A stretch of DNA of 64,000 nt, taken from NCBI GenBank assembly GCA_963664395.2, contig OY761159.2:3616001-3680000 (forward strand). Reading direction: 5' to 3'. The position numbers and the translations under genes were made by a program. The stretch is from Candidatus Binatia bacterium. GTDB taxonomy: Bacteria; Desulfobacterota; Binatia; Bin18. Below, piece by piece: positions 1 to 64,000 of the stretch. How positions within the stretch are numbered: the stretch's first letter is position 1; each line of letters opens with the position of its first letter. The notes under the pieces are model-generated. The model did not search any database, had not been told where the DNA came from, and saw only the letters and a program-made list of their open reading frames with translations.

Positions 1-545
1 CTGGCGTGATAGCGATGGGCCACCGCAATTTCAGCCAGCGACCTGGTGGTTGTGCCGGTGTCGCGCAAATAGCGCATGGCAGACATGCCGAATCGCTGGG
101 CAGGTGAGGTCCAGCCCCAGGGCATCATGAACTGATTATCCTCGGCCGCTCGGGTTGGCGGAACCGGACCGCTCGGTGCCTGTCCACCCATGCGCCGACC
201 GGAGCGACCGTTCATGGACCGGAAGATCAGCATGGTTTTGCAATAGCCGGCTTCAAGCAGACCGATTGTATTACCAATCAGCGCTTCGGTACTCGACCCT
301 CCGCCGAGAATATCAACCGAATAGTTGAGCCGCATACCGAGCGCGGTGGCGACGTGATTCGAGGTCGTTGAGTCACCAGCCTGGTAGCTGGTCATACCGT
401 CAATATCGCGCGGTTCCAGGCCAGCGTCGGCCATGGCCTTTTTGGCTGCCTCACACGCCATGGACAAGGTGGTGCGATTTGATGGACGCATATGCGGCGT
501 TTCTCCTACGCCGACAATGCAGTATTTGTCGGTGAGTGCTCCCAT
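1..545 (-). CDS. Thiolase-family / lipid-transfer-like protein (3' end runs off window)
   Basis: Manual translation from ATG at 545: MGALTDKYCIVGVGETPH...AMADAGLEPRDIDGM...GGGSSTEAL...EAGYC...PWGWTSPAQRFGM...LAEIAVAHRYHA; typical SCP-x-like thiolase N-terminus. Not in ORF track because truncated. Confidence 0.8.
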   Translation of the reverse strand, partial: MGALTDKYCIVGVGETPHMRPSNRTTLSMACEAAKKAMADAGLEPRDIDGMTSYQAGDSTTSNHVATALGMRLNYSVDILGGGSSTEALIGNTIGLLEAGYCKTMLIFRSMNGRSGRRMGGQAPSGPVPPTRAAEDNQFMMPWGWTSPAQRFGMSAMRYLRDTGTTTRSLAEIAVAHRYHA

Positions 546-555
546 AGTTCCCTCC

Positions 556-1584
556 TTATGCCTGCATCTGTTGCCGAACTTCCTGAACGAGTTCCCGATA
601 GCGCCCTTTGTCCTGGCGCTCCGAGGCACCAAGGCCAAGGATGAGTCGGTCTAAGAGCCCTGCATATCGATGAGCCAGTTTCCTGGCGATTTCGTCATAG
701 GTGCCGATGACGGCGATTTCATCCAACATCTCATCGGTAATTTCCGCCGCCATACCGTCCCAGTCGCCTTTGGCCGCCTTTTCATTCAGCCGAAAGCAGG
801 TATCTCCCCAGCCGTGTGCGTCGAGTACGCCTTTATAGGTCCGCGTTGAGGCATAAAAAGAGACTTGTTGACGAACCGGGCCGATGGCTTGCCGGACCTC
901 GTCCGGCGTGGCTCCGCTGGCAATAAACGTCCCGGTTTGCAGGGTGAAATCCTGCCGCTTCCGGCTGGCTTTGGCGAGACCTTTTTCAATATTTGGAATC
1001 ACGGTTTCTTTGAGGTAGGTCGGGGTGTGAAAATTATGGACAAAAAATCCGTCGCACACCTCACCGGCAAGCTGGCTGATCAAAGGATTCAAGCCGGAGA
1101 TAATAATGGGAATATGCGGCTGCTCAATCGGGCCGGGATTAAAGAACGGTGTCATCAGCGAGAATTGATAAAACTCACCCTCGAAATTGAGCGGGGTGCC
1201 ATTCTGCCAACAGTCCCAAATAGCCCGTAGCGACAGGACGACTTCGCGCAGGCGTTTCACCGGGGCTTCCCATTTGACACTAAAACGCCGCTGGTTGTGG
1301 CCCTTGACCTGGGTGCCGAGCCCGAGCATGAAGCGCCCGCCAGAGTTGGCTTGTAAATCCCAGCAGATATTCGCCAGCACCATGGGACTGCGCGGAAAGA
1401 CAATGGCCACACCGGTGCCAAGCTGGATACGTTCCGTTTCCCTGGCGGCGACCACGAGTGGAAAAAACGGATCGTGGCTCGTCTCTGCACTCCACAGCCC
1501 ATCCAAGCCCAGCTCTTCAGCCTCGCGTGCAACCGTGGCCGCCGCATCAAAGGTCGAGGGCATAAAGGCAGTGTCAATTTTCAT
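556..1584 (-). CDS. LLM-class (probably F420-dependent) oxidoreductase
   Basis: AETSHDPF, GRFMLGLGTQVKGH, FYASTRTY motifs of the luciferase-like F420-dependent family. Confidence 0.85.
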   Translation of the reverse strand: MKIDTAFMPSTFDAAATVAREAEELGLDGLWSAETSHDPFFPLVVAARETERIQLGTGVAIVFPRSPMVLANICWDLQANSGGRFMLGLGTQVKGHNQRRFSVKWEAPVKRLREVVLSLRAIWDCWQNGTPLNFEGEFYQFSLMTPFFNPGPIEQPHIPIIISGLNPLISQLAGEVCDGFFVHNFHTPTYLKETVIPNIEKGLAKASRKRQDFTLQTGTFIASGATPDEVRQAIGPVRQQVSFYASTRTYKGVLDAHGWGDTCFRLNEKAAKGDWDGMAAEITDEMLDEIAVIGTYDEIARKLAHRYAGLLDRLILGLGASERQDKGRYRELVQEVRQQMQA

Positions 1585-1593
1585 TGGTGGTTC

Positions 1594-1656
1594 CTCATGC
1601 GACTCATGCGACTCATGCGACTCATGCGACTCATGCGACTCATGCGACTCATGCGA
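1594..1656. repeat. Perfect 9-bp tandem repeat (CTCATGCGA)x7
   Basis: Seven exact copies read directly; fills the gap between the ACAD stop codon and the LLM RBS. Confidence 0.97.
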
Positions 1657-2811
1657 TTAATAGGATCTTGGCATTCCCAGCACATGCTCGGCAATAAAAT
1701 TGAGCACCATATTATTTGAGATCGGCGCGATTGAGAATAAGCGACTCTCACGAAACTTGCGCTCCACGTCGTACTCTGACGCAAAACCATACCCGCCGTG
1801 GGTATCGATGGCCGCATTTGCTGCCGCCCACGATGCTTGTGAGCACAGGAGCTTGGCCATGTTGGCCTCTGCACCACAGGCTTCACCGGCGTCAAATAAA
1901 TCAGCGGCGTGAAAGCGCATGAGGTCCGCGGCCTCAGTCTGGGCGTACGCCTGAGCCAGTGGGAACTGGATGCCTTGGTTCTTGGTGATAGGCCGTCCAA
2001 AAATCTCTCGTGCGTTGCCGTACTGGACGGATCGCTTGATAAACCAGCGGGCGTCACCAATGGCCTCGGAGGCGACCAGGATACGCTCGGCATTCATCCC
2101 GTCGAGAATATAGTAGAAGCCGGAGCCCTCTTCGCCAATCAGGTTTTCGACCGGGACTTTAAGCTCATGGAAAAAGAGCTGGTTGGTTTCATGGTTAATC
2201 ATGGCGTCAATCGGGCGCACTTCGACGGCGTCTCCGGCCTCACGTAGATCAACCAGAAAGATACTCATGCCCAGCGTTCTTTTCGGGCTCTCGTCATACG
2301 GCGTGGTCCGGGCCAGAAGGAGGAGCATGTCGGAGTGCTGCACCCGAGAGGTAAAGATTTTACCGCCGTTCACAATATAATAGTCACCGTCTCTTTTGGC
2401 CGTGGTGCGAATATGCGTCGTGTCAGAGCCGGCATCCGGCTCGGTGACGCCAAAGGCTTGGAGTCGAAGCTCTCCGCTCGCAATCCGGGGTAAATAGCGC
2501 TGTTTCTGTTCAGCGCTGCCGTGCCGGAGCAGGGAACCCATGATGTACATCTGGGCATGGCAGGCGGCGGCGTTTCCGCCCGAGCGGTTGATCTCTTCTA
2601 AAATAACGCTGGCCTCTGTCATCGTCAGTCCCGAGCCACCGTATTGTTCGGGGATTAAGGCCGCTAACCAGCCTGCCGTAGTCAGCTCATCAACAAATTG
2701 TTCAGGATAGTGATTTTCCTTATCGAGCCTGCGCCAATATTCATCTCCATACTGACTACAGAATTTGCGAATCTCACTGCGAATTTCCGGACAGCGCTCT
2801 TTTTCTGACAT
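1657..2811 (-). CDS. Acyl-CoA dehydrogenase
   Basis: FGVTEPDAGSD, NGGKIFTS, HGGYGFASEY motifs. Confidence 0.93.
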   Translation of the reverse strand: MSEKERCPEIRSEIRKFCSQYGDEYWRRLDKENHYPEQFVDELTTAGWLAALIPEQYGGSGLTMTEASVILEEINRSGGNAAACHAQMYIMGSLLRHGSAEQKQRYLPRIASGELRLQAFGVTEPDAGSDTTHIRTTAKRDGDYYIVNGGKIFTSRVQHSDMLLLLARTTPYDESPKRTLGMSIFLVDLREAGDAVEVRPIDAMINHETNQLFFHELKVPVENLIGEEGSGFYYILDGMNAERILVASEAIGDARWFIKRSVQYGNAREIFGRPITKNQGIQFPLAQAYAQTEAADLMRFHAADLFDAGEACGAEANMAKLLCSQASWAAANAAIDTHGGYGFASEYDVERKFRESRLFSIAPISNNMVLNFIAEHVLGMPRSY

Positions 2812-2872
2812 TGGGTTTCCTCCAGATTAAAATGATACAGACTCCGACGGCCAAAATAACCGCTCGCGTGTT

Positions 2873-3616
2873 TTACTCTCTGGTAAACAGGAGGTCGGGA
2901 CGGAGGACGGTGTTGCCTCGGGCGAGGGCGTTCACGGTCGCCTTGGAGACCATGACCGCAGTCGGGTTTTTAGCGGCCAGGCTCCGGGCCAGGGCGTACG
3001 CGGTCGGCAGCAGTTCTGCCTGTGTGACGACCTGATTGACCAAGCCGAGTTGGAGAGCTTCGTCCGCCTTGAGGTGCCGACAGTTGAGTATGATGTCTTT
3101 GGCTCGGTTCGGACCCACATTGGCAACCAGGAGGGCGGTTGAGGCCGGACTCAGCGGCACGCCGAGGTCCACTTCGGGAAACCAGAACTCGGCCTCCTCA
3201 ACGGCTATCCGAAAATCACACGCCAGCGCCAGTGACCAACCGCCGCCAATCGCGTAGCCGTTGATTGCGGCAATCACCACAGGCTCCATGCTGGCAAACA
3301 TGTCGAGCGTACGGGCAATGGCGCGCGTCCAGCGTTTACCGAGCGGGGCGAAGATCTTGCGCCGTTCCTGGCGATCACTGATGCCTCTGATGGGCGATAA
3401 GTCCGCGCCGGCTGAAAACGTATTGCCCGAGCCGGTAAAAACGACGACGCGAATGTCTTTGTCATCGCGTATCTGGTATTGCAGGCGCTCGAGTTCCAGG
3501 GAGATGTCTTCGTTGAGCGGATTCCGTTTCTCTGGCCGGTTAAAGGTGAGCGTGGCAATGGTCCCGTCTTTTTCCAAAAGAAAATGCTCTGGCACAGTGG
3601 ACCCCCTTGGCGGCAT
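2873..3616 (-). CDS. Enoyl-CoA hydratase/isomerase
   Basis: NRPEKRN, FSAGADL, AINGYAIGGG, PEVDLG crotonase motifs. Confidence 0.9.
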   Translation of the reverse strand: MPPRGSTVPEHFLLEKDGTIATLTFNRPEKRNPLNEDISLELERLQYQIRDDKDIRVVVFTGSGNTFSAGADLSPIRGISDRQERRKIFAPLGKRWTRAIARTLDMFASMEPVVIAAINGYAIGGGWSLALACDFRIAVEEAEFWFPEVDLGVPLSPASTALLVANVGPNRAKDIILNCRHLKADEALQLGLVNQVVTQAELLPTAYALARSLAAKNPTAVMVSKATVNALARGNTVLRPDLLFTRE

Positions 3617-3732
3617 GCAATAACGGCCTCATCTAAGCGGACGCCCTGCCGTCTGGCAAGAGAGGCGGGCGCGGTCTTTCTCTTGGAAATAGGATATGCT
3701 TGGTCCAAGTTGAGCAGACAAAGGAGGGCAGT

Positions 3733-4503
3733 ATGGATCTTGGACTCTCGAACAACGTCGCAATGATTAGTGGCGCGAGTCGTGGCATTGGGCGAGCCAT
3801 TGCCTTGGGCCTGGCCGCAGAAGGCTGTCGATTGAGCCTGTGTGCTCGGGGCAGAGAGCCGCTTGAGGCAACCGCGCAAGAAGTCCGAAGGGCGGGCGTT
3901 GATGTACTGGCCACAGCTCTGGATGTGACGCAAGAAGCCGAGGCCCGGAGCTGGGTTGAAGCAACGCAGCAACACTTTGGGGGGATAGACATTCTCATCA
4001 ACAATGTTGGCGGTTCCCGTCCGGGCGGCAATCTGGATGCCTCTCGGAGTGACTGGCAGGCCGGCTTTGCCTTGAATTTCTTTTCAGCGCTGGACCTGTG
4101 CCGGCTGGTCGTCCCGTCCATGGAAGACCGCAAAGCGGGCTGCGTGATTAATATTACCTCCATCTACGGCCGCGAGTGGGGTGGACCTATGACCTATAAT
4201 GCCTCAAAGGCCGCCATGATCAGTTTATCCAAAGAAATGGCCCGCGCGCTTGCTCCCAAAGGGATTCGAGTCAATAGCGTTGCCCCTGGGTCGATTCTTT
4301 TTCCTGGGGGGGCCTGGGAACAACGCCAAAAAGAAAACCCCGCAGGCATTGCCGCTTTTGTCAAAGCCGAGCTGCCAGCCGGTCGTTTTGGGAAGCCGGA
4401 AGAAGTGGCGGATGTGGTCGTCTTTTTGGCTTCGGAGCGATCTGAATGGGTTTCCGGGGCATGCATTACTGTTGACGGCTGTCAGTCACGCTCGTTGATT
4501 TAA
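3733..4503 (+). CDS. SDR family oxidoreductase
   Basis: GASRGIG, NNVGG, YNASK catalytic YxxxK; AAGGAGG RBS before ATG 3733. Confidence 0.92.
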   Translation: MDLGLSNNVAMISGASRGIGRAIALGLAAEGCRLSLCARGREPLEATAQEVRRAGVDVLATALDVTQEAEARSWVEATQQHFGGIDILINNVGGSRPGGNLDASRSDWQAGFALNFFSALDLCRLVVPSMEDRKAGCVINITSIYGREWGGPMTYNASKAAMISLSKEMARALAPKGIRVNSVAPGSILFPGGAWEQRQKENPAGIAAFVKAELPAGRFGKPEEVADVVVFLASERSEWVSGACITVDGCQSRSLI

Positions 4504-4515
4504 GGGGAGAGAAGC

Positions 4516-5319
4516 ATGAACGAGCGCTACGAAACCTTGGAACTGCGACGGGACAAAGACCTATTGTGGCTGGTCTTGAACCGTCCGGCATCGCTGAACG
4601 CCATGAATAGTCTGCTGGTCAACGAGCTGCACGGCGTGCTCGACGAACTGCACCAGGATCAGACCGTCCGGGTGGTCATCCTGCGTGGCGCGGGCCGCGG
4701 CTTTTGTGCCGGGCTTGATCTCAAACAGTCCGCCGCCGCCACCGGCACCTATTCTGTTGCCCAGGGCCTGCGTGACCAGCGCCGGATTGCCGAACTGGCG
4801 ATTAAAATTCACCGCGCTCCGCAACCGTTTATTGCGGCTATTCACGGCCCGGCCGCCGGGGGTGGTTTTGCCTTGGCTCTGGCGAGCGATATCCGCATTG
4901 TGGGGGAATCCGCCCGTATGAATGCGGCCTTTATTCGCATCGGGCTGTCGGCCTGTGATGTGGGCGTGAGTTATTTTTTGCCCCGCCTGGTTGGGTCTTC
5001 GGTCGCTTCCGAGCTCTTACTGACCGGAGACTTTATTGACGCACACCGGGCCTTGGCAACGGGGCTGGCCTCTCGCCTGGTGCCGGACGCCGAACTGGAT
5101 CAGGCCGCCGAAGCCATGGCCCGCCATATTCTACGCAACTCGCCCCTTGGGGTGAGACTGACGAAAGAATGCCTGCGCTATTCAGTTGACGCGCCAACGC
5201 TGGAGGCGGCCATTGCGATGGAAGATCGGAATCAGATTCTGACCACACAGACACATGACGTGCGTGAGGGGATTGCCGCTTTCCTGGAGAAACGCGAGCC
5301 GCGGTATGAGGACGCCTGA
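4516..5319 (+). CDS. Enoyl-CoA hydratase/isomerase
   Basis: LNRPASLNA, FCAGLDL, HGPAAGGG motifs. Confidence 0.9.
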   Translation: MNERYETLELRRDKDLLWLVLNRPASLNAMNSLLVNELHGVLDELHQDQTVRVVILRGAGRGFCAGLDLKQSAAATGTYSVAQGLRDQRRIAELAIKIHRAPQPFIAAIHGPAAGGGFALALASDIRIVGESARMNAAFIRIGLSACDVGVSYFLPRLVGSSVASELLLTGDFIDAHRALATGLASRLVPDAELDQAAEAMARHILRNSPLGVRLTKECLRYSVDAPTLEAAIAMEDRNQILTTQTHDVREGIAAFLEKREPRYEDA

Positions 5320-5336
5320 CGATAAGTCCTTCCCTC

Positions 5337-5798
5337 TCAGTACACCGTCACCCGGCCGCTGAACCACACCCCCCCGAGCGGGGCATAACACACGCACGGC
5401 GCCCCGATAGGGAGCAGAGTATTCATGTGGCAAAACAATAATTGGTTTCGACAGATGCCGGCGGCGGGGTAAGGAGCATAGTACGGATACGGTGGCGGAT
5501 AGACAGAAGGATAGTGGTGAGGAGGGGAGTAAGGGTAGGGCGGATAAGGGTGAGGGTGATGAGGGTGGTGCTGTCCGTGGACCGGCAGCAAAGGCGTTTC
5601 CTCTTCCAGGCTGCACTGCTGGGCGGTTAGCTGCTCCACGGCTCCAAGCTCCGTGGCCTTGGCAAGCGGTGTCCCCACGTTGAGCAGGGCCACACAGGCT
5701 ACGATAACTTTCAGAGAGTGTATGGTTGTCCGCAGCGGCCACTCCTCCCTTCTTTCAGAACAACGCGAGCATGACGCCTGTGGTTGTGTTTCTTCCAC
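5337..5798 (-). CDS. Hypothetical exported Pro/Tyr/His-rich protein with C-terminal 4-Cys motif (start uncertain)
   Basis: Hydrophobic signal-like segment ending AKA, HPYPPYPY low-complexity tract, CRNQLLFC...PIGAPCVC. Confidence 0.5.
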   Translation of the reverse strand: MEETQPQASCSRCSERREEWPLRTTIHSLKVIVACVALLNVGTPLAKATELGAVEQLTAQQCSLEEETPLLPVHGQHHPHHPHPYPPYPYSPPHHYPSVYPPPYPYYAPYPAAGICRNQLLFCHMNTLLPIGAPCVCYAPLGGVWFSGRVTVY

Positions 5799-5876
5799 AA
5801 ATACCTACGAAGGTCAATTTTGGTCGGTCAGGAACCCCCTGTGGTTGCCCGTCGCACGGCGTGTTGCATCCCACGC

Positions 5877-6539
5877 CTAGGTGGCGAGCAGCCGGGGGAG
5901 TTCAGCAATACTCGGCAGGATGTAGTCCGCCTGCTCCTGCCGCATGACGGCGTCGGTACTGGTCCCGGTGAGTACACCGACAGTGAGTACGCCGGCCGCT
6001 TTGCCAGCCTGAATATCAATGGGTGAGTCGCCAATATACACCGCCTCGTGTGGGTCGAGTTGCAGATGTTCAAGGCACTTACGGACAGGTTCCGGATGGG
6101 GTTTTCGGAGTTTTACATCTTCCCGGCCAACAATGCCGCCAAAGAGGTGGCGGACGCCCCACGTATCCAGAAAGGGCAGGGCGCGGCCGGACGAGGTGGC
6201 GATCCCGAGTCGGAAGCCTCGGCCGTGCAAAGCGTGCAAGGCTTCCACGCTCCCCGGAACGGCCTGCGTCTCTTCATGATAGCGTCGCAGCCATTCGTCC
6301 ATACGACTGTCGGTGATGTGCTTGAGACGGTCCGCCGGGTCGGGATAGTCGGGGGGAAAGAGCTGGACGAGCGGATTCTCCACCCCGCGGCGCATCAACT
6401 CGTACACCCGCTCGCGTGGAACTGGGGGAAGATCGGCTAAGGTGAGGACCTCTAGGGCGATCTCATAGAAGAACTCGACCGAGCGAGCGAGCGTCCCGTC
6501 AACATCAAAGATGATGCCTTTGGCTTGGATGCTACTCAT
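5877..6539 (-). CDS. HAD-family hydrolase (phosphoglycolate phosphatase-like)
   Basis: FDVDGTL, KPHP, YIGDS motifs; ATGA overlap with coaE stop. Confidence 0.88.
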   Translation of the reverse strand: MSSIQAKGIIFDVDGTLARSVEFFYEIALEVLTLADLPPVPRERVYELMRRGVENPLVQLFPPDYPDPADRLKHITDSRMDEWLRRYHEETQAVPGSVEALHALHGRGFRLGIATSSGRALPFLDTWGVRHLFGGIVGREDVKLRKPHPEPVRKCLEHLQLDPHEAVYIGDSPIDIQAGKAAGVLTVGVLTGTSTDAVMRQEQADYILPSIAELPRLLAT

Positions 6540-7132
6540 TCGCCGAGCTGGTCCCACGCCCGTCGGATTTGCTGCTCAAGGTCTTGGAGTGAGCCGTTAT
6601 TGTGGATGACAACATTGGCGTACTTGCGACGCTCTTCGTTTGAAAGTTGGTTTGTAATCCGGGCTTCAGCGTCTTGCGCGGACATGCCGCGTTGTTCAGC
6701 CACACGGGTGATGGCTGCGGCTTTGTCGGTCTCGACTACCCAGACCGTATCTGCGAGAGGGAGCCAGCTGGCTTCAATCAGAATAGCTGCTTCAACTACA
6801 ATGGGTGAGGCAAGTCCTTCAGCTCGCTTTGCGTGGATACGTTGCCGGATTTCCTCAAACATAATCGGATGGACGATGGCATTGAGCCGTGTGAGCGCGT
6901 CCGCACTGCTGAAGACAATGGCACCCAGTTTTTTACGGTCGATGGTGTGGTCTTTTGCCAAGACTTCCTGCCCGAAGGTGTTGGTGACCTGTTTCCAGGC
7001 GGGCTGACCGGGCAGATAGATTTCATGCCCGACTTTGTCTGCGTCAATAACATGGGCGCCAAGGTCGGCCAGGGTCTTGGAGACCGTACTTTTGCCTGAG
7101 CCGATCCCGCCGGTGAGTCCAATGGTTTTCAT
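6536..7132 (-). CDS. coaE: Dephospho-CoA kinase
   Basis: GLTGGIGSGKST, IDAD, LNAIVHP. Confidence 0.95.
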   Translation of the reverse strand: MKTIGLTGGIGSGKSTVSKTLADLGAHVIDADKVGHEIYLPGQPAWKQVTNTFGQEVLAKDHTIDRKKLGAIVFSSADALTRLNAIVHPIMFEEIRQRIHAKRAEGLASPIVVEAAILIEASWLPLADTVWVVETDKAAAITRVAEQRGMSAQDAEARITNQLSNEERRKYANVVIHNNGSLQDLEQQIRRAWDQLGE

Positions 7133-7317
7133 GCGCCGCCTGCCTTACGTAGCATAGAACTGGGTTGTGTCAGAGATAGGTGGCGGCGGCAAGGGCGAGG
7201 CAGGCTTCTCTCTTGCTGCTGAGCATGGTATCACAACGAGCGAAGTCGCTGTAATGCGTAAACGTGCCAACATCCGGATGTCTGTTGGAGGGCATGTGTA
7301 CGCATCGTAGAGGATGT

Positions 7318-8067
7318 ATGCCATACGCAGACATACACGGAGTCAAACTCCATTATGAGGATGTCGGAGACGGGCCGCCTTTCCTCTTATTACCGGGAGC
7401 GTTGGGAACCGGACAATCGGATTTCGCTCTACAGTTAGAATCGCTCCCACAGCACGGACTGCGTGTTATTGCGCCTGACCCACGCGGCTATGGTAAATCC
7501 CGCCCTCCCGCGCGCGAATTCCCGCCTGACTTTTATCAACAGGATATGCGCGATTTCGTGGCGCTTATGGAAACTCTGGGCTGCTCGACATACGCGGTCG
7601 GTGGTTGGAGCGACGGAGCGATTACGAGTTTACTGCTGACGTTGGCCTATCCGCAGCAGGTGACCAGGATGGCCATCTGGGGCGGCAATGCGTATGTCGC
7701 CCAGGATGATATTGACGCCTATGAGAAAACGCGCTGTGTGGCGGATTGGTCCTCACGTACGGCAGCGCCCATGCAGGCCATGTATCGAGATGGATTTCAA
7801 GCGCTCTGGGCCCGCTGGTGTGACGCACAGCAGATGCTCTTGAAAGCGGGCGGAGATTTGTGTCGGGAGCGCTTATCGCAGATTAGATGTCCCACATTTC
7901 TGATGCATGGTGGAAAAGACCCATTGGTGCCGCTGTTTCATGCGCATTGCTTACAGCAAGGGATAGCAGAGGCACGCTTGCACGTGTTTCCGGAGGGGAG
8001 ACACAATATTCATCTCTTCTATGCAGCTGAGTTTAACGAGATGTTAGTCGAGTTTCTTTTGTCTTAA
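7318..8067 (+). CDS. Alpha/beta hydrolase, BPHL/valacyclovir-hydrolase-like
   Basis: GWSDG nucleophile elbow, DPRGYGKSRPP, HGGKDPLVP, PEGRHNIHL. Confidence 0.85.
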   Translation: MPYADIHGVKLHYEDVGDGPPFLLLPGALGTGQSDFALQLESLPQHGLRVIAPDPRGYGKSRPPAREFPPDFYQQDMRDFVALMETLGCSTYAVGGWSDGAITSLLLTLAYPQQVTRMAIWGGNAYVAQDDIDAYEKTRCVADWSSRTAAPMQAMYRDGFQALWARWCDAQQMLLKAGGDLCRERLSQIRCPTFLMHGGKDPLVPLFHAHCLQQGIAEARLHVFPEGRHNIHLFYAAEFNEMLVEFLLS

Positions 8068-8070
8068 TGT

Positions 8071-8096
8071 GTGCGATGTCATGGTGCGATGTCATG
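8071..8096. repeat. 13-bp tandem duplication (GTGCGATGTCATG)x2
   Basis: Exact copies between stop 8067 and RBS of the next gene. Confidence 0.85.
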
Positions 8097-8106
8097 GGAG
8101 GATGCT

Positions 8107-8718
8107 ATGGCCACAGTAGAATTTTTTTACGACTACTCCAGTCCGTGGACCTATTTGGCGTTTACGAAGATTGAGGGGCTGTGCCACAAATACAATGCTG
8201 ACCTTCAGTGGCGTCCGTTTCTGGTTGGTGGGGTGTTTAACACGGTCAACCCTTCGGTGTATGAATTCCGGGAAAAGGGGGTGCCGGCCAAGCAGCACTA
8301 TACGGCAAAAGATATGGGCGACTGGGCGCGCTACTACGGTCTCAAGATTACAATGCCACCCTCTGTTTTCCCGGTGAATTCGATCAAAGCGCTCCGCGGC
8401 GCACTAGTAGCGCTCGAACACCCTGGAAAGTTTCTGCCCTATAGCTATCGGGTGTTTGAAACGTACTGGGGTGAGGACCAGGATATCAGTCAGGATGGGG
8501 TGTTGCAGAAAATCGTTGAAGAAGTCGGCCTTGACGCAGAAGAATACTTCGACAAGATCAAGCGTCAGGACTACAAAGATCAGGTTCGAGCCAACACGGA
8601 CGCGGTGATCAATCGCGGCGGATTCGGTACGCCGACTATATATGTCAATGGCGACTCCATGTTCTTCGGGAATGATCGGTTAGTATTGGTTGAGGAAGAG
8701 TTAAAGCGCAGCGCGTAG
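8107..8718 (+). CDS. 2-hydroxychromene-2-carboxylate isomerase / kappa-GST (DsbA-like)
   Basis: FFYDYSSPWTYL, GGFGTPT, FFGNDRL. Confidence 0.88.
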   Translation: MATVEFFYDYSSPWTYLAFTKIEGLCHKYNADLQWRPFLVGGVFNTVNPSVYEFREKGVPAKQHYTAKDMGDWARYYGLKITMPPSVFPVNSIKALRGALVALEHPGKFLPYSYRVFETYWGEDQDISQDGVLQKIVEEVGLDAEEYFDKIKRQDYKDQVRANTDAVINRGGFGTPTIYVNGDSMFFGNDRLVLVEEELKRSA

Positions 8719-8736
8719 CCGCGTGAAAAGGTCATA

Positions 8737-8776
8737 CAAAAGAGGGCAGCCGTATGATGGTTGCCCTCTTTTGTTT
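8737..8776. terminator. Bidirectional intrinsic terminator
   Basis: CAAAAGAGGGCAGCC...GGTTGCCCTCTTTTG inverted repeat between convergent genes. Confidence 0.75.
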
Positions 8777-8802
8777 TCCGCCCACCGGTGTTCTCTCAGG
8801 CG

Positions 8803-9156
8803 TCAGCCGTCCCAGCCCCACTTCTGTTTGTTGGCTGTAATCTCATCCGCGCTGGGATGGTCTATTTTCTCATGCCCGGCGACCTCAAAATCCGCTTCGT
8901 CGTCAACCATCGCGTAGTTGAGTGGGGTATCGGATTCAAACACGTCGGGGACGGCGATTTCCTCAAAAATGGCCTGCCAGGGACATTCGGGCTCACACGC
9001 CCCACAGTCAATACATTCGTCCGGATGGATATAGAGTTGGTTCGGGAACTTTTCGGCATCGCTGCCGGTGTATTTATAAATACAGTCAACCGGACAAACG
9101 GCCACACAGCCCGTGTCGACGCAGTCCCGGCATAGTCTCGTGATGATGTATGTCAT
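8803..9156 (-). CDS. Dicluster ferredoxin (FdxA-like)
   Basis: [17 protein letters not shown] and [12 protein letters not shown]; AGGAGG RBS. Confidence 0.92.
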
Positions 9157-9391
9157 CGTCTCCTCCTTGCAGCATAGCCAACGCGGGCGGGTAACAGGAA
9201 AAAACACACCCGCCCCGCGAGCCCCACAGTGCTATCGCATCACTTCGGGCAGGTCAATTGCAGACAGGGGCAAAGAAAAAAGGTGTTCTTACTACCCAAG
9301 AGGGAAAGAAGAATACGCGTATTCTGGCCCGTGCAGCCTATTGATCGGAATCTTAATCGAGGGGTCCACGCTGAGAAAAAACACACTATCA

Positions 9392-11554
9392 TCAGGAAGC
9401 TGAGTGGGAGCGGTGGTAGTCTGTCACAAGCCGGAGGGCCGCGGCAGCCCGCTCATGGGTGGCCACGGTCGCGATACCATGCTGATGAAACTGGGCCCGG
9501 GCGTGCAGCACACTCGCTTCATGGGCAAACGGTTGCAGCACAACAAAAAAGGGCTTGGCCGAACGCGCGGCAAAGTCACTTAATGTGTCTAACAATGTCG
9601 TCAGCACTTGAGGCCGGGCTTCCCACTGTCCGGCCACTAAGCCGGCTCCCGTATCCATGACGATCGCGTCTATATGCGGGTCACGGTCAAGGATGGAGAG
9701 CAGGCGGTCCAGGGTGTCCGTCATCTGGCCCATCCCAATCGTATGACCGGAATCGAGCGGATTGCGAAAGCTGCCGCCAATGACGTTAAAGAACGAAGAG
9801 AGTTCTTTGTAAGAGGCGTCGCTGAGCAGAGGAACCCGCAGACCGGCAGCGGCAAAGGCATCGGTCATACTGACCGATGGACCCCCCGTCATGGCAATGA
9901 GCCCCACCCCATCTCCGGTTGTTGATTTTGTGAACTGCAGCAGTTTTATGACATCGAGCAGCTCATCAAAACTACGCGCTGCCACTGCCCCGGCCTGACG
10001 GACCATGGCAGCCCATACGGTAGCGGAGACGGCGAGTGAGCCGGTGTGTGACGAGGTGGCCCGTTGGCCCGCCTTGGTCTGCCCACCTTTCCAAATAACA
10101 ACCGGCTTGTGGGGGGTGACCTCGCGGAGCAACGAAAAAAAGCGGCGGCCTTCTCGGACACCCTCAAGGTACATGCCGATAATTTTCGTTTCGTTATCGT
10201 GGGCGAGGTAGTCGAGGTAGTCACTTGCATCGAGGACCGCAGCATTCCCAAAACTGACCGCTTTACTGATATGGAGCCCATGATTGGCGGCTGCCATGCT
10301 GAATGTGATGGTGTGGGTCCCACTCTGGCCGATGAAACCGATTGAGCCTGGTTCTCCGGCCGGCAGGTCCGGGTAATTGCGGAGGCCGATTTTCGGATGG
10401 TAGATGCCCATACAGTTCGGGCCGATAAGGGCGAGTCCGGCCTCTTGGGCGGTGTGGGTTACTATATGCTCCAGGCGTTGTCCCTCTGCGTCCTGTACTT
10501 CGGAGAAGCCCGAGGTGAAGAGCATCACTCCAGCGACTTTTTTGGTGACACACTCAGCAACAATACGCGGGGCGATCTGGCGTGGAACTGCAGTCATGAC
10601 ATAGTCAACGTCTTCTGGAATCGACGCTAGGCTTGGATAGTTTTTGACCCCTAAATCCGTAATGCCCTGGATTTCTCGCTCATCGATCTGGACGGAATAG
10701 ACCGTGCCGCCGAAGGTGCTCTGGCTCCGCAACCACATGTAATTCATCGCGCGTTTATCGCCGATAACGGCGACCGTCCGAGGATTAAACGTTCGCTCCA
10801 AAGACGCCCGGGTCTCGTCCGACAGCGGGCGGGGTAGGGCACTGGGCCCATCAGCGCGGAGGACAGCGTGGGCATCAACGGCGAGACAGCCGTCTGCATA
10901 GGAAAAAACAGGATTGAGGTCGAGTTCTTGGATATCCGGCTGGGCCGCGGCTAAGGCTGACAGAGAAAGGAGGGTCTGCTCCAAAGCGACCAGATCGACT
11001 GCCGCCTGACCGCGATGGCCGGTTAACAAGGGAAATCCGCTGATTTCACGGATCATGCGCGCGGCATCCTGCGGGCGGAGCGGAGCCACCCGGAACGCCA
11101 CATCTTTGAGCACCTCGACATGTACCCCACCCAAGCCAAACATGACGAGCGAGCCGAACTGCGGATCGGATGTCAAACCGATAATGACCTCAACTCCCGG
11201 TCGGGCCATCGGTTGAACACAGACGCCTTCGATGACCGCAGCCGGCTGTGTGTTTTGGACGGCGGTCAGAATGTCATCAAACGCGCGGCGGACGGCATCT
11301 TCTGTGGTGAGGTTGAGTTGCACGCCTCCGCTGTCGCTCTTATGCACAACGTCAGCTGAACTGATCTTGAGCGCAACCGGGAAATCCATATCCCGGGCGA
11401 GAGCTATGGCTTCCTCGGCTGTTCGTGCCAGCTCCGTTCGGACGGTAGAGATGCCGGCTGAGTGGACTAATGCCTTTGCCTCCCCTTCCGTCAGCACGGA
11501 GCGATTCTGCTCTTTTGCGTGTTGAATGATGCTGCGGGCAGTGGTGGCGGCCAT
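9392..11554 (-). CDS. Acyl/acetate-CoA ligase (ADP-forming), beta-alpha fusion
   Basis: N-terminal ATP-grasp (HKSDSGGV, ELDLNP), then CoA-binding (IGPNCMG) and phospho-His SHTGSL. Confidence 0.9.
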   Translation of the reverse strand: MAATTARSIIQHAKEQNRSVLTEGEAKALVHSAGISTVRTELARTAEEAIALARDMDFPVALKISSADVVHKSDSGGVQLNLTTEDAVRRAFDDILTAVQNTQPAAVIEGVCVQPMARPGVEVIIGLTSDPQFGSLVMFGLGGVHVEVLKDVAFRVAPLRPQDAARMIREISGFPLLTGHRGQAAVDLVALEQTLLSLSALAAAQPDIQELDLNPVFSYADGCLAVDAHAVLRADGPSALPRPLSDETRASLERTFNPRTVAVIGDKRAMNYMWLRSQSTFGGTVYSVQIDEREIQGITDLGVKNYPSLASIPEDVDYVMTAVPRQIAPRIVAECVTKKVAGVMLFTSGFSEVQDAEGQRLEHIVTHTAQEAGLALIGPNCMGIYHPKIGLRNYPDLPAGEPGSIGFIGQSGTHTITFSMAAANHGLHISKAVSFGNAAVLDASDYLDYLAHDNETKIIGMYLEGVREGRRFFSLLREVTPHKPVVIWKGGQTKAGQRATSSHTGSLAVSATVWAAMVRQAGAVAARSFDELLDVIKLLQFTKSTTGDGVGLIAMTGGPSVSMTDAFAAAGLRVPLLSDASYKELSSFFNVIGGSFRNPLDSGHTIGMGQMTDTLDRLLSILDRDPHIDAIVMDTGAGLVAGQWEARPQVLTTLLDTLSDFAARSAKPFFVVLQPFAHEASVLHARAQFHQHGIATVATHERAAAALRLVTDYHRSHSAS

Positions 11555-11576
11555 AGGTTCTCTTCCTCTGACTCTC

Positions 11577-12248
11577 TCATTGTTTTTGCTCGACTTGCTT
11601 TCGCAGGGTGGCCAGCTCGTCCCGAATCGCTTGGAGTGGTGAGGCTAATATCCCCTCGACCACTTCCCGGACAAACTTCTCAATATATTTCCCCTGCATA
11701 TCCCCTTCGATATTGACCCGATCTCCGGGCTTGCGCTGATGCAGCGTGGTGACTTCGTGGGTGTGGGGGATAATGGCGCAGGTGAATTCTGTGGATGTAC
11801 AGTGAAAGACCGTCAGACTAATACCATCGACTGCAACCGAGCCTTTCTCCACGAGGTAGCGGCTGAGCTCGGCTGGGAGAGCAAAGGTATACAGAAACGA
11901 ATCGCCTTCCGGTTGAATGGATGTGACGTGTCCTACTCCGTCAACATGACCAAAGACGAGATGGCCGGAGAGACGGTCCTCAAGCCGGAGCGAGCGTTCC
12001 AGATTCACACGCTCGCCGACTTGGAGCTCTCCAAGGGTCGTGCGTCGCAGAGACTCGGCTGAAACGTCAAAGCTGAGTTGGTCTGCCTCAATCGCGGTTA
12101 CGGTCAAGCAGGTCCCATTCGTACAAATGCTCTCGCCCAGGCTGATTTCTTGTGAGGGAATACTCGTCCGCAGTCTGAGGCGAACACCTGCGGCAATGGC
12201 GTCTATCTTCGTGATTGTCCCGGTTGTTTCAATAATGCCGCTGAACAT
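11577..12248 (-). CDS. ribE: Riboflavin synthase alpha chain
   Basis: MFSGIIE start, NGTCLT, NLERSL, GHVDG, KGSVAVDGISLT. Confidence 0.93.
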   Translation of the reverse strand: MFSGIIETTGTITKIDAIAAGVRLRLRTSIPSQEISLGESICTNGTCLTVTAIEADQLSFDVSAESLRRTTLGELQVGERVNLERSLRLEDRLSGHLVFGHVDGVGHVTSIQPEGDSFLYTFALPAELSRYLVEKGSVAVDGISLTVFHCTSTEFTCAIIPHTHEVTTLHQRKPGDRVNIEGDMQGKYIEKFVREVVEGILASPLQAIRDELATLRKQVEQKQ

Positions 12249-12342
12249 AATACCTCGGAAGGATTGGGGAGGGAGTGGGAATGCGGAAGCGTTTCGGGTG
12301 GGATGAGTGTTCCTCCTTTTTGTCCGGCCCCCAACCCCGGTC

Positions 12343-12951
12343 TTAGCCGGCGGCCTGTACGCTCGGCTGCTCTTTGAGTCGGTTGATCCAAGCCTCAAGC
12401 TTGGGATGTGGAATATCGACGTGTAGCTTGGGAAACAGGAGGGCCCACGACACATAGGGAATATCTGCCATGGTCAACGTGGGGCCGACAAGGAAGTCAT
12501 CGTTTCCAAGCTCGTTTGTGAGGTGATCGAAGCAGAGGTTCAAATCCGCGGTCGCTTGCGAGACCACATCTTGGTCAGCTGAGCCTCCCTGCATGGGTTT
12601 GAGCAGGAATTCTCCGACAAGGGTTGCTACGGCGCTCTCATACGGGTTATCGGCATAATGCATGAGCACGCGGGCTCGGGCCCGTTGTCCTAAATCGTCT
12701 GGGAGCAATGGCGGGGTCGGGTACGCGTCGTTCAGGTATTCCATAATAATTGTTGACTCATAGACCGTTGTCCCATTGTCCTGGAGCGCGGGTATTTTCC
12801 CGTAGGGGTTCATTGCTAAATAGGCCGGCGTTTTCTGCTCTCCCTTGGTGATGTCAATCGGGACCTTTTCATACTCCAGCCCCTTTGCTGCGAGGGTAAT
12901 CCGCACCTTACGCGCGCGGGGAGACATGGGAAAATCGTAGAGCTTAATCAT
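12343..12951 (-). CDS. Glutathione S-transferase family protein
   Basis: SPRARKV, NPYGKIPAL, YESTIIMEYL. Confidence 0.9.
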   Translation of the reverse strand: MIKLYDFPMSPRARKVRITLAAKGLEYEKVPIDITKGEQKTPAYLAMNPYGKIPALQDNGTTVYESTIIMEYLNDAYPTPPLLPDDLGQRARARVLMHYADNPYESAVATLVGEFLLKPMQGGSADQDVVSQATADLNLCFDHLTNELGNDDFLVGPTLTMADIPYVSWALLFPKLHVDIPHPKLEAWINRLKEQPSVQAAG

Positions 12952-13195
12952 GGTTGGGCTCTTGTTTGGCCGTTTTTCGACGGTTGATAATTTTCTGAGC
13001 TGTATTTTTGAGACGGAGGTGCCAGCGTTCCGCCCATTTGAAATCTCGACTCAGAATCCCAAAGCTGACAAAAATCAACACAATACCCGGACCGGGAACG
13101 CCGGGCAGGCTGAGAAAAAGCCCCACAAGAAGGAGAACAATCCCGCCAACGATCCGGCAAATCCGCCAGAGCTGATCGCGTGCCGCACGAAGCAT
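12944..13195 (-). CDS. Small membrane protein, PGPGW-domain-like
   Basis: Two TM helices with LPGVPGPG, followed by FKWA. Confidence 0.75.
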   Translation of the reverse strand: MLRAARDQLWRICRIVGGIVLLLVGLFLSLPGVPGPGIVLIFVSFGILSRDFKWAERWHLRLKNTAQKIINRRKTAKQEPNHD

Positions 13196-13229
13196 GCTTG
13201 GTAAACCTGAATAAAGAAGTCAAGGCAGG

Positions 13230-13565
13230 CTAGAGATCATCAAGGATTTTACCACTTCGTGCCTTTTCTACCGTCTCATCGAACTGAGAGCCGAGATCAA
13301 CTCCCATTTCTCTCGCTCGTTTTTTTGCCCACAGGCCAACGTTCCGGTTGTCGCGGTAGAATGCCTCATCTCGCGGGGCATTGGTGTCCAGGTTGTTGAG
13401 GCGAGCCTCTTCACCTTGATGATACGCAAAAGGGGAGAGAATCCGAGTGAGTCGGCGACGCTCACAGTATTGACACCGAGGAGATTTTTTGACGTCTCCT
13501 ATCTTCATGAAAAGCAGACTTTGCTGCCTGTTGCACGCCTGACAGTAGTATTCGTAGATCGGCAT
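13230..13565 (-). CDS. FmdB-family zinc-ribbon regulator
   Basis: MPIYEYYCQAC...CQYC. Confidence 0.8.
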   Translation of the reverse strand: MPIYEYYCQACNRQQSLLFMKIGDVKKSPRCQYCERRRLTRILSPFAYHQGEEARLNNLDTNAPRDEAFYRDNRNVGLWAKKRAREMGVDLGSQFDETVEKARSGKILDDL

Positions 13566-13709
13566 AGTGTTTCTATCCCCTATCATACCTCTGTCAGAGG
13601 TGCTATAGAGCGGCTCTATTTCACCCTTCTTGGACGAGCGGCTGGAACTGTTGGGGGGAGTGGTGGCAGAAGATGCTGGCGAGAGAAAGCCTGCGCTGGG
13701 ATTAGAAGC

Positions 13710-14489
13710 GTGCCCTACTTCGAAAAAGAGCGCCAAGGTCCATACTTCCCGTGGATGAATCATGCCCTCATGGGGGTGATCCTGGGCTGCTTTGCCTATG
13801 AGCTCACCCTTGGCCCGGCATTCCAGTCTTTCCTCATGACCCATGGCTGGGTTCCTGCACAATTTTCTCTGGCTCTCACGCAGGGACAGTTTCCCTTCTC
13901 TCCCTCGCTTGTCATCTGTATATTCCTGCATGGTGGATGGCTTCATCTGATCGGCAATCTCCTGTGCCTGTTCCTTCTCGGGAACGTAGTAGAGGAGCGA
14001 TTAGGGGCAGTCCGCTACCTGGTGCTGTATCTCTGTGGAAGCATCATCGCCTTATTAACCCAGGCCGCGATTGCGCCGTTCTCCTCGGCGCCAATGATAG
14101 GCTCGAGCGGGGCGATCTCGGCAGTCGCGGGCGTCTATTGTCTACTTTTTTTCTCAACCCAAGCGCCCGCCCAAGAGCCCGATGACACTGCGCCTCCCTC
14201 TCCCTGGCCTCTTGAAGGAACTCCTACGATCCTCTTCTTGATCGGCTGGTTCTTCTTCCACTTGGTCGTTGGTGTCTATGCCTACACTATTGAGGAAACC
14301 CCATTATTATTGACCCGTATTGCCTGGGGTGCCCATATCGGAGGCTTTCTCGGCGGCACGGCCCTCGGTTCGCTGCTCTTGTCTTCTCCAGAAAGACATC
14401 GTCGCAGGCCCACTGTCGGGGCCTCACCACTTGTGTTTGATCGACCCAAGTCTCTGCCCCGCCGGCGTAGGGGCGAATTCTTCTCGTGA
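13710..14489 (+). CDS. Rhomboid intramembrane protease (start estimated at GTG 13710)
   Basis: FLHGGWLHLIGN, GSSG catalytic Ser, AHIGG. Confidence 0.85.
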   Translation: MPYFEKERQGPYFPWMNHALMGVILGCFAYELTLGPAFQSFLMTHGWVPAQFSLALTQGQFPFSPSLVICIFLHGGWLHLIGNLLCLFLLGNVVEERLGAVRYLVLYLCGSIIALLTQAAIAPFSSAPMIGSSGAISAVAGVYCLLFFSTQAPAQEPDDTAPPSPWPLEGTPTILFLIGWFFFHLVVGVYAYTIEETPLLLTRIAWGAHIGGFLGGTALGSLLLSSPERHRRRPTVGASPLVFDRPKSLPRRRRGEFFS

Positions 14490-14529
14490 GGATGGGCAAT
14501 GTCCTCTCGCTTCGTGAGATGAGGCTCGT

Positions 14530-15018
14530 TTAGTTTAATTGAGCGGAAAGGGCGGCAAGGGTCCGGCGAGCGGTCCGTGAGCGGGGCTCAATCTCAAGCG
14601 CTCTCCCAAATTCTCGTGCTGCCCGGAGCAGATCTCTTTTTGCGAGAGCAATCCGGCCCAGGTTCAGATGTGGATAATGGGGCGTGTCATAATGGGTCGC
14701 TTCTGTTGCGTGCTCTAACCATGGGACGGCGTCATCAAGCTTGCCCATCTTCATGAGATAGAGACCGACGTCATTGTATGGATTGCCAAACTCAGGGCTG
14801 ATTGCAATTGCAGTGCGGCATTCTTCAATTGCGTCTTCGTAACGATGGAGAAAACTATACGTCCAACCGAGAGAGGTATGCGCCTCTGCGGTCGGATAGA
14901 GTCGAATGGACTCCTGGTAGAAACGCATGGCATCTCCCAGATCTCCTTGTCTTTGCGCCTGATAGCCTTTGTATAAGAGTGCCGATGCCTTTTCCTCGCG
15001 GCCTTTCGTTGTGTCCAT
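14530..15018 (-). CDS. TPR protein
   Basis: Successive TPR helices (AHTSLGW, PYNDVG, PHLNLG). Confidence 0.8.
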   Translation of the reverse strand: MDTTKGREEKASALLYKGYQAQRQGDLGDAMRFYQESIRLYPTAEAHTSLGWTYSFLHRYEDAIEECRTAIAISPEFGNPYNDVGLYLMKMGKLDDAVPWLEHATEATHYDTPHYPHLNLGRIALAKRDLLRAAREFGRALEIEPRSRTARRTLAALSAQLN

Positions 15019-15059
15019 ATGCCTTGTTCCTTTGGGGAGCGTTATCAGTAATGTGTGTC

Positions 15060-15824
15060 TTATTTGTTTGCTGTCAAGTCCAATTTGTTTGAGGAAGGAT
15101 TTGAAGAAGAATGTGGCGTTGTGAAGTGGAAGTAGAGAGAGAGGGCGGTGTAGTAGAGCGGATAGTACAGAGAAGCAACCACAAGCCAGGGGTGGGCATG
15201 CGGAAGCTGAGAGAGAAGGACCAGCAGGACGCCAACCCAAATGGCAGCCAGGATATTAGTCAAGAGGCGTAGGCGAACCGTACGCGTCGGGTAAATATAG
15301 CGAATAGGAATAAAGACGCCGATGGCAAGGAGCATCACCAGGCTGCCATTCAGCCAAATGGGCGTACCGCCTGCGTAGAGATAGAACGCTACGATATTCC
15401 AGTAGGAGGGAAAGCCGGTAAAAAAGAAATCTTGTGTTTTGGCCTCTGCCTGACAAAAGCCATACGCGCTGGCAAGGAGCACCGCTGCCACGAAGAGCAG
15501 CGTGCCGGAAGCCGGAAGCAACTGAAACTGGTAGAGAAAAACAACTGGAACAATGACGTAGGTAAAATAGTCAACAATGTCGTCCAACTTGGCGCCGTCA
15601 AACCAGGGTAAAATACGTTTCACCTGGACGGCTCGGGCCAGAACGCCATCGGTCGCATCAATGAGCACCGCGACTAACATCCAGACAAATGCCTGGCGTG
15701 CATTGCCCACGAAAAGAGCCTGGAGAGAGAGAAATCCGGCGATTAAACCGGAGGCGGTGTAGGCGTGGACTGCCCAAGCGGCAAAAAGACGCACCCGGGA
15801 AATACGGGGGGTGGGGCTGTTCAC
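15060..15824 (-). CDS. pcs: Phosphatidylcholine synthase-like CDP-alcohol phosphatidyltransferase
   Basis: WAVHAYTASG, DATDGVLAR...DGAKLDDIVDY, FTGFPSYWN. Confidence 0.72.
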   Translation of the reverse strand: MNSPTPRISRVRLFAAWAVHAYTASGLIAGFLSLQALFVGNARQAFVWMLVAVLIDATDGVLARAVQVKRILPWFDGAKLDDIVDYFTYVIVPVVFLYQFQLLPASGTLLFVAAVLLASAYGFCQAEAKTQDFFFTGFPSYWNIVAFYLYAGGTPIWLNGSLVMLLAIGVFIPIRYIYPTRTVRLRLLTNILAAIWVGVLLVLLSQLPHAHPWLVVASLYYPLYYTALSLYFHFTTPHSSSNPSSNKLDLTANK

Positions 15825-15825
15825 T

Positions 15826-16236
15826 TCATGTGACGCGCTGTGGGCTGAGGGTGGGTTCATACAAAATTTGAATGATGGTGCCATCCGGATCTGCGCAGTA
15901 AAGGGAGCGGCTGCCATCACGATGGGTCCGGACTGGTTTGACGATAGGGACACCGCGCGTCTCTAGTATTTCGGCGGCTCGGTCAACATCGTCTCTCTGC
16001 GGAACAATAAACCCGATGTGGTCGAGGAGCTGCCCCTCTCGGTCCCATCGGGGCGTCGCCCTATGCAGGGCCAGATTATCACAGCCCGAGGAGAGGTAGG
16101 CATTATCCGGGTCAGGCTGCCAGACGACCTGCATCCCAAACAGGGTCGTGTAGAACTCGACCGAGATGGCAACATCCGCCACATTAAGGGCAATATGTCG
16201 CAAGCCGGAATGGGGAATCGTTGACTCAGAGGCCAT
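15826..16236 (-). CDS. VOC/glyoxalase family protein
   Basis: RHIALNV, DHIGF, DPDG. Confidence 0.85.
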   Translation of the reverse strand: MASESTIPHSGLRHIALNVADVAISVEFYTTLFGMQVVWQPDPDNAYLSSGCDNLALHRATPRWDREGQLLDHIGFIVPQRDDVDRAAEILETRGVPIVKPVRTHRDGSRSLYCADPDGTIIQILYEPTLSPQRVT

Positions 16237-16296
16237 GGATGTCTGTCCTGCAACTGTGGGTATTGTGACAAATCCGATCCGCGTTGGGTAGAGCGG

Positions 16297-17445
16297 CTAC
16301 GATTTTTTGAGAAAAATATACAATTCGCCGCGCTGGGCCATAAGGCCGGCTTCCGGTTGCGGCCCACTCCCCCAATAGATATCCGCGCGTCCGGGGCCGG
16401 TAATGGCTGCGCCACGATCTTGCAAGGCCACAAAACGCGAAAAGGGTTGCCATGAGACCTGTCCGGTCCCATTCAGGCGGGGCTTGGTCGTGCGGATAAA
16501 GCCGACCGCACCCGGTGGATACCAGCCGGGATCGATCGCGATTGAGCGGCCCGGTGTCAGCGGGACGCCCAAGCTGCCCAGCGGCCCGGCAGAGACAACG
16601 CGAAAGAAAATATAGCGGCTATTCTGGAACAAGATCATATCTTGTTCGGTTGGATGTCGCTGCAAATAGCGACGGATGGCTTGGGCCGATGCCTCTCCGG
16701 GCTGGAGCTTGCCTTGACTGAGGAGCAGTTTACCGATGCTCTGGTACGGCCATCCGTTCGAGGCTGCATAGCCGACCCGAAACCAGGCGCCGTCCGGAAG
16801 ACGGATTTTCCCGGAGCCTTGGATGTGGAGAAAAAAACGCTCAACGGGGTCATCAAGCCAGACGATCTCTTTGTGCTGCTGTGCGAGAATATGGCGACCA
16901 TCAATCTGAGCCCGAGAGAAGTAGGGGACAAGTTTCCCATTCGCGACGCGGCCGTACACTTTCTCCTCAAAGGGCCGGGGCGCAAATTGGGAGGTATCAA
17001 CCTCTACTAAATCGGTTGGACGCCGATACAAGGGGTAACGATAGCGCTCGGTGCGGAGAAAGCTGCCCCGTAGTTCGGGTTCATGGTAGCCGGTGAAAAG
17101 AACTGGTTCTGTCGCACGATACAGGTCAAATTCCCGCCGTACCCCCATAGCCAGGTCCCCGGGCTGGTCGAGGAGGGCAAGAAACGCGTCGAGACTGTCG
17201 CGGAGCCGGGCGACACTGACACGTTTCTGTCCAAAGGAAAAGGCTTGGGAGCTCGGCTTATGCTCCAGGGCTGTCAGGCTGTGTTGGAGCACGGCCTTGA
17301 GGGATCTTCGGTCAAGATCGTCCACTAAAGGCGGGATCTGATTGGCGGGTAGAAGCGTCAGCGTGGGCTCAGCATGGCTGGATGTACCATGCAGCAGGAG
17401 AGTAAAAAACCACAGCAGGAAAAGAGGGCTCGCGGCCGTTCGCAT
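16297..17445 (-). CDS. mltA: Lytic murein transglycosylase MltA
   Basis: FTGYHEP, HIQGSG, QDRGAAITGPGRADIYWG. Confidence 0.9.
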   Translation of the reverse strand: MRTAASPLFLLWFFTLLLHGTSSHAEPTLTLLPANQIPPLVDDLDRRSLKAVLQHSLTALEHKPSSQAFSFGQKRVSVARLRDSLDAFLALLDQPGDLAMGVRREFDLYRATEPVLFTGYHEPELRGSFLRTERYRYPLYRRPTDLVEVDTSQFAPRPFEEKVYGRVANGKLVPYFSRAQIDGRHILAQQHKEIVWLDDPVERFFLHIQGSGKIRLPDGAWFRVGYAASNGWPYQSIGKLLLSQGKLQPGEASAQAIRRYLQRHPTEQDMILFQNSRYIFFRVVSAGPLGSLGVPLTPGRSIAIDPGWYPPGAVGFIRTTKPRLNGTGQVSWQPFSRFVALQDRGAAITGPGRADIYWGSGPQPEAGLMAQRGELYIFLKKS

Positions 17446-17547
17446 TGTTCCTCGCTCCTCTCCTCCTCTGTCATCTGGGAAGGAATGTGAAGGCGGTCAT
17501 GGTGAGGTCTCTCACCAGACCTCAGGGGTATTGAGTCGCGTTATGCG

Positions 17548-18729
17548 CTAACTCGTGGCGTATACTTCTTGCGCCGCGCTGACGCCAGCCCCGGTCGCGC
17601 AGGCATGGCCATTTCTCTGTAATACGGCCTCCAGTGCGCTTAAAACGAGCAGAACATTACCGCGCGTACTGGATTCGCCCATCAGGCCGATGCGCCAGAC
17701 TTTTCCTGCGAACACTCCCAAGCCGGCGCCAATCTCAATATTGTACTCAGCGAGGAGGTGCTTCCGAACGGTCGCGTCGTCAATGCCCTCAGGAATGGTG
17801 ACACTGTTGAGCATCCAGAGGCGATATCCTTCCTGGGCGGCAAGTTGCATCCCCAGCGCGTTGAGGCCGGCAGCGAGGGCCAAATGATTGCGCTCGTGGC
17901 GGCGAAAACGTGCTTCCAAACCTTCTTCGGAGATCAGCCGCAAGGCTTCCCGCAGGGCGTAGTTCATAGAGATAGGGGCGGTGTGATGGTACACCCGTTC
18001 CTCACCCCAATATTTCTCAAGCAGGGTCAGGTCCAGATACCAGCTCTGAACCTTCTGTTTTCGGTTACGCAACACCGCTTGGGCAGCCGGGCTGAAGGTG
18101 ACGGGCGAGAGGCCCGGCGGACAGCTCAGACACTTCTGAGTGCCGCTATAACACACATCAATCTGCCATTCGTCTATTTTCAGGGGACAGCCTCCGAGCG
18201 AAGTAACGGCATCGACCAGAAAGAGCGCACCCGTCTCATGGACAAGTGGCGCGATGTCTTCCAAAGGCTGCCAGGCTCCGGTTGATGTCTCGGCATTGAC
18301 GAGAGCGACCAGCTTCGGCCGAGTGCAGCGTTTGAGGGCCGTGCGGACATCGTCCGGGCGAAAGACGTGCCCCCAGGGAGCTTCCATCACAATGGGCGTT
18401 CCGCCACAGCGTTCCACTACATCGACCATGCGGGTACCGAACACGCCGTTGACGCCGATGACGACCTCATCTCCAGGCTCGACCATGTTCACAAAGCAGG
18501 TTTCCATGCCGGCGCTACCGGTGCCTGAAATCGGGAGAGTGAGGGCATTCGATGTTTGGAATACAAACCGGAGGAGTGCTTTTGTCTCTTCCATCAGCCG
18601 AATGAACTCCGGGTCAAGGTGACCAATGAGCGGGGTGGACAGGGCACGCAGTACCCGAGGATGGACGTTGCTCGGACCGGGGCCCAACAAGGTTCTGGGG
18701 GGCGGGGATAACTCACCACAGGTTTCCAT
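17548..18729 (-). CDS. Alanine-glyoxylate/serine-pyruvate aminotransferase (class V)
   Basis: LLGPGPS, GTGSAGME, SGTQKCL, YHHT. Confidence 0.92.
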   Translation of the reverse strand: METCGELSPPPRTLLGPGPSNVHPRVLRALSTPLIGHLDPEFIRLMEETKALLRFVFQTSNALTLPISGTGSAGMETCFVNMVEPGDEVVIGVNGVFGTRMVDVVERCGGTPIVMEAPWGHVFRPDDVRTALKRCTRPKLVALVNAETSTGAWQPLEDIAPLVHETGALFLVDAVTSLGGCPLKIDEWQIDVCYSGTQKCLSCPPGLSPVTFSPAAQAVLRNRKQKVQSWYLDLTLLEKYWGEERVYHHTAPISMNYALREALRLISEEGLEARFRRHERNHLALAAGLNALGMQLAAQEGYRLWMLNSVTIPEGIDDATVRKHLLAEYNIEIGAGLGVFAGKVWRIGLMGESSTRGNVLLVLSALEAVLQRNGHACATGAGVSAAQEVYATS

Positions 18730-18960
18730 ACACTTCCTCTCTTGTCTGTTTCACGAGTGACGAAAAAATCGCGGCCACGTTACCATGCTCAGCCAGGTGA
18801 GAAAAGTCTGGGAGACGCGGGTCGCCGCACTCCACCACTGTGCAACAAACCGCTGGAAAACATTCTCCCTGAGGCAGACAGCCCGAAAATTTTTTGTTAC
18901 AACCCTGAGACACACCACTCTGTTGACGGTGCCGGCATGGGGAGGGGAGAGGGGGACGGA

Positions 18961-19848
18961 ATGACCGTGACGATTCGCCAGATGCAAGCAGGGGATATCC
19001 CTCGCGTTGGGGCAATCATGGTTACCGCCTTTAACGCCGTCTTTCGCCGCCACGGCTACCCCGAGCCGTTTCCGTCGCCAGATGTCGGGATATCCATCGC
19101 GCAGGGATATGCGCGGCTTGAGCCAAAGGAATGTTTCACCGCGCTCCACGATGGACAGATTGTTGGGTCCGGGTTCATCCATATCCGAGGCGCTACGGCC
19201 GGTATTGGCCCTATTACTGTTGATCCGCTCGCGCAAGCCAAAGGGGCCGGGCGAGCACTTATGCATGCCGTGATTGAGGCGGGCGGCGCGTGTCCTTCGC
19301 TCCGGCTGGTACAAGATGCCTTCAACGTTGTGTCCTTTCCATTGTATAGCACGCTCGGTTTTGAGGCGCGTGAAACGATCGTTTCATTAGTTGGGGGTGA
19401 CATGCAGGCGGACGTTCCGGGTGAGGTCGAAATCCGGGAGTGGCTGGCGGAGGATATCGAACCACTGGCTGAACTTGACGCGCACTTGACTGGTATCGCA
19501 CGTGAACAGGATATGCGATTTTTCCACGCCCAGCCGCCGCATATTGCTGCCCTCGTTAACGGGAAGCTGGTGGGCTATCTGTGTTTCCTCCGAACAGGGG
19601 CTGGTACGTTTTTCGGCCCTGCTGCGGCAACCCAACCGTCGGTCTTACGCGCGTTGATTCTGTCTGCGGCCGAGCGTGAGCGGGGGAAGGCCCTGCGTAT
19701 GCGTTTTCCCACACGCCATGCCGCATTATTACGAGAATTACTTGCCGGAGGATTTCAGGTTGAAACCCTCCAGACATATATGGTTCGTGGGACGTGGCAG
19801 GCCCCACCCGGGGTGGAGCTGTTGGCCCTCTTTCCGGAGGCGTTGTAA
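18961..19848 (+). CDS. Tandem GNAT acetyltransferase
   Basis: VDPLAQAKGAGRAL, LYSTLGF. Confidence 0.8.
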   Translation: MTVTIRQMQAGDIPRVGAIMVTAFNAVFRRHGYPEPFPSPDVGISIAQGYARLEPKECFTALHDGQIVGSGFIHIRGATAGIGPITVDPLAQAKGAGRALMHAVIEAGGACPSLRLVQDAFNVVSFPLYSTLGFEARETIVSLVGGDMQADVPGEVEIREWLAEDIEPLAELDAHLTGIAREQDMRFFHAQPPHIAALVNGKLVGYLCFLRTGAGTFFGPAAATQPSVLRALILSAAERERGKALRMRFPTRHAALLRELLAGGFQVETLQTYMVRGTWQAPPGVELLALFPEAL

Positions 19849-19920
19849 TGAGTACACGTACCAACATCGGTATGTCTGTTGAGGGCACGTGTACTCATGA
19901 GGGACAAAAAAGAAGCGTAT

Positions 19921-20973
19921 ATGCCGACACTCAATGGAACTGAGCTTGGGCTTTTGCCCACAATGGGCGTTGGCTCATACGCCTCGCCCTCGTGGTTGAT
20001 TGCGACCAGAAGAGCCCTCCGAGCCGGAACTGCCGGACCGGCAGATGTAGAAGAAGCTCTTCAAGACGCGGTGAGAATGGCCGTGTGGGACCAGGAAGAA
20101 GCCGGCCTGGACATCTTAACTGATGGGGAGATCCGTCGTCAGCGCTTTCTGTGGAACGTTGTCGAAAAGCTCTCCGGACTCAATATGGTGCGGGCGCAAC
20201 GCAAGCTCGGGATCATGAGCTATGATAGTGCACCGCGTTTCGAGACAACCGAACGGGTCGGCGCACCTGACGGGTTCGGGTTGGTTGACGAATTTACCTT
20301 TGTCCGGGCACAGACCGATAAACCGCTCAAAGTCTGCTGCCCCGGCCCGCTCACGCTCGCCCTGCCCATCAGGCTCAACGCTGGCTATCCGCCGGACGAC
20401 TACATGCCCCTCTTGTACGACTTGGCGGAACTGGTGAATAGGGAACTCCGAGGGGTTGTTGCGGCTGGCGCCACCTTTATTCAGCTTGACGAACCATCAG
20501 CCGTGGGTCGGGAGCCGGCAGTGTCCATCGAAGAAACAGTGAAGCTGTTCAATAAGACGCTGGAGGGGGTGGAGGCCAAAATCGCCCTCCACGTCTGCTT
20601 CGGTAATAACCAGGGCCGGCCGGCTATGAAACGGACGTATAAACCGTTGTTCCCCGGAATCCTTGACGTCAAGGTCGATCAATTTGTCTTGGAATTTGCC
20701 AATCGAGAAATGGCAGAGCTTGGGCTCTGGAGTCAATACGGTGATGAGCGTGAGTTCGCGGCTGGGGTGATTGATGTGAAGTCCATGTACCTGGAGACGG
20801 CGGAAGATGTAGCCGAGCGCATTCGTTTGACCCTTGAACATGTGCATCCGGAAAAGCTCTATCTGACCTGTGATTGCGGTTTTTCTGCGTCGTCCCGGAA
20901 TTTAGCCCGAGCCAAGCTGGGATCTCTGGTAGCAGGAGCCCAGCTTGTTCGACGAGAGGTCAGTGGAGCGTAA
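19921..20973 (+). CDS. Single-barrel (core) cobalamin-independent methionine synthase-like protein
   Basis: VGSY, TDGEIRR, PGP, IQLDEP, HVCFGN and DCG Zn ligands; no N-terminal folate barrel. Confidence 0.85.
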   Translation: MPTLNGTELGLLPTMGVGSYASPSWLIATRRALRAGTAGPADVEEALQDAVRMAVWDQEEAGLDILTDGEIRRQRFLWNVVEKLSGLNMVRAQRKLGIMSYDSAPRFETTERVGAPDGFGLVDEFTFVRAQTDKPLKVCCPGPLTLALPIRLNAGYPPDDYMPLLYDLAELVNRELRGVVAAGATFIQLDEPSAVGREPAVSIEETVKLFNKTLEGVEAKIALHVCFGNNQGRPAMKRTYKPLFPGILDVKVDQFVLEFANREMAELGLWSQYGDEREFAAGVIDVKSMYLETAEDVAERIRLTLEHVHPEKLYLTCDCGFSASSRNLARAKLGSLVAGAQLVRREVSGA

Positions 20974-21436
20974 ATCATCCAAACGGTTTGTCCCGTCCAT
21001 CCCTGCTCCCCCTGGCTGGGATGAGGAATGGCACGGCCAAAATCCTATAGACGCCCTGCACGAAGAGCCGCCTCTTCCCATGCCCACCCAGCAGGTGACC
21101 ATGGGAACGTGCGAGATCTGGTGCATCAGTCCCGAGGGCTATGAATGCCGTCTGGAGATGCCGGTTGATGGCGCCGGCGGTATGGCCGCCGTGTTAACCG
21201 AGCTCGAAGCGATGGGTTTTACCCCGCGCCAGCCAAAAATAAAGCCCGCTCCCCAGCCCCAACCGCAGCAGCATATTCCCCCACTCCCCCAAACAGAGCC
21301 CGGTCCGCCGTGGTGTGACGATCATGGCTGTTCGTTCAAGCTCTTTCGTAAAAACGACCGGAGCTGGTGGGCCCATTATGACGAAGCCGGCGGCCGCTGG
21401 TGCAACTCCCCGATTCCCGTGCGGGGAAGAGAGTAG
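20963..21436 (+). CDS. Hypothetical protein with C-terminal CxxH...H...C motif
   Basis: Overlaps upstream stop; Pro/Gln linker then WCDDHG...WWAH...WC. Confidence 0.6.
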   Translation: MERKSSKRFVPSIPAPPGWDEEWHGQNPIDALHEEPPLPMPTQQVTMGTCEIWCISPEGYECRLEMPVDGAGGMAAVLTELEAMGFTPRQPKIKPAPQPQPQQHIPPLPQTEPGPPWCDDHGCSFKLFRKNDRSWWAHYDEAGGRWCNSPIPVRGRE

Positions 21437-21440
21437 ACCT

Positions 21441-22130
21441 TTACTCGTCTGATTGCTGAACGGGCCGCAGGTTCGACAGCGCAGATTCCACTCTATCCAA
21501 ACGCTGCAGAATTTCCTGTTGCGGATCGGCACCCAGATACCCCTGCTCGACTAGTTGGATGAAATTTCTCGCAACTTCATCGGCAGAAAGGGGCCCGTCG
21601 GGCTGGTACCACTGATACAGCCAGTTGCACATGCCGAGAATGGCAAACGAGACAAGCTTGGCTGGGAGAGGCGCAAGGCGTCCGGCTTCGATACCTTTGG
21701 AAATAACGCCCTCAATGAGCCCATCGTATATCCGTCGTTCGGCTCGTGCCCGTTCGGCAATCTCCTCTGGCAAGCTACTTTCTTCGCTAAAAAAAACCGT
21801 AAGAAAATTTCGGTGGTCGGCCATGAGACGGACCTGATGCCGGATAATCTGACGGAGCTTTTCTTCGGGAGCTATGGGCTGGGAACAAATTTGCCGCAGA
21901 TCGCGCTGAAAAATAGCAATGGAACGCTCAAACACACGAATGAGTAGTTCTTCTTTACTTGGACAATAGCGATACAGGGTGACGCGGGAGATGCCCAAGC
22001 GCTCGGCGATTGTTTCGAGCGTCGTTGCACGGTAGCCCTGTTCGCCGAAACACTTTGCCGCAGCTTGTAAAATTGCTTCTTCGCGCAGGGCCTGCTTACT
22101 CCCCCGTGCGCGTCCGTTCTTTGTGGCCAT
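21441..22130 (-). CDS. TetR-family regulator (KstR2-like C-terminus)
   Basis: HTH IAERLGISRVTLYRY; GMCNWLYQWYQPDG. Confidence 0.88.
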   Translation of the reverse strand: MATKNGRARGSKQALREEAILQAAAKCFGEQGYRATTLETIAERLGISRVTLYRYCPSKEELLIRVFERSIAIFQRDLRQICSQPIAPEEKLRQIIRHQVRLMADHRNFLTVFFSEESSLPEEIAERARAERRIYDGLIEGVISKGIEAGRLAPLPAKLVSFAILGMCNWLYQWYQPDGPLSADEVARNFIQLVEQGYLGADPQQEILQRLDRVESALSNLRPVQQSDE

Positions 22131-22256
22131 GCCCTGCGCTTACTGGATTCCCTACGCTCGTGCAAGCCGTCTTCCGGTCTCCCTCTCTCTTGCGCCGCCT
22201 GGCAAGGCCGGGGTAAGGAAGAAGAAGCATGAGAGAAGACCGATAAGGAGGAGCCC

Positions 22257-22775
22257 ATGGTACACGTCTCAAAAGAAGCGATGCTGGAGCGGGTTGCACG
22301 CTTCAAAGAACTCAAGTCCAGCGCACAGGCCTTTGTTGATAGTAAGATCCCAGGCCATGAACGGGATATCTATAATGTGATTGGCCGCGGCGTCACCGAG
22401 GATACGAATCTCAACCCTGCGATTACCGTGGTGCAGGACTTTAACGTCACCTATGTTGGCGCGAGCCCAGGGAAAGGCGCAGCCTTGCACAGTCACAGTA
22501 CGATTGAAGTGTTTATCCCGCTGTCAGGGCAATGGTCTATCTACTGGGGGAATGAGGGAGAAGACGAAGTGATCCTGGACGCCTGGGATACGGTATCAGT
22601 CCCACCAGGGGTGATGCGCGGATTTAAGAATGTCGGCAGTGAAGACGCGCATTTGATGGCCATTCTGGGCGGAACCGATGCCGGTCACGTTGCCTGGGCT
22701 CCGCAAGTGCTCGAACAGGCCAAGCAGACGGATCTCAAGCTCAACGGGCAGGGGAATTTGCTATCGAACGAATAG
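22257..22775 (+). CDS. Cupin-domain protein
   Basis: GAALHSHSTIEVF, PPGVMRGF. Confidence 0.85.
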   Translation: MVHVSKEAMLERVARFKELKSSAQAFVDSKIPGHERDIYNVIGRGVTEDTNLNPAITVVQDFNVTYVGASPGKGAALHSHSTIEVFIPLSGQWSIYWGNEGEDEVILDAWDTVSVPPGVMRGFKNVGSEDAHLMAILGGTDAGHVAWAPQVLEQAKQTDLKLNGQGNLLSNE

Positions 22776-22802
22776 GGGAGCAGTGTAGCCGTCTTGCCTG
22801 CG

Positions 22803-23564
22803 CTACTGCTTCTCGAAATATGCCTGCGCTGCGGCAAAGCTGAGACGCTGATGATACGCCAACTCATCCTCAGGATAGCGATGCTCACGGCCGTAGACGC
22901 AGTTGTAACGGGCGTGACAACGATCAACGCAATCGGTGCGAGTTTCCAGACGATGCTGCACACAAGAAGGCAGGTCCCAGCCTTCTTCGGCGCTGATGGC
23001 CTGGGCCGGGCAGGTGGCCATACAAGGACGCTCAACGCAGCTTGAACACGGCTCAAAGTCTTGGGCAGGACCTGAGAGAGCTGGCAGAGCCTCCAGATTT
23101 TGGTCAATCAAAATGGCGGCTCGCAAGGCCAGCCACGGACCATACGTAGGATGAATCTGTACGCCGAGTATACTTGGTCTTGCCAGACCCGCCGCTTGAG
23201 CTAAGTGCATGAACGATACGGTCAGGCCGCTGAAAAACTGAAACGGGTAGATAAAGCGATAGGGAATGCGAGCCTCGTCTAAAAGCGGGGCAAGATTGGC
23301 TCCAATAACTTCGACCGTGTAGTCGTCCAGAGGATGTTCATGCTGCTGGAGATAGCCTGGCCGCGCCGCGACATATCGCCGAAAGCCCTTCCAGAATGCT
23401 CCACCGCCATTTCCGATAACGACGACGGTCTCGGCCTTGGGAAATCGCTGCTTGATATGATACTGCGACGGAACCAGGGCTTCGTAGTCAGACATGGCTG
23501 TCGTACCGATGAGGTTGAGTCCCACGGGGGCCAGTGCTGTGGTGATGTCTCGGAACAGAGCCAT
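22803..23564 (-). CDS. MMACHC/QueG-like fold protein with C-terminal Fe-S motif
   Basis: HPLD, IHPTYGPWLALRAA, PCSSCVERPCMATCP, CHARYNC. Confidence 0.6.
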   Translation of the reverse strand: MALFRDITTALAPVGLNLIGTTAMSDYEALVPSQYHIKQRFPKAETVVVIGNGGGAFWKGFRRYVAARPGYLQQHEHPLDDYTVEVIGANLAPLLDEARIPYRFIYPFQFFSGLTVSFMHLAQAAGLARPSILGVQIHPTYGPWLALRAAILIDQNLEALPALSGPAQDFEPCSSCVERPCMATCPAQAISAEEGWDLPSCVQHRLETRTDCVDRCHARYNCVYGREHRYPEDELAYHQRLSFAAAQAYFEKQ

Positions 23565-23578
23565 ACGTGTCCGGGTTC

Positions 23579-24310
23579 TTAGTATTTCACCATAACCAGG
23601 AACAAGCCTTGCGGCGGCGCATTCAGTCCGGCTCGAGAGCGGTCGTGCGCCGCAAAGACGGCGGCAAATTCGTCTTCGCTCAAAGCCCCCCGGCCAACGT
23701 CTACCAACGTGCCAACAATATTCCTGACCATATGGCGCAGAAATGACCGGGCTTCGACAGTATACACGAGAAAATCCTGCTCGCGACAGACCGCGCTTCG
23801 AATCATTGTGCGCCACGGCGTTCGTTCTACGGAATCCGCTCCTTGAAAAGACGAAAAATCATGATGCCCTATGAGCAAAGTCGCGGCTGCATTCATTGCT
23901 CCCCGATCCAAGGAATAGGGGATATGCCACGAGTAGCGGGCATGTATGGCCGATGGATAGGGCTGGTTCCACATGCGGTACTGATACGTCCTGCTGTGCG
24001 CGTCGTAGCGAGGCTGGAACGTATCCGGCACCTCGCTGATCTCATGGACAGCAATATCTGAGGGCAGAACCGCGTTCAGGCTGTGCCGGAATCGCGGCAG
24101 GTTGAGAGGACGGACGGACTGAAAGGTTGCGACTTGGCCCAGCGCATGGACTCCGGCATCCGTTCGTCCAGCCACCTGTACCCGAATGGGTGTATTCAGA
24201 ATCCGGGATAATCCGGCTTCGAGCGTCCCCTGAACGGTGGCCCCTTTGGGCTGAATCTGCCAGCCGTGATAGTTGGTCCCATCGTATTCGAGCCGCAATT
24301 TGTAATGCAC
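23579..24310 (-). CDS. truA: tRNA pseudouridine(38-40) synthase
   Basis: YDGTNYHGWQ, AGRTDAGVHA, FLRHMVR. Confidence 0.96.
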   Translation of the reverse strand: MHYKLRLEYDGTNYHGWQIQPKGATVQGTLEAGLSRILNTPIRVQVAGRTDAGVHALGQVATFQSVRPLNLPRFRHSLNAVLPSDIAVHEISEVPDTFQPRYDAHSRTYQYRMWNQPYPSAIHARYSWHIPYSLDRGAMNAAATLLIGHHDFSSFQGADSVERTPWRTMIRSAVCREQDFLVYTVEARSFLRHMVRNIVGTLVDVGRGALSEDEFAAVFAAHDRSRAGLNAPPQGLFLVMVKY

Positions 24311-24417
24311 GGGGTATGGTGTATGGAAAGCCGTCTGCGCTTGGCCGATCCGGGTATAAGAAAAAGGCCCGCAATAGCTGCGGGCCTATGGGTCTCAGGC
24401 TGTCGGTCTGCCAGAAG

Positions 24418-25584
24418 CTACTGTCCCAGCTTATAAACCTCAGCCACGTTTGCCCCGATGACCTGCTGCCGGGCCGTTTCGGAGAGTGGCGTGACCAGCC
24501 GTTTCAGGGCCGGCATGTATTGATCGCTGTGGTCCGGATGCGGGAAGTCCGATGCCCAGAAGAATTTGTCGGCTCCGACGAATTCAATGATGTGCTGCAA
24601 GGCTTTTTCGTCCGGGTCGGCCGAGATCCAGCACTGGCGCTGAAAATAAAAGCTGGGCTGCTCCTTGAGCTGGGTCGAATGGGCTAGCGGACCCTCAAAC
24701 ACCGCGTCCATCCGGTCGAGCAAATAGCCAATCCAGCCGGCCTGGGATTCGAGCACGACGGCCTTCACCGTGGGGAAGCGCTCGAACACGCCGTGATGAA
24801 AGAGTGATACAAACGCCTGCTGCATGTTTTGGGCGACCAGCACATCAAAATACCAGTTGAAGTCGATCGGTTCCGTTGGCACGAGTTCTTCAAAGCGGCC
24901 GTGGGGCATGAATTGGATGGGCTCGAAGGTCGGATGCAGGGCAATTGGCACATCCAACTCCTGCGCCTTTGCCCAGACCGGATCATAGTCCGGATGCCCA
25001 TGCGATTTCCTCGTCCAGGTAAACGGCGCGAAAAAAGCTCCTTTGCAGCCCGCCTTGACTGCCCGCTCCAGTTCTTTCGCCGCTTCGTTGGCATCGGTAC
25101 CGGACAGATGGGCGATGGGGATGAGGCGTCCACCTGATTCAGAGCAAAAGTCCACAATCCAACGGTTATAGGCCCGGCAATAGGCGGCTGAGATTTCCGG
25201 GTCCTGGACCTCAGACTCCCACAATAGCCCGATGGTGGGGTAGAGAATCGCCTTGGCCAGCCCTTCGCCATCGATTCGCTCTACGCGTTCCTTGGCGTTC
25301 ATCGAGCCCAACGGCGCGCCATCAATATAGCGGCGGTCCGGACCTGGCACGATATCCGGCTGGCCCATGGCGCCCAGAATGCCGGGGAAACCGCGCTCGC
25401 ACAGTCGGGACGGTTTGCCATCAAACTCAAAATACTCCCAGCCTTCGTCGTCCGTTTTAATCCGAATGGCCCGCTCGCGGTATTGGGGCTCGAGATACTG
25501 CTCCCACAAGTCGGGCGGCTCCAGAATATGGCCATCACAATCGATGGAGCCCTCAAGACTGACTTCAGTGTGAGCGGCTGACAT
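24418..25584 (-). CDS. Amidohydrolase_2 family metallo-hydrolase/decarboxylase
   Basis: DCDGH, YPT, WASDFPHPD. Confidence 0.88.
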   Translation of the reverse strand: MSAAHTEVSLEGSIDCDGHILEPPDLWEQYLEPQYRERAIRIKTDDEGWEYFEFDGKPSRLCERGFPGILGAMGQPDIVPGPDRRYIDGAPLGSMNAKERVERIDGEGLAKAILYPTIGLLWESEVQDPEISAAYCRAYNRWIVDFCSESGGRLIPIAHLSGTDANEAAKELERAVKAGCKGAFFAPFTWTRKSHGHPDYDPVWAKAQELDVPIALHPTFEPIQFMPHGRFEELVPTEPIDFNWYFDVLVAQNMQQAFVSLFHHGVFERFPTVKAVVLESQAGWIGYLLDRMDAVFEGPLAHSTQLKEQPSFYFQRQCWISADPDEKALQHIIEFVGADKFFWASDFPHPDHSDQYMPALKRLVTPLSETARQQVIGANVAEVYKLGQ

Positions 25585-25594
25585 ACGACCCTCC

Positions 25595-25618
25595 TATTGC
25601 TGCTGTTATTGCTGCTGT
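25595..25618. repeat. 12-bp tandem duplication (TATTGCTGCTGT)x2
   Basis: Exact copies adjoining the RBS of the amidohydrolase. Confidence 0.8.
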
Positions 25619-25783
25619 GTTCGATTGTATTCCTTTCCCATACCGAGAATCCCCAAAAAATACTAGTTGGCAAAAATCCTGAGACACACGCTCCTGGTGT
25701 GAGGATATCGCCCGGAGTGCTCTAGTCCTCCAGCCGCAGAACTGGTAAGGGAAGCGACAGGCTGTATTGGAAGACAAGGAGTT

Positions 25784-25972
25784 TTGCGCATGCTTGGGGC
25801 ATTATTAGGAATTGGTGTTGGGGCTGTCGTGCTTGTCGGGACTTGGTCTGCTTCGAGTCTTGGGGAGGGTCATGTTTCAACAGGGGCAATGACGTTAGGG
25901 ATATTAGGCGCGATTATGGTTACCGTGCTGGTCTCCGTCCTTGCCAATGCCAGCCATCAAGAGCCGGAGTAA
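25784..25972 (+). CDS. Small two-TM hypothetical protein
   Basis: AAGGAG RBS; two hydrophobic segments. Confidence 0.5.
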   Translation: MRMLGALLGIGVGAVVLVGTWSASSLGEGHVSTGAMTLGILGAIMVTVLVSVLANASHQEPE

Positions 25973-26291
25973 GGGGTGTCACGGGTCCCTTTCCGATAAG
26001 CCTTTGTTTTTGCTTTGCGTGAAATCGGTCCGTTCAAACATGGCTCGTCCATCCATGCGAGGGCCTCTGCCGCACTCGTAAATCGCTTGGCAGCGCTTGG
26101 GCCTGTCTGTCGCCTGATCTTTTTCAGCCCTCCGAATCTTTTCCTGCGTATCTGCGTGTTCATGGATTTCATGGCTGCTCTTCAGGCGGATAAAGTTTTG
26201 ATACCTGCGATAGGGAAGGGTGACCTCGGCTAGCTTGTCTCCGGGATTGACAGGCGAACAGGGGGACGGGTAAGTACTTCACGTACTTTGC

Positions 26292-26375
<84 letters not shown>

Positions 26376-26383
26376 TAAGTCAC

Positions 26384-26418
26384 GGGGCTTTTCTCAACAA
26401 AGAGGGAAGCCCCTTTTT
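26384..26418 (+). terminator. Intrinsic terminator after tRNA-Leu
   Basis: GGGGCTT...AAGCCCC followed by TTTTT. Confidence 0.7.
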
Positions 26419-26485
26419 ACTGGGATTCTGTTACAACAGACCTCTTATCTCATAAAGCGAGTCTGCTTCCCCAAGGAGAGAGCTG

Positions 26486-29400
26486 ATGCCAAACGAACTG
26501 GCAACCCAATACGACCCGGCCGGACTGGAAAAAACGATCATACAGCGCTGGGCCGAGACCAAGCCCTTTGCGGCTACGCCGGACGACAACGCTCAACGCT
26601 ATGTGATCATGATGCCGCTGCCCAATGTCACCGGCGCGCTGCACATGGGGCACGCCATGGACAACGTCATGCAGGATATGCTGACACGCTGGCATCGCAT
26701 GATGGGGGATAACGCGTTGTGGATGGCGGGGACGGATCATGCCGGCATCGCCACGCAGGCCGTTGTGGAAAAGCGCCTGTTCGAGCTGGAAGGCAAAACG
26801 CGCCATGACGTTGGCCGCGAGGCCCTGGTGGAACGCATCTGGGACTGGAAAGAGCAATACCAGGCCCGCATTGTCAGCCAACAACAGGCCATGGGCTGTT
26901 CGTGCGACTGGGACCGCCAGCGCTTTACCATGGATACCGTCTGTGCGCGGGCCGTGCAGTGGACGTTCTTTCATCTGTTCCGTGACGGACTTATTTTTCG
27001 TGGTACCCGCCTGGTCAACTGGGACTGTCATTTGCAAACCGCAGTCGCGGATGACGAGATTGTGTATGAAACCACACAGGGGCATTTCTGGCATCTGCGC
27101 TATCCCATCATTGATCCTCAGCCGGGCGAACCGGAATACGTTGTGGTCGCTACGACGCGGCCTGAAACCATGCTGGGCGATACCGCGGTGGCCTGCCATC
27201 CCGACCCGCGCGGAACGCTGGAAGCACTCATTCGCAAAACCCAGGAGCGCCTGACCCGCGCCGGCCAAAAAGAACGCGCCGAATTGGAAGCAGAGATTGC
27301 TCGGCTTGAAAAACGCCGTGACTCGCACCTGCCGCAACTTGAACGGCTCGCCGCCATGGCCAAAGCTGGTCGTATGGTTCGACTGCCGCTCCTGGAGCGC
27401 CCGATGCCGCTCATCTGCGACGAATGGGCAAAACCAGAATTAGGCAGTGGCTGTGTGAAAATCACCCCAGGCCATGACCCCAATGACTACGAGGTATGGG
27501 GCCGCCACACAGAAGAGATCGGTATTATTAATATTCTTCGCGTTGATGGTTCTTTGAACGACAGTGCCGGGTTGTACCAAGGACTTGACCGTTTTGAGGC
27601 ACGAGACAAGGTTATTCAGGATCTGGAGGCTCAAGGCTTACTCGAAGCCATTGAGGATCGAGAGATCGAAATCGGCCACTCAGACCGATCCAAGACGCCG
27701 GTTGAGCCGTATCTGTCGGAGCAGTGGTTCGTGCGCATGGGTGATGTGGACGGTGGGGTGGTGTGTGGCCGGGGGACAGACAATGAATTTGTTGCACCCG
27801 GATTAGCCCAGGCCGCCCTTGACGCTGCCGAAGGTATATGGCGCTCGCCCACGGGCAAGAGCGTTTCTTTTCACCCGGACATTCGTTACCGTAATACCTA
27901 TATCAGTTGGCTCTCAGAGAAGCGTGACTGGTGTATCAGCCGTCAGCTCTGGTGGGGACATCAGATCCCGATCTGGTCAGGGAGCTTCCAAGGCCGGGCG
28001 TTGCAGGAACAACTCGCCTGGCTCGCACCGTATTTGAAGCGTGAGGATGTTGTCGCCCGCTTACAGACGAGTGACACGAACGAACTCCTCAATTCCGCTA
28101 CGTTGGCTAGTATAGCCCGACAGATTGCCGACGCTATGCAGGAGCAAATCCAAGGAAAAATTTTGGTGTGTTTGCGTGAGTCGCCTCTCCAAGAGGACGT
28201 TGTGAGAGACCTGGAAGCAGCCGGTTTTGTCCGTGACCCCGATGTGCTGGATACCTGGTTTTCGAGCGGATTGTGGCCGCATAGCACCTTGGGCTGGCCC
28301 GCTCCCAACACCGCGGCAGTCGAAGCGGGTCAATCGCCTTTAGGGAAACTCAACGGCTCTCAGGATTGCCTCTCATATTACTATCCAGGCTCGTGCCTCG
28401 TGACCGGGCGCGACATCATTACCCTATGGGTCGCCCGCATGGTCCTCATGGGCCTGTATAACCTGGGTGACGTGCCGTTCACCGATGTCTTTATCCACGC
28501 CACGATTTTGGATGGGAAAGGCGAACGGATGAGTAAATCGAAAGGCAATGGCATTGATCCGGTGGATATTATCGAACGCTACGGCTGTGATGCCATGCGG
28601 TATGTCCTGTGTGAGATGCAAACCGGCTCGCAGGACATTCGCCTGCCCGTTCAAGCCATATCGCCGTTTAGCAATGAACCCGTAGACCTGGCAAAAGCCA
28701 AGCATGGCAACAGTATTTTTACCTACGTCTGCCCCAAAACCGGCAAAGAATTTGATGTGCTCGGCACCATGCCGGACATCCCTTCGGCCAAGCTGATCAG
28801 CGAACGCTTTGAGGTTGGCCGCCACTTCTGTAACAAGCTGTGGAACGCGGTGCGGTTTGCGTTGCTGAATCTTGAGCAGGCATCTTTTGTGGAACGGAAG
28901 CCGGCTGAACTGTCGTTCGAAGATCGTTGGATATTATCGCGCCTGACGCGGGCAATCGCCGAAGTGCAACAACAGCTTGAAACCTATAATCCGTCTGCTG
29001 CCATCTCGACTGCGCGTGACTTTTTCTGGTCAGAACTGTGCGATTGGTATCTGGAAATGATCAAGCCGCGCCTGCGCCAGGCAGGCGAAGGGGACAGCGC
29101 CCGACAAGTCCTGGCCTTCTGCATTGATCAGACTCTGCGGCTGTTTCATCCGTTCATTCCTTTTGTGACCGACTTTTTATGGCAACAACTGAATGCACAT
29201 GCCGCCCCGCGCGGGATTGAGAGCCAGCTTCAGACGCCCGACACGATATCCCGCGCGCCGTGGCCACAGCCGAATACGAACTGGCAAAATGAGCAACTGG
29301 AACAACAGGTAGACTTTTTACAGAGCGTCATTCGGGCCATTCGCGATATTCGCAGCCAGTACACGGTGCCGCCGAAACAGCGGGTGCAGGTACGCATCAA

Positions 29401-29761
29401 AACCGTGGACCAAGCGCCGGATATTCTGAACAAGGGACTGATCCATATTCAAGGTCTGGCCGGGGTTGAGTCGGTTGAGATGGCCGCGGATGCCGAGCGG
29501 ACGCGCGATTCCGCCACTGCGGTTGTGGGCGATCTTGAGATTTACGTGCTGGGGGTCATCGATGTGGAGAAAGAACGGGCGCGTTTGAACGGACAGATCA
29601 AGAAATTGAACGGCGTGCTTGAGGGCGTGCGGAAAAAGCTCGGTAACGAGAAATTCCTGTCACGGGCAAACCCCGAAGTGGTTGTAAAGGAGCGCTCCAA
29701 GCTGGCCGACATGGAGTCGCAGTTAGGGACGCTCAACGAGAATCTTGCCGCGTTGGGGTAA
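26486..29761 (+). CDS. valS: Valine--tRNA ligase with insertions
   Basis: PNVTGALHMGH, DHAGIATQ, TTRPET, DWCISRQLWWGH, RMSKS, C-terminal coiled coil. Confidence 0.96.
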   Translation: MPNELATQYDPAGLEKTIIQRWAETKPFAATPDDNAQRYVIMMPLPNVTGALHMGHAMDNVMQDMLTRWHRMMGDNALWMAGTDHAGIATQAVVEKRLFELEGKTRHDVGREALVERIWDWKEQYQARIVSQQQAMGCSCDWDRQRFTMDTVCARAVQWTFFHLFRDGLIFRGTRLVNWDCHLQTAVADDEIVYETTQGHFWHLRYPIIDPQPGEPEYVVVATTRPETMLGDTAVACHPDPRGTLEALIRKTQERLTRAGQKERAELEAEIARLEKRRDSHLPQLERLAAMAKAGRMVRLPLLERPMPLICDEWAKPELGSGCVKITPGHDPNDYEVWGRHTEEIGIINILRVDGSLNDSAGLYQGLDRFEARDKVIQDLEAQGLLEAIEDREIEIGHSDRSKTPVEPYLSEQWFVRMGDVDGGVVCGRGTDNEFVAPGLAQAALDAAEGIWRSPTGKSVSFHPDIRYRNTYISWLSEKRDWCISRQLWWGHQIPIWSGSFQGRALQEQLAWLAPYLKREDVVARLQTSDTNELLNSATLASIARQIADAMQEQIQGKILVCLRESPLQEDVVRDLEAAGFVRDPDVLDTWFSSGLWPHSTLGWPAPNTAAVEAGQSPLGKLNGSQDCLSYYYPGSCLVTGRDIITLWVARMVLMGLYNLGDVPFTDVFIHATILDGKGERMSKSKGNGIDPVDIIERYGCDAMRYVLCEMQTGSQDIRLPVQAISPFSNEPVDLAKAKHGNSIFTYVCPKTGKEFDVLGTMPDIPSAKLISERFEVGRHFCNKLWNAVRFALLNLEQASFVERKPAELSFEDRWILSRLTRAIAEVQQQLETYNPSAAISTARDFFWSELCDWYLEMIKPRLRQAGEGDSARQVLAFCIDQTLRLFHPFIPFVTDFLWQQLNAHAAPRGIESQLQTPDTISRAPWPQPNTNWQNEQLEQQVDFLQSVIRAIRDIRSQYTVPPKQRVQVRIKTVDQAPDILNKGLIHIQGLAGVESVEMAADAERTRDSATAVVGDLEIYVLGVIDVEKERARLNGQIKKLNGVLEGVRKKLGNEKFLSRANPEVVVKERSKLADMESQLGTLNENLAALG

Positions 29762-29765
29762 GCGC

Positions 29766-29794
29766 TTGACGCCCCGGAGAGGGCTTTATAGGCT
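29766..29794 (+). promoter_or_regulatory. Sigma70-like promoter of TA pair
   Basis: TTGACG-N17-TAGGCT. Confidence 0.5.
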
Positions 29795-29853
29795 ACTGGG
29801 GCAACATGGTCATCCAGCAGCAGGTGGACCGGTAAAAACCATGAGGAACTCCA

Positions 29854-30048
29854 ATGACTCCACAATTTCTTGTTGACGCGGACGGGCACAGGACCGCCGT
29901 CGTTTTACCGCTTCAGGACTTCCGGGCACTGGTCGAGCGCTTGGAAGAGTTGGAGGACCTGCGGCTCATTGAAGAACGAAAAAATGAGCCGACCATTCCC
30001 ATTTCCTCCCTGGAGGACCTGCTAGCCGATGTTGAAGCTGGCGATTAA
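29854..30048 (+). CDS. Type II antitoxin (RelB-like partner)
   Basis: Small acidic protein (AVVLP...ERLEELED) overlapping the downstream toxin. Confidence 0.8.
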   Translation: MTPQFLVDADGHRTAVVLPLQDFRALVERLEELEDLRLIEERKNEPTIPISSLEDLLADVEAGD

Positions 30049-30286
30049 ACGCGGTGTTTTGAAAGACCTGGGTTCGTTGCCGAAAGATGTCAGAGGCTGT
30101 GCCGCGCTCTCGATACTCGAACTGGCTACGTCGCCTTCGCCACAAGGGGTTGAAAAGTTGAAAGGATACGAACGGCTGTATCGTATCCGTGTTGGCGATT
30201 ACCGTATTGTCTACGAAATCGCCGGAGAAGACGTGACAATTGTTGCCGTCAGTCATAGGAAAGACGTTTATCGCGATCTTCAATAG
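30029..30286 (+). CDS. RelE/ParE-family toxin
   Basis: KLKG...YRIRVGDYRIVYEI...HRKDVYR. Confidence 0.92.
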   Translation: MLKLAIKRGVLKDLGSLPKDVRGCAALSILELATSPSPQGVEKLKGYERLYRIRVGDYRIVYEIAGEDVTIVAVSHRKDVYRDLQ

Positions 30287-30448
30287 CTGCCGTTGATCGG
30301 AAGATGCGTTGCCGTCTGCTTGTGGTAGCCTGGAAAGCCGTTGTCACGAGGTCGGGGCCTCTCTGCTAAACAGATCGTTCTGGTGATTATCTGGATCGCG
30401 ATCTGCCCTATCTTGCCTTCATCACGCTCTCTTCGTAATTGGTAAAAG

Positions 30449-33400
30449 ATGTCTCGCAAGGAATATAATTGGAAGCGGTTCTGGTCCCCAAGGGGAGAGT
30501 CTATCAACCTCTCTTATGATGGGTATTTACCAAATCCCGATGACAAATGGGATCAGTACAACAACCCCAATGTTGTTCCCTTTGATGCCATATCAGAGAC
30601 TCCATGTCTGGCTCTTCTTGGGGAGCCGGGTATTGGGAAAAGCTACACTCTGGAATCCGTACAAAAGGCTATGGAAGTCCAGGTTGCGGAGGGCGATGTT
30701 AGGCCGCTGATCCTGAACCTCCGCTCCTATGGCAATGAAGACAGATTGGTCCGAGACCTCTTTGAAAGCGGAACCGTCAGAGATTGGCAGAATGGCGATT
30801 ATCGACTGTATATTTTTCTTGACAGCCTTGATGAATGCCTTTTACGAATCGATACCGTCGCAGCTCTTCTCGTTGACAAACTAAAAAAGCTTCCCGTCCA
30901 TCGCCTGTCTCTCCGTATTGCCTGCCGGACCGCAGATTGGCCAAACAATCTCGAAGAAGGGTTAAAGGAATTATGGGGAGAGGAGGATTTTCGAGCATAC
31001 GAGCTAGATCCCCTCCGAAAGCAAGATGTTATTGAGGCCGTGCAAGCAAATAGCTTGGACTCAGAAGCATTCATGGAAGCGGTTTCCGCAGCCGCAGCGG
31101 TTCCTTTTGCAATAAAACCTGTCACCCTAGAATTTCTTATCAACACATACCGTCGCCGTAAGCAGCTTCCTTCTTCTCAAGCAGAACTATACCTCGAAGG
31201 CTGCCGTTGTCTCTGTGAGGAGACAAACGAAGACCGTCGTACTGCTGGCCGTACTGGCGTTCTTTCTACCGGCTGGCGACTCGTAATTGCTGCCCGCATA
31301 GCGGCAGTAACTCTACTCTCCAACAGGGACGCAATCTGGAAAGGACTCGATATCGGCGAAGTGCCGGATGAAGATATAATCCTGAGGAAGTTGGCTGGTG
31401 GAACCGAGCAAGTTAATGAGACAGCATTTCAAGTAACTGAGGCACACATTCGGGAAGTATTGGACACGGGTCTTTTCTCCGCACATGGTCCGCAGCGTAT
31501 GGGCTGGGCGCATCAGACCTACGCGGAATATCTTGCTGCGCGTTATCTCCACAGCAAGATGACGAATGACCAAATCATGAGTTTGCTGACTCATCCCGAT
31601 GATCGTGAAGGACGGCTAGTTCCTCAACTGCGTTCAACCGCCGCTTGGCTGGTGAACTTGGAACCGGGTCGTTTTTTCCAAGACCTCATGAAAGCCGACG
31701 CCGAGGTCTTGCTCTATTGTGATCTGTCTACAGTGAGTGAAGGGAATAAGAGGGCGCTCGTTGATACTCTCCTATCACTCTACGATGAGGAGAAGCTGCT
31801 TGATGACGATTGGGGATTGTATGAACAATACGAAAAGCTGAATCACCCTGATCTGGCCGATCAACTCAAGCCCTATATTTGTGACCCAACCAAAGGATTC
31901 CTTGTTCGGAGAGTGGCAATCAACATTGCTGAATCGTGTAAGCTGCAAACACTCCAAGATGATCTGCTTGGGGTCGCGCTTGACAACTCTCAGCGCTTAG
32001 AGACCCGCGTTGAAGCAGCCTGCGCAGTTGCCCGCGTCGGGGATGAAACCGTGCGAGCAAAGCTAAAACCTCTGGCTATCACCGGAGGAGATAACGATCT
32101 GCGGGATGAATTGAAAGGGTATGCTCTTAAGGCCCTATGGCCGGGTCTCATAACAGCAGAGGAATTGTTTTCTGTCCTTACTCCACCGAAAGCCAAGAAT
32201 TTCGCCGGAGCGTATTCTAGTTTTCTTAGCAAGGATTTAGTCCCTTCTCTCCAAGAGGCTGATTTGTCTATCGCTCTACAATGGGCAGACAAGGAGGAAA
32301 GTCTCTACCGGGATACTTATCTAAAGGGAGAGAGGCTGCATCGGGGTACTTACCTGCATGAAAGAATTATCGACGCGATCATGCTCAAGGCATGGAATAA
32401 TCCCGATCAGCCAGGGATAAGCAGAGGGTTCGCTAAGATCGCCCTACTGAGACTAGAGCAACATAGAGACATAATAGGCAAGAGATATAACTCAGAGCAC
32501 GCGGATATTCTTGCGAGCAACGAGGAGAGACGCAGAAAAGTTCTCCACGTTATCCCCTCCCTCATTGCAGACTCATCAGACCAGGCAGTGTTCAGAGTGG
32601 CATCCTATATGATGCGTCAAAAAATGATCTTGAAGAAAGACGTTCCATGGATGATTGAGCGTCTCATGGAGACTATCTCCGAAAAAGAGCAAACTATCTG
32701 GGCACGTTTTATAGGGAGGTTATTTGACAGAGAAGATGCCGAACAGGTGGATTCAATTCTGACGACTTGTCAGCATAACCAAGTGCTTTCAGAGGTATGT
32801 AGCTGGCTTCTCAGAATATGGGACCTCTCTTCCGACGACACTCAAAAAGAGAGAGAAGGATACCGAGAGAGGCAGGGATGGGAGGAAGCGCATCACGATC
32901 AGCCCTTGTTGGACCCCCCACCTGCGGAGCGGATAGAAATCCTCTTAAGAGAGTGTGAGGAAGGGAACCTTAACGCTTGGTGGCAACTGAATCTAGAAAT
33001 GACTCTTGAGCCTACCAGCACGCATTATGAAGATGATCTCGAATCAGACTTGACAGCTCTTCCCGGCTGGAGGGATGCGAATCGGACTCTAAAAGCACGC
33101 TTGGTGGCAGTGGCAAAGCGGTACATTCAGGAGAGGGAAGTAGAGCGAGAGAAACAGATTTGCACTAACAAAGCGGCATCTGGAAGCCCTGTCATTATCC
33201 ACCGCCCAGCGCTCGCAGGATATCGAGCTTTTCGACTCTTGTTACAGGAGGAAGAAGATTTTGCAGTTCGCCTCGACCCCTCCGTATGGAAAAGATGGGC
33301 GTCCGTTATCATTAGCTATCCTCTTTCAGGTGATGTAGGGGCAGAAGAATCTCACCGTACCCTGATAAGTCAGGCGTATGCCTCCGCACCCGAAGAAGTC

Positions 33401-34735
33401 ATTGAAAGCCTCATGATCTTAATTGATCGAGAGAACCGTGAACACCAGTCTGTTTGGATTATCGAGAACATAAAACATTGTTGGGACGAACGTCTGGCAA
33501 ATGCGTTGTTGTCTAAGGTTAAGGTTAAGGATACTCAATTAAAACCTGGAAGCATGCGAAAGCTGTTGGACGAATTGATTATTCATAGTGTCCAGGAAGC
33601 GAGAAATTTGGCAGAAGGATTGATCCAGGCACGATATAGCTCCGATCAAGAACGGCAAGCGAAAGCAGTCCAGGCCGCCGCGTCTCTTTTCCTACACTCT
33701 GAAGATGCTGGTTGGTCGACTATATGGCCGTTAATCGAAAAGGAGCCCAGCTTCGGGGAAAAGATATTCGGGGAGATTGTACAGGAGAGTAGGCATTCTC
33801 TAAATCGGCATTTGACAGAAGATCAATGGGCAGATGTATACATCTGGCTCTCCTGCCAATATCCACATGCCGAAGACCCACAGGAAGAAGGAGCACATCG
33901 GGTCACGCCTCGGGAGAGCATTGGGAATTGGCGAGACTTAATCTTAAGCTTTCTTAAGGAGTTGGGGACAGTTGACGCTTGCGGGGCGATCCAGAAAATT
34001 TCTGAAGCTCGGCCTGAATTAGACTTTATTAAATGGGTGCTGATTCAGGCCCGAGAGAAGACGCGAGCGAAAACATGGTTTTCCCCTCAGCCGGAAGTAA
34101 TTCTTCAACTCTCCAGGGATCGAAAATCCTGCTTGGTACAAAATGGAAGCCAGCTTCTTGCCGCCCTCATCGAATCTTTGAAGCGAGCAGAAGAGAAGCT
34201 CCAAGGCGAAACACCCGCCGCCGAGTTTCTATGGAATAAGATAGGCAAAGACGCTTATAGACCTAAGGATGAGAATTCGTTCTCTAATTGGCTGAAGCTT
34301 CACCTTGAGGATGACCTAAAGACGCGAGGAATTATCACAAATCGAGAAGTTGAAATCCGTCGAGGAGAAGGAACGGGACAAGGAGAACGAACGGACATCT
34401 ATGTAAACGCCATCATTCGAGAACATCCAGAGAATAATCTCTATGATCAGATCACCGCTATCATCGAAGTAAAAGGTTGCTGGCATAAAGAACTCAAGGA
34501 TGCCATGCAAACGCAGCTCGCCGAGCGTTATCTAAAGGATAACCAATGCGATCATGGCTTATACCTTGTCGGATGGTTTCCCTGCGATCAGTGGGACAAA
34601 AAGGATCGAAGAAAATCGCAAACTCCGAAGATGAGGCTCGAACAGGCACGTAAAAATTTCGCTTGCCAAGCCCGAGAGCTTTCACAAAACGGGAAAACGA
34701 TTGAGTCTTTTGTAATGAACACCGCCCTTCGATGA
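30449..34735 (+). CDS. NACHT/STAND NTPase with helical sensor region and C-terminal PD-(D/E)xK-like domain (Avs-like)
   Basis: Walker A GEPGIGKS, Walker B IFLDSLDE, IACR sensor, WAHQTYAEYLAA winged-helix signature, C-terminal E...REVE...RTDI...IIEVK. Confidence 0.8.
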   Translation: MSRKEYNWKRFWSPRGESINLSYDGYLPNPDDKWDQYNNPNVVPFDAISETPCLALLGEPGIGKSYTLESVQKAMEVQVAEGDVRPLILNLRSYGNEDRLVRDLFESGTVRDWQNGDYRLYIFLDSLDECLLRIDTVAALLVDKLKKLPVHRLSLRIACRTADWPNNLEEGLKELWGEEDFRAYELDPLRKQDVIEAVQANSLDSEAFMEAVSAAAAVPFAIKPVTLEFLINTYRRRKQLPSSQAELYLEGCRCLCEETNEDRRTAGRTGVLSTGWRLVIAARIAAVTLLSNRDAIWKGLDIGEVPDEDIILRKLAGGTEQVNETAFQVTEAHIREVLDTGLFSAHGPQRMGWAHQTYAEYLAARYLHSKMTNDQIMSLLTHPDDREGRLVPQLRSTAAWLVNLEPGRFFQDLMKADAEVLLYCDLSTVSEGNKRALVDTLLSLYDEEKLLDDDWGLYEQYEKLNHPDLADQLKPYICDPTKGFLVRRVAINIAESCKLQTLQDDLLGVALDNSQRLETRVEAACAVARVGDETVRAKLKPLAITGGDNDLRDELKGYALKALWPGLITAEELFSVLTPPKAKNFAGAYSSFLSKDLVPSLQEADLSIALQWADKEESLYRDTYLKGERLHRGTYLHERIIDAIMLKAWNNPDQPGISRGFAKIALLRLEQHRDIIGKRYNSEHADILASNEERRRKVLHVIPSLIADSSDQAVFRVASYMMRQKMILKKDVPWMIERLMETISEKEQTIWARFIGRLFDREDAEQVDSILTTCQHNQVLSEVCSWLLRIWDLSSDDTQKEREGYRERQGWEEAHHDQPLLDPPPAERIEILLRECEEGNLNAWWQLNLEMTLEPTSTHYEDDLESDLTALPGWRDANRTLKARLVAVAKRYIQEREVEREKQICTNKAASGSPVIIHRPALAGYRAFRLLLQEEEDFAVRLDPSVWKRWASVIISYPLSGDVGAEESHRTLISQAYASAPEEVIESLMILIDRENREHQSVWIIENIKHCWDERLANALLSKVKVKDTQLKPGSMRKLLDELIIHSVQEARNLAEGLIQARYSSDQERQAKAVQAAASLFLHSEDAGWSTIWPLIEKEPSFGEKIFGEIVQESRHSLNRHLTEDQWADVYIWLSCQYPHAEDPQEEGAHRVTPRESIGNWRDLILSFLKELGTVDACGAIQKISEARPELDFIKWVLIQAREKTRAKTWFSPQPEVILQLSRDRKSCLVQNGSQLLAALIESLKRAEEKLQGETPAAEFLWNKIGKDAYRPKDENSFSNWLKLHLEDDLKTRGIITNREVEIRRGEGTGQGERTDIYVNAIIREHPENNLYDQITAIIEVKGCWHKELKDAMQTQLAERYLKDNQCDHGLYLVGWFPCDQWDKKDRRKSQTPKMRLEQARKNFACQARELSQNGKTIESFVMNTALR

Positions 34736-34769
34736 CTCTATTCTACCTGAAAAAACAAGAAGAGACGCC

Positions 34770-37700
34770 ATGCCTCGTATTTTCGACAATATCGAACAGC
34801 ATCTCCAGCCTGTATTAGCCGAGACCCTGAAGCTTGCCGACCGGGCCGACTTCTGTGTCGGATATTTCAACTTGCGCGGCTGGCGGTTGATCGATTCATA
34901 TGTGGAACAATGGGACGGGGGCGAGGGGCATTGCTGCCGTGTCCTTGTCGGAATGCAGCGCTTGCCACACGAGGAATTTAGGATAGCCAGAAGTCTGTCC
35001 GCCGGCCAATCGGCACTCGACAATCAGACGGCGCTTCGGCTCAAAAAAAGACTCGCCGAAGAATTTCGAGAACAACTGACACTCGGTGCGCCGAGTAATG
35101 AAGACGAGACGGGCCTGCGCAGGTTGGCGAAGCAGATCAAGGCAAAGAAGGTTGTCGTCAAGCTGTTCCTCAGACATCCGCTCCATGCCAAGCTCTACCT
35201 CCTGTTTCGGCCCGACCCGATCAACCCGATCACCGGCTATCTGGGAAGCAGCAACCTTACCCAAGCAGGGCTCTCTCATCAGGGTGAACTCAATATTGAC
35301 GTGCTCGACCATGACGCCAGTCAGAAGCTCGCCACATGGTTTGAAGATCGATGGAATGACCGCTGGTGCGTCGATATATCGAAAGAGCTTGTTGAGATTA
35401 TTGAAGAGAGTTGGGCACGTGAAGAACTGATTCCGCCCCACCACATCTACATCAAAATCGCCTACCATTTATCGCAGGAAGCACGGGCTGGGTTGACCGA
35501 ATTTCGCATCCCAAAGGACTTTGGGAATAAGCTGCTCGACTTCCAGACAGCGGCAGTAAAAATCGCGGCGCATCATCTGAACCGGCGGGGAGGCGTTATC
35601 ATCGGTGATGTTGTCGGACTGGGCAAAACGCTCATGGCGACCGCCCTGGCGCGCGTGTTCGAGGACGACCACGGACTCGAAACCTTAATCATTTGCCCCA
35701 AGAACCTTGTTCCAATGTGGGAGGATTATCGTGAGCAGTACCGAATGCGTGCTCGCGTCCTGTCGATCACCCGCGCGATCAGAGAGCTGCCCGACATGCG
35801 TCGTTACCGCTTGGTGCTGATCGACGAGAGTCATAACCTGAGGAACCGGGAAGGTAAGCGATACCGGGCCATTCAGGAATACATTCAGGAAAACGACAGC
35901 AAATGTATCCTGCTGTCGGCAACGCCCTATAACAAGACGTATTTGGATCTGTCCAGCCAACTCCGTCTGTTCGTGTCCGAGGATGAAGACTTGGGGATCC
36001 GCCCGGAACGCTTGCTGAGAGAGATGGGCGAGACGGGGTTCGTGCGCCAGCATCAAGCGCCGGTTCGGTCCCTGGCCGCGTTCGAGAAATCCGAGCATGC
36101 AGAGGACTGGCACGAACTCATGCGTCTTTATCTCGTCCGCCGGACCCGTGGCTTCATCCAGAACAACTATGCTACCACCGACCCGGCCACCGGGCGTCAA
36201 TACTTGACGTTTGAAGACGGCAGAAAATCCTATTTCCCGACACGGGTCCCAAAGACGGTACAGTTTAATATCGACGGCCAATATGGCCAGTTGTTCGCGG
36301 ACGATGTGGTTGAGGCCATAAATCGTTTGGAACTGCCACGCTATGGGCTCGGCAACTACAGCTCTGATGTTCCGCGTACACCGCCGACACAAGCCGAAGC
36401 CACAATCTTGAACGACCTGTCGCGCGCCGGTAAGCGTCTGATGGGTTTCTGCCGGACTAATCTGTTCAAACGTCTGGAGAGTAGCGGTCATGCCTTTCTG
36501 CTGTCAGTCGAACGCCACATTCTCAGAAACTTCATCTTTCTGCACGCGCTGGAGAATGATCTGTCGCTCCCAATCGGAACGACGGACGCTGGGCTGCTGG
36601 ACCCGCAGTCGTTTGACGAAGATGCCGAGCAGGCCGTTGGCGACATCTTCGATACGGAGGACGACGAAGACAACGGCGAACCCGGAGGAACGACTTCGCT
36701 GAGGACCGAAGAGGATTTTCGCAACCGCGCTGCCGCAGTCTACGCACTGTTTACCGATAAATACAGGAAGCGGTTTCGCTGGCTGGCCTCGCATCACTTT
36801 AAGGCAGACCTGGGCAAAGCCCTCAGGGCCGATGCTGAGATTCTCCGCAATCTCCTGGTCACGTTCGGCGAGTGGCGAGCCGTGGACGATACGAAGTTGG
36901 ACGCACTGCAAGAAGTGCTTGTGAATCGACACCAGGAATACAAAGTACTGGTCTTCACGCAATTCGCCGACACGGTGCGCTATCTTGAAAACGAGTTGAA
37001 GGCGCGTGGAGTGTCGGGCATGGCTGCGGTAACAGGAGACACGCCGAACCTGACGGAACTAGTCTGGCGGTTCAGCCCGAGGAGCAACGAGAAGGACACC
37101 CCCGCCGAAGAAGAACTGCGCGTGCTGATCGCGACCGATGTGCTGAGCGAGGGGCAGAATTTGCAAGACTGCGCCGTTGTGGTGAACTACGACCTGCCGT
37201 GGGCCATTATCCGTCTGATTCAACGTGCTGGCCGTGTGGACCGTATCGGCCAGCAGGCGGACGCCATCCTGTGTTACTCCTTTCTTCCGGCCGAAGGGAT
37301 TGAGCGTCTGATTCGGCTTCGCGCCCGCGTGCGGACACGCCTTCAAGAGAACGCCGAGGTGGTGGGAACGGACGAGGCATTCTTCGAGGACGAGGACAAA
37401 CAGACCGTGCTTGACCTGTATAACGAAAAGGCCGGTATTCTCGACAGTGACGACGAGATGGACATCGATCTGTCCTCGTATGCGTATCAAATCTGGCGGA
37501 ACGCGACGCAGGCTGACCCGTCGCTCAGAAAGAAAATCGAAGATATGCCTTCTGTTGTCCATTCATCGAAAGCCCATCAACCACAGCCGCAGCGACCGGC
37601 AGGAGCGCTTGTCTATACGCGCACCGCCCAGGGGTACGACGCATTGGCCTGGATAAACCGCGATGCTAAGAGCGTGACTGAGAGCCAATTCGAGATTCTA

Positions 37701-38123
37701 CGTGCTGCGGAATGCGCGCCCGATACGCCGGCTCTCCCCCGGCATGACACGCATCATGAGCTGGTCAGCAAAGCCGCAGAACATATCGCCCGTGAGGAAA
37801 AGCAGGTTGGCGGCCAACTCGGCCGGCCCTCGGGTGCCAGGTTTCGTGTATACGAACGGCTCAAAGGCTATGCTGAAAGCGTCAAGGGTACACTGTTCGA
37901 TACCGGACCACTCCGGCGTGCAATCGACGACATCTATCGCTATCCCTTGCGACAGGCTGCGGTGGATACGCTGAACCGTCAGTTGCGAAGTGGGGTATCC
38001 GACCAGACCCTTGCCGAGTTGGTCATTGCGCTCCGGGATGACGACCGGCTGTGCATTGTCCATGACGAGGACGAAGGTCAGGAACCACGCCTCATCTGCT
38101 CAATGGGGTTGATAGGGCACTGA
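34770..38123 (+). CDS. PLD-family nuclease fused to SNF2-type helicase
   Basis: HAKLY...GSSNLT...ELN (PLD), GDVVGLGKT, DESH, SATP, VFTQF, SEGQNLQ, QRAGRVDRIG. Confidence 0.9.
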   Translation: MPRIFDNIEQHLQPVLAETLKLADRADFCVGYFNLRGWRLIDSYVEQWDGGEGHCCRVLVGMQRLPHEEFRIARSLSAGQSALDNQTALRLKKRLAEEFREQLTLGAPSNEDETGLRRLAKQIKAKKVVVKLFLRHPLHAKLYLLFRPDPINPITGYLGSSNLTQAGLSHQGELNIDVLDHDASQKLATWFEDRWNDRWCVDISKELVEIIEESWAREELIPPHHIYIKIAYHLSQEARAGLTEFRIPKDFGNKLLDFQTAAVKIAAHHLNRRGGVIIGDVVGLGKTLMATALARVFEDDHGLETLIICPKNLVPMWEDYREQYRMRARVLSITRAIRELPDMRRYRLVLIDESHNLRNREGKRYRAIQEYIQENDSKCILLSATPYNKTYLDLSSQLRLFVSEDEDLGIRPERLLREMGETGFVRQHQAPVRSLAAFEKSEHAEDWHELMRLYLVRRTRGFIQNNYATTDPATGRQYLTFEDGRKSYFPTRVPKTVQFNIDGQYGQLFADDVVEAINRLELPRYGLGNYSSDVPRTPPTQAEATILNDLSRAGKRLMGFCRTNLFKRLESSGHAFLLSVERHILRNFIFLHALENDLSLPIGTTDAGLLDPQSFDEDAEQAVGDIFDTEDDEDNGEPGGTTSLRTEEDFRNRAAAVYALFTDKYRKRFRWLASHHFKADLGKALRADAEILRNLLVTFGEWRAVDDTKLDALQEVLVNRHQEYKVLVFTQFADTVRYLENELKARGVSGMAAVTGDTPNLTELVWRFSPRSNEKDTPAEEELRVLIATDVLSEGQNLQDCAVVVNYDLPWAIIRLIQRAGRVDRIGQQADAILCYSFLPAEGIERLIRLRARVRTRLQENAEVVGTDEAFFEDEDKQTVLDLYNEKAGILDSDDEMDIDLSSYAYQIWRNATQADPSLRKKIEDMPSVVHSSKAHQPQPQRPAGALVYTRTAQGYDALAWINRDAKSVTESQFEILRAAECAPDTPALPRHDTHHELVSKAAEHIAREEKQVGGQLGRPSGARFRVYERLKGYAESVKGTLFDTGPLRRAIDDIYRYPLRQAAVDTLNRQLRSGVSDQTLAELVIALRDDDRLCIVHDEDEGQEPRLICSMGLIGH

Positions 38124-38150
38124 TACATTCCGCTATGCTTGATGCCGTTA

Positions 38151-38177
38151 CCTTACCTACATAGAGCCTCTGTAAGG
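38151..38177. promoter_or_regulatory. Putative AbrB autoregulatory operator
   Basis: CCTTAC-N15-GTAAGG inverted repeat just upstream of the abrB-like start. Confidence 0.45.
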
Positions 38178-38185
38178 AAAAACGT

Positions 38186-38428
38186 ATGATTGTTAAAATC
38201 ACCTCAAAACGCCAAGTCACCCTCCCGACACAGGTGCTAGACGCGCTCGGCGTTGGTCCCGGCGATCAACTCGACCTGGAAGAAAGCCCCGAAGGATTCA
38301 TTCTGCGACCGCGGCGGATAGACTATTCCAAGCTAGGCTTTCTCAAAGACAAGATTGATCCCACAGTCGAGCCGTTCGATATCGAGAAGTTCAGGAGTGA
38401 GCCCTATGACCCGTCGTTACGGGATTGA
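38186..38428 (+). CDS. AbrB/MazE/SpoVT-family antitoxin
   Basis: KITSKRQVTLP...LGVGPGD. Confidence 0.88.
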   Translation: MIVKITSKRQVTLPTQVLDALGVGPGDQLDLEESPEGFILRPRRIDYSKLGFLKDKIDPTVEPFDIEKFRSEPYDPSLRD

Positions 38429-38513
38429 TACCTCCGACTATCCCTGCGTTGACCTGGAAGTCTTGACGCTGGACCGTCAGAGGGTCGCCTTATCCAATGT
38501 CCGGCGACTCTAA
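38406..38513 (+). pseudogene. Internally deleted PIN/VapC toxin remnant
   Basis: 35-aa ORF MTRRYGIDTS|DYPCVDLEVLTLDRQRVALSNVRRL: PIN start motif joined to PIN end motif, overlapping the antitoxin stop. Confidence 0.7.
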
Positions 38514-38534
38514 AACCCACCGAGGACACTGCCA

Positions 38535-41500
38535 ATGCCGACACCTCTCGACAGAGATAAAATCAGAAAATATCTGGAAGACTTCAACCTCCGCGCCCTA
38601 TTTGTCGAGGAGCTTGGCTGGGACCACGGCGGCGAGAACATAGAAGTTACAGTCGCAAGCAAGCCGTTCGTTCTTGAAGCCATCGCCCACAAGCGCGGCA
38701 TGGTCGTCTACCAACACGTTGCTGATACAGACGAGGCCTTCCCTGACCATCCCACCCGCCAGAAGATCGAAAAAACCGTTGCCAAGACCGTCCGTGAACA
38801 CCTCATCGTGTACGCCCCGCCCGACCAGAGCGCGCAGTATTGGCAATGGGTAAAACGTGAACCCGGCCAGCCCGATCGGTCTCGCCAGCATATTTATCAC
38901 CGGGACCAGCCGGGCGAGGCGCTGATCCAGAAGCTGGAGCAGCTTGTCTTTACGCTGGACGAAGAAGATGATCTGACCATCGTTGACGTTTCGGGCCGGG
39001 TGCGTGCGGCGTTCGACGTGGAAAAGATCACCAAGAAGTTCTACGACCGTTTCAAGCAGGAACATCACGCCTTTCTGGAATTCATCGAAGGCATACAGAA
39101 CATCGCTGACCGGGAATGGTACGCCTCGCTCATGCTGAACCGGATGATGTTCATCTACTTCATCCAGAAGCGTGGTTTTCTCGACAACAACATGGACTAT
39201 CTGCGCGACCGTCTGGAAAGAGTGCGGCAGCAGGGAGGCGGCAACTTCCTCAGTTTCTACCGCCTGTTCCTGCTGCGGCTGTTTCACGAAGGATTGGGCC
39301 AACCCGAGGCCGACCGCGTCCCTGAATTGGTGGAGTTGCTCGGCCAAGTTCCGTATCTCAACGGCGGCCTGTTTGACGTACACGACTTGGAGCGTGACAA
39401 CCCGAAAATACACATTCCCGATGAAGCCTTTCAGAACATCTTCGCCTTTTTCGACGCCTATCAATGGCATCTCGATAACCGTCCGCTTCGGAACGACAAC
39501 GAGATCAATCCCGACGTGCTGGGCTATATCTTCGAGAAATACATCAACCAGAAGCAGATGGGGGCCTACTATACCAAGGAGGACATTACCGGCTACATCA
39601 GCCGCAACACCATTCTTCCCTTCCTGTTCGACCGGGCGAAAAAGGCGTGTCCGATTGCCTTCACGTCTGGCGGCGGAGTGTGGCGGCTGTTATCCGACGA
39701 CCCCGACCGCTATTTTTACGAGGCAGTCCGCCACGGCATCACCTTTGACATCCATAAAAAAGAGGACCTTGCGGAAAAGCGCGAGCTGCCGCCCGACATC
39801 GCCGCTGGCCTGAACGACGTGTCCAAACGCGGGGGATGGAACAAGGCGGCCCCAGCCGACTATGCTTTGCCAACCGAAACTTGGCGCGAGCATGTTGCCC
39901 GGCGTCAGCGCTACGAGGAAATCCGAGCCAAACTGGCCGCCGGCGAGGTTACGTCGATCAACGACCTCATCACCTACAATCTGGACATCGAGAAATTCGC
40001 CCTGGACGTGATAGCCGGGAGCGAAGGGCCGGAACTGGTCCGCGCCTTCTGGAAAGCGCTCAACGCGGTTTCCGTCCTTGACCCGACGTGCGGGTCTGGC
40101 GCGTTCCTGTTCGCGGCGCTCAACATTCTGGAGCCGCTGTACACGGCCTGTCTGGAGGTCATGCGCGGCTTTCTGGATGATCTGGAGCGCTCGCAACGCA
40201 AGCACCGTCCGGAGAAACTGCGCGACTTACGCACGGTGTTAGAACAGGTCGCCGCGCACGCCAGTGAAAGCTATTTCATTCACAAGTCCATTATTGTCAA
40301 TAACCTGTACGGTGTAGACATCATGGAAGAGGCCGTAGAAATCTGCAAACTGCGTCTGTTCCTGAAGCTCGTTGCGCAGTTGGAACGCTACGAGCAGATT
40401 GAGCCGTTGCCTGATGTTGATTTCAACGTCCGTGCCGGTAACACGCTCGTTGGTTTTGCTTCACTTGAGGAAGTGAAAAATGCGCTGAGCGCCGACCTGA
40501 TAAAACAGTTGTCCCTTCCTCAGATAGAAGAGCGCGCCGAAATCGCCGACCGCGCCTTTCGTAAGTTCCGTGAAATGCAGACCGAGCACGGCATGGACGC
40601 CAGCGAGTTCGCCGTCACCAAGGTGGAATTACGGAAACGACTTGACGACCTGCGCAACGAGTTAGACCTGTATTTGGCGGGTGATTACGGGGTCAAGGTG
40701 AAAAGTAAACGAGCGTATAAAAAATGGCGTGACAGCCATCAGCCGTTTCACTGGTTCGTTGAGTTTTACGGGATTATGCACGGCGGTGGGTTCGACGTGA
40801 TTATAGGTAATCCGCCGTATGTCGAGTACAGAAAAGTGAAGGAGTCCTATAGAGTACTAGGCTTTTACACTAAACGGACTGCCAACCTCTATTCTTTCAC
40901 AGCCGAACAATCCGAGAGATTACTTTGTGCAAAAGGACGTGTCGGCCTAATCATTCCCGTATCTTTTGCTTCCTCAGATTTATTTGAACCACTTCGACAA
41001 TTATTTTGGGAGACAAATCGGCCTTTGTGGCTTTCCCATTTCTCCAATAGGCCGGGGCAGCTCTTCTCTGGCGCACAGAATAGATTAACAATTCTCCTTG
41101 CGGGAGAAAAAGGATCACAAATAGCTTTTTCAACGAGATATCATCGTTGGGACGAAAAACGTGGGGAGCGTTCGTCCCTCTTTCAGACTCTTCAGTACAT
41201 TGGCCTCGGGGACCCAACCCGATTACTTCATGGACTTTTTTGTAAGAGTGGATCGAAAGAATCAGTCTCAGCTCTAGGAAAAATCGATGTTGATACGACG
41301 ATCCGTGAGCATTTATCAAAATCGGGATCAGCCTCTGTTCACTGGGTCCGTGTTCCTGGCTACTTTTGTCAGTTCTTTCTGAAGCCACCACTGGTACGAA
41401 CAGAGGACGGGGGCCAAGTAAGGGTCAGAGGAGAAGTCAAAACCATCTACACAGCAGATGAGGGACTGCGGCACGTAATCCACGCTCTTCTGAATAGCTC

Positions 41501-41846
41501 CACCTATTATCTTTATTTTAGCGCCTATTCCGACGGTCGGCATATAAATCCAGCTGATGTTTACGATTATCCATTCAAGTTCAGCTCATTCTGCGCAAAT
41601 ACGGCTGCACAACTGGAGAGATTATCAGAACGGCTCCAAGATGCGATGATGAAACATACAAGCCACTGGCGAAAAAGTGGTTTATTAATTGATTCAGTGG
41701 ATTCTAAACCCTGCAAGCCAATTATCGACGAAATCGATCACGTGCTTGCCGAACACTACGGTTTCACTGACGAAGAACTGGACTTCATCATCAACTACGA
41801 CATCAAGTATCGTATGGGACGGGAAGCAACGGAAGGAGAGGTGTGA
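38535..41846 (+). CDS. N6-adenine DNA methyltransferase with C-terminal TRD (Eco57I/type IIG-like)
   Basis: YLNGGLF, GAYYT, DPTCGSGAF (motif I), GNPPY (motif IV). Confidence 0.92.
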   Translation: MPTPLDRDKIRKYLEDFNLRALFVEELGWDHGGENIEVTVASKPFVLEAIAHKRGMVVYQHVADTDEAFPDHPTRQKIEKTVAKTVREHLIVYAPPDQSAQYWQWVKREPGQPDRSRQHIYHRDQPGEALIQKLEQLVFTLDEEDDLTIVDVSGRVRAAFDVEKITKKFYDRFKQEHHAFLEFIEGIQNIADREWYASLMLNRMMFIYFIQKRGFLDNNMDYLRDRLERVRQQGGGNFLSFYRLFLLRLFHEGLGQPEADRVPELVELLGQVPYLNGGLFDVHDLERDNPKIHIPDEAFQNIFAFFDAYQWHLDNRPLRNDNEINPDVLGYIFEKYINQKQMGAYYTKEDITGYISRNTILPFLFDRAKKACPIAFTSGGGVWRLLSDDPDRYFYEAVRHGITFDIHKKEDLAEKRELPPDIAAGLNDVSKRGGWNKAAPADYALPTETWREHVARRQRYEEIRAKLAAGEVTSINDLITYNLDIEKFALDVIAGSEGPELVRAFWKALNAVSVLDPTCGSGAFLFAALNILEPLYTACLEVMRGFLDDLERSQRKHRPEKLRDLRTVLEQVAAHASESYFIHKSIIVNNLYGVDIMEEAVEICKLRLFLKLVAQLERYEQIEPLPDVDFNVRAGNTLVGFASLEEVKNALSADLIKQLSLPQIEERAEIADRAFRKFREMQTEHGMDASEFAVTKVELRKRLDDLRNELDLYLAGDYGVKVKSKRAYKKWRDSHQPFHWFVEFYGIMHGGGFDVIIGNPPYVEYRKVKESYRVLGFYTKRTANLYSFTAEQSERLLCAKGRVGLIIPVSFASSDLFEPLRQLFWETNRPLWLSHFSNRPGQLFSGAQNRLTILLAGEKGSQIAFSTRYHRWDEKRGERSSLFQTLQYIGLGDPTRLLHGLFCKSGSKESVSALGKIDVDTTIREHLSKSGSASVHWVRVPGYFCQFFLKPPLVRTEDGGQVRVRGEVKTIYTADEGLRHVIHALLNSSTYYLYFSAYSDGRHINPADVYDYPFKFSSFCANTAAQLERLSERLQDAMMKHTSHWRKSGLLIDSVDSKPCKPIIDEIDHVLAEHYGFTDEELDFIINYDIKYRMGREATEGEV

Positions 41847-41852
41847 GAGCTA

Positions 41853-42059
41853 ATGAAACTACACGTCGATGAGGAAGCCGACGCGCTCTACCTGCGCCTC
41901 GACGCCTCCGCTATCGTCGAGTCCGAAGAGGTCTCGCCGGGAGTGATGCTTGATTACAACGAATCGAACGAAGTGGTAGGCGTGGAAATGCTCCATCTCT
42001 CAAAACGTTCCGCCAGCCTGAATCTTTCTACCCTGGAATTAACCGTCCAGAAGATGTGA
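41853..42059 (+). CDS. DUF2283-like protein (TA-associated), orphan
   Basis: DEEADALYLRL...EVSPGVMLDY...VGVE. Confidence 0.8.
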   Translation: MKLHVDEEADALYLRLDASAIVESEEVSPGVMLDYNESNEVVGVEMLHLSKRSASLNLSTLELTVQKM

Positions 42060-42063
42060 ACGA

Positions 42064-42711
42064 TTGAAAACCAGACGCTATGAATCGGGGACGCCTGACA
42101 CGCCGGCAGCGTTGCGACGTTGTACTGACGCGGGGGGCGCATCTTCGGTCACATTAAAGGGCGACCTCGGCATACTCGATAAAAGGCTGATTGGATTCTT
42201 CTGCTCGGTGCGTTGTCCGGGCGACGTCATACTCAAGACCTACGATCTCGCGCGGGTGCTGCGCGAAACCGACGTGACGATGGTCGGCGGGTTCCAGTCT
42301 CCTATGGAGAAGGAGTTCCTGGACCTGCTGCTGCGGGGTTCGGTGTCCATCGTTGTCTGTCCGGCGCGTGGGCTTGGCAGCCTGCGGATTCCAAAGAGCT
42401 GGAAGAAACCGCTGGACGAAGGCCGCTTGCTGCTCCTGTCCTTTTTTGACGATAATATCTGTCGCCCCACCGCAAATATCGCCACCAAGCGTAACGCTTA
42501 TGTCGCCGCTCTTGCCGACCGTCTTCTCATCGCTCATGCCGAACAGAGCGGCAAAATCGAGACATTATGCAAGGAAGCGCTTACTGAGGGGAAGCGGGTG
42601 TTTGCCCTGGATTCGCCGGATAATGCGCACTTGGTTGAACTTGATATTACACCGGTCCTGGCTGAGGACTCCTCACCGTTGATATCGAAGGGAAGCGTCC
42701 CTTCTTGTTGA
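42064..42711 (+). CDS. DprA/SMF-like (SLOG) protein
   Basis: GDLGIL, FFCS..CPG, GGFQSPME, KRNAYVAALAD. Confidence 0.75.
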   Translation: MKTRRYESGTPDTPAALRRCTDAGGASSVTLKGDLGILDKRLIGFFCSVRCPGDVILKTYDLARVLRETDVTMVGGFQSPMEKEFLDLLLRGSVSIVVCPARGLGSLRIPKSWKKPLDEGRLLLLSFFDDNICRPTANIATKRNAYVAALADRLLIAHAEQSGKIETLCKEALTEGKRVFALDSPDNAHLVELDITPVLAEDSSPLISKGSVPSC

Positions 42712-42713
42712 TT

Positions 42714-42932
42714 CTACTCAAGGACATCGGACGTGCCCTCTACCCACTCCATCGCTTCGGTTTCTCGTTCGATATCTGCCGCCATCCGACGGTAGCCCTC
42801 CTGAATATCGCCATATATGACGTAGGGCCTGACTAATGACTCGATAAACCGGCTGATCTTACGTCTCCCTACGACTTGGTACAGACCTGCGTATACGTCT
42901 TCGTCTATGGTGATTGTCAGCTTCTTTTGCAT
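42714..42932 (-). CDS. Orphan RHH-type addiction-module antitoxin
   Basis: MQKKLTITIDEDVY...ISRFIE...GYRRMAAD.ERETEA.EW; no toxin downstream. Confidence 0.75.
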   Translation of the reverse strand: MQKKLTITIDEDVYAGLYQVVGRRKISRFIESLVRPYVIYGDIQEGYRRMAADIERETEAMEWVEGTSDVLE

Positions 42933-43105
42933 ACCCACTCCTGACACGTGTACTCCACGTACATTACCACAAGGAATTTCTGTCGTCTGTCGTCCACCCG
43001 GCATGAGGGCTCGGCACCCTGTAGATTCCAGAAGGCTGGAAGAACCCGTCCACCGACACGCTCTCACCTTGTTTCCACCTCCCCGGCTGTGTACATTCCT
43101 AGGCC

Positions 43106-43963
43106 ATGTATCCGTTTGACCATCCGGCTGTGGACCGGCTGATTCGTCTGGCGCTGGAAGAGGACATTGGTCGGGGCGATGCGACCACACGAGCGACTAT
43201 TCCCGCTGCCCAGGCTGCGCGTGGAAAAATTACGGCCAAGGCCGACGTTGTGCTGGCAGGACTGCCAATAATTGCACTGGTTTTAGCGCAGACGGATAAA
43301 ACGGCTGGAGTGCGCTTGCTCGGCCAAGAGGGGCGTCAGGTTCCGGTCGGGACGGTTGTTGCCGAGGTGTGGGGACAGGCCGCCGGCCTGCTCACGGTGG
43401 AACGAACCTTGCTCAATCTCTTGCAGCATCTCTCCGGGGTGGCAACCCTGACGCGAAAATTTGTTGAGGCCGTGGCCGGAACACAATGCACAATTATTGA
43501 TACCCGAAAAACTCTGCCCGGCCTGCGCTTGCTGGATAAATATGCGGTTGTCCAGGGTGGGGGAAGAAATCACCGGCTTGGGCTTGATGATGGGGTGTTG
43601 ATCAAAGACAATCACATTGCTGTCTGTGGTGGGGTGGGTGCTGCCGTACGGCAGGCGCGTAGTCAGGCGTCAATGTGGTTGCGCATCGAAGTTGAGTGTA
43701 CAACCGTGGCTGAGGTCGAAGAGGCCCTCGACGCCCAGGCCGACATCATCCTGCTGGATAATATGACAACCGGTCAGATGAACGAAGCCGTGCGGCTGAT
43801 ACATGGGCGGGCCCTGGTTGAAGCCTCGGGCAATATGTCTCTTGAGCGGGTTCGTGAAGTGGCTGAAACAGGGGTGGATTTTATCTCGGTTGGTGTCCTG
43901 ACGCATTCAACTCCTGCCGCAGACCTCAGTATGTCTGTGACGTGTGAGTCGGAGTCATACTGA
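43106..43963 (+). CDS. nadC: Quinolinate phosphoribosyltransferase
   Basis: ALEEDIGRGD, DTRKT, HRLGL, IKDNH, LLDNM. Confidence 0.96.
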   Translation: MYPFDHPAVDRLIRLALEEDIGRGDATTRATIPAAQAARGKITAKADVVLAGLPIIALVLAQTDKTAGVRLLGQEGRQVPVGTVVAEVWGQAAGLLTVERTLLNLLQHLSGVATLTRKFVEAVAGTQCTIIDTRKTLPGLRLLDKYAVVQGGGRNHRLGLDDGVLIKDNHIAVCGGVGAAVRQARSQASMWLRIEVECTTVAEVEEALDAQADIILLDNMTTGQMNEAVRLIHGRALVEASGNMSLERVREVAETGVDFISVGVLTHSTPAADLSMSVTCESESY

Positions 43964-43973
43964 GCGCTATCCT

Positions 43974-44852
43974 ATGGATGACCTTCCTGACCACGGCTTT
44001 GAGACTGCCTTGTTGTCTCAGTTATCCCAGCCGGCGACGCGTGTGCTTGGTCGCCGGCTTCATTTTTTTGACAGCATTGATTCCACCAATGTGTCTGCTG
44101 CCGGACTGGCACGAGAGGGTGTCGCCGAGGGAACGGTTGTGATCGCCGATGCGCAAACCGGTGGCAAAGGCCGATTAGGACGGAGTTGGGTTTCGCCTCC
44201 TGGGGTGAATCTCTATCTGTCAGTTATTCTCCGCCCCCGGAAATCTGTCTCATCCGCGCCGCAATTAAGCTTGCTGGCCGCTGTGGCAGTGGCTGAAGCC
44301 ATCGTCCACCAGACTCAGTTGGTTCCATCCATAAAATGGCCCAACGATGTCCTTGTCTCAGGAAAAAAGGTGTGCGGCATCCTGACCGAAATGCAGGCGA
44401 AAGGTCGGCAGCTCAGGTCCGTTGTTGTCGGTATCGGTGTCAATATCAATGCTCCGCTGACGTCATTTCCTGAGGAGTTGCAGGATAAGGCTTCTTCGCT
44501 CTTCCTAATGCGCGGAGAGCCGGTTGACCGGGCTGCGTTTACTGCGAATCTGTTGACCCATCTTGAGAAATTGTACGTTCTGTGGCTAGAAGAGGGGTTC
44601 CCGGTAGTGGGTGCAGCCTGGGAAGGCTATGCGCCTGAGCTGCTGGGGAAACCGATCTCGGTGACAGCGCCTGAGGGGACAATCGCAGGGACGGCCCTTG
44701 GCCTTGACCGGGATGGCGCGCTCCTGGTTCAAACACAAGGCCCGGAAGGCAACCTGGCAGGGCAAGGGGAGCAGCCCCACCGCGTCCGTCGTATTCTGGC
44801 CGGAGATGTGACCGTGGTTGATGGATATCGAAAGACTGACACAGTGAACTGA
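43974..44852 (+). CDS. birA: Biotin--protein ligase (no HTH)
   Basis: DSTN, QTGGKGRLGRSW, KWPND, KVCGIL. Confidence 0.93.
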   Translation: MDDLPDHGFETALLSQLSQPATRVLGRRLHFFDSIDSTNVSAAGLAREGVAEGTVVIADAQTGGKGRLGRSWVSPPGVNLYLSVILRPRKSVSSAPQLSLLAAVAVAEAIVHQTQLVPSIKWPNDVLVSGKKVCGILTEMQAKGRQLRSVVVGIGVNINAPLTSFPEELQDKASSLFLMRGEPVDRAAFTANLLTHLEKLYVLWLEEGFPVVGAAWEGYAPELLGKPISVTAPEGTIAGTALGLDRDGALLVQTQGPEGNLAGQGEQPHRVRRILAGDVTVVDGYRKTDTVN

Positions 44853-44876
44853 TTGAGCTGATTGAAGTGACCCCCC

Positions 44877-45641
44877 ATGATACTCGCCGTTGATGTGGGC
44901 AATACGCATACGGTAGCTGGTCTCTATAACATGGAAGACCTCGCCTATCATTGGCGCTTTGTGACTGAGGCTGAGCGAACGGCAGACGAGTATGGGGTAT
45001 TGCTGCAAAGCTTCTTTACGGCCCGTGCACTCAGCCTTTCGTGTGTGGCTGGCATTATTGTGTCGAGTGTTGTGCCGGAAATGGTGAAAACGCTCGAAGA
45101 ACTTTCCCGAAAGTATTTTCAGCTCACCCCGCTCTTCGTCGGCCCTGGCATCAAGACCGGCATGCCGATTCTGTATGATAATCCCCGAGAGGTTGGGGCC
45201 GACCGTATCGTGAATGCGGTTGCGGCCTATGAACGCTACCGGGCCGCCACGATTATTGTCGATTTTGGGACAGCAACAACCTTCGACTACGTGACGCAAG
45301 CCGGAGAATACCTGGGCGGGGCTATTGTTCCGGGCGTGGGGATTTCCCTGGATGCCTTATTCCACAAAACGGCTAAACTCTACCGGGTGGAGCTGGTGAA
45401 GCCCCCTAAGGTCGTCGGCCGCAATACGGTCAACGCCATCCAATCAGGCATCTATTATGGCTATACATCTCTGGTTGATGGGATGGTGCAACGCATTCAA
45501 CTCGAAAATGGCGGGCAGGCCCGAGTGATCGCGACGGGTGGATTTGCCCAGCTGATCGCGGCAGAATCAAGAACCATTGAGGAGGTCGATGAGTTCGTGA
45601 CCCTGGAGGGGCTGCGAATTCTGTATGAACGAAATCATTAA
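44877..45641 (+). CDS. coaX: Type III pantothenate kinase
   Basis: DVGNT, GADR, DFGTATT, GGAIVPG. Confidence 0.95.
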
Positions 45642-45726
45642 GAGCGTATATGCAACACGAGAGCGATTGCGACGTAACGCAACGCAGTCACTCGGATTGC
45701 GCGACGCGTCCAAGAAGGAGGGACAT

Positions 45727-47814
45727 ATGGCCGCTGATGATATGCATCGCATCCGAACCGTTGGGCTGCTGGCTGAAGGGAGCGCCGGGAAGACGACCTT
45801 AGGGGAGGCGCTCTTGTACGCTGCGGGCGAGACAACCCGCCAGGGGCGTGTGGAGGATGAAAGCTCGGTACTCGACTTTGAGCCTGAGGAAATGCGCCGG
45901 AAAGCGACCCTGTCAACGGCTTTTCATACGCTGAGCTGGAAGAAGCACGACATTTGTTTAATCGACCCGCCTGGATATGGGAACTTTTTGCCGGACACCC
46001 GCTATGCCATGGAGGCGATGGGTGGAGCCATATTCATCGCAGGTCCGATTGGTCATCTCAAGGTCGAGAGTGAACGGATGTGGAATTGGGCCAGGGATAT
46101 GAATCTGCCTCGCATCGTCTGTCTGTCCCGGATGGACCGGGAGGAGGGAGAATTCGGCGCGGCTCTCGATGCCCTGAATAGTGCTCTTGAGACAACCCTG
46201 ACCCCGATTCAAATTCCGATTGGCTCTCAGGCCGACTTTCGGGGCGTGGTTGATCTGCTGTCCATGCAAGCCCTGATGTTTCAAGGTGATAAGGGCGAAG
46301 TCAGTACAGAGGCCATTCCCGGTGATCTTCAAGCCCAGGCGGATGAATATCGTGAAAAATTAATTGAGGCGGTTGCAGAAACAAACGATGACTTTCTGAC
46401 ACGTTACCTTGAGGGCGAGGAGTTGAGTGCGGACGACATTACGCACGCGTTAGCTGAAGGTGTGGCTGCCGCCCGGATTTTCCCTGTGCTGTGTATCTCG
46501 GGGAGCCGGACTTTGGGCATCCAGCCCGTGTTGAACGCAATGGTTGACCTGCTTCCGTCGCCAGCCTCACGTCCCAGCGTGACCTGTACCAATCCGAAAA
46601 ACCAGGAAGAAGTTGAGCGCAGCCCTGATCCGACCGCACCTTTTACCGCCCGTGTGTTCAAGACGGTTGACTCGCAGGCCGGCAAGCTGGCTCTCTTCTG
46701 TGTTCTGTCTGGAAAAGTGGAGAGCGACTCGGTCGTATATAATGCGACCCGTGATGCCAAAGAACGTATTGGCCAGTTGTTTCATCTCAAAGGAAAAAAG
46801 CAGGAACCTGTGGCCACGGCATTGCCGGGCGATATCATCGGGGTGGCCAAGCTCAAAGAGACGCATACCGGCGATACGCTGTGCGACGAAAAGGAGCCTG
46901 CTCTTCTGCCCCCCTTGGTAGAATTCAATCCAGCGATCTCGTTCGCCCTGGTGCTCAAGTCTCGCGGCGATGAAGAAAAAATCATGGCCTCATTGGACCG
47001 ACTCAATGAGGAAGACCCCGCCCTCAGAGTGGACCGGGACCAACAGTCCAACGAGATCCTTATTTCCGGGGCCGGCCAACTCCATATTGAAGTGGTCGTA
47101 GAAAAACTGAAGCGGAAATACGGAGTTGAAGTTGAGCTGAAAGCGCCCAAGGTTCCGTATCGCGAAACCGTTACCAGCAAAACCGAGGTCCAGGGACGCT
47201 TGAAGAAACAATCGGGCGGGCGAGGCCAGTTTGGCGACACCTGGCTGCGTGTTGGGCCTCTGGCGCGTGGTGCAGGCTTTGAATTCACCAACGCAATAAA
47301 AGGCGGCGCGATTCCTCGTCAGTATATTCCGTCAGTTGAGAAAGGTGTGGTCAACGCCTTAGGCAAAGGATTCTTGGCTGGTTATCCCATAGTGGATGTC
47401 CAGGTAGCGCTCTATGACGGCTCCTACCACGATGTGGACTCCTCTGACATGGCGTTTCAGATTGCCGGGTCTATTGGGATTCAAAATGCGCTGGAAAAGG
47501 CCAAGCCGGTGCTGCTGGAGCCTATTATGAACCTCGATATCACTGTTCCAGAGGAGTATATGGGTGACATCAGTGGAGACATCAATCGGCGACGTGGCAG
47601 GCTGATGAGTGTAGATGTCAAGGGGAATAACCAGATCATCAAGGCTTCCGTTCCAATGGCTGAGATATTGACCTATGCACCTGATTTACGTTCGATGACA
47701 AGTGGCCGAGGAACATTTGAGGCAGGCTTTTCGCACTACGAAGAAGTTCCTCATCATTTGACTGAAAAAATCGTTCAAGAGAGCAAGCAGGCCAAGGAAG
47801 AAGCCCATAATTAA
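45727..47814 (+). CDS. Elongation factor G paralogue (EF-G2-like)
   Basis: Full EF-G architecture (YRET, KKQSGGRGQ, YHDVDSS, LLEPIM) outside the str operon; altered G motifs. Confidence 0.9.
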   Translation: MAADDMHRIRTVGLLAEGSAGKTTLGEALLYAAGETTRQGRVEDESSVLDFEPEEMRRKATLSTAFHTLSWKKHDICLIDPPGYGNFLPDTRYAMEAMGGAIFIAGPIGHLKVESERMWNWARDMNLPRIVCLSRMDREEGEFGAALDALNSALETTLTPIQIPIGSQADFRGVVDLLSMQALMFQGDKGEVSTEAIPGDLQAQADEYREKLIEAVAETNDDFLTRYLEGEELSADDITHALAEGVAAARIFPVLCISGSRTLGIQPVLNAMVDLLPSPASRPSVTCTNPKNQEEVERSPDPTAPFTARVFKTVDSQAGKLALFCVLSGKVESDSVVYNATRDAKERIGQLFHLKGKKQEPVATALPGDIIGVAKLKETHTGDTLCDEKEPALLPPLVEFNPAISFALVLKSRGDEEKIMASLDRLNEEDPALRVDRDQQSNEILISGAGQLHIEVVVEKLKRKYGVEVELKAPKVPYRETVTSKTEVQGRLKKQSGGRGQFGDTWLRVGPLARGAGFEFTNAIKGGAIPRQYIPSVEKGVVNALGKGFLAGYPIVDVQVALYDGSYHDVDSSDMAFQIAGSIGIQNALEKAKPVLLEPIMNLDITVPEEYMGDISGDINRRRGRLMSVDVKGNNQIIKASVPMAEILTYAPDLRSMTSGRGTFEAGFSHYEEVPHHLTEKIVQESKQAKEEAHN

Positions 47815-47871
47815 GCGTAGGCAAGCGCCTGGGGAGAGGCCCTGCCTCTCTTCACGGCATGGGATGAGACG

Positions 47872-47901
47872 TTGACAACCTCACTCGGGCTGTACTAGAG
47901 T
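47872..47901 (+). promoter_or_regulatory. Sigma70-like promoter
   Basis: TTGACA-N18-TAGAGT. Confidence 0.4.
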
Positions 47902-47935
47902 TCTCTTTCTCTTTTATTTTGTAGGAGGGCTGCGT

Positions 47936-48166
47936 ATGGATGTCAAAGAAGAAGAGCTGATCCGTTCCCTACTCGATACCGACCCTGAACTGCGCCAACA
48001 CTACGAGGAGCACTCCCAGCTTAAACAGCGCCTCCAAGAACTCAGAGGAAAACCCTTCCTGACTGAAGAAGAAGAGGTTGAAGAGAAAACGATTCAAAAA
48101 CAAAAACTTGCGGGCAAAGATCGTATAATGGAAATCCTTGCACGCCACAAACAACAAGCGGCATAA
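47936..48166 (+). CDS. DUF465/YdcH-like coiled-coil protein
   Basis: EH..L...KKQKL.GKD.I-like pattern; AGGAGG RBS. Confidence 0.75.
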   Translation: MDVKEEELIRSLLDTDPELRQHYEEHSQLKQRLQELRGKPFLTEEEEVEEKTIQKQKLAGKDRIMEILARHKQQAA

Positions 48167-48285
48167 CTGAGAGCTGCTTCGTTCACTGTTCCGATCTCTC
48201 GGGCGAGCTTCAACCCCTCCATAGTGCCGGGTCGTCGCCCGGCCAAACGTCTCCTTACTCAGAAGCTCGTTGAACGACAAGACCT

Positions 48286-49853
<1,568 letters not shown>

Positions 49854-49907
49854 AGTACCTTTCGTGTGAGCAGGGGAGCCTCGTCTCCTCTGCTGCTCCT
49901 GGGAACT

Positions 49908-50543
49908 ATGCATTTTGCTCGTGAAGGATGGCCGTGGATTACCGGGCTGGGAGTGTTCTCTTTCGCGCTTGGACTCCTCGAACTTCAACCTCTGGGTTGG
50001 GTCGCGCTGGGGCTGACCCTGTTGGTAGCCTTCTTCTTTCGTGACCCGGACCGTGATGTCCCGAACGATGCGAGTGTGATTCTCTCTCCCGCTGATGGGC
50101 GTGTGGTAACGGTTGAGCCGCTTGCGCACGGAAAATACACCTCGGAGCAGCCCTCCTCTCGAATCGGTATTTTCTTGTCTCCGCTGAACGTGCATGTCAA
50201 TCGCGCGCCGGTCGCCGGTCAGGTCACCCAGGTACAGCATCAGCCTGGCAAATTTCGTGCGGCGTTTGCCGCTGATGCCGCAGAAGTCAATGAGCAGAAT
50301 GCGGTCAGTATTCAGGATGCACACGGGCGTCGGGTTGTCCTGGTACAGATTGCCGGCATGCTGGCCCGGCGTATTGTCTGTCGTCTCACACGCGGCGATC
50401 AGGTTCAACAAGGCGACCGGTATGGCATGATCATGTTGGGCTCCCGGGTTGATGTGTATTGTCCGGCAGAGGCACAGTTGAAAATAGCAGTTGGACAACG
50501 AGTCAAGGCCGGAGAGACAGTGATCGGCGAATACCGTTTCTGA
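49908..50543 (+). CDS. psd: Phosphatidylserine decarboxylase (short type)
   Basis: FFRDP, SPADG, VHVNRAP, LGSRVD cleavage motif. Confidence 0.9.
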   Translation: MHFAREGWPWITGLGVFSFALGLLELQPLGWVALGLTLLVAFFFRDPDRDVPNDASVILSPADGRVVTVEPLAHGKYTSEQPSSRIGIFLSPLNVHVNRAPVAGQVTQVQHQPGKFRAAFAADAAEVNEQNAVSIQDAHGRRVVLVQIAGMLARRIVCRLTRGDQVQQGDRYGMIMLGSRVDVYCPAEAQLKIAVGQRVKAGETVIGEYRF

Positions 50544-50564
50544 GATGTAACTGGGAGTTTTCCT

Positions 50565-51464
50565 GTGACTATGCAGACCCGCGAAAAAGTCCGACGGCTG
50601 CCAACCCGCAAAAAAATGCGTCCGCCCCTGCGCAAGGGCGTGTACCTGCTGCCTAATCTTTTTACGACGGGCGGACTGTTTTGCGGCTTTTACGCCAGCG
50701 TTGCAACCTTGCAGGGGGATTTCCGGGTTGCGGCAACCGCGATCCTGATCGCGCTGATCTTTGATACCCTTGATGGCCGTATTGCCCGTATGACAAAAAC
50801 CTCCAGCCACTTTGGCGCAGAATACGACTCTCTGTCCGACCTCGTGGCTTTTGGTGTTGCCCCTGGTTTGTTGGCCTACCGCTGGGCATTGGAGCCGTGG
50901 GGCGCGTGGGGTTGGTTGGCGGCGGCATTATATGTTGTATGTGGTGCCCTTCGTCTGGCTCGCTTTAATGTACAAATTGGAGTGGTGGATAAGGAGAGTT
51001 TTGTTGGTCTGCCGATCCCGGCCGCGGCGACCGTCATCGCTACGACTATTTGGATGTATTATTACCTTGGTGGTGCAGGCGCGACGAGTAAGCACGTGAC
51101 CCTCCTCCTGCTGGTGTATGTTCTGGCCGGCCTGATGATCAGTACGATTCGTTATGCGAGCTTTAAAGATCTGAATCTACGCGACCGTCAACCGTTTGGT
51201 CTCCTGGTTGTGGGTATCATTCTTTTACAACTCACCATCGCCGAGCCACAGATCATGTTGTTCGCTATTACAGGGGTCTATGCCTTGTCCGGCCCGGTCG
51301 GCATGGTGTTTCGTCTGCGGAAGAATCATCGCTCAGAGGAAACCGCACCTGACGTTGCCCGTATCCAACCGCAACAGATACATGAACACTCCAGTCCGCA
51401 GTCACCTTCACTTGACCCTTCACTTGACCCTTCACTTGACAAGGAGAAAAAGGGTTCGGTATAA
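50565..51464 (+). CDS. pssA: CDP-diacylglycerol--serine O-phosphatidyltransferase
   Basis: LPNLFT, DTLDGRIAR...GAEYDSLSD, RLARFN. Confidence 0.93.
   Translation: MTMQTREKVRRLPTRKKMRPPLRKGVYLLPNLFTTGGLFCGFYASVATLQGDFRVAATAILIALIFDTLDGRIARMTKTSSHFGAEYDSLSDLVAFGVAPGLLAYRWALEPWGAWGWLAAALYVVCGALRLARFNVQIGVVDKESFVGLPIPAAATVIATTIWMYYYLGGAGATSKHVTLLLLVYVLAGLMISTIRYASFKDLNLRDRQPFGLLVVGIILLQLTIAEPQIMLFAITGVYALSGPVGMVFRLRKNHRSEETAPDVARIQPQQIHEHSSPQSPSLDPSLDPSLDKEKKGSV
51405..51440. repeat. 12-bp tandem repeat (CCTTCACTTGAC)x3
   Basis: Three exact copies encoding PSLD x3; last copy supplies TTGAC of the putative -35. Confidence 0.92.
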
Positions 51465-51465
51465 C
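51436..51465 (+). promoter_or_regulatory. Putative leu promoter
   Basis: TTGACA-N18-TATAAC. Confidence 0.55.
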
Positions 51466-51474
51466 AAGAGACAC

Positions 51475-51564
51475 ATGACCAACCTAACGACGCTTGAGAC
51501 TTTAGGTCTCCTACTTGACCTCCTGCTTAGCATCCCGCCTGAGGGAGCCGAGGGAGGTGTGTAG
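51475..51564 (+). CDS. Leucine attenuator leader peptide
   Basis: MTNLTTLETLGLLLDLLLSIPPEGAEGGV: 9 of 29 residues Leu, including CTA/TTA codons, directly before leuA. Confidence 0.75.
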   Translation: MTNLTTLETLGLLLDLLLSIPPEGAEGGV

Positions 51565-51584
51565 GTCACACCAGACTCTTGGAG

Positions 51585-51658
51585 GCCACGGGCGGAATAT
51601 CTGATCCGTGGCTTCTTGTTATAGAGGGCTGCGGGTATACCCGCAGCCCTTTTTCTTT
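51585..51658 (+). terminator. Two hairpins of the leu leader (attenuator)
   Basis: GCCACGG...CCGTGGC-TTCTTGTT and AGGGCTGCGGGTATACCCGCAGCCCT-TTTT. Confidence 0.75.
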
Positions 51659-51684
51659 ATCGGGACAGCACTGAGGAGGACGCT

Positions 51685-53238
51685 ATGGAACGCGAAGTTG
51701 TAAAGATTTTTGATACCACGTTGCGCGATGGCGAGCAGTCGCCTGGCGCGACTATGAACATTGAAGAAAAGGTCATGGTCGCCGGACAGCTCGAAAAGCT
51801 CAATGTGGATGTGATTGAGGCTGGCTTTGCCGCGTCGTCGGAGGGGGACTTTGAATCGGTCCGGCGCGTTGCCGCCCTCGTCTCAACTCCCATTGTCCTG
51901 AGTTTAGCGCGCACCAAGGAGGACGACATTCGGCGTGCCATTCAGGCAGTCGAGCCGGCCAAGAACCCTGGAGTGCATATTTTCATCGCGACCTCCGACA
52001 TCCATCTCAAACATAAACTCATGATGAGCCGGCAGGAGTGTATCGACGCCGCGGTCTGGGCGGTGGAATATGCGAAAAAACATCTCGACTATATCGAGTT
52101 TTCGGCTGAAGACGCCTCCCGCACGGATCGCGACTTTCTGGTCCAGATTTTCAGCGAAGTCATTCAGGCCGGCGCAGTGACCATTAATGTCCCAGATACC
52201 ACTGGCTATGCGATCCCCCGTCAGTTTGGTGCCCTGTTTCAGTATCTGCAGGAAAAGGTTCCCGGCGGAAGAGACGTCACGTGGAGTGCCCACTGTCATA
52301 ACGATTTAGGCCTGGCCGTCGCCAACTCCTTGGCCGCTATTGAAAACGGCGCCCGCCAGGTGGAGTGTACGATTAACGGCATAGGTGAACGCGCGGGTAA
52401 TACGTCCATGGAAGAAGTGGTCATGGCGCTCAGAACGCGAGAGGATGTGTTCGCCAATATCAAAACACATGTGGTGACTGAGCAGATTTACCCCTCCAGT
52501 CAACTCCTGTCCCAAATTACCGGCATTATTGTCCCCATCAATAAGCCGGTTGTCGGTGATAATGCCTTTGCCCACGAGGCGGGCATTCATCAGGACGGCG
52601 TGCTGAAATACAAGCTGACCTATGAGATCATGCAGCCTCAGACGATAGGCTTGGACAGCAACAGGCTTGTCTTAGGGAAACACTCGGGGCGTCACGCCTT
52701 TATTGAGCGGCTCAAATTCCTGGGCATTGATTATACGGGGACGGATATGAACAAGGCCTTCGTGCGCTTTAAGGCCTTGGCCGACAAGAAAAAGAACGTA
52801 TACGACGAAGACCTGATTGCGATTGTGATGGAAGAAACGGCCCGTATCCCTGAGAAGTACGAGCTCCTGTATATGAATGTGACTTCATCCAGCGTGGCGA
52901 TTCCGCATGCGACCGTCAAGATGAGAGTGAACGGAGAAGAGCTGATCGAAAACGCCTCTGGCGATGGTATGGTTGACGCCTGCTACAAGGCGATTGCCCA
53001 AATTGCCGAAATGGACGTGAAGTTGGAGCGCTACTCGGTAAAATCCATCACCGGTGGAACCGATGCCCAGGGCGAGGTCTCGTGTCTCCTGCGCAAAAAC
53101 GGAGCCTCCGTGAACGGCCAGGGCTCTCACACCGATATTATTATGGCCAGCGCCTTGGCCTTCACCAACGCGCTCAATAAATTTGCTCAGATAGACCGCT
53201 ATGGAGACCGGTCCGGCGCCCATCGCGAAGGGCCATAA
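51685..53238 (+). CDS. leuA: 2-isopropylmalate synthase
   Basis: FDTTLRDGEQSPG, HCHNDLG, GERAGN, regulatory domain. Confidence 0.97.
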   Translation: MEREVVKIFDTTLRDGEQSPGATMNIEEKVMVAGQLEKLNVDVIEAGFAASSEGDFESVRRVAALVSTPIVLSLARTKEDDIRRAIQAVEPAKNPGVHIFIATSDIHLKHKLMMSRQECIDAAVWAVEYAKKHLDYIEFSAEDASRTDRDFLVQIFSEVIQAGAVTINVPDTTGYAIPRQFGALFQYLQEKVPGGRDVTWSAHCHNDLGLAVANSLAAIENGARQVECTINGIGERAGNTSMEEVVMALRTREDVFANIKTHVVTEQIYPSSQLLSQITGIIVPINKPVVGDNAFAHEAGIHQDGVLKYKLTYEIMQPQTIGLDSNRLVLGKHSGRHAFIERLKFLGIDYTGTDMNKAFVRFKALADKKKNVYDEDLIAIVMEETARIPEKYELLYMNVTSSSVAIPHATVKMRVNGEELIENASGDGMVDACYKAIAQIAEMDVKLERYSVKSITGGTDAQGEVSCLLRKNGASVNGQGSHTDIIMASALAFTNALNKFAQIDRYGDRSGAHREGP

Positions 53239-53348
53239 GTCTCATCCGAGTGACGCCAGGCAGGTGAGCAAAGAGGGGTGGCCATACGGTCGTCCCGTGT
53301 GCTTGTGCTGCGGTTCGTGATGGACTTGACCGACGAAAAGGAGAAAGA

Positions 53349-54431
53349 ATGGCGCATAATATTGCAGTGTTTGGCGGTGACGGCATTGGTCCCGAAGTGA
53401 TGGCTGAGGCGACGGAAGTCCTCAAGATTGTCGGGCCGCGATTTGGCATTGACTTTTCTTTTGAGTCGGCTTTGGCTGGCGGCTGCTCTATTGATGAACA
53501 CGGCGTGGCCCTGACGGACTCGGCTCTGCGGGTAGCCAAAGAAAGCGAGGCGGTCCTGCTCGGTGCCGTCGGCGGGCCGAAATGGGACGACCCGCAAGCC
53601 ACGGTCCGACCCGAACAAGCCATTCTCGGGCTACGCAAAGAGCTTGGACTCTTCGCGAACTTACGGCCGGTCCAAGTCAACCGCCATCTGCTGCACGCCT
53701 CAACGTTGAAACCCGAGGTGTTGGAAGGTGTCGATCTCATGATCGTCCGAGAGCTTACCGGGGGCGTTTATTACGGCAAGCCGAGTGAGCGCCGCATGGG
53801 AGCCTCTGGCCGAGAAGCGGTGGACACTATTTTTTATACCGAAGGAGAAGTCGAACGCTTGATGCGAGCGTCGTTTGAACTCGCGCGCAAACGGCGCAAG
53901 AAGCTCACGTCGGTCGATAAGGCCAACATCATGGCGTCCTCACGCATGTGGCGCGAAGTTGCGCATGAGGTTGCGCAGGATTACCCCGATGTCGAGTACG
54001 AAGACGTGTTGGTCGATGCCATGTCGATGCATCTGATTCGACGCCCCGCTGACTTTGACGTCATTGCCGCAGAAAATATGTTTGGAGATATCTTAACGGA
54101 TGAAGCCTCAATGCTGGCCGGTTCTATGGGCCTGCTGCCGTCTGCGTCGCTTGGCGAGGGCAGCCGCGGTCTCTTTGAGCCCATTCATGGCACGGCACCG
54201 GATATCGCGGGTCAGGATAAGGCCAACCCGCTGGCCATGATTCTGTCCACTGCGCTCATGCTGCGCCTCTCTTTTGGCCAAGACGAGGCCGCCCTGGCGA
54301 TTGAAGATGCGGTTGATCAAGTGCTGGGCAGCGGCTACCGCACGCCGGATATTGCCCAGCCCGAATGCCGGGTGGTTGGCTGTCAGAAAATGGGCCGGCT
54401 TGTGCGAGAAAAGCTGGGCGGGGAAAGCTGA
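53349..54431 (+). CDS. leuB: 3-isopropylmalate dehydrogenase
   Basis: [32 protein letters not shown]. Confidence 0.97.
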
Positions 54432-54441
54432 AAGAGGACGG

Positions 54442-55029
54442 CTATCCAGTGCCACGCTTGAGCAGGTCGTACCAATAAAACGCCACGACGACCAAGGCGT
54501 GGGTAATACGTTCTTGGCGAACGAGTTCGGGAAGCTCGCTCGCGTGGACTAAGAGTACTTCGGTTTCCTCGGTGGTGTCGAAGCTGGTCTCAAAGCGTTT
54601 TTCGACGTTGCGGGCCAAAAAACTGTGACAGCGATTGCCCTGAATGGCCGGATTGGGATGAATCGCTCCCAGCGGAATAATATCCTCCGAGTCATAGCCG
54701 GTCTCTTCTTGCATCTCCCGCCGGGCGGCGTGCAGCGCTGAGGGGTCTTCCCGGTCTACCATGCCGCCCGGAATTTCGAGCGTAAAGTCTTCCGTCCCGT
54801 GTCGATATTGCCGGATCAGCACAACCTGGTCGTCTGCCGTCACGGGGATGATATTGACCCAGTCGCCGCTGTCGAGCACGAAGAAGTCATGCTCTTTGTT
54901 TGTCCGGGGCGAACGGGAGCGGTTCTTTTGCAGCGAAAAGATGCGACACGAATAGACGGTTTCAGAGTCGAGCCGCTGCCAGGGCTTAATCTTGCCAGAG
55001 TGTATTTTATTTGAGGGCGAGTCGGACAT
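54442..55029 (-). CDS. NUDIX hydrolase (ADP-ribose pyrophosphatase-like)
   Basis: EIPGG...AARREMQEETG Nudix box. Confidence 0.9.
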   Translation of the reverse strand: MSDSPSNKIHSGKIKPWQRLDSETVYSCRIFSLQKNRSRSPRTNKEHDFFVLDSGDWVNIIPVTADDQVVLIRQYRHGTEDFTLEIPGGMVDREDPSALHAARREMQEETGYDSEDIIPLGAIHPNPAIQGNRCHSFLARNVEKRFETSFDTTEETEVLLVHASELPELVRQERITHALVVVAFYWYDLLKRGTG

Positions 55030-55038
55030 AACGCCACA

Positions 55039-55482
55039 CTAAAACAGCCGCCGGTATTCAATAGCCGGGCAGCGGTCCATGACCACGGTCAGCCCGGCCG
55101 CCTGCGCCCGCTGTGCCGCAACAGGGTCAATGACGCCTAATTGCAGCCACAGTATGGACGCGTCTAGGGCTATCGCCTCCTCAGCGATCAGGCCGACAAA
55201 CTGCGAGCGCCGGAACACGTCAACCATCTCTATGTGAGTCGGCACAGCGCGCAGGCTCGGAAAACATTGCTCGCCCAGCACCTCCCGGCAGTGAGGATTC
55301 ACCGGGATAATGGTATGGCCCCTGGCCTTGAGCAGGGCTGCGATTTGATGGCTGTCACGACTCGGGTCAGGCGAACAGCCGACAACGGCAATCGTCCGCG
55401 GGGTTGCCAGAATATCCCGGATCGTGGTGTCGTCCGGATTGGTAAAGCCGGCCCCTGATAACGGCTGCGACATGCTGGTCAC
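55039..55482 (-). CDS. CoA-binding protein (YccU-like)
   Basis: IAVVGCS, PVNP, VDVFR, WLQLG. Confidence 0.9.
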   Translation of the reverse strand: MTSMSQPLSGAGFTNPDDTTIRDILATPRTIAVVGCSPDPSRDSHQIAALLKARGHTIIPVNPHCREVLGEQCFPSLRAVPTHIEMVDVFRRSQFVGLIAEEAIALDASILWLQLGVIDPVAAQRAQAAGLTVVMDRCPAIEYRRLF

Positions 55483-55970
55483 GCGGCCCGCTGCAAGAGG
55501 TCGTCAAACGAATGTTCAAGGCAACGTTTGATTTCGACCATGCGTGCTCGAAAGGCCTCTTCGCCCTGCATGGCCGGGTCGTCAATATCTCCCTGCTCGC
55601 CAGCGAACTCCTTGAGCGTAAAGGCCGCTTTTCCGTCTGCCTCGGGATAGGCGTCGAGCATGGATTTCTGCTCGTTCGTCATCGTCAGGATGAGGTCGGC
55701 GTTGGCAATCAGCTCCCGATGCCGTTTGAGGTCGGTTGAAACAAACTCGTCTCGTTTAATCTGAATCCCGTGCTCCTGCAAGATGAAATAGGCGTCCAGG
55801 GAGGCGATCATGCCGTCTCTGGCGTAAATGGCTATGCCACCGGAGCGCACCTCAATATGCCGGACAGCGCGGTCCACCAACATCTTTTCCAAGAGGACGT
55901 GGGCCATCACGCTGCGGCTGGTATTCGCGTGACACACAATCAGAATATTATAGGCAGATGGCTGGCTCAC
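55479..55970 (-). CDS. Low-molecular-weight protein Tyr/Arg phosphatase family
   Basis: VCHANTSRS P-loop, DLILTM, IDDP. Confidence 0.85.
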   Translation of the reverse strand: MSQPSAYNILIVCHANTSRSVMAHVLLEKMLVDRAVRHIEVRSGGIAIYARDGMIASLDAYFILQEHGIQIKRDEFVSTDLKRHRELIANADLILTMTNEQKSMLDAYPEADGKAAFTLKEFAGEQGDIDDPAMQGEEAFRARMVEIKRCLEHSFDDLLQRAA

Positions 55971-56072
55971 AAAAATGTCCGGGTTCTGAACGTCCTAGGG
56001 TACAAAGAGAGACGGACCAGAAGGGCAGGGACGGCCCTCCTCTTCTGGTACCGACTGTCTGAGGTCAGCGAC

Positions 56073-57011
56073 TCAGTCCTGTTTGAGGGACTTGAAAATT
56101 GATCCCAGGTCTTCTTTGGCGGTGTTGCCCTTGGCCAGTTCGACCTTGAGCTGCTCACCGAGCTCGGCTGCGTCCCACCTGCCTTTTTTCTTGACGGTTC
56201 CGACGGAATGCCAGCCCTGCATCAGCCACACACACCCGCCACCAACCCGAAACACCTCGCCGTGGACATCTGCCGCATCTTCACTCGCCAGCCAGGCGAC
56301 CAACGGCGCAATATGGCCGGGATCAAAATAGTCATGCGCGCCTTCTTCTTCCGGCCCGGCCATCAAGCCGGCGGTTTGGGGCGTCGCGTCCACGGTCATC
56401 CGCGTGCGCGCCAGCGGGGCGATGGCATTGCCGGTGACCCCATATTTCTGCATCTCGCGGTCAACGATGATGGCCATGGTGGCCAGCGCCGCTTTTGCCG
56501 GACCGTAGTTGGGTTGGCCAGGGCTCCCAAGCAGACCGGCGTCCGAAGAGGTGTTAATCACGCGGCCATTCAAAAGATTGCCCTGTTTATGCTGCTCGCG
56601 CCAGTACTCACAGGCGTGGCGGGCACAGTTGAAAGACCCTTTCAGGTGGACGTTCAGGACCGCGTCCCACTCGTCTTCAGACATATTGAAGATCATTCGG
56701 TCACGCAGGATACCGGCGTTGTTGACGAGAATGTTGAGCTTGCCAAAGGAATCGAGCGCACATTCGACAATACGTTTGGCACCCGCGAAGTCGGTGACGC
56801 TCTCAAAATTCGCCACCGCTTCCCCACCCGCGGCCTTGATTTCATCGACCACCAGTTGGGCGGGGCTGTCATCCGAGCCGGTACCATCGAAACTACCACC
56901 AAGGTCGTTGACCACAACTTTGGCTCCATTTTTTGCGAGGAGCAGGGCTTCTTCGCGTCCAATTCCACGTCCGGCTCCTGTGACAACAGCAACTCTTCCA
57001 TCAAGCAGCAT
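56073..57011 (-). CDS. SDR oxidoreductase (MFE-2 hydroxyacyl-CoA dehydrogenase-like)
   Basis: TGAGRGIG, VNDLG, NNAGILRD, YGPAK. Confidence 0.92.
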   Translation of the reverse strand: MLLDGRVAVVTGAGRGIGREEALLLAKNGAKVVVNDLGGSFDGTGSDDSPAQLVVDEIKAAGGEAVANFESVTDFAGAKRIVECALDSFGKLNILVNNAGILRDRMIFNMSEDEWDAVLNVHLKGSFNCARHACEYWREQHKQGNLLNGRVINTSSDAGLLGSPGQPNYGPAKAALATMAIIVDREMQKYGVTGNAIAPLARTRMTVDATPQTAGLMAGPEEEGAHDYFDPGHIAPLVAWLASEDAADVHGEVFRVGGGCVWLMQGWHSVGTVKKKGRWDAAELGEQLKVELAKGNTAKEDLGSIFKSLKQD

Positions 57012-57121
57012 AGGTTCTTCTCCTTAGTCTGGCGGGCTCAATTTTTTCAGTAAACCAGAGCGTTTACGCCACTCTTGTCTGCCTGAGACGCCTGGCTTTG
57101 TCAAGGAGTTGATGAGTCCGA

Positions 57122-57162
57122 CAAAAGAAAAAAGCCCCGGAAGACTCCCATCCTCCAGGGCT
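57122..57162 (-). terminator. Intrinsic terminator after glnA
   Basis: AGCCC..GGA hairpin followed by a long T run on the minus strand. Confidence 0.6.
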
Positions 57163-57188
57163 GTGTGGACAACGCTGAATCTGCTGAC

Positions 57189-58601
57189 TTATGCGTCGTA
57201 ATACAGCGCGAATTCGTAGGGATGGGGCCGCAGGCGGAGTTCGTCAATTTCCTGTGTCCGTTTGTATTCGATCCACGTCTCTATCACATCTGGGGTAAAG
57301 ACATCGCCCTTCAATAAGAAATCGAAGTCTTTTTCTAATGCGTCCAACGCCTCCGGCAGTGAGCCTGGCACAGAGGGGACATTGGTGAGCTCTTCGGGTG
57401 TGAGAGCATAGATGTCTTTATCAAGCGGATCACCTGGGTTCAGTTTACGCTCAACACCGTCGAGACCAGCCATGAGCATGGCCGAAAAGGCGAGATAGCC
57501 ATTACTGGTTGCATCTGGGAAGCGGACCTCAATGCGCTTCGCCTTCGGGCTCATGGAATACATTGGAATACGAACCGCTGCGGAACGGTTGCGGGAAGAG
57601 TAGGCCAGATTGACCGGTGCTTCAAATCCCGGCACCAGGCGGCGATAGGAATTTGCCGTGGGAGCGGCAAAAGCACAAATGGCCGGAGCGTGGACCAAGA
57701 TGCCGGCAATATAGTGCATGGCAAGTTCGCTCATGCCGCCATACCCATCACCGGCGAAGAGCGGGTTGCCGTCCTTCCAAATCGACTGGTGGGTATGCAT
57801 ACCCGAGCCATTGTCGCCAAAGATTGGCTTGGGCATAAAAGTCGCGGTTTTCCCATGCCTTTTGGCCACGTTCTTCACAATATATTTGTACCATTGCAGC
57901 GCATCTGCCATTTGGACCAGGGGGAGGAATCGCAGGTCGATCTCCGCCTGGCCAGCGGTGGCCACCTCGTGGTGGTGCTTTTCAACCCGAATCCCAACCT
58001 GCTCCATGATCTGAACCATCTCAGTTCGGATGTCCTGATACGAGTCGAGTGGTGGCACAGGGAAGTAGCCTTCTTTGTGACGGGGCTTATAGCCAAGGTT
58101 CGGACTTTCTTCCCGACCGGAGTTCCAGACGCCTTCAACGGAATTGATGTGATAATAGCCTTCATACGCATTCTGGTCGAAGCGGACTTCGTCAAGAATG
58201 AAAAATTCCGGCTCAGGACCGAAATACGCGACTTCGCCGAACCCGCCGGACTGGACGTAGGCTTCAGCCTTCTTGGCGATGCAGCGTGGGTCGCGCGAGT
58301 AAGGCTCACGAGTGATCGGGTCCACAATATCGCCCAGTAAGCTCAGAGTTGGCTTTTCACAAAACGGATCCATGACTGCCGTGCTGGGGTCGGGTATGAC
58401 CAGCATGTCCGAGGCGTTAATCGGCTGCCAGCCACGAATCGAGGATCCGTCGAAGCCAGACCCGTCCTCGAAAAGGTCTGTGTCATATTCACTGATCGGT
58501 ATGGTGAAATGTTGCCAGGTGCCGATCAAGTCCATGAACTTTAAGTCGACTAACTCAGCGCCCTTTTCCTTTGCCAGAGCGATAGCTTCTTGTGGTGTCA
58601 T
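57189..58601 (-). CDS. glnA: Glutamine synthetase type I
   Basis: [28 protein letters not shown]; adenylylation-site Tyr (DIY). Confidence 0.97.
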
Positions 58602-58662
58602 AGTGACCCTTTCCTCCTTAACGCTAGCAATTACGTGCTGTACACTCGTGTCGCGGTACGCC

Positions 58663-59163
<501 letters not shown>

Positions 59164-59186
59164 TCATGTGTGGCGTATGCGCATGC

Positions 59187-59221
59187 TGCCTAGTTCCCAG
59201 GCAGAGCTCTTTTTTTAGGCA
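59187..59221. promoter_or_regulatory. Putative tandem NtrC-like enhancer sites
   Basis: TGCCT-N7-AGGCA palindrome and adjacent AGCTC-T7-AGGCA, both 17 bp. Confidence 0.5.
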
Positions 59222-59838
59222 GAAGGGGACGATTTTCCTACCCGAAACTTTTGCTCCTCACCTTTCAGCAAACGTCCAATGTTCTCGTGATGACGGGCAA
59301 TGATCAGCCCGGCGATAAGGATGCCAGCAAGAGGAATAGGCTGCGGATAGGCGAAAAAGAAGATGAGGCAGGGTGTGAGCGCTGCTGCAACGATGGACGC
59401 AAGCGAGACGATGCGTATGACCGCAAACACCAGGGCAAAGCCGAGCAGTGCAGTCAGGATGGCTGTTGGCGCAAGACCGAGAAAAACGCCCAGCCCGGTG
59501 GCAACCCCCTTTCCACCCACAAAGCGGAGAAAGACAGGAAAAAGGTGGCCCAGGGTTGCCATCACGGCGGTACTAGCCTGCACAACCTCGCTCAAACCCA
59601 GCCAGCGGACAATGAGAACGGGTAAAAGACCCTTGACTACATCGCCTATGAGGGTCAATATGCCGGCCTTTTTCCCTGCCGTGCGGGCCACATTCGTTGC
59701 CCCCACGTTGCCGCTCCCCGCCTCCTGGATAGCGACCCCCTGTCGCTTGGCGATGAGCGCGCCGGTTGGAATGGAGCCACACAGATAGGCCGCAACGCTG
59801 GAGAGGATCAGAACGCCCAGGTCGAGATCTGACAGCAT
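59215..59838 (-). CDS. plsY: Glycerol-3-phosphate acyltransferase
   Basis: GSIP, GSGNVGATN, GGKGVAT, RHHENI. Confidence 0.95.
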   Translation of the reverse strand: MLSDLDLGVLILSSVAAYLCGSIPTGALIAKRQGVAIQEAGSGNVGATNVARTAGKKAGILTLIGDVVKGLLPVLIVRWLGLSEVVQASTAVMATLGHLFPVFLRFVGGKGVATGLGVFLGLAPTAILTALLGFALVFAVIRIVSLASIVAAALTPCLIFFFAYPQPIPLAGILIAGLIIARHHENIGRLLKGEEQKFRVGKSSPSA

Positions 59839-59907
59839 GATGTCTGCGTCTTAACCCATCGGCATACCCGGCGGATGGGTACGGATTTCCGGAAAGTGAG
59901 AGAGTCA

Positions 59908-59984
59908 TGGTCGGGGTGACTGGATTTGAACCAGCGACCCCACGGTCCCGAACCGTGTGCTCTACCAGGCTGAGCCACACCCCG
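59908..59984 (-). tRNA. tRNA-Pro(CGG)
   Basis: CGGGGTG...CACCCCG-ACCA; anticodon arm CACGG-TTCGGGA-CCGTG. Confidence 0.96.
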
Positions 59985-60081
59985 ACACGTCGTACTACTC
60001 GCTTCCTACATAGCTTGGGCCGGGTTCCAGGGTCAAGTAGGGGAGTAGCGTCCGGCGTGGTGTTGGCCGCCGGCCCGGCTC

Positions 60082-60516
60082 CTATTCCAGGGGGCAGGAC
60101 CAGAACTCTCCGACCTGTTGAAAGCCGTTATCCCTCAAAAAGGCGGGGGTAAGCGGCGCTGTTGACTGGCCCGAACCCGGAAGCCAGACCAGGCTGGGAC
60201 AGGCCCGCTGCCGGGCGCGCTCCTTGGCAAAACCGAGTAAGGCTGGCCCGACCAGCGCCGGCGCAGCAGGTAAGAGCGCGATATCGACAACCGCCAGCCA
60301 ACCGTGGTGGCGCAGGCGACGGACGTAGCTGACGAGGACCATACCATGGAGCACGCCGTCATGCTGGGCCACATAGAAGTCGAGCGCTGGGTCCCGAGCG
60401 AGTCGCCGCCAGTGACGAACTTCTGCTTTACTCCACTCCTCGCCAGAAGCGTCGGGGAAGAGCAGCGCCTGGAACGCGGTGATGTCTGTTCGTCTTCCTC
60501 GACGGATGATGAGCAT
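60082..60516 (-). CDS. GNAT-like protein
   Basis: FYVAQHDG...VGPALL...ARQRAC...FLRDNGF; degenerate motif A. Confidence 0.6.
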   Translation of the reverse strand: MLIIRRGRRTDITAFQALLFPDASGEEWSKAEVRHWRRLARDPALDFYVAQHDGVLHGMVLVSYVRRLRHHGWLAVVDIALLPAAPALVGPALLGFAKERARQRACPSLVWLPGSGQSTAPLTPAFLRDNGFQQVGEFWSCPLE

Positions 60517-60639
60517 GGCTTGTCTCCTACCACACATTGACATAAGCCAGGAATACCGGGTGAGTCACTCGCCGCCCGCCAGGCGAGTGGTTGCCTGAAA
60601 AGAAAAGGCCCGGTTTGAAGGCTGAAGGTTGAGGGTTGT

Positions 60640-61935
60640 ATGTCTTCGGTACCAAGCTCGCTCAAAATTGAAAGGCTATCCTACGGCCCGGCCGGCATTG
60701 GCCGGCTTGACGGCAAGGTGGTTTTTGTCCCCGGCACGGTGCCCGGTGATACGGTTGAGGTCGTGATTGAGGAAGACAAAAAGGCCTACGCCGTTGCCCG
60801 TCTTGTCTCCGTAGAGCGGCCATCAGCGCAGCGGCGGCAAGCTCCGTGTCCGTATATTCCGCGCTGCGGTGGTTGCCCGTGGCAGCATGTGACCTACGCC
60901 GAACAACTCCGGGCCAAGGAAGCGCTGGTCCGCGAGCATATGCGGCGTATTGGAGGCGTGGCGGACCCGCCCGTACTCCCGATTATTCCCAGCCCGCACG
61001 AGTGGCGCTATCGCCATCGTATCCGCCTGCGGACCGAACCGCCGGCCCGCCTCGGCTTTTATCAGTCCCGGTCGCACGAGTTAGTAGAACTCGGGGATTG
61101 TCTCATTGCCGGGGAGGACTGTGCAACCCACTTGGCGCGCGCGCGTGATTGGCTGACCCGATTGCGGACTATCGTACGACGGGTCGAGCTGATCACGCCT
61201 GACCCTCCCCAGGCTTCGGCCGGGGGGGTGGTCCTGATGGGGAACGCAGAAGGTCCGTTTCAGACCGTGGATGCGGCGGGGTGTGCGGCTTTTGTCAGTG
61301 CGCACGACGATGTTGCCGGGCTGGTTCTCTTCGGGCGCGGTTGGCGTCGCACGTGGGGCGAGACCCGCATTGTGTTGGACCTGGGCGTTGACGGCCTGGT
61401 CCTGGAGGTGAAGCGGGGCGGGTTTACGCAAGTCAACCCCGCCGGCAACCGCGTTTTGATCGCAACCCTTCTCCGGCTAGGCGGTTTTGATAAGTCACAA
61501 AAAGTGATCGAATGTCATATGGGCGCCGGAAATCTGAGTTTGCCGATCGCCGGGCGGGTCAGGACACTCATCGGCGTAGAACAAGACCAGGGGGCGATTA
61601 CTGATGCCCGGGAGAATGTTGCCCGGACGGGGCTGGACAATGTGACCTTCGTGCACGCCTCGGCCCGGGTCGGACTCCGAACATTAGCGCAACGCAAGGT
61701 GCAGGCTGACGTCCTGGTATTGGATCCGCCCCGGGCGGGGGCCGCCGATAGCCTTGACGACATCCCTCGACTGAAGATTCACAAGGTTGTCTACGTCTCG
61801 TGTGACCCCACGACATTAGCCCGTGATATGCGTCGCCTGGGTCAATTCGGATACCGGGTTGAGTGTCTCCAACCCATTGACCTTTTCCCCCATACCTATC
61901 ACGTTGAAACAATCGCGGTTGCTGTATTGACTTGA
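60640..61935 (+). CDS. rlmD: 23S rRNA m5U methyltransferase (RlmD/TrmA family, TRAM domain)
   Basis: CPYIPRCGGC, FTQVN, LDPPRAG, YVSCDP, DLFPHTYHVE. Confidence 0.85.
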   Translation: MSSVPSSLKIERLSYGPAGIGRLDGKVVFVPGTVPGDTVEVVIEEDKKAYAVARLVSVERPSAQRRQAPCPYIPRCGGCPWQHVTYAEQLRAKEALVREHMRRIGGVADPPVLPIIPSPHEWRYRHRIRLRTEPPARLGFYQSRSHELVELGDCLIAGEDCATHLARARDWLTRLRTIVRRVELITPDPPQASAGGVVLMGNAEGPFQTVDAAGCAAFVSAHDDVAGLVLFGRGWRRTWGETRIVLDLGVDGLVLEVKRGGFTQVNPAGNRVLIATLLRLGGFDKSQKVIECHMGAGNLSLPIAGRVRTLIGVEQDQGAITDARENVARTGLDNVTFVHASARVGLRTLAQRKVQADVLVLDPPRAGAADSLDDIPRLKIHKVVYVSCDPTTLARDMRRLGQFGYRVECLQPIDLFPHTYHVETIAVAVLT

Positions 61936-61955
61936 TGAAAACAGCCTCCTATGTT
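61927..61955 (+). promoter_or_regulatory. Sigma70-like promoter
   Basis: TTGACT-N17-TATGTT. Confidence 0.4.
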
Positions 61956-62008
61956 TCCTACAATATCATCGTGCCGCACCTGGAAAGGCGCTTCGGTGGA
62001 GAGACAGC

Positions 62009-62260
62009 ATGTCATCAAATACGCAAGAAAAACCAAGCCCTTCAAAAGTCACGCTGATCCCTGCCAAAGGGGTCTCGCAAACCATCAACTACTTGCTGGA
62101 AGATCGCGATGAGCTTGAATGGCTCGTTGCGATCGGACGCAATAAGCGCGGTGAGATCTTCTTTTATGATACCGGAGGCGATATCATTGAAGATCTCGGC
62201 AGCCTTGACTATCTCAAACAACGCCTGCTGCGCGCGCACTTTGGCGACGAGTGGGAGTAG
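62009..62260 (+). CDS. Hypothetical protein
   Basis: GGAGAG RBS, globular-looking 83-aa ORF. Confidence 0.65.
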   Translation: MSSNTQEKPSPSKVTLIPAKGVSQTINYLLEDRDELEWLVAIGRNKRGEIFFYDTGGDIIEDLGSLDYLKQRLLRAHFGDEWE

Positions 62261-62319
62261 CGGCTTGGTTTGTAGCCTGACCGCGCGCCAGCGGCTGACG
62301 CCTCGACCTGAGCGACGAA

Positions 62320-62697
62320 TTAGTCGCCAGCCTCATCTTCAATCGGCTGACCGGCCAGAATCCGGCCGCCGTCTATGGTGAGAGGAACGCGGGCTAAGAA
62401 TTTTCCGCACGGCGGCCCAAAAACACACTCGCCCGTATCAGGCTCAAAAGCGGCCCCATGCGTTGAGCAGAGGATATACCGGCCCTCTTCAGTCAAGAAC
62501 TGGTTATCGATCCAGTCCATGGTCATGGGTACGTGAGAACAGCGGTTGATGTAGGCAAAGTAATGGCCGTCGTAGTTCAGCAGGAAACACTCGGTTTCTT
62601 GCCCCTCAACTGACAGCATAAACTTTTTGGTCTCTCCAGGCCCGATTTCGCCCATCTGGGCGACGGCGACTGAAGAAGAGGTCTCAGACTGTGACAC
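62320..62697 (-). CDS. Rieske (2Fe-2S) ferredoxin
   Basis: NRCSH...CSTHGA; AGGAGG RBS before GTG. Confidence 0.9.
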   Translation of the reverse strand: MSQSETSSSVAVAQMGEIGPGETKKFMLSVEGQETECFLLNYDGHYFAYINRCSHVPMTMDWIDNQFLTEEGRYILCSTHGAAFEPDTGECVFGPPCGKFLARVPLTIDGGRILAGQPIEDEAGD

Positions 62698-62789
62698 TCG
62701 CGCCTCCTGTAGTATCCGGCTGCATTCCAACGTAGTGTAGCATTGAGACACGGGGAGGGAAATCGACGCATATACGTCTGCCCAGCGCT

Positions 62790-63419
62790 ATGAAAAACGG
62801 GAAACTCCGGGGGCATTTATTCTATTTTCTCGGTGCCGGCTGCGTGCTGACAGTCGGCCTCGGCTGGGCCGCTGACGGCGTTCCCGTGCCACCGCTTGAC
62901 GCTGGTCTTATTGTCCCGCTGCATCCCGTGTGTGTGCATTTTGCCCTTGCTCTGACTATCTTTGGCGTTCTTCTTGACTGCGGCGGGAGTGCTGGCCGGA
63001 ATCATGCCTGGCAACAAGCCGGACGACTGAGCTTTTTTGCCGGTGTTGGTGCGATGGGCGTGGCCGTCATCAGTGGCTGGATCGAACAACAGCTACCCCA
63101 GCCCAATAGTATTTTTGACCCTCAAGTCGAGGAGCTGCTCTGGTACCACGAATATGGGGGCTATATTCTGCTTGGATTTTTTATCATCCTGCTTGTGGCG
63201 CGGCTGTATATTCGCGGGCAGCTTCCACTCCTGTACATCATTCTGGCTGGGATCGGATTAATCGGCCTGACAATCCAGGGATATTGGGGCGGGGACATGG
63301 TCTATCGCTATGGGGCTGGCGTTCGGGCGGTGCAGGTGCTTAGTGAAACAGCGGTGGAATCGTCGGGCAAGCCGATTCAGCCGATTCAGCCGATTCAGCC
63401 GACGACCCACACAAAATAA
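62790..63419 (+). CDS. DUF2231-like membrane protein
   Basis: HPVCVHF, H in TM3, GYWGGDMVYRYGAG. Confidence 0.8.
   Translation: MKNGKLRGHLFYFLGAGCVLTVGLGWAADGVPVPPLDAGLIVPLHPVCVHFALALTIFGVLLDCGGSAGRNHAWQQAGRLSFFAGVGAMGVAVISGWIEQQLPQPNSIFDPQVEELLWYHEYGGYILLGFFIILLVARLYIRGQLPLLYIILAGIGLIGLTIQGYWGGDMVYRYGAGVRAVQVLSETAVESSGKPIQPIQPIQPTTHTK
63370..63402. repeat. 9-bp tandem repeat (AGCCGATTC)x3.7
   Basis: Exact copies encoding PIQ repeats at the C-terminus. Confidence 0.9.
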
Positions 63420-63472
63420 AAACCCCCAGGAGACCCTGCCCTGGGAGTTCTCCACATGCCTGTGAGAAAAGC

Positions 63473-63676
63473 CTATTCGGCTGTTTCTTCGGCCTTAAAG
63501 CCGGCTGCTGTGTGGGTGCCATCGCAGAACGGCTTGTTTGCCGACTGACCGCAGCGGCACAGATAAACGGCATCGTCCTCAAGCGTGTACGGGTTGCGCT
63601 TCTGGTCCGTGACCGTGACTGTACCTTTGACCTCGTACGGCCCGTTTTTGAGCACTCGAATTTTGACCTCTTCCAT
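63473..63676 (-). CDS. CDGSH iron-sulfur domain protein
   Basis: NGPY, LCRCGQSANKPFCDGTH. Confidence 0.92.
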   Translation of the reverse strand: MEEVKIRVLKNGPYEVKGTVTVTDQKRNPYTLEDDAVYLCRCGQSANKPFCDGTHTAAGFKAEETAE

Positions 63677-63807
63677 AAAGTTCCTCCCTCCGAAATAAGG
63701 CTTTCTCTCTCACCTGAACGGAGCGAATTATCGCACACCTCCAGGGGCGTGGCAATGTGACAGACGTTTGCCGAGGATGGTTTTAGTGGAGCTACCCTTA
63801 TCGGGTT

Positions 63808-64000
63808 TCAGTCTGCCTCATCGGGCGATTCGTCTGGACTTGGTGGCGGAAGCGGTTCCCTGGGCAGAGTGAAGGGTGTCAGGTCCATTGAGGGTTGGCC
63901 GGTGGTGATCAGTTCGTAAATCAACTTGCCTGTAATGGGGGCCAGGACAATGCCGTTGCGATGGTGACCGGTAGCCAGAACAACATTGTCGAGGCCGGGG
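63808..64000 (-). CDS. Glycine oxidase/DAO-family protein, 3' end only
   Basis: Manual translation ...PGLDNVVLATGHHRNGIVLAPITGKLI... (ThiO-like). Confidence 0.75.
   Translation of the reverse strand, partial: PGLDNVVLATGHHRNGIVLAPITGKLIYELITTGQPSMDLTPFTLPREPLPPPSPDESPDEAD

Follow-up and report, generated by a model that had tools for sequence, protein, structure and literature searches.

A NACHT protein with a C-terminal nuclease-like domain from a Candidatus Binatia genome, apparently a distant relative of the Erebus/Hypnos (Avs10) phage sensors

Known Avs and bacterial NACHT proteins

A 2026 Nature paper on the Avs families describes Avs10, which corresponds to Erebus, Hypnos and bNACHT64, as a sensor of major capsid proteins. 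According to its source data, survival in the presence of three capsid proteins was 0.0005-0.015 for wild-type EhAvs10 and 0.57-1.16 for E1263A-K1265A, the single effector-dead mutant listed there that is C-terminal. Apart from a second EcAvs19 mutant, C918/C920, which did not rescue, the remaining Avs point mutants all fall within residues 47-98. Sensors were assigned in that paper to structural clusters by Foldseek at 80% coverage and a TM-score of at least 0.40. C-terminal effectors on bacterial NACHT proteins had already been described in a preprint (Kibby et al. 2022), where they are presented as rare, following repeat domains and predicted to occupy the same spatial position. Judging by domain order, the inverted layout of the protein described below is itself already known from the Erebus/Hypnos (Avs10) phage sensors.

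Gene and N-terminal region

The window analysed is a stretch of 64,000 nucleotides of contig OY761159.2 from Candidatus Binatia bacterium, and all coordinates refer to it.

30449..34735, + strand: whole gene, encoding a NACHT STAND protein with a C-terminal nuclease-like domain (P0001; 1428 aa, ATG start, from the ORF listing and translation)
30449..30583, + strand: conserved N-terminal lead-in, residues 1-45, with no effector domain ahead of the NTPase

The open reading frame is not a chance one, since 2195 of the 7998 candidate database proteins scored match it at E <= 1e-5. The ATG start is supported because relatives can be aligned from residue 1 onward with Y6, R10, F11 and W12 invariant; within the lead-in L21, G25, Y26 and F45 are also identical in 20 of 20 sequences, and a Pfam scan of residues 1-45 found no domain. 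The gene was noted at the outset to be AT-richer than its neighbours, and its GC content is indeed 0.488 versus 0.567 in valS upstream and 0.566 in the downstream gene (48.8% against about 56.6% in both flanking genes); that of the whole window is 0.556.

30584..31648, + strand: NACHT NTPase module (nucleotide-binding, helical and winged-helix parts), about residues 46-400, with approximate, inferred borders
30620..30640, + strand: Walker A motif, G58-E-P-G-I-G-K64, by regular-expression match (GEPGIGKS at residues 58-65)
30821..30835, + strand: Walker B motif and NACHT signature, D125-S-L-D-E129, by regular-expression match to D[GAS]hDE

Pfam matches to the NTPase module (AAA_22, NPHP3_N, AAA, NACHT and AAA_16) are weak and all under cut-off, including that of the NACHT family itself (E=0.0064, residues 55-198). 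The two marks of the NACHT clade are both found, namely a Walker A motif (GEPGIGKS, from residue 58) and a Walker B motif of the form D[GAS]hDE (DSLDE, from residue 125), the latter given as the NACHT signature by Kibby et al. Residues G58, E59, P60, G61, G63 and K64 of the former, and D125, L127, D128 and E129 of the latter, are invariant in all 20 aligned relatives. The position of Walker A agrees with the preliminary description, made from the same DNA, which had placed it only about 55 aa from the start. It also described an NLR-like STAND ATPase lacking an N-terminal effector and carrying a nuclease after the sensor; this anatomy proved right, the NTPase being of the NACHT type and the C-terminal domain restriction-endonuclease-like.

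Helical solenoid

31649..34123, + strand: HEAT-like helical solenoid, presumed sensor, about residues 401-1225 (all-helical AlphaFold2 model; Foldseek HEAT/ARM matches)
33149..34048, + strand: part of the sensor (residues 901-1200) that diverges most from an 82-83% identical orthologue of the same genus

The AlphaFold2 model of residues 229-1428 (pLDDT 84.5, pTM 0.70) consists of helices only between about model residues 128 and 1022, after which comes an alpha-beta-beta-beta-alpha-beta domain. The best Foldseek matches of the solenoid model in the PDB are HEAT/ARM solenoids (SF3B1, importin-beta and CAND1 among them) at E values of 1e-5, with low TM-scores of 0.13-0.21, and the Pfam match to HEAT_2 is weak (E=0.023). 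Both results are in line with the roughly 800 aa of helical, HEAT-like sequence recognised earlier. When compared with the orthologue from the same genus, the six 50-aa segments of residues 901-1200 are 50, 64, 68, 78, 60 and 57% identical, and the other 22 segments 78-96%.

C-terminal nuclease-like domain

34124..34732, + strand: PD-(D/E)xK (restriction-endonuclease-like) domain, presumed effector, about residues 1226-1428 (AlphaFold2, VIA-align, BLASTP)
34271..34273, + strand: E1275, invariant, at the start of the first core helix (model helix 76-93)
34394..34396, + strand: D1316 (in RTDI), invariant, presumed metal-binding, at the start of the second core strand
34466..34474, + strand: E1340-V-K1342 (in IIEVK), invariant, ExK catalytic motif
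34196..34315, + strand: predicted two-fold dimer interface, residues 1250-1289 (hairpin and first core helix), from complex prediction

A C-terminal REVE...RTDI...IIEVK pattern had been pointed out beforehand, and it is present as NREVEIRR...GERTDI...IIEVK with its catalytic residues conserved: all 20 sequences of one alignment and all 40 of another have E1275, D1316, E1340 and K1342. Modelling of residues 1200-1428 with AlphaFold2 (pLDDT 82.2, pTM 0.80) predicts an alpha-beta-beta-beta-alpha-beta core, in which DSSP assigns helices to fragment residues 76-93 and 150-165 and strands to 102-108, 115-127, 132-144 and 170-177. In this model D117 of the fragment lies on the second strand and E141 and K143 on the third, the arrangement of a PD-(D/E)xK core. 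Of the combined AlphaFold and Foldseek check proposed in the preliminary description, the modelling thus gave a restriction-endonuclease-like core, and the Foldseek search of the PDB with the domain model returned no match at E <= 0.001. Likewise, no Pfam family was found in the last 229 aa, and phmmer against the PDB found no match. The best VIA-align matches are McrBC chain 6hz4_M (Z 8.1, rmsd 3.8, 121 residues aligned; the tool cautions that values of Z below 8 may stem from a common arrangement) and BamHI (Z 7.9), followed by PaqCI, BstYI and Can2; by title, 15 of the 20 best rows are restriction enzymes, endonucleases or CRISPR ancillary nucleases. The best Z of 8.1 is borderline, and the nuclease assignment combines the motif with a middling structural score.

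Complex prediction with two copies of residues 1229-1428 gave a two-fold dimer with an ipSAE of 0.72 (0.72, 0.70 and 0.75 in individual runs), compared with 0.00 for the best of three controls; agreement of contacts between the runs was at least 91% and the partner pLDDT at least 80. The interface comprises residues 51-90 of the 229-aa fragment. Among proteins of solved structure, the mark applied to ipSAE is attained by 20 of the 30 that are pairs of one chain and by 1 of the 23 that are single chains. The oligomer modelling suggested in advance thus favours a dimer of the nuclease-like domain, a result that may only reflect likeness because many dimers of restriction enzymes have been solved.

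The C-terminal position is exchangeable in the family. At 13 of the 75 related loci, similarity stops at about residue 1221-1254 and gives way to another tail. Scanning of 11 such tails identified CHAT domains in two (37.4 and 47.9 bits; cut-off 24), a TIR_2 domain in one (55.5 bits; cut-off 28) and a weak, below cut-off match to alpha/beta-hydrolases in two others, with no family at E <= 0.001 in the remaining 6 of the 11. Some relatives therefore carry CHAT or TIR instead of the nuclease in a modular C-terminal slot, a new observation for this group.

Relationship to Avs10 and other systems

The NCBIfam model antiphage_EruA (NF058535) matches residues 41-1394 in one stretch (profile positions 13-1289 of 1318) with 286.3 bits and E=6.3e-85, and antiphage_HyoA (NF058534) scores 158.5 bits; the curated equivalog cut-offs, 1000 and 1200 bits respectively, are not reached. 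EruA-like plasmid proteins of Pantoea and Vibrio reach 775.6 and 777 bits with the EruA model, also under its 1000-bit cut-off. We take EruA to be Erebus from the names. EhAvs10 may be linked to EruA because of the naming in the 2026 Nature paper together with the near-identical position of the mutated ExK motif, E1263/K1265, and that of the Pantoea protein (P0274), E1258/K1260 within LIEVK at 1256-1260. The Pantoea and Vibrio proteins have the same layout, with Walker A at residues 40 and 33, DALDE and DGLDE signatures, and RADI.

An hhalign comparison of 20 relatives of the Binatia protein with 20 EruA-like proteins gave a probability of 100% and E=1.7e-58 over 1254 columns, spanning 66-1435 against 18-1346 and running through the sensor at about 15% identity, so that the solenoid can be aligned with the EruA-like profile. 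Together with the HMM match this amounts to full-length homology in the Avs10 order of NACHT, helical sensor and C-terminal domain. BLASTP against P0274 detected 23% identity over 503 aa of the NACHT region (E=2e-14) and 28% over 162 aa at the C-terminus (E=5e-8), where D1244 (in RADI) corresponds to D1316 and E1258/K1260 to E1340/K1342, and no pairwise similarity across the sensor, about residues 530-1220. Because of this last result the trigger may differ from that of the EruA-like proteins.

The protein thus looks like a distant relative of the Erebus/Hypnos (Avs10) family. Both have a NACHT module at the N-terminus with no effector ahead of it, then a long helical sensor and, at the C-terminus, a nuclease-like domain with the E...D...ExK residues; about 85 aa separate ExK from the C-terminal end (E1340/K1342 in the 1428-aa protein here, E1258/K1260 in the 1344-aa P0274). 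The EruA-like proteins are shorter by about 80-100 aa, and this subfamily occurs mostly in environmental bacteria and archaea instead of enterobacteria and pseudomonads. The novelty claimed at first for the layout does not hold, since Avs10 has the same one and the EruA-like homology is full-length; in a broad sense the protein falls within a characterised Avs subtype of this layout, which the preliminary description had itself named as a ground against its claim. PADLOC 2.0 gave for the protein a single 15.6-bit match at noise level.

Avs1-4, Avs7, Avs8 and Avs11-21 likewise combine a STAND NTPase, a large helical sensor and a nuclease-type effector, and Avs1-4 and most other Avs would, as far as described, also be alike in a presumed trigger-induced oligomerisation and abortive infection. 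However, their effector is N-terminal, as indicated by the mutants at residues 47-98; the NTPase described here is of the NACHT type (DSLDE). In particular, an N-terminal nuclease of the Avs3/Avs4 type is absent, Walker A starting at residue 58 with no preceding domain in Pfam. The bNACHT proteins of Kibby et al. share the D[GAS]hDE signature and a restriction-endonuclease-fold effector, but in bNACHT25 the Mrr-like endonuclease is N-terminal (D48A mutant). Type II restriction endonucleases, McrC and Can2-type nucleases resemble the C-terminal domain in core fold, D...ExK motif and predicted two-fold dimer; identity is only 8-16%, no match is found at the sequence level, and in the Binatia protein the domain forms one module of a 1428-aa sensor.

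Genomic context

29762..34750, + strand: RelB-ParE-NACHT cassette of about 5 kb, between valS and the PLD-SNF2 gene
29854..30286, + strand: RelB-like antitoxin (29854-30048) and overlapping ParE-like toxin (30029-30286), upstream in the cassette

Sequence common to genomes of the same genus stops just past valS (GCGCTTGACGCC at 29762), and that shared with the cassette of genome G012 stops at 34750, 18 nt downstream of where the NACHT stop codon begins. In three of five same-genus genomes the cassette is missing and the PLD-SNF2 gene comes 59-60 nt after valS. Pfam identified RelB-like (E=8.7e-7) and ParE_toxin (E=4.7e-11) products, and G012 has both genes beside its NACHT gene, at 100 and 94% identity. 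The NACHT gene and the RelB/ParE pair therefore travel as a cassette inserted downstream of valS, which is a new finding. Distribution is patchy, with a full-length orthologue in 1 of 27 same-genus genomes; the family occurs in archaea, including Methanosarcinales, in more than ten bacterial phyla and on plasmids, and at three plasmid loci Ppl/Abi, TIR or AbiEi genes adjoin.

Two readings of this context would extend the functional unit beyond a single gene. That the protein belongs to a multi-gene system with the PLD-SNF2 helicase and the type IIG-like methyltransferase, for example as a sensor licensing a restriction-like module, is suggested by co-orientation, by a spacing of only 34 nt from the NACHT stop to the following ATG, and by the defence character of all these genes (PADLOC HKD+Snf2, 168.8 bits; REase_MTase_IIG, 1087.7 bits). 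Yet relatives of the neighbours occur in none of the 75 related loci (tblastn E <= 1e-5; at least 3 kb of downstream sequence in 49), which were compared with the neighbours in this window only; the same site carries PLD-SNF2, MazE and methyltransferase genes without NACHT in three of the five same-genus genomes and RelB, ParE and NACHT without those in G012; and GC differs (0.488 vs 0.566). The multi-gene reading, scarcely credible, is largely refuted by presence and absence, and the independence of the NACHT gene from the adjoining genes is a further new observation. The alternative of a three-gene unit, in which RelB/ParE is coupled to NACHT as an addiction module or regulator, is unlikely: the three genes are jointly present in G000 and G012, jointly absent in four of five same-genus loci and enclosed together by the insertion junctions, but ParE relatives occur in 1 and RelB in 0 of the 75 loci (tblastn E <= 1e-3), plasmid EruA-like loci lack the pair, and two genomes of one genus represent a single event. 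Membership in DISARM, BREX or a type ISP-like system by way of the neighbours was rejected, with co-occurrence in 0 of 75 loci and independent presence/absence within the genus.

Proposed function

We consider the protein, with a probability of about 0.75, to be an antiphage NLR encoded by a single gene and of the same kind as Erebus/Hypnos (Avs10). The domain order, intact catalytic motifs, full-length EruA-like homology, modular slot and independence from neighbours are observed; as to defence activity, trigger, oligomerisation and DNA substrate, we infer the following course. The helical solenoid would bind a phage protein made during infection, the first candidate by analogy with Avs10 being the major capsid protein, with a sensor only about 15% identical at the profile level. 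The NACHT NTPase at the N-terminus, released by this interaction, would then bind ATP and form oligomers, which would bring the C-terminal PD-(D/E)xK domains together as two-fold dimers; these could then cut DNA and stop the phage, with loss of the cell (abortive infection).

It is a serious, though minority, possibility that a genuine Avs10 relative senses something other than an HK97-fold capsid, such as another phage or archaeal-virus protein or a perturbation of the host. The sensor lacks pairwise similarity to P0274, the family extends to Methanosarcinales and other archaea, and, for other NACHT proteins, titles of cited references report sensing of a host chaperone or of several unrelated proteins; on the other side, the profile alignment is continuous through the sensor and Avs sensors are stated in the 2026 Nature paper to recognise folds across highly divergent sequences. 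The C-terminal domain is improbable as a DNA-binding or sensing anchor of a protein that signals to or needs another factor: the structural similarity is middling (Z <= 8.1), but the full E...D...ExK set is invariant, CHAT and TIR in the same slot of relatives are effector-type rather than anchor-type, and in the EhAvs10 source data the ExK double mutant loses trigger-dependent toxicity. Defence and non-defence STAND clades are described as interspersed in the Nature paper, and a regulator or housekeeping NTPase might be imagined; against this very improbable role stand the patchy distribution, the low-GC cassette, the plasmid and defence-island contexts and the fusion to a nuclease, CHAT or TIR domain. 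Among the 75 related loci, compared with the neighbours in this window, no conserved linkage to a metabolic or regulatory operon was observed.

Within the Avs10-like layout, the Binatia protein represents a new, distinct and very large subfamily, found in archaea and many bacterial phyla.

Architecture of the NACHT protein

The protein under study, a NACHT STAND ATPase, is encoded by a single open reading frame:

30449–34735, + strand: NACHT gene, one ORF of 1428 aa with an ATG start

The ATG start is correct, because the relatives align from their first residues, in which Y6, R10, F11 and W12 are invariant. The Walker A motif, GEPGIGKS, starts at residue 58, and the Walker B motif, DSLDE (residues 125–129), fits the NACHT-clade signature D[GAS]hDE described by Kibby et al. 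No domain was found ahead of the NTPase. The Pfam P-loop and NACHT matches were weak and all under their cut-offs, phmmer with the full-length protein as query returned no PDB sequence at E ≤ 1, and PADLOC 2.0 reported just mad8 (15.6 bits).

An AlphaFold2 model of residues 229–1428, built from a 40-row alignment (pLDDT 84.5, pTM 0.70), shows an unbroken helical solenoid that leads into a compact alpha/beta domain. Foldseek matched the solenoid to generic HEAT/ARM proteins alone (for example SF3B1, importin-beta and CAND1; E near 1e-5, TM 0.08–0.21), and no solved Avs structure was among the matches of this 1200-residue model. HEAT_2 was the only Pfam family matched in the sensor (E=0.023).

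The last 229 residues were also folded alone (pLDDT 82.2, pTM 0.80). The predicted structure, with a helix at model positions 76–93, strands at 102–108, 115–127 and 132–144, a helix at 150–165 and a strand at 170–177, matches PD-(D/E)xK nucleases in its alpha-beta-beta-beta-alpha-beta core. In this core E1275 opens the first helix, D1316 opens the second strand and E1340-x-K1342 sits on the third; none of the four varies in either alignment of relatives, one of 20 sequences and one of 40. A structural search against representatives ranked a McrBC chain (6hz4_M) at the top (Z 8.1, rmsd 3.8, 121 residues aligned), followed by BamHI (Z 7.9), PaqCI, BstYI and Can2, scores near 8 being borderline according to the tool's own note. 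Fifteen of the 20 best rows carry restriction enzyme, endonuclease or CRISPR ancillary nuclease titles. Foldseek found no PDB match of the domain at E ≤ 0.001, its weak rows being BbvCI, MUS81 and BamHI, and the sole Pfam match in the last 229 residues was a 13-bit poxvirus family, which is noise. Since motif and fold agree, a nuclease is the best reading of this domain, with the activity predicted from sequence and model. A RecB-type QxxxY motif after the ExK is not claimed, the spacing being Q1356-x4-Y1361.

The preliminary description is borne out in every element that it observed, and it had the anatomy right: Walker A close to the start, nothing resembling an effector before the NTPase, a long helical HEAT-like stretch, and a PD-(D/E)xK-like pattern near the C-terminus. 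The nuclease fold that it expected in the last ~200 residues is seen as a core in the model and not as a Foldseek PDB match at E ≤ 0.001.

Relationship to EruA, HyoA and Avs10

The NCBIfam model antiphage_EruA (NF058535) matches the protein in a single stretch, residues 41–1394 against profile positions 13–1289 of 1318 (E=6.3e-85, 286 bits), and antiphage_HyoA (NF058534) matches it more weakly (158.5 bits); both scores are far under the equivalog cut-offs of 1000 (EruA) and 1200 bits (HyoA). Two plasmid-borne EruA-like genes served for comparison; the product of the Pantoea agglomerans gene scores 775.6 bits on the EruA model, that of the Vibrio campbellii gene 777. Both share the layout of the NACHT protein, with Walker A at residue 40 in the Pantoea protein and at residue 33 in the Vibrio one, Walker B motifs DALDE and DGLDE, and RADI in both; the Pantoea protein also has LIEVK with E1258 and K1260.

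In BLASTP, the NACHT and Pantoea proteins are similar at the N-terminus (23% identity over 503 aa, E=2e-14) and at the C-terminus (28% over 162 aa, E=5e-8), where RTDI aligns with RADI and IIEVK with LIEVK; no significant similarity was found across the sensor. When profiles of 20 relatives of the NACHT protein and of 20 EruA-like proteins are compared, one unbroken alignment results (probability 100%, E=1.7e-58, 1254 columns, 15% identity). On the HyoA model the NACHT protein scores above the two EruA-like proteins (84.6 and 129.5 bits), and therefore lies inside the span of divergence already lumped together in the literature. Members of both families carry a precomputed Pfam PF28130 (DUF8371) annotation; the name was obtained from the Atlas via the homologue P0066, the exact sequence of the NACHT protein being absent from that resource.

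Judging by the names, EruA is presumably Erebus. The names Erebus and Hypnos come from van den Berg et al. 2024, according to the reference list of PMC13581612. Among the literature matches listed for 'EruA' and 'HyoA' as whole words there was no phage-defence paper, the EruA of the literature being an unrelated E. coli regulator. The term 'bNACHT64' was confined to the Nature 2026 paper (PMC13581612) and its preprints. As reported there and in the preprint, Avs10 (Erebus/Hypnos/bNACHT64) recognises phage major capsid proteins, and cell death is lost when effector domains are mutated or deleted. The effector mutant of EhAvs10, the tested member, is E1263A-K1265A (source data, Supplementary Fig. 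13), in which survival with three capsid proteins rises from 0.0005–0.015 to 0.57–1.16. Other Avs point mutants in the same source data fall at residues 47–98, except a second EcAvs19 mutant (C918/C920), which gave no rescue. C-terminal effectors were predicted by Kibby et al. to share the spatial position of N-terminal ones. Because these data are already in print, the inverted layout, which had been put forward as a novelty, is a known one with one tested example. None of five accessions of relatives of the NACHT protein has a row in the accessible supplements of PMC13581612.

Distribution and variation of the C-terminus

Of 7998 candidate proteins scored, 2195 match the NACHT protein at E ≤ 1e-5; a listed set of 120, which includes the query itself, spans 1159–1444 aa in length and 45–89% identity to it. 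With the C-terminal domain alone as query, 2694 cluster representatives were found at E ≤ 0.001, and in all 150 listed of these the match is at or within ~20 residues of the C-terminal end of the protein, the shorter proteins among them probably being contig fragments.

Seventy-five related loci were drawn from species-representative genomes. They include archaea (Methanosarcinales and others) as well as Cyanobacteria, Planctomycetota, Acidobacteriota, Bacteroidota, Chloroflexota, Bacillota, Myxococcota, Thermodesulfobacteriota, Nitrospirota, Pseudomonadota and other phyla. Plasmid-borne relatives occur in Nostoc, Dolichospermum, Bradyrhizobium, Bacillus cereus and Rhodococcus, and TIR, AbiEi or Abi genes adjoin some of the plasmid copies.

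Table. Extent of the match to the NACHT protein in the 75 related loci
Match runs to residue 1419 or beyond: 49
Match stops at residue 1379: 1
Broken or cut by a contig end: 12
Match stops at ~1221–1254, followed by a different tail of 35–217 aa: 13

Eleven of the 13 tails were scanned, the two shortest being omitted. Two proved to be CHAT domains (37.4 and 47.9 bits; cut-off 24) and one TIR_2 (55.5 bits; cut-off 28), while two gave weak alpha/beta-hydrolase matches under the cut-off. The remaining six had no family at E ≤ 0.001, four of them with chance-level matches (E 0.01–0.07). Because it takes nuclease, CHAT or TIR, the C-terminal slot looks like an effector position.

On the Nostoc sp. 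PCC 7120 plasmid pCC7120epsilon, a 1302-aa relative (L015) matches only over residues 6–1232 and ends in a non-nuclease tail; two further NACHT NTPase genes, a pentapeptide-repeat gene and an integrase surround it. Five relatives on Rhizobium plasmids (H10–H14), annotated as 'glycosyltransferase' and 24% identical over residues 6–1208, appear to be devoid of the nuclease region and may carry a different C-terminal domain. Five genomes of the same genus or family (G017, G034, G005, G001 and G019; loci L008–L012) contain other ORFs of 1020–1602 aa that are 26–27% identical to the NACHT half, the one in G017 additionally matching the ExK region over a short span (residues 1338–1380, 42% identity). 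This suggests further NACHT paralogues with C-terminal nucleases.

Genomic context

Besides the NACHT gene, the genes described downstream of valS are:

29854–30286: overlapping genes for a RelB-like antitoxin and a ParE-like toxin, part of the insertion that carries the NACHT gene
34770–38123: PLD(HKD)-SNF2 helicase (PADLOC 'HKD+Snf2', 168.8 bits)
38186–38428: small MazE/AbrB-like gene
38535–41846: type IIG-like methyltransferase of the Eco57I family (PADLOC REase_MTase_IIG, 1087.7 bits)

The region downstream of valS was compared in five of 27 same-genus genomes. In three of them, valS is followed after 59–60 nt by the PLD-SNF2, MazE-like, methyltransferase and DprA-like genes and nadC, the NACHT gene being absent. 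In another, the MazE-like gene is all that precedes the DprA-like gene and nadC. The fifth, G012, has valS, RelB, ParE, NACHT and nadC, without helicase or methyltransferase; the window carries both modules. Homology to the other genomes ends right after valS (29762–29773), and homology to the G012 cassette ends at 34750; these junctions mark out a RelB-ParE-NACHT cassette of ~5 kb, lower in GC, that occupies a variable site. The NACHT gene is, as first described, AT-richer than its neighbours, with 48.8% GC against 56.7% in valS, 56.6% in the downstream gene and 55.6% in the whole window. The stretch at 26292–43963 (tRNA-Leu, valS to nadC) has four gene contents in the six genomes compared, window included, and is a variable hotspot within the genus.

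A three-gene system joining the NACHT gene to the helicase and methyltransferase was rejected on these gene contents together with the distant loci: relatives of neither neighbour occur in any of the 75, at least 3 kb of downstream sequence being present in 49. ParE relatives were found in one of the 75 and RelB relatives in none. The NACHT gene is not tied to its neighbouring genes, and window positions 34770–41846 form a separate candidate defence module.

A full-length NACHT orthologue is present in one of the 27 same-genus genomes, G012. Between it and the window, RelB is 100% and ParE 94% identical, and the NACHT protein just 81.5–83%, depending on the measure. Sensor residues 901–1200 are 50–78% identical per 50-aa window, against 78–96% in the other windows. 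Such divergence is compatible with a fast-evolving binding surface, and recombination may also be its source. Three other genomes of the family have an orthologue at 46–56% identity, one with an in-frame TGA and one split over contigs. The single in-frame TGA, in a 47%-identical orthologue (L006, G036:C31:438387-442589), could reflect a pseudogene, a sequencing error or recoding.

The methyltransferase varies as well. Its C-terminal half (40031–41846) has a GC content of 0.496 against 0.564 in the N-terminal half. In a comparison with loci L093, L094 and L096, the G007 enzyme is 81% identical to that of the window over residues 1–498 and 54% over 495–1102, and in G018 and G025 the methyltransferase is 65% identical overall, the adjacent helicase 91–93%. 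This pattern looks like swapping of a target-recognition region.

Proposed mechanism and implications

The sensor solenoid most likely binds a phage protein, upon which the NACHT module would exchange its nucleotide and oligomerise; the C-terminal nuclease domains would then pair and cut what is presumably DNA, aborting the infection. Two copies of residues 1229–1428 were modelled together with an ipSAE of 0.72 (0.72, 0.70 and 0.75 in separate runs; best of three controls 0.00). Among proteins of solved structure, the mark for such a score was attained by 20 of 30 one-chain pairs and by one of 23 single chains. Contacts agree between runs to at least 91%, partner pLDDT is at least 80, and the predicted interface is symmetric (residues 1250–1289). 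Because many restriction-enzyme dimers have been solved, the score may only mirror likeness to them.

By analogy with Avs10, a capsid protein is the first candidate for the trigger, though we hold this tentatively, at somewhat less than even odds. A bolder proposal, which we consider rather unlikely, is that the protein represents a deep and very large C-terminal-effector NACHT branch, present in archaea and upwards of 10 bacterial phyla, with a sensor beyond pairwise recognition from Avs10, a trigger other than an HK97 capsid, possibly archaeal-virus proteins, and a C-terminus serving as a plug-in slot for nuclease, CHAT protease, TIR and other domains. If true, the branch would lend itself naturally to learning how one NACHT scaffold switches on an effector that is attached beyond the sensor.

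The NACHT protein is a divergent new member of an already known kind, accompanied by some useful side observations. Since both its layout and its likely mechanism have been published, it is unremarkable when taken as one finding. Proteins of this family (Pfam DUF8371), mostly named 'hypothetical', can be called Erebus/Avs10-like NACHT nucleases. An effector at the C-terminus is a minority layout in bacterial NLR-like proteins, with one tested family so far, Avs10. Environmental bacteria and archaea hold many members of the present subfamily; this abundance, the C-terminal swapping of nuclease, CHAT and TIR effectors and the one sensor segment in which close orthologues differ most therefore make the subfamily material for studying how sensor and NACHT module signal to an effector at the far end, and for finding triggers beyond those of enterobacterial phages.
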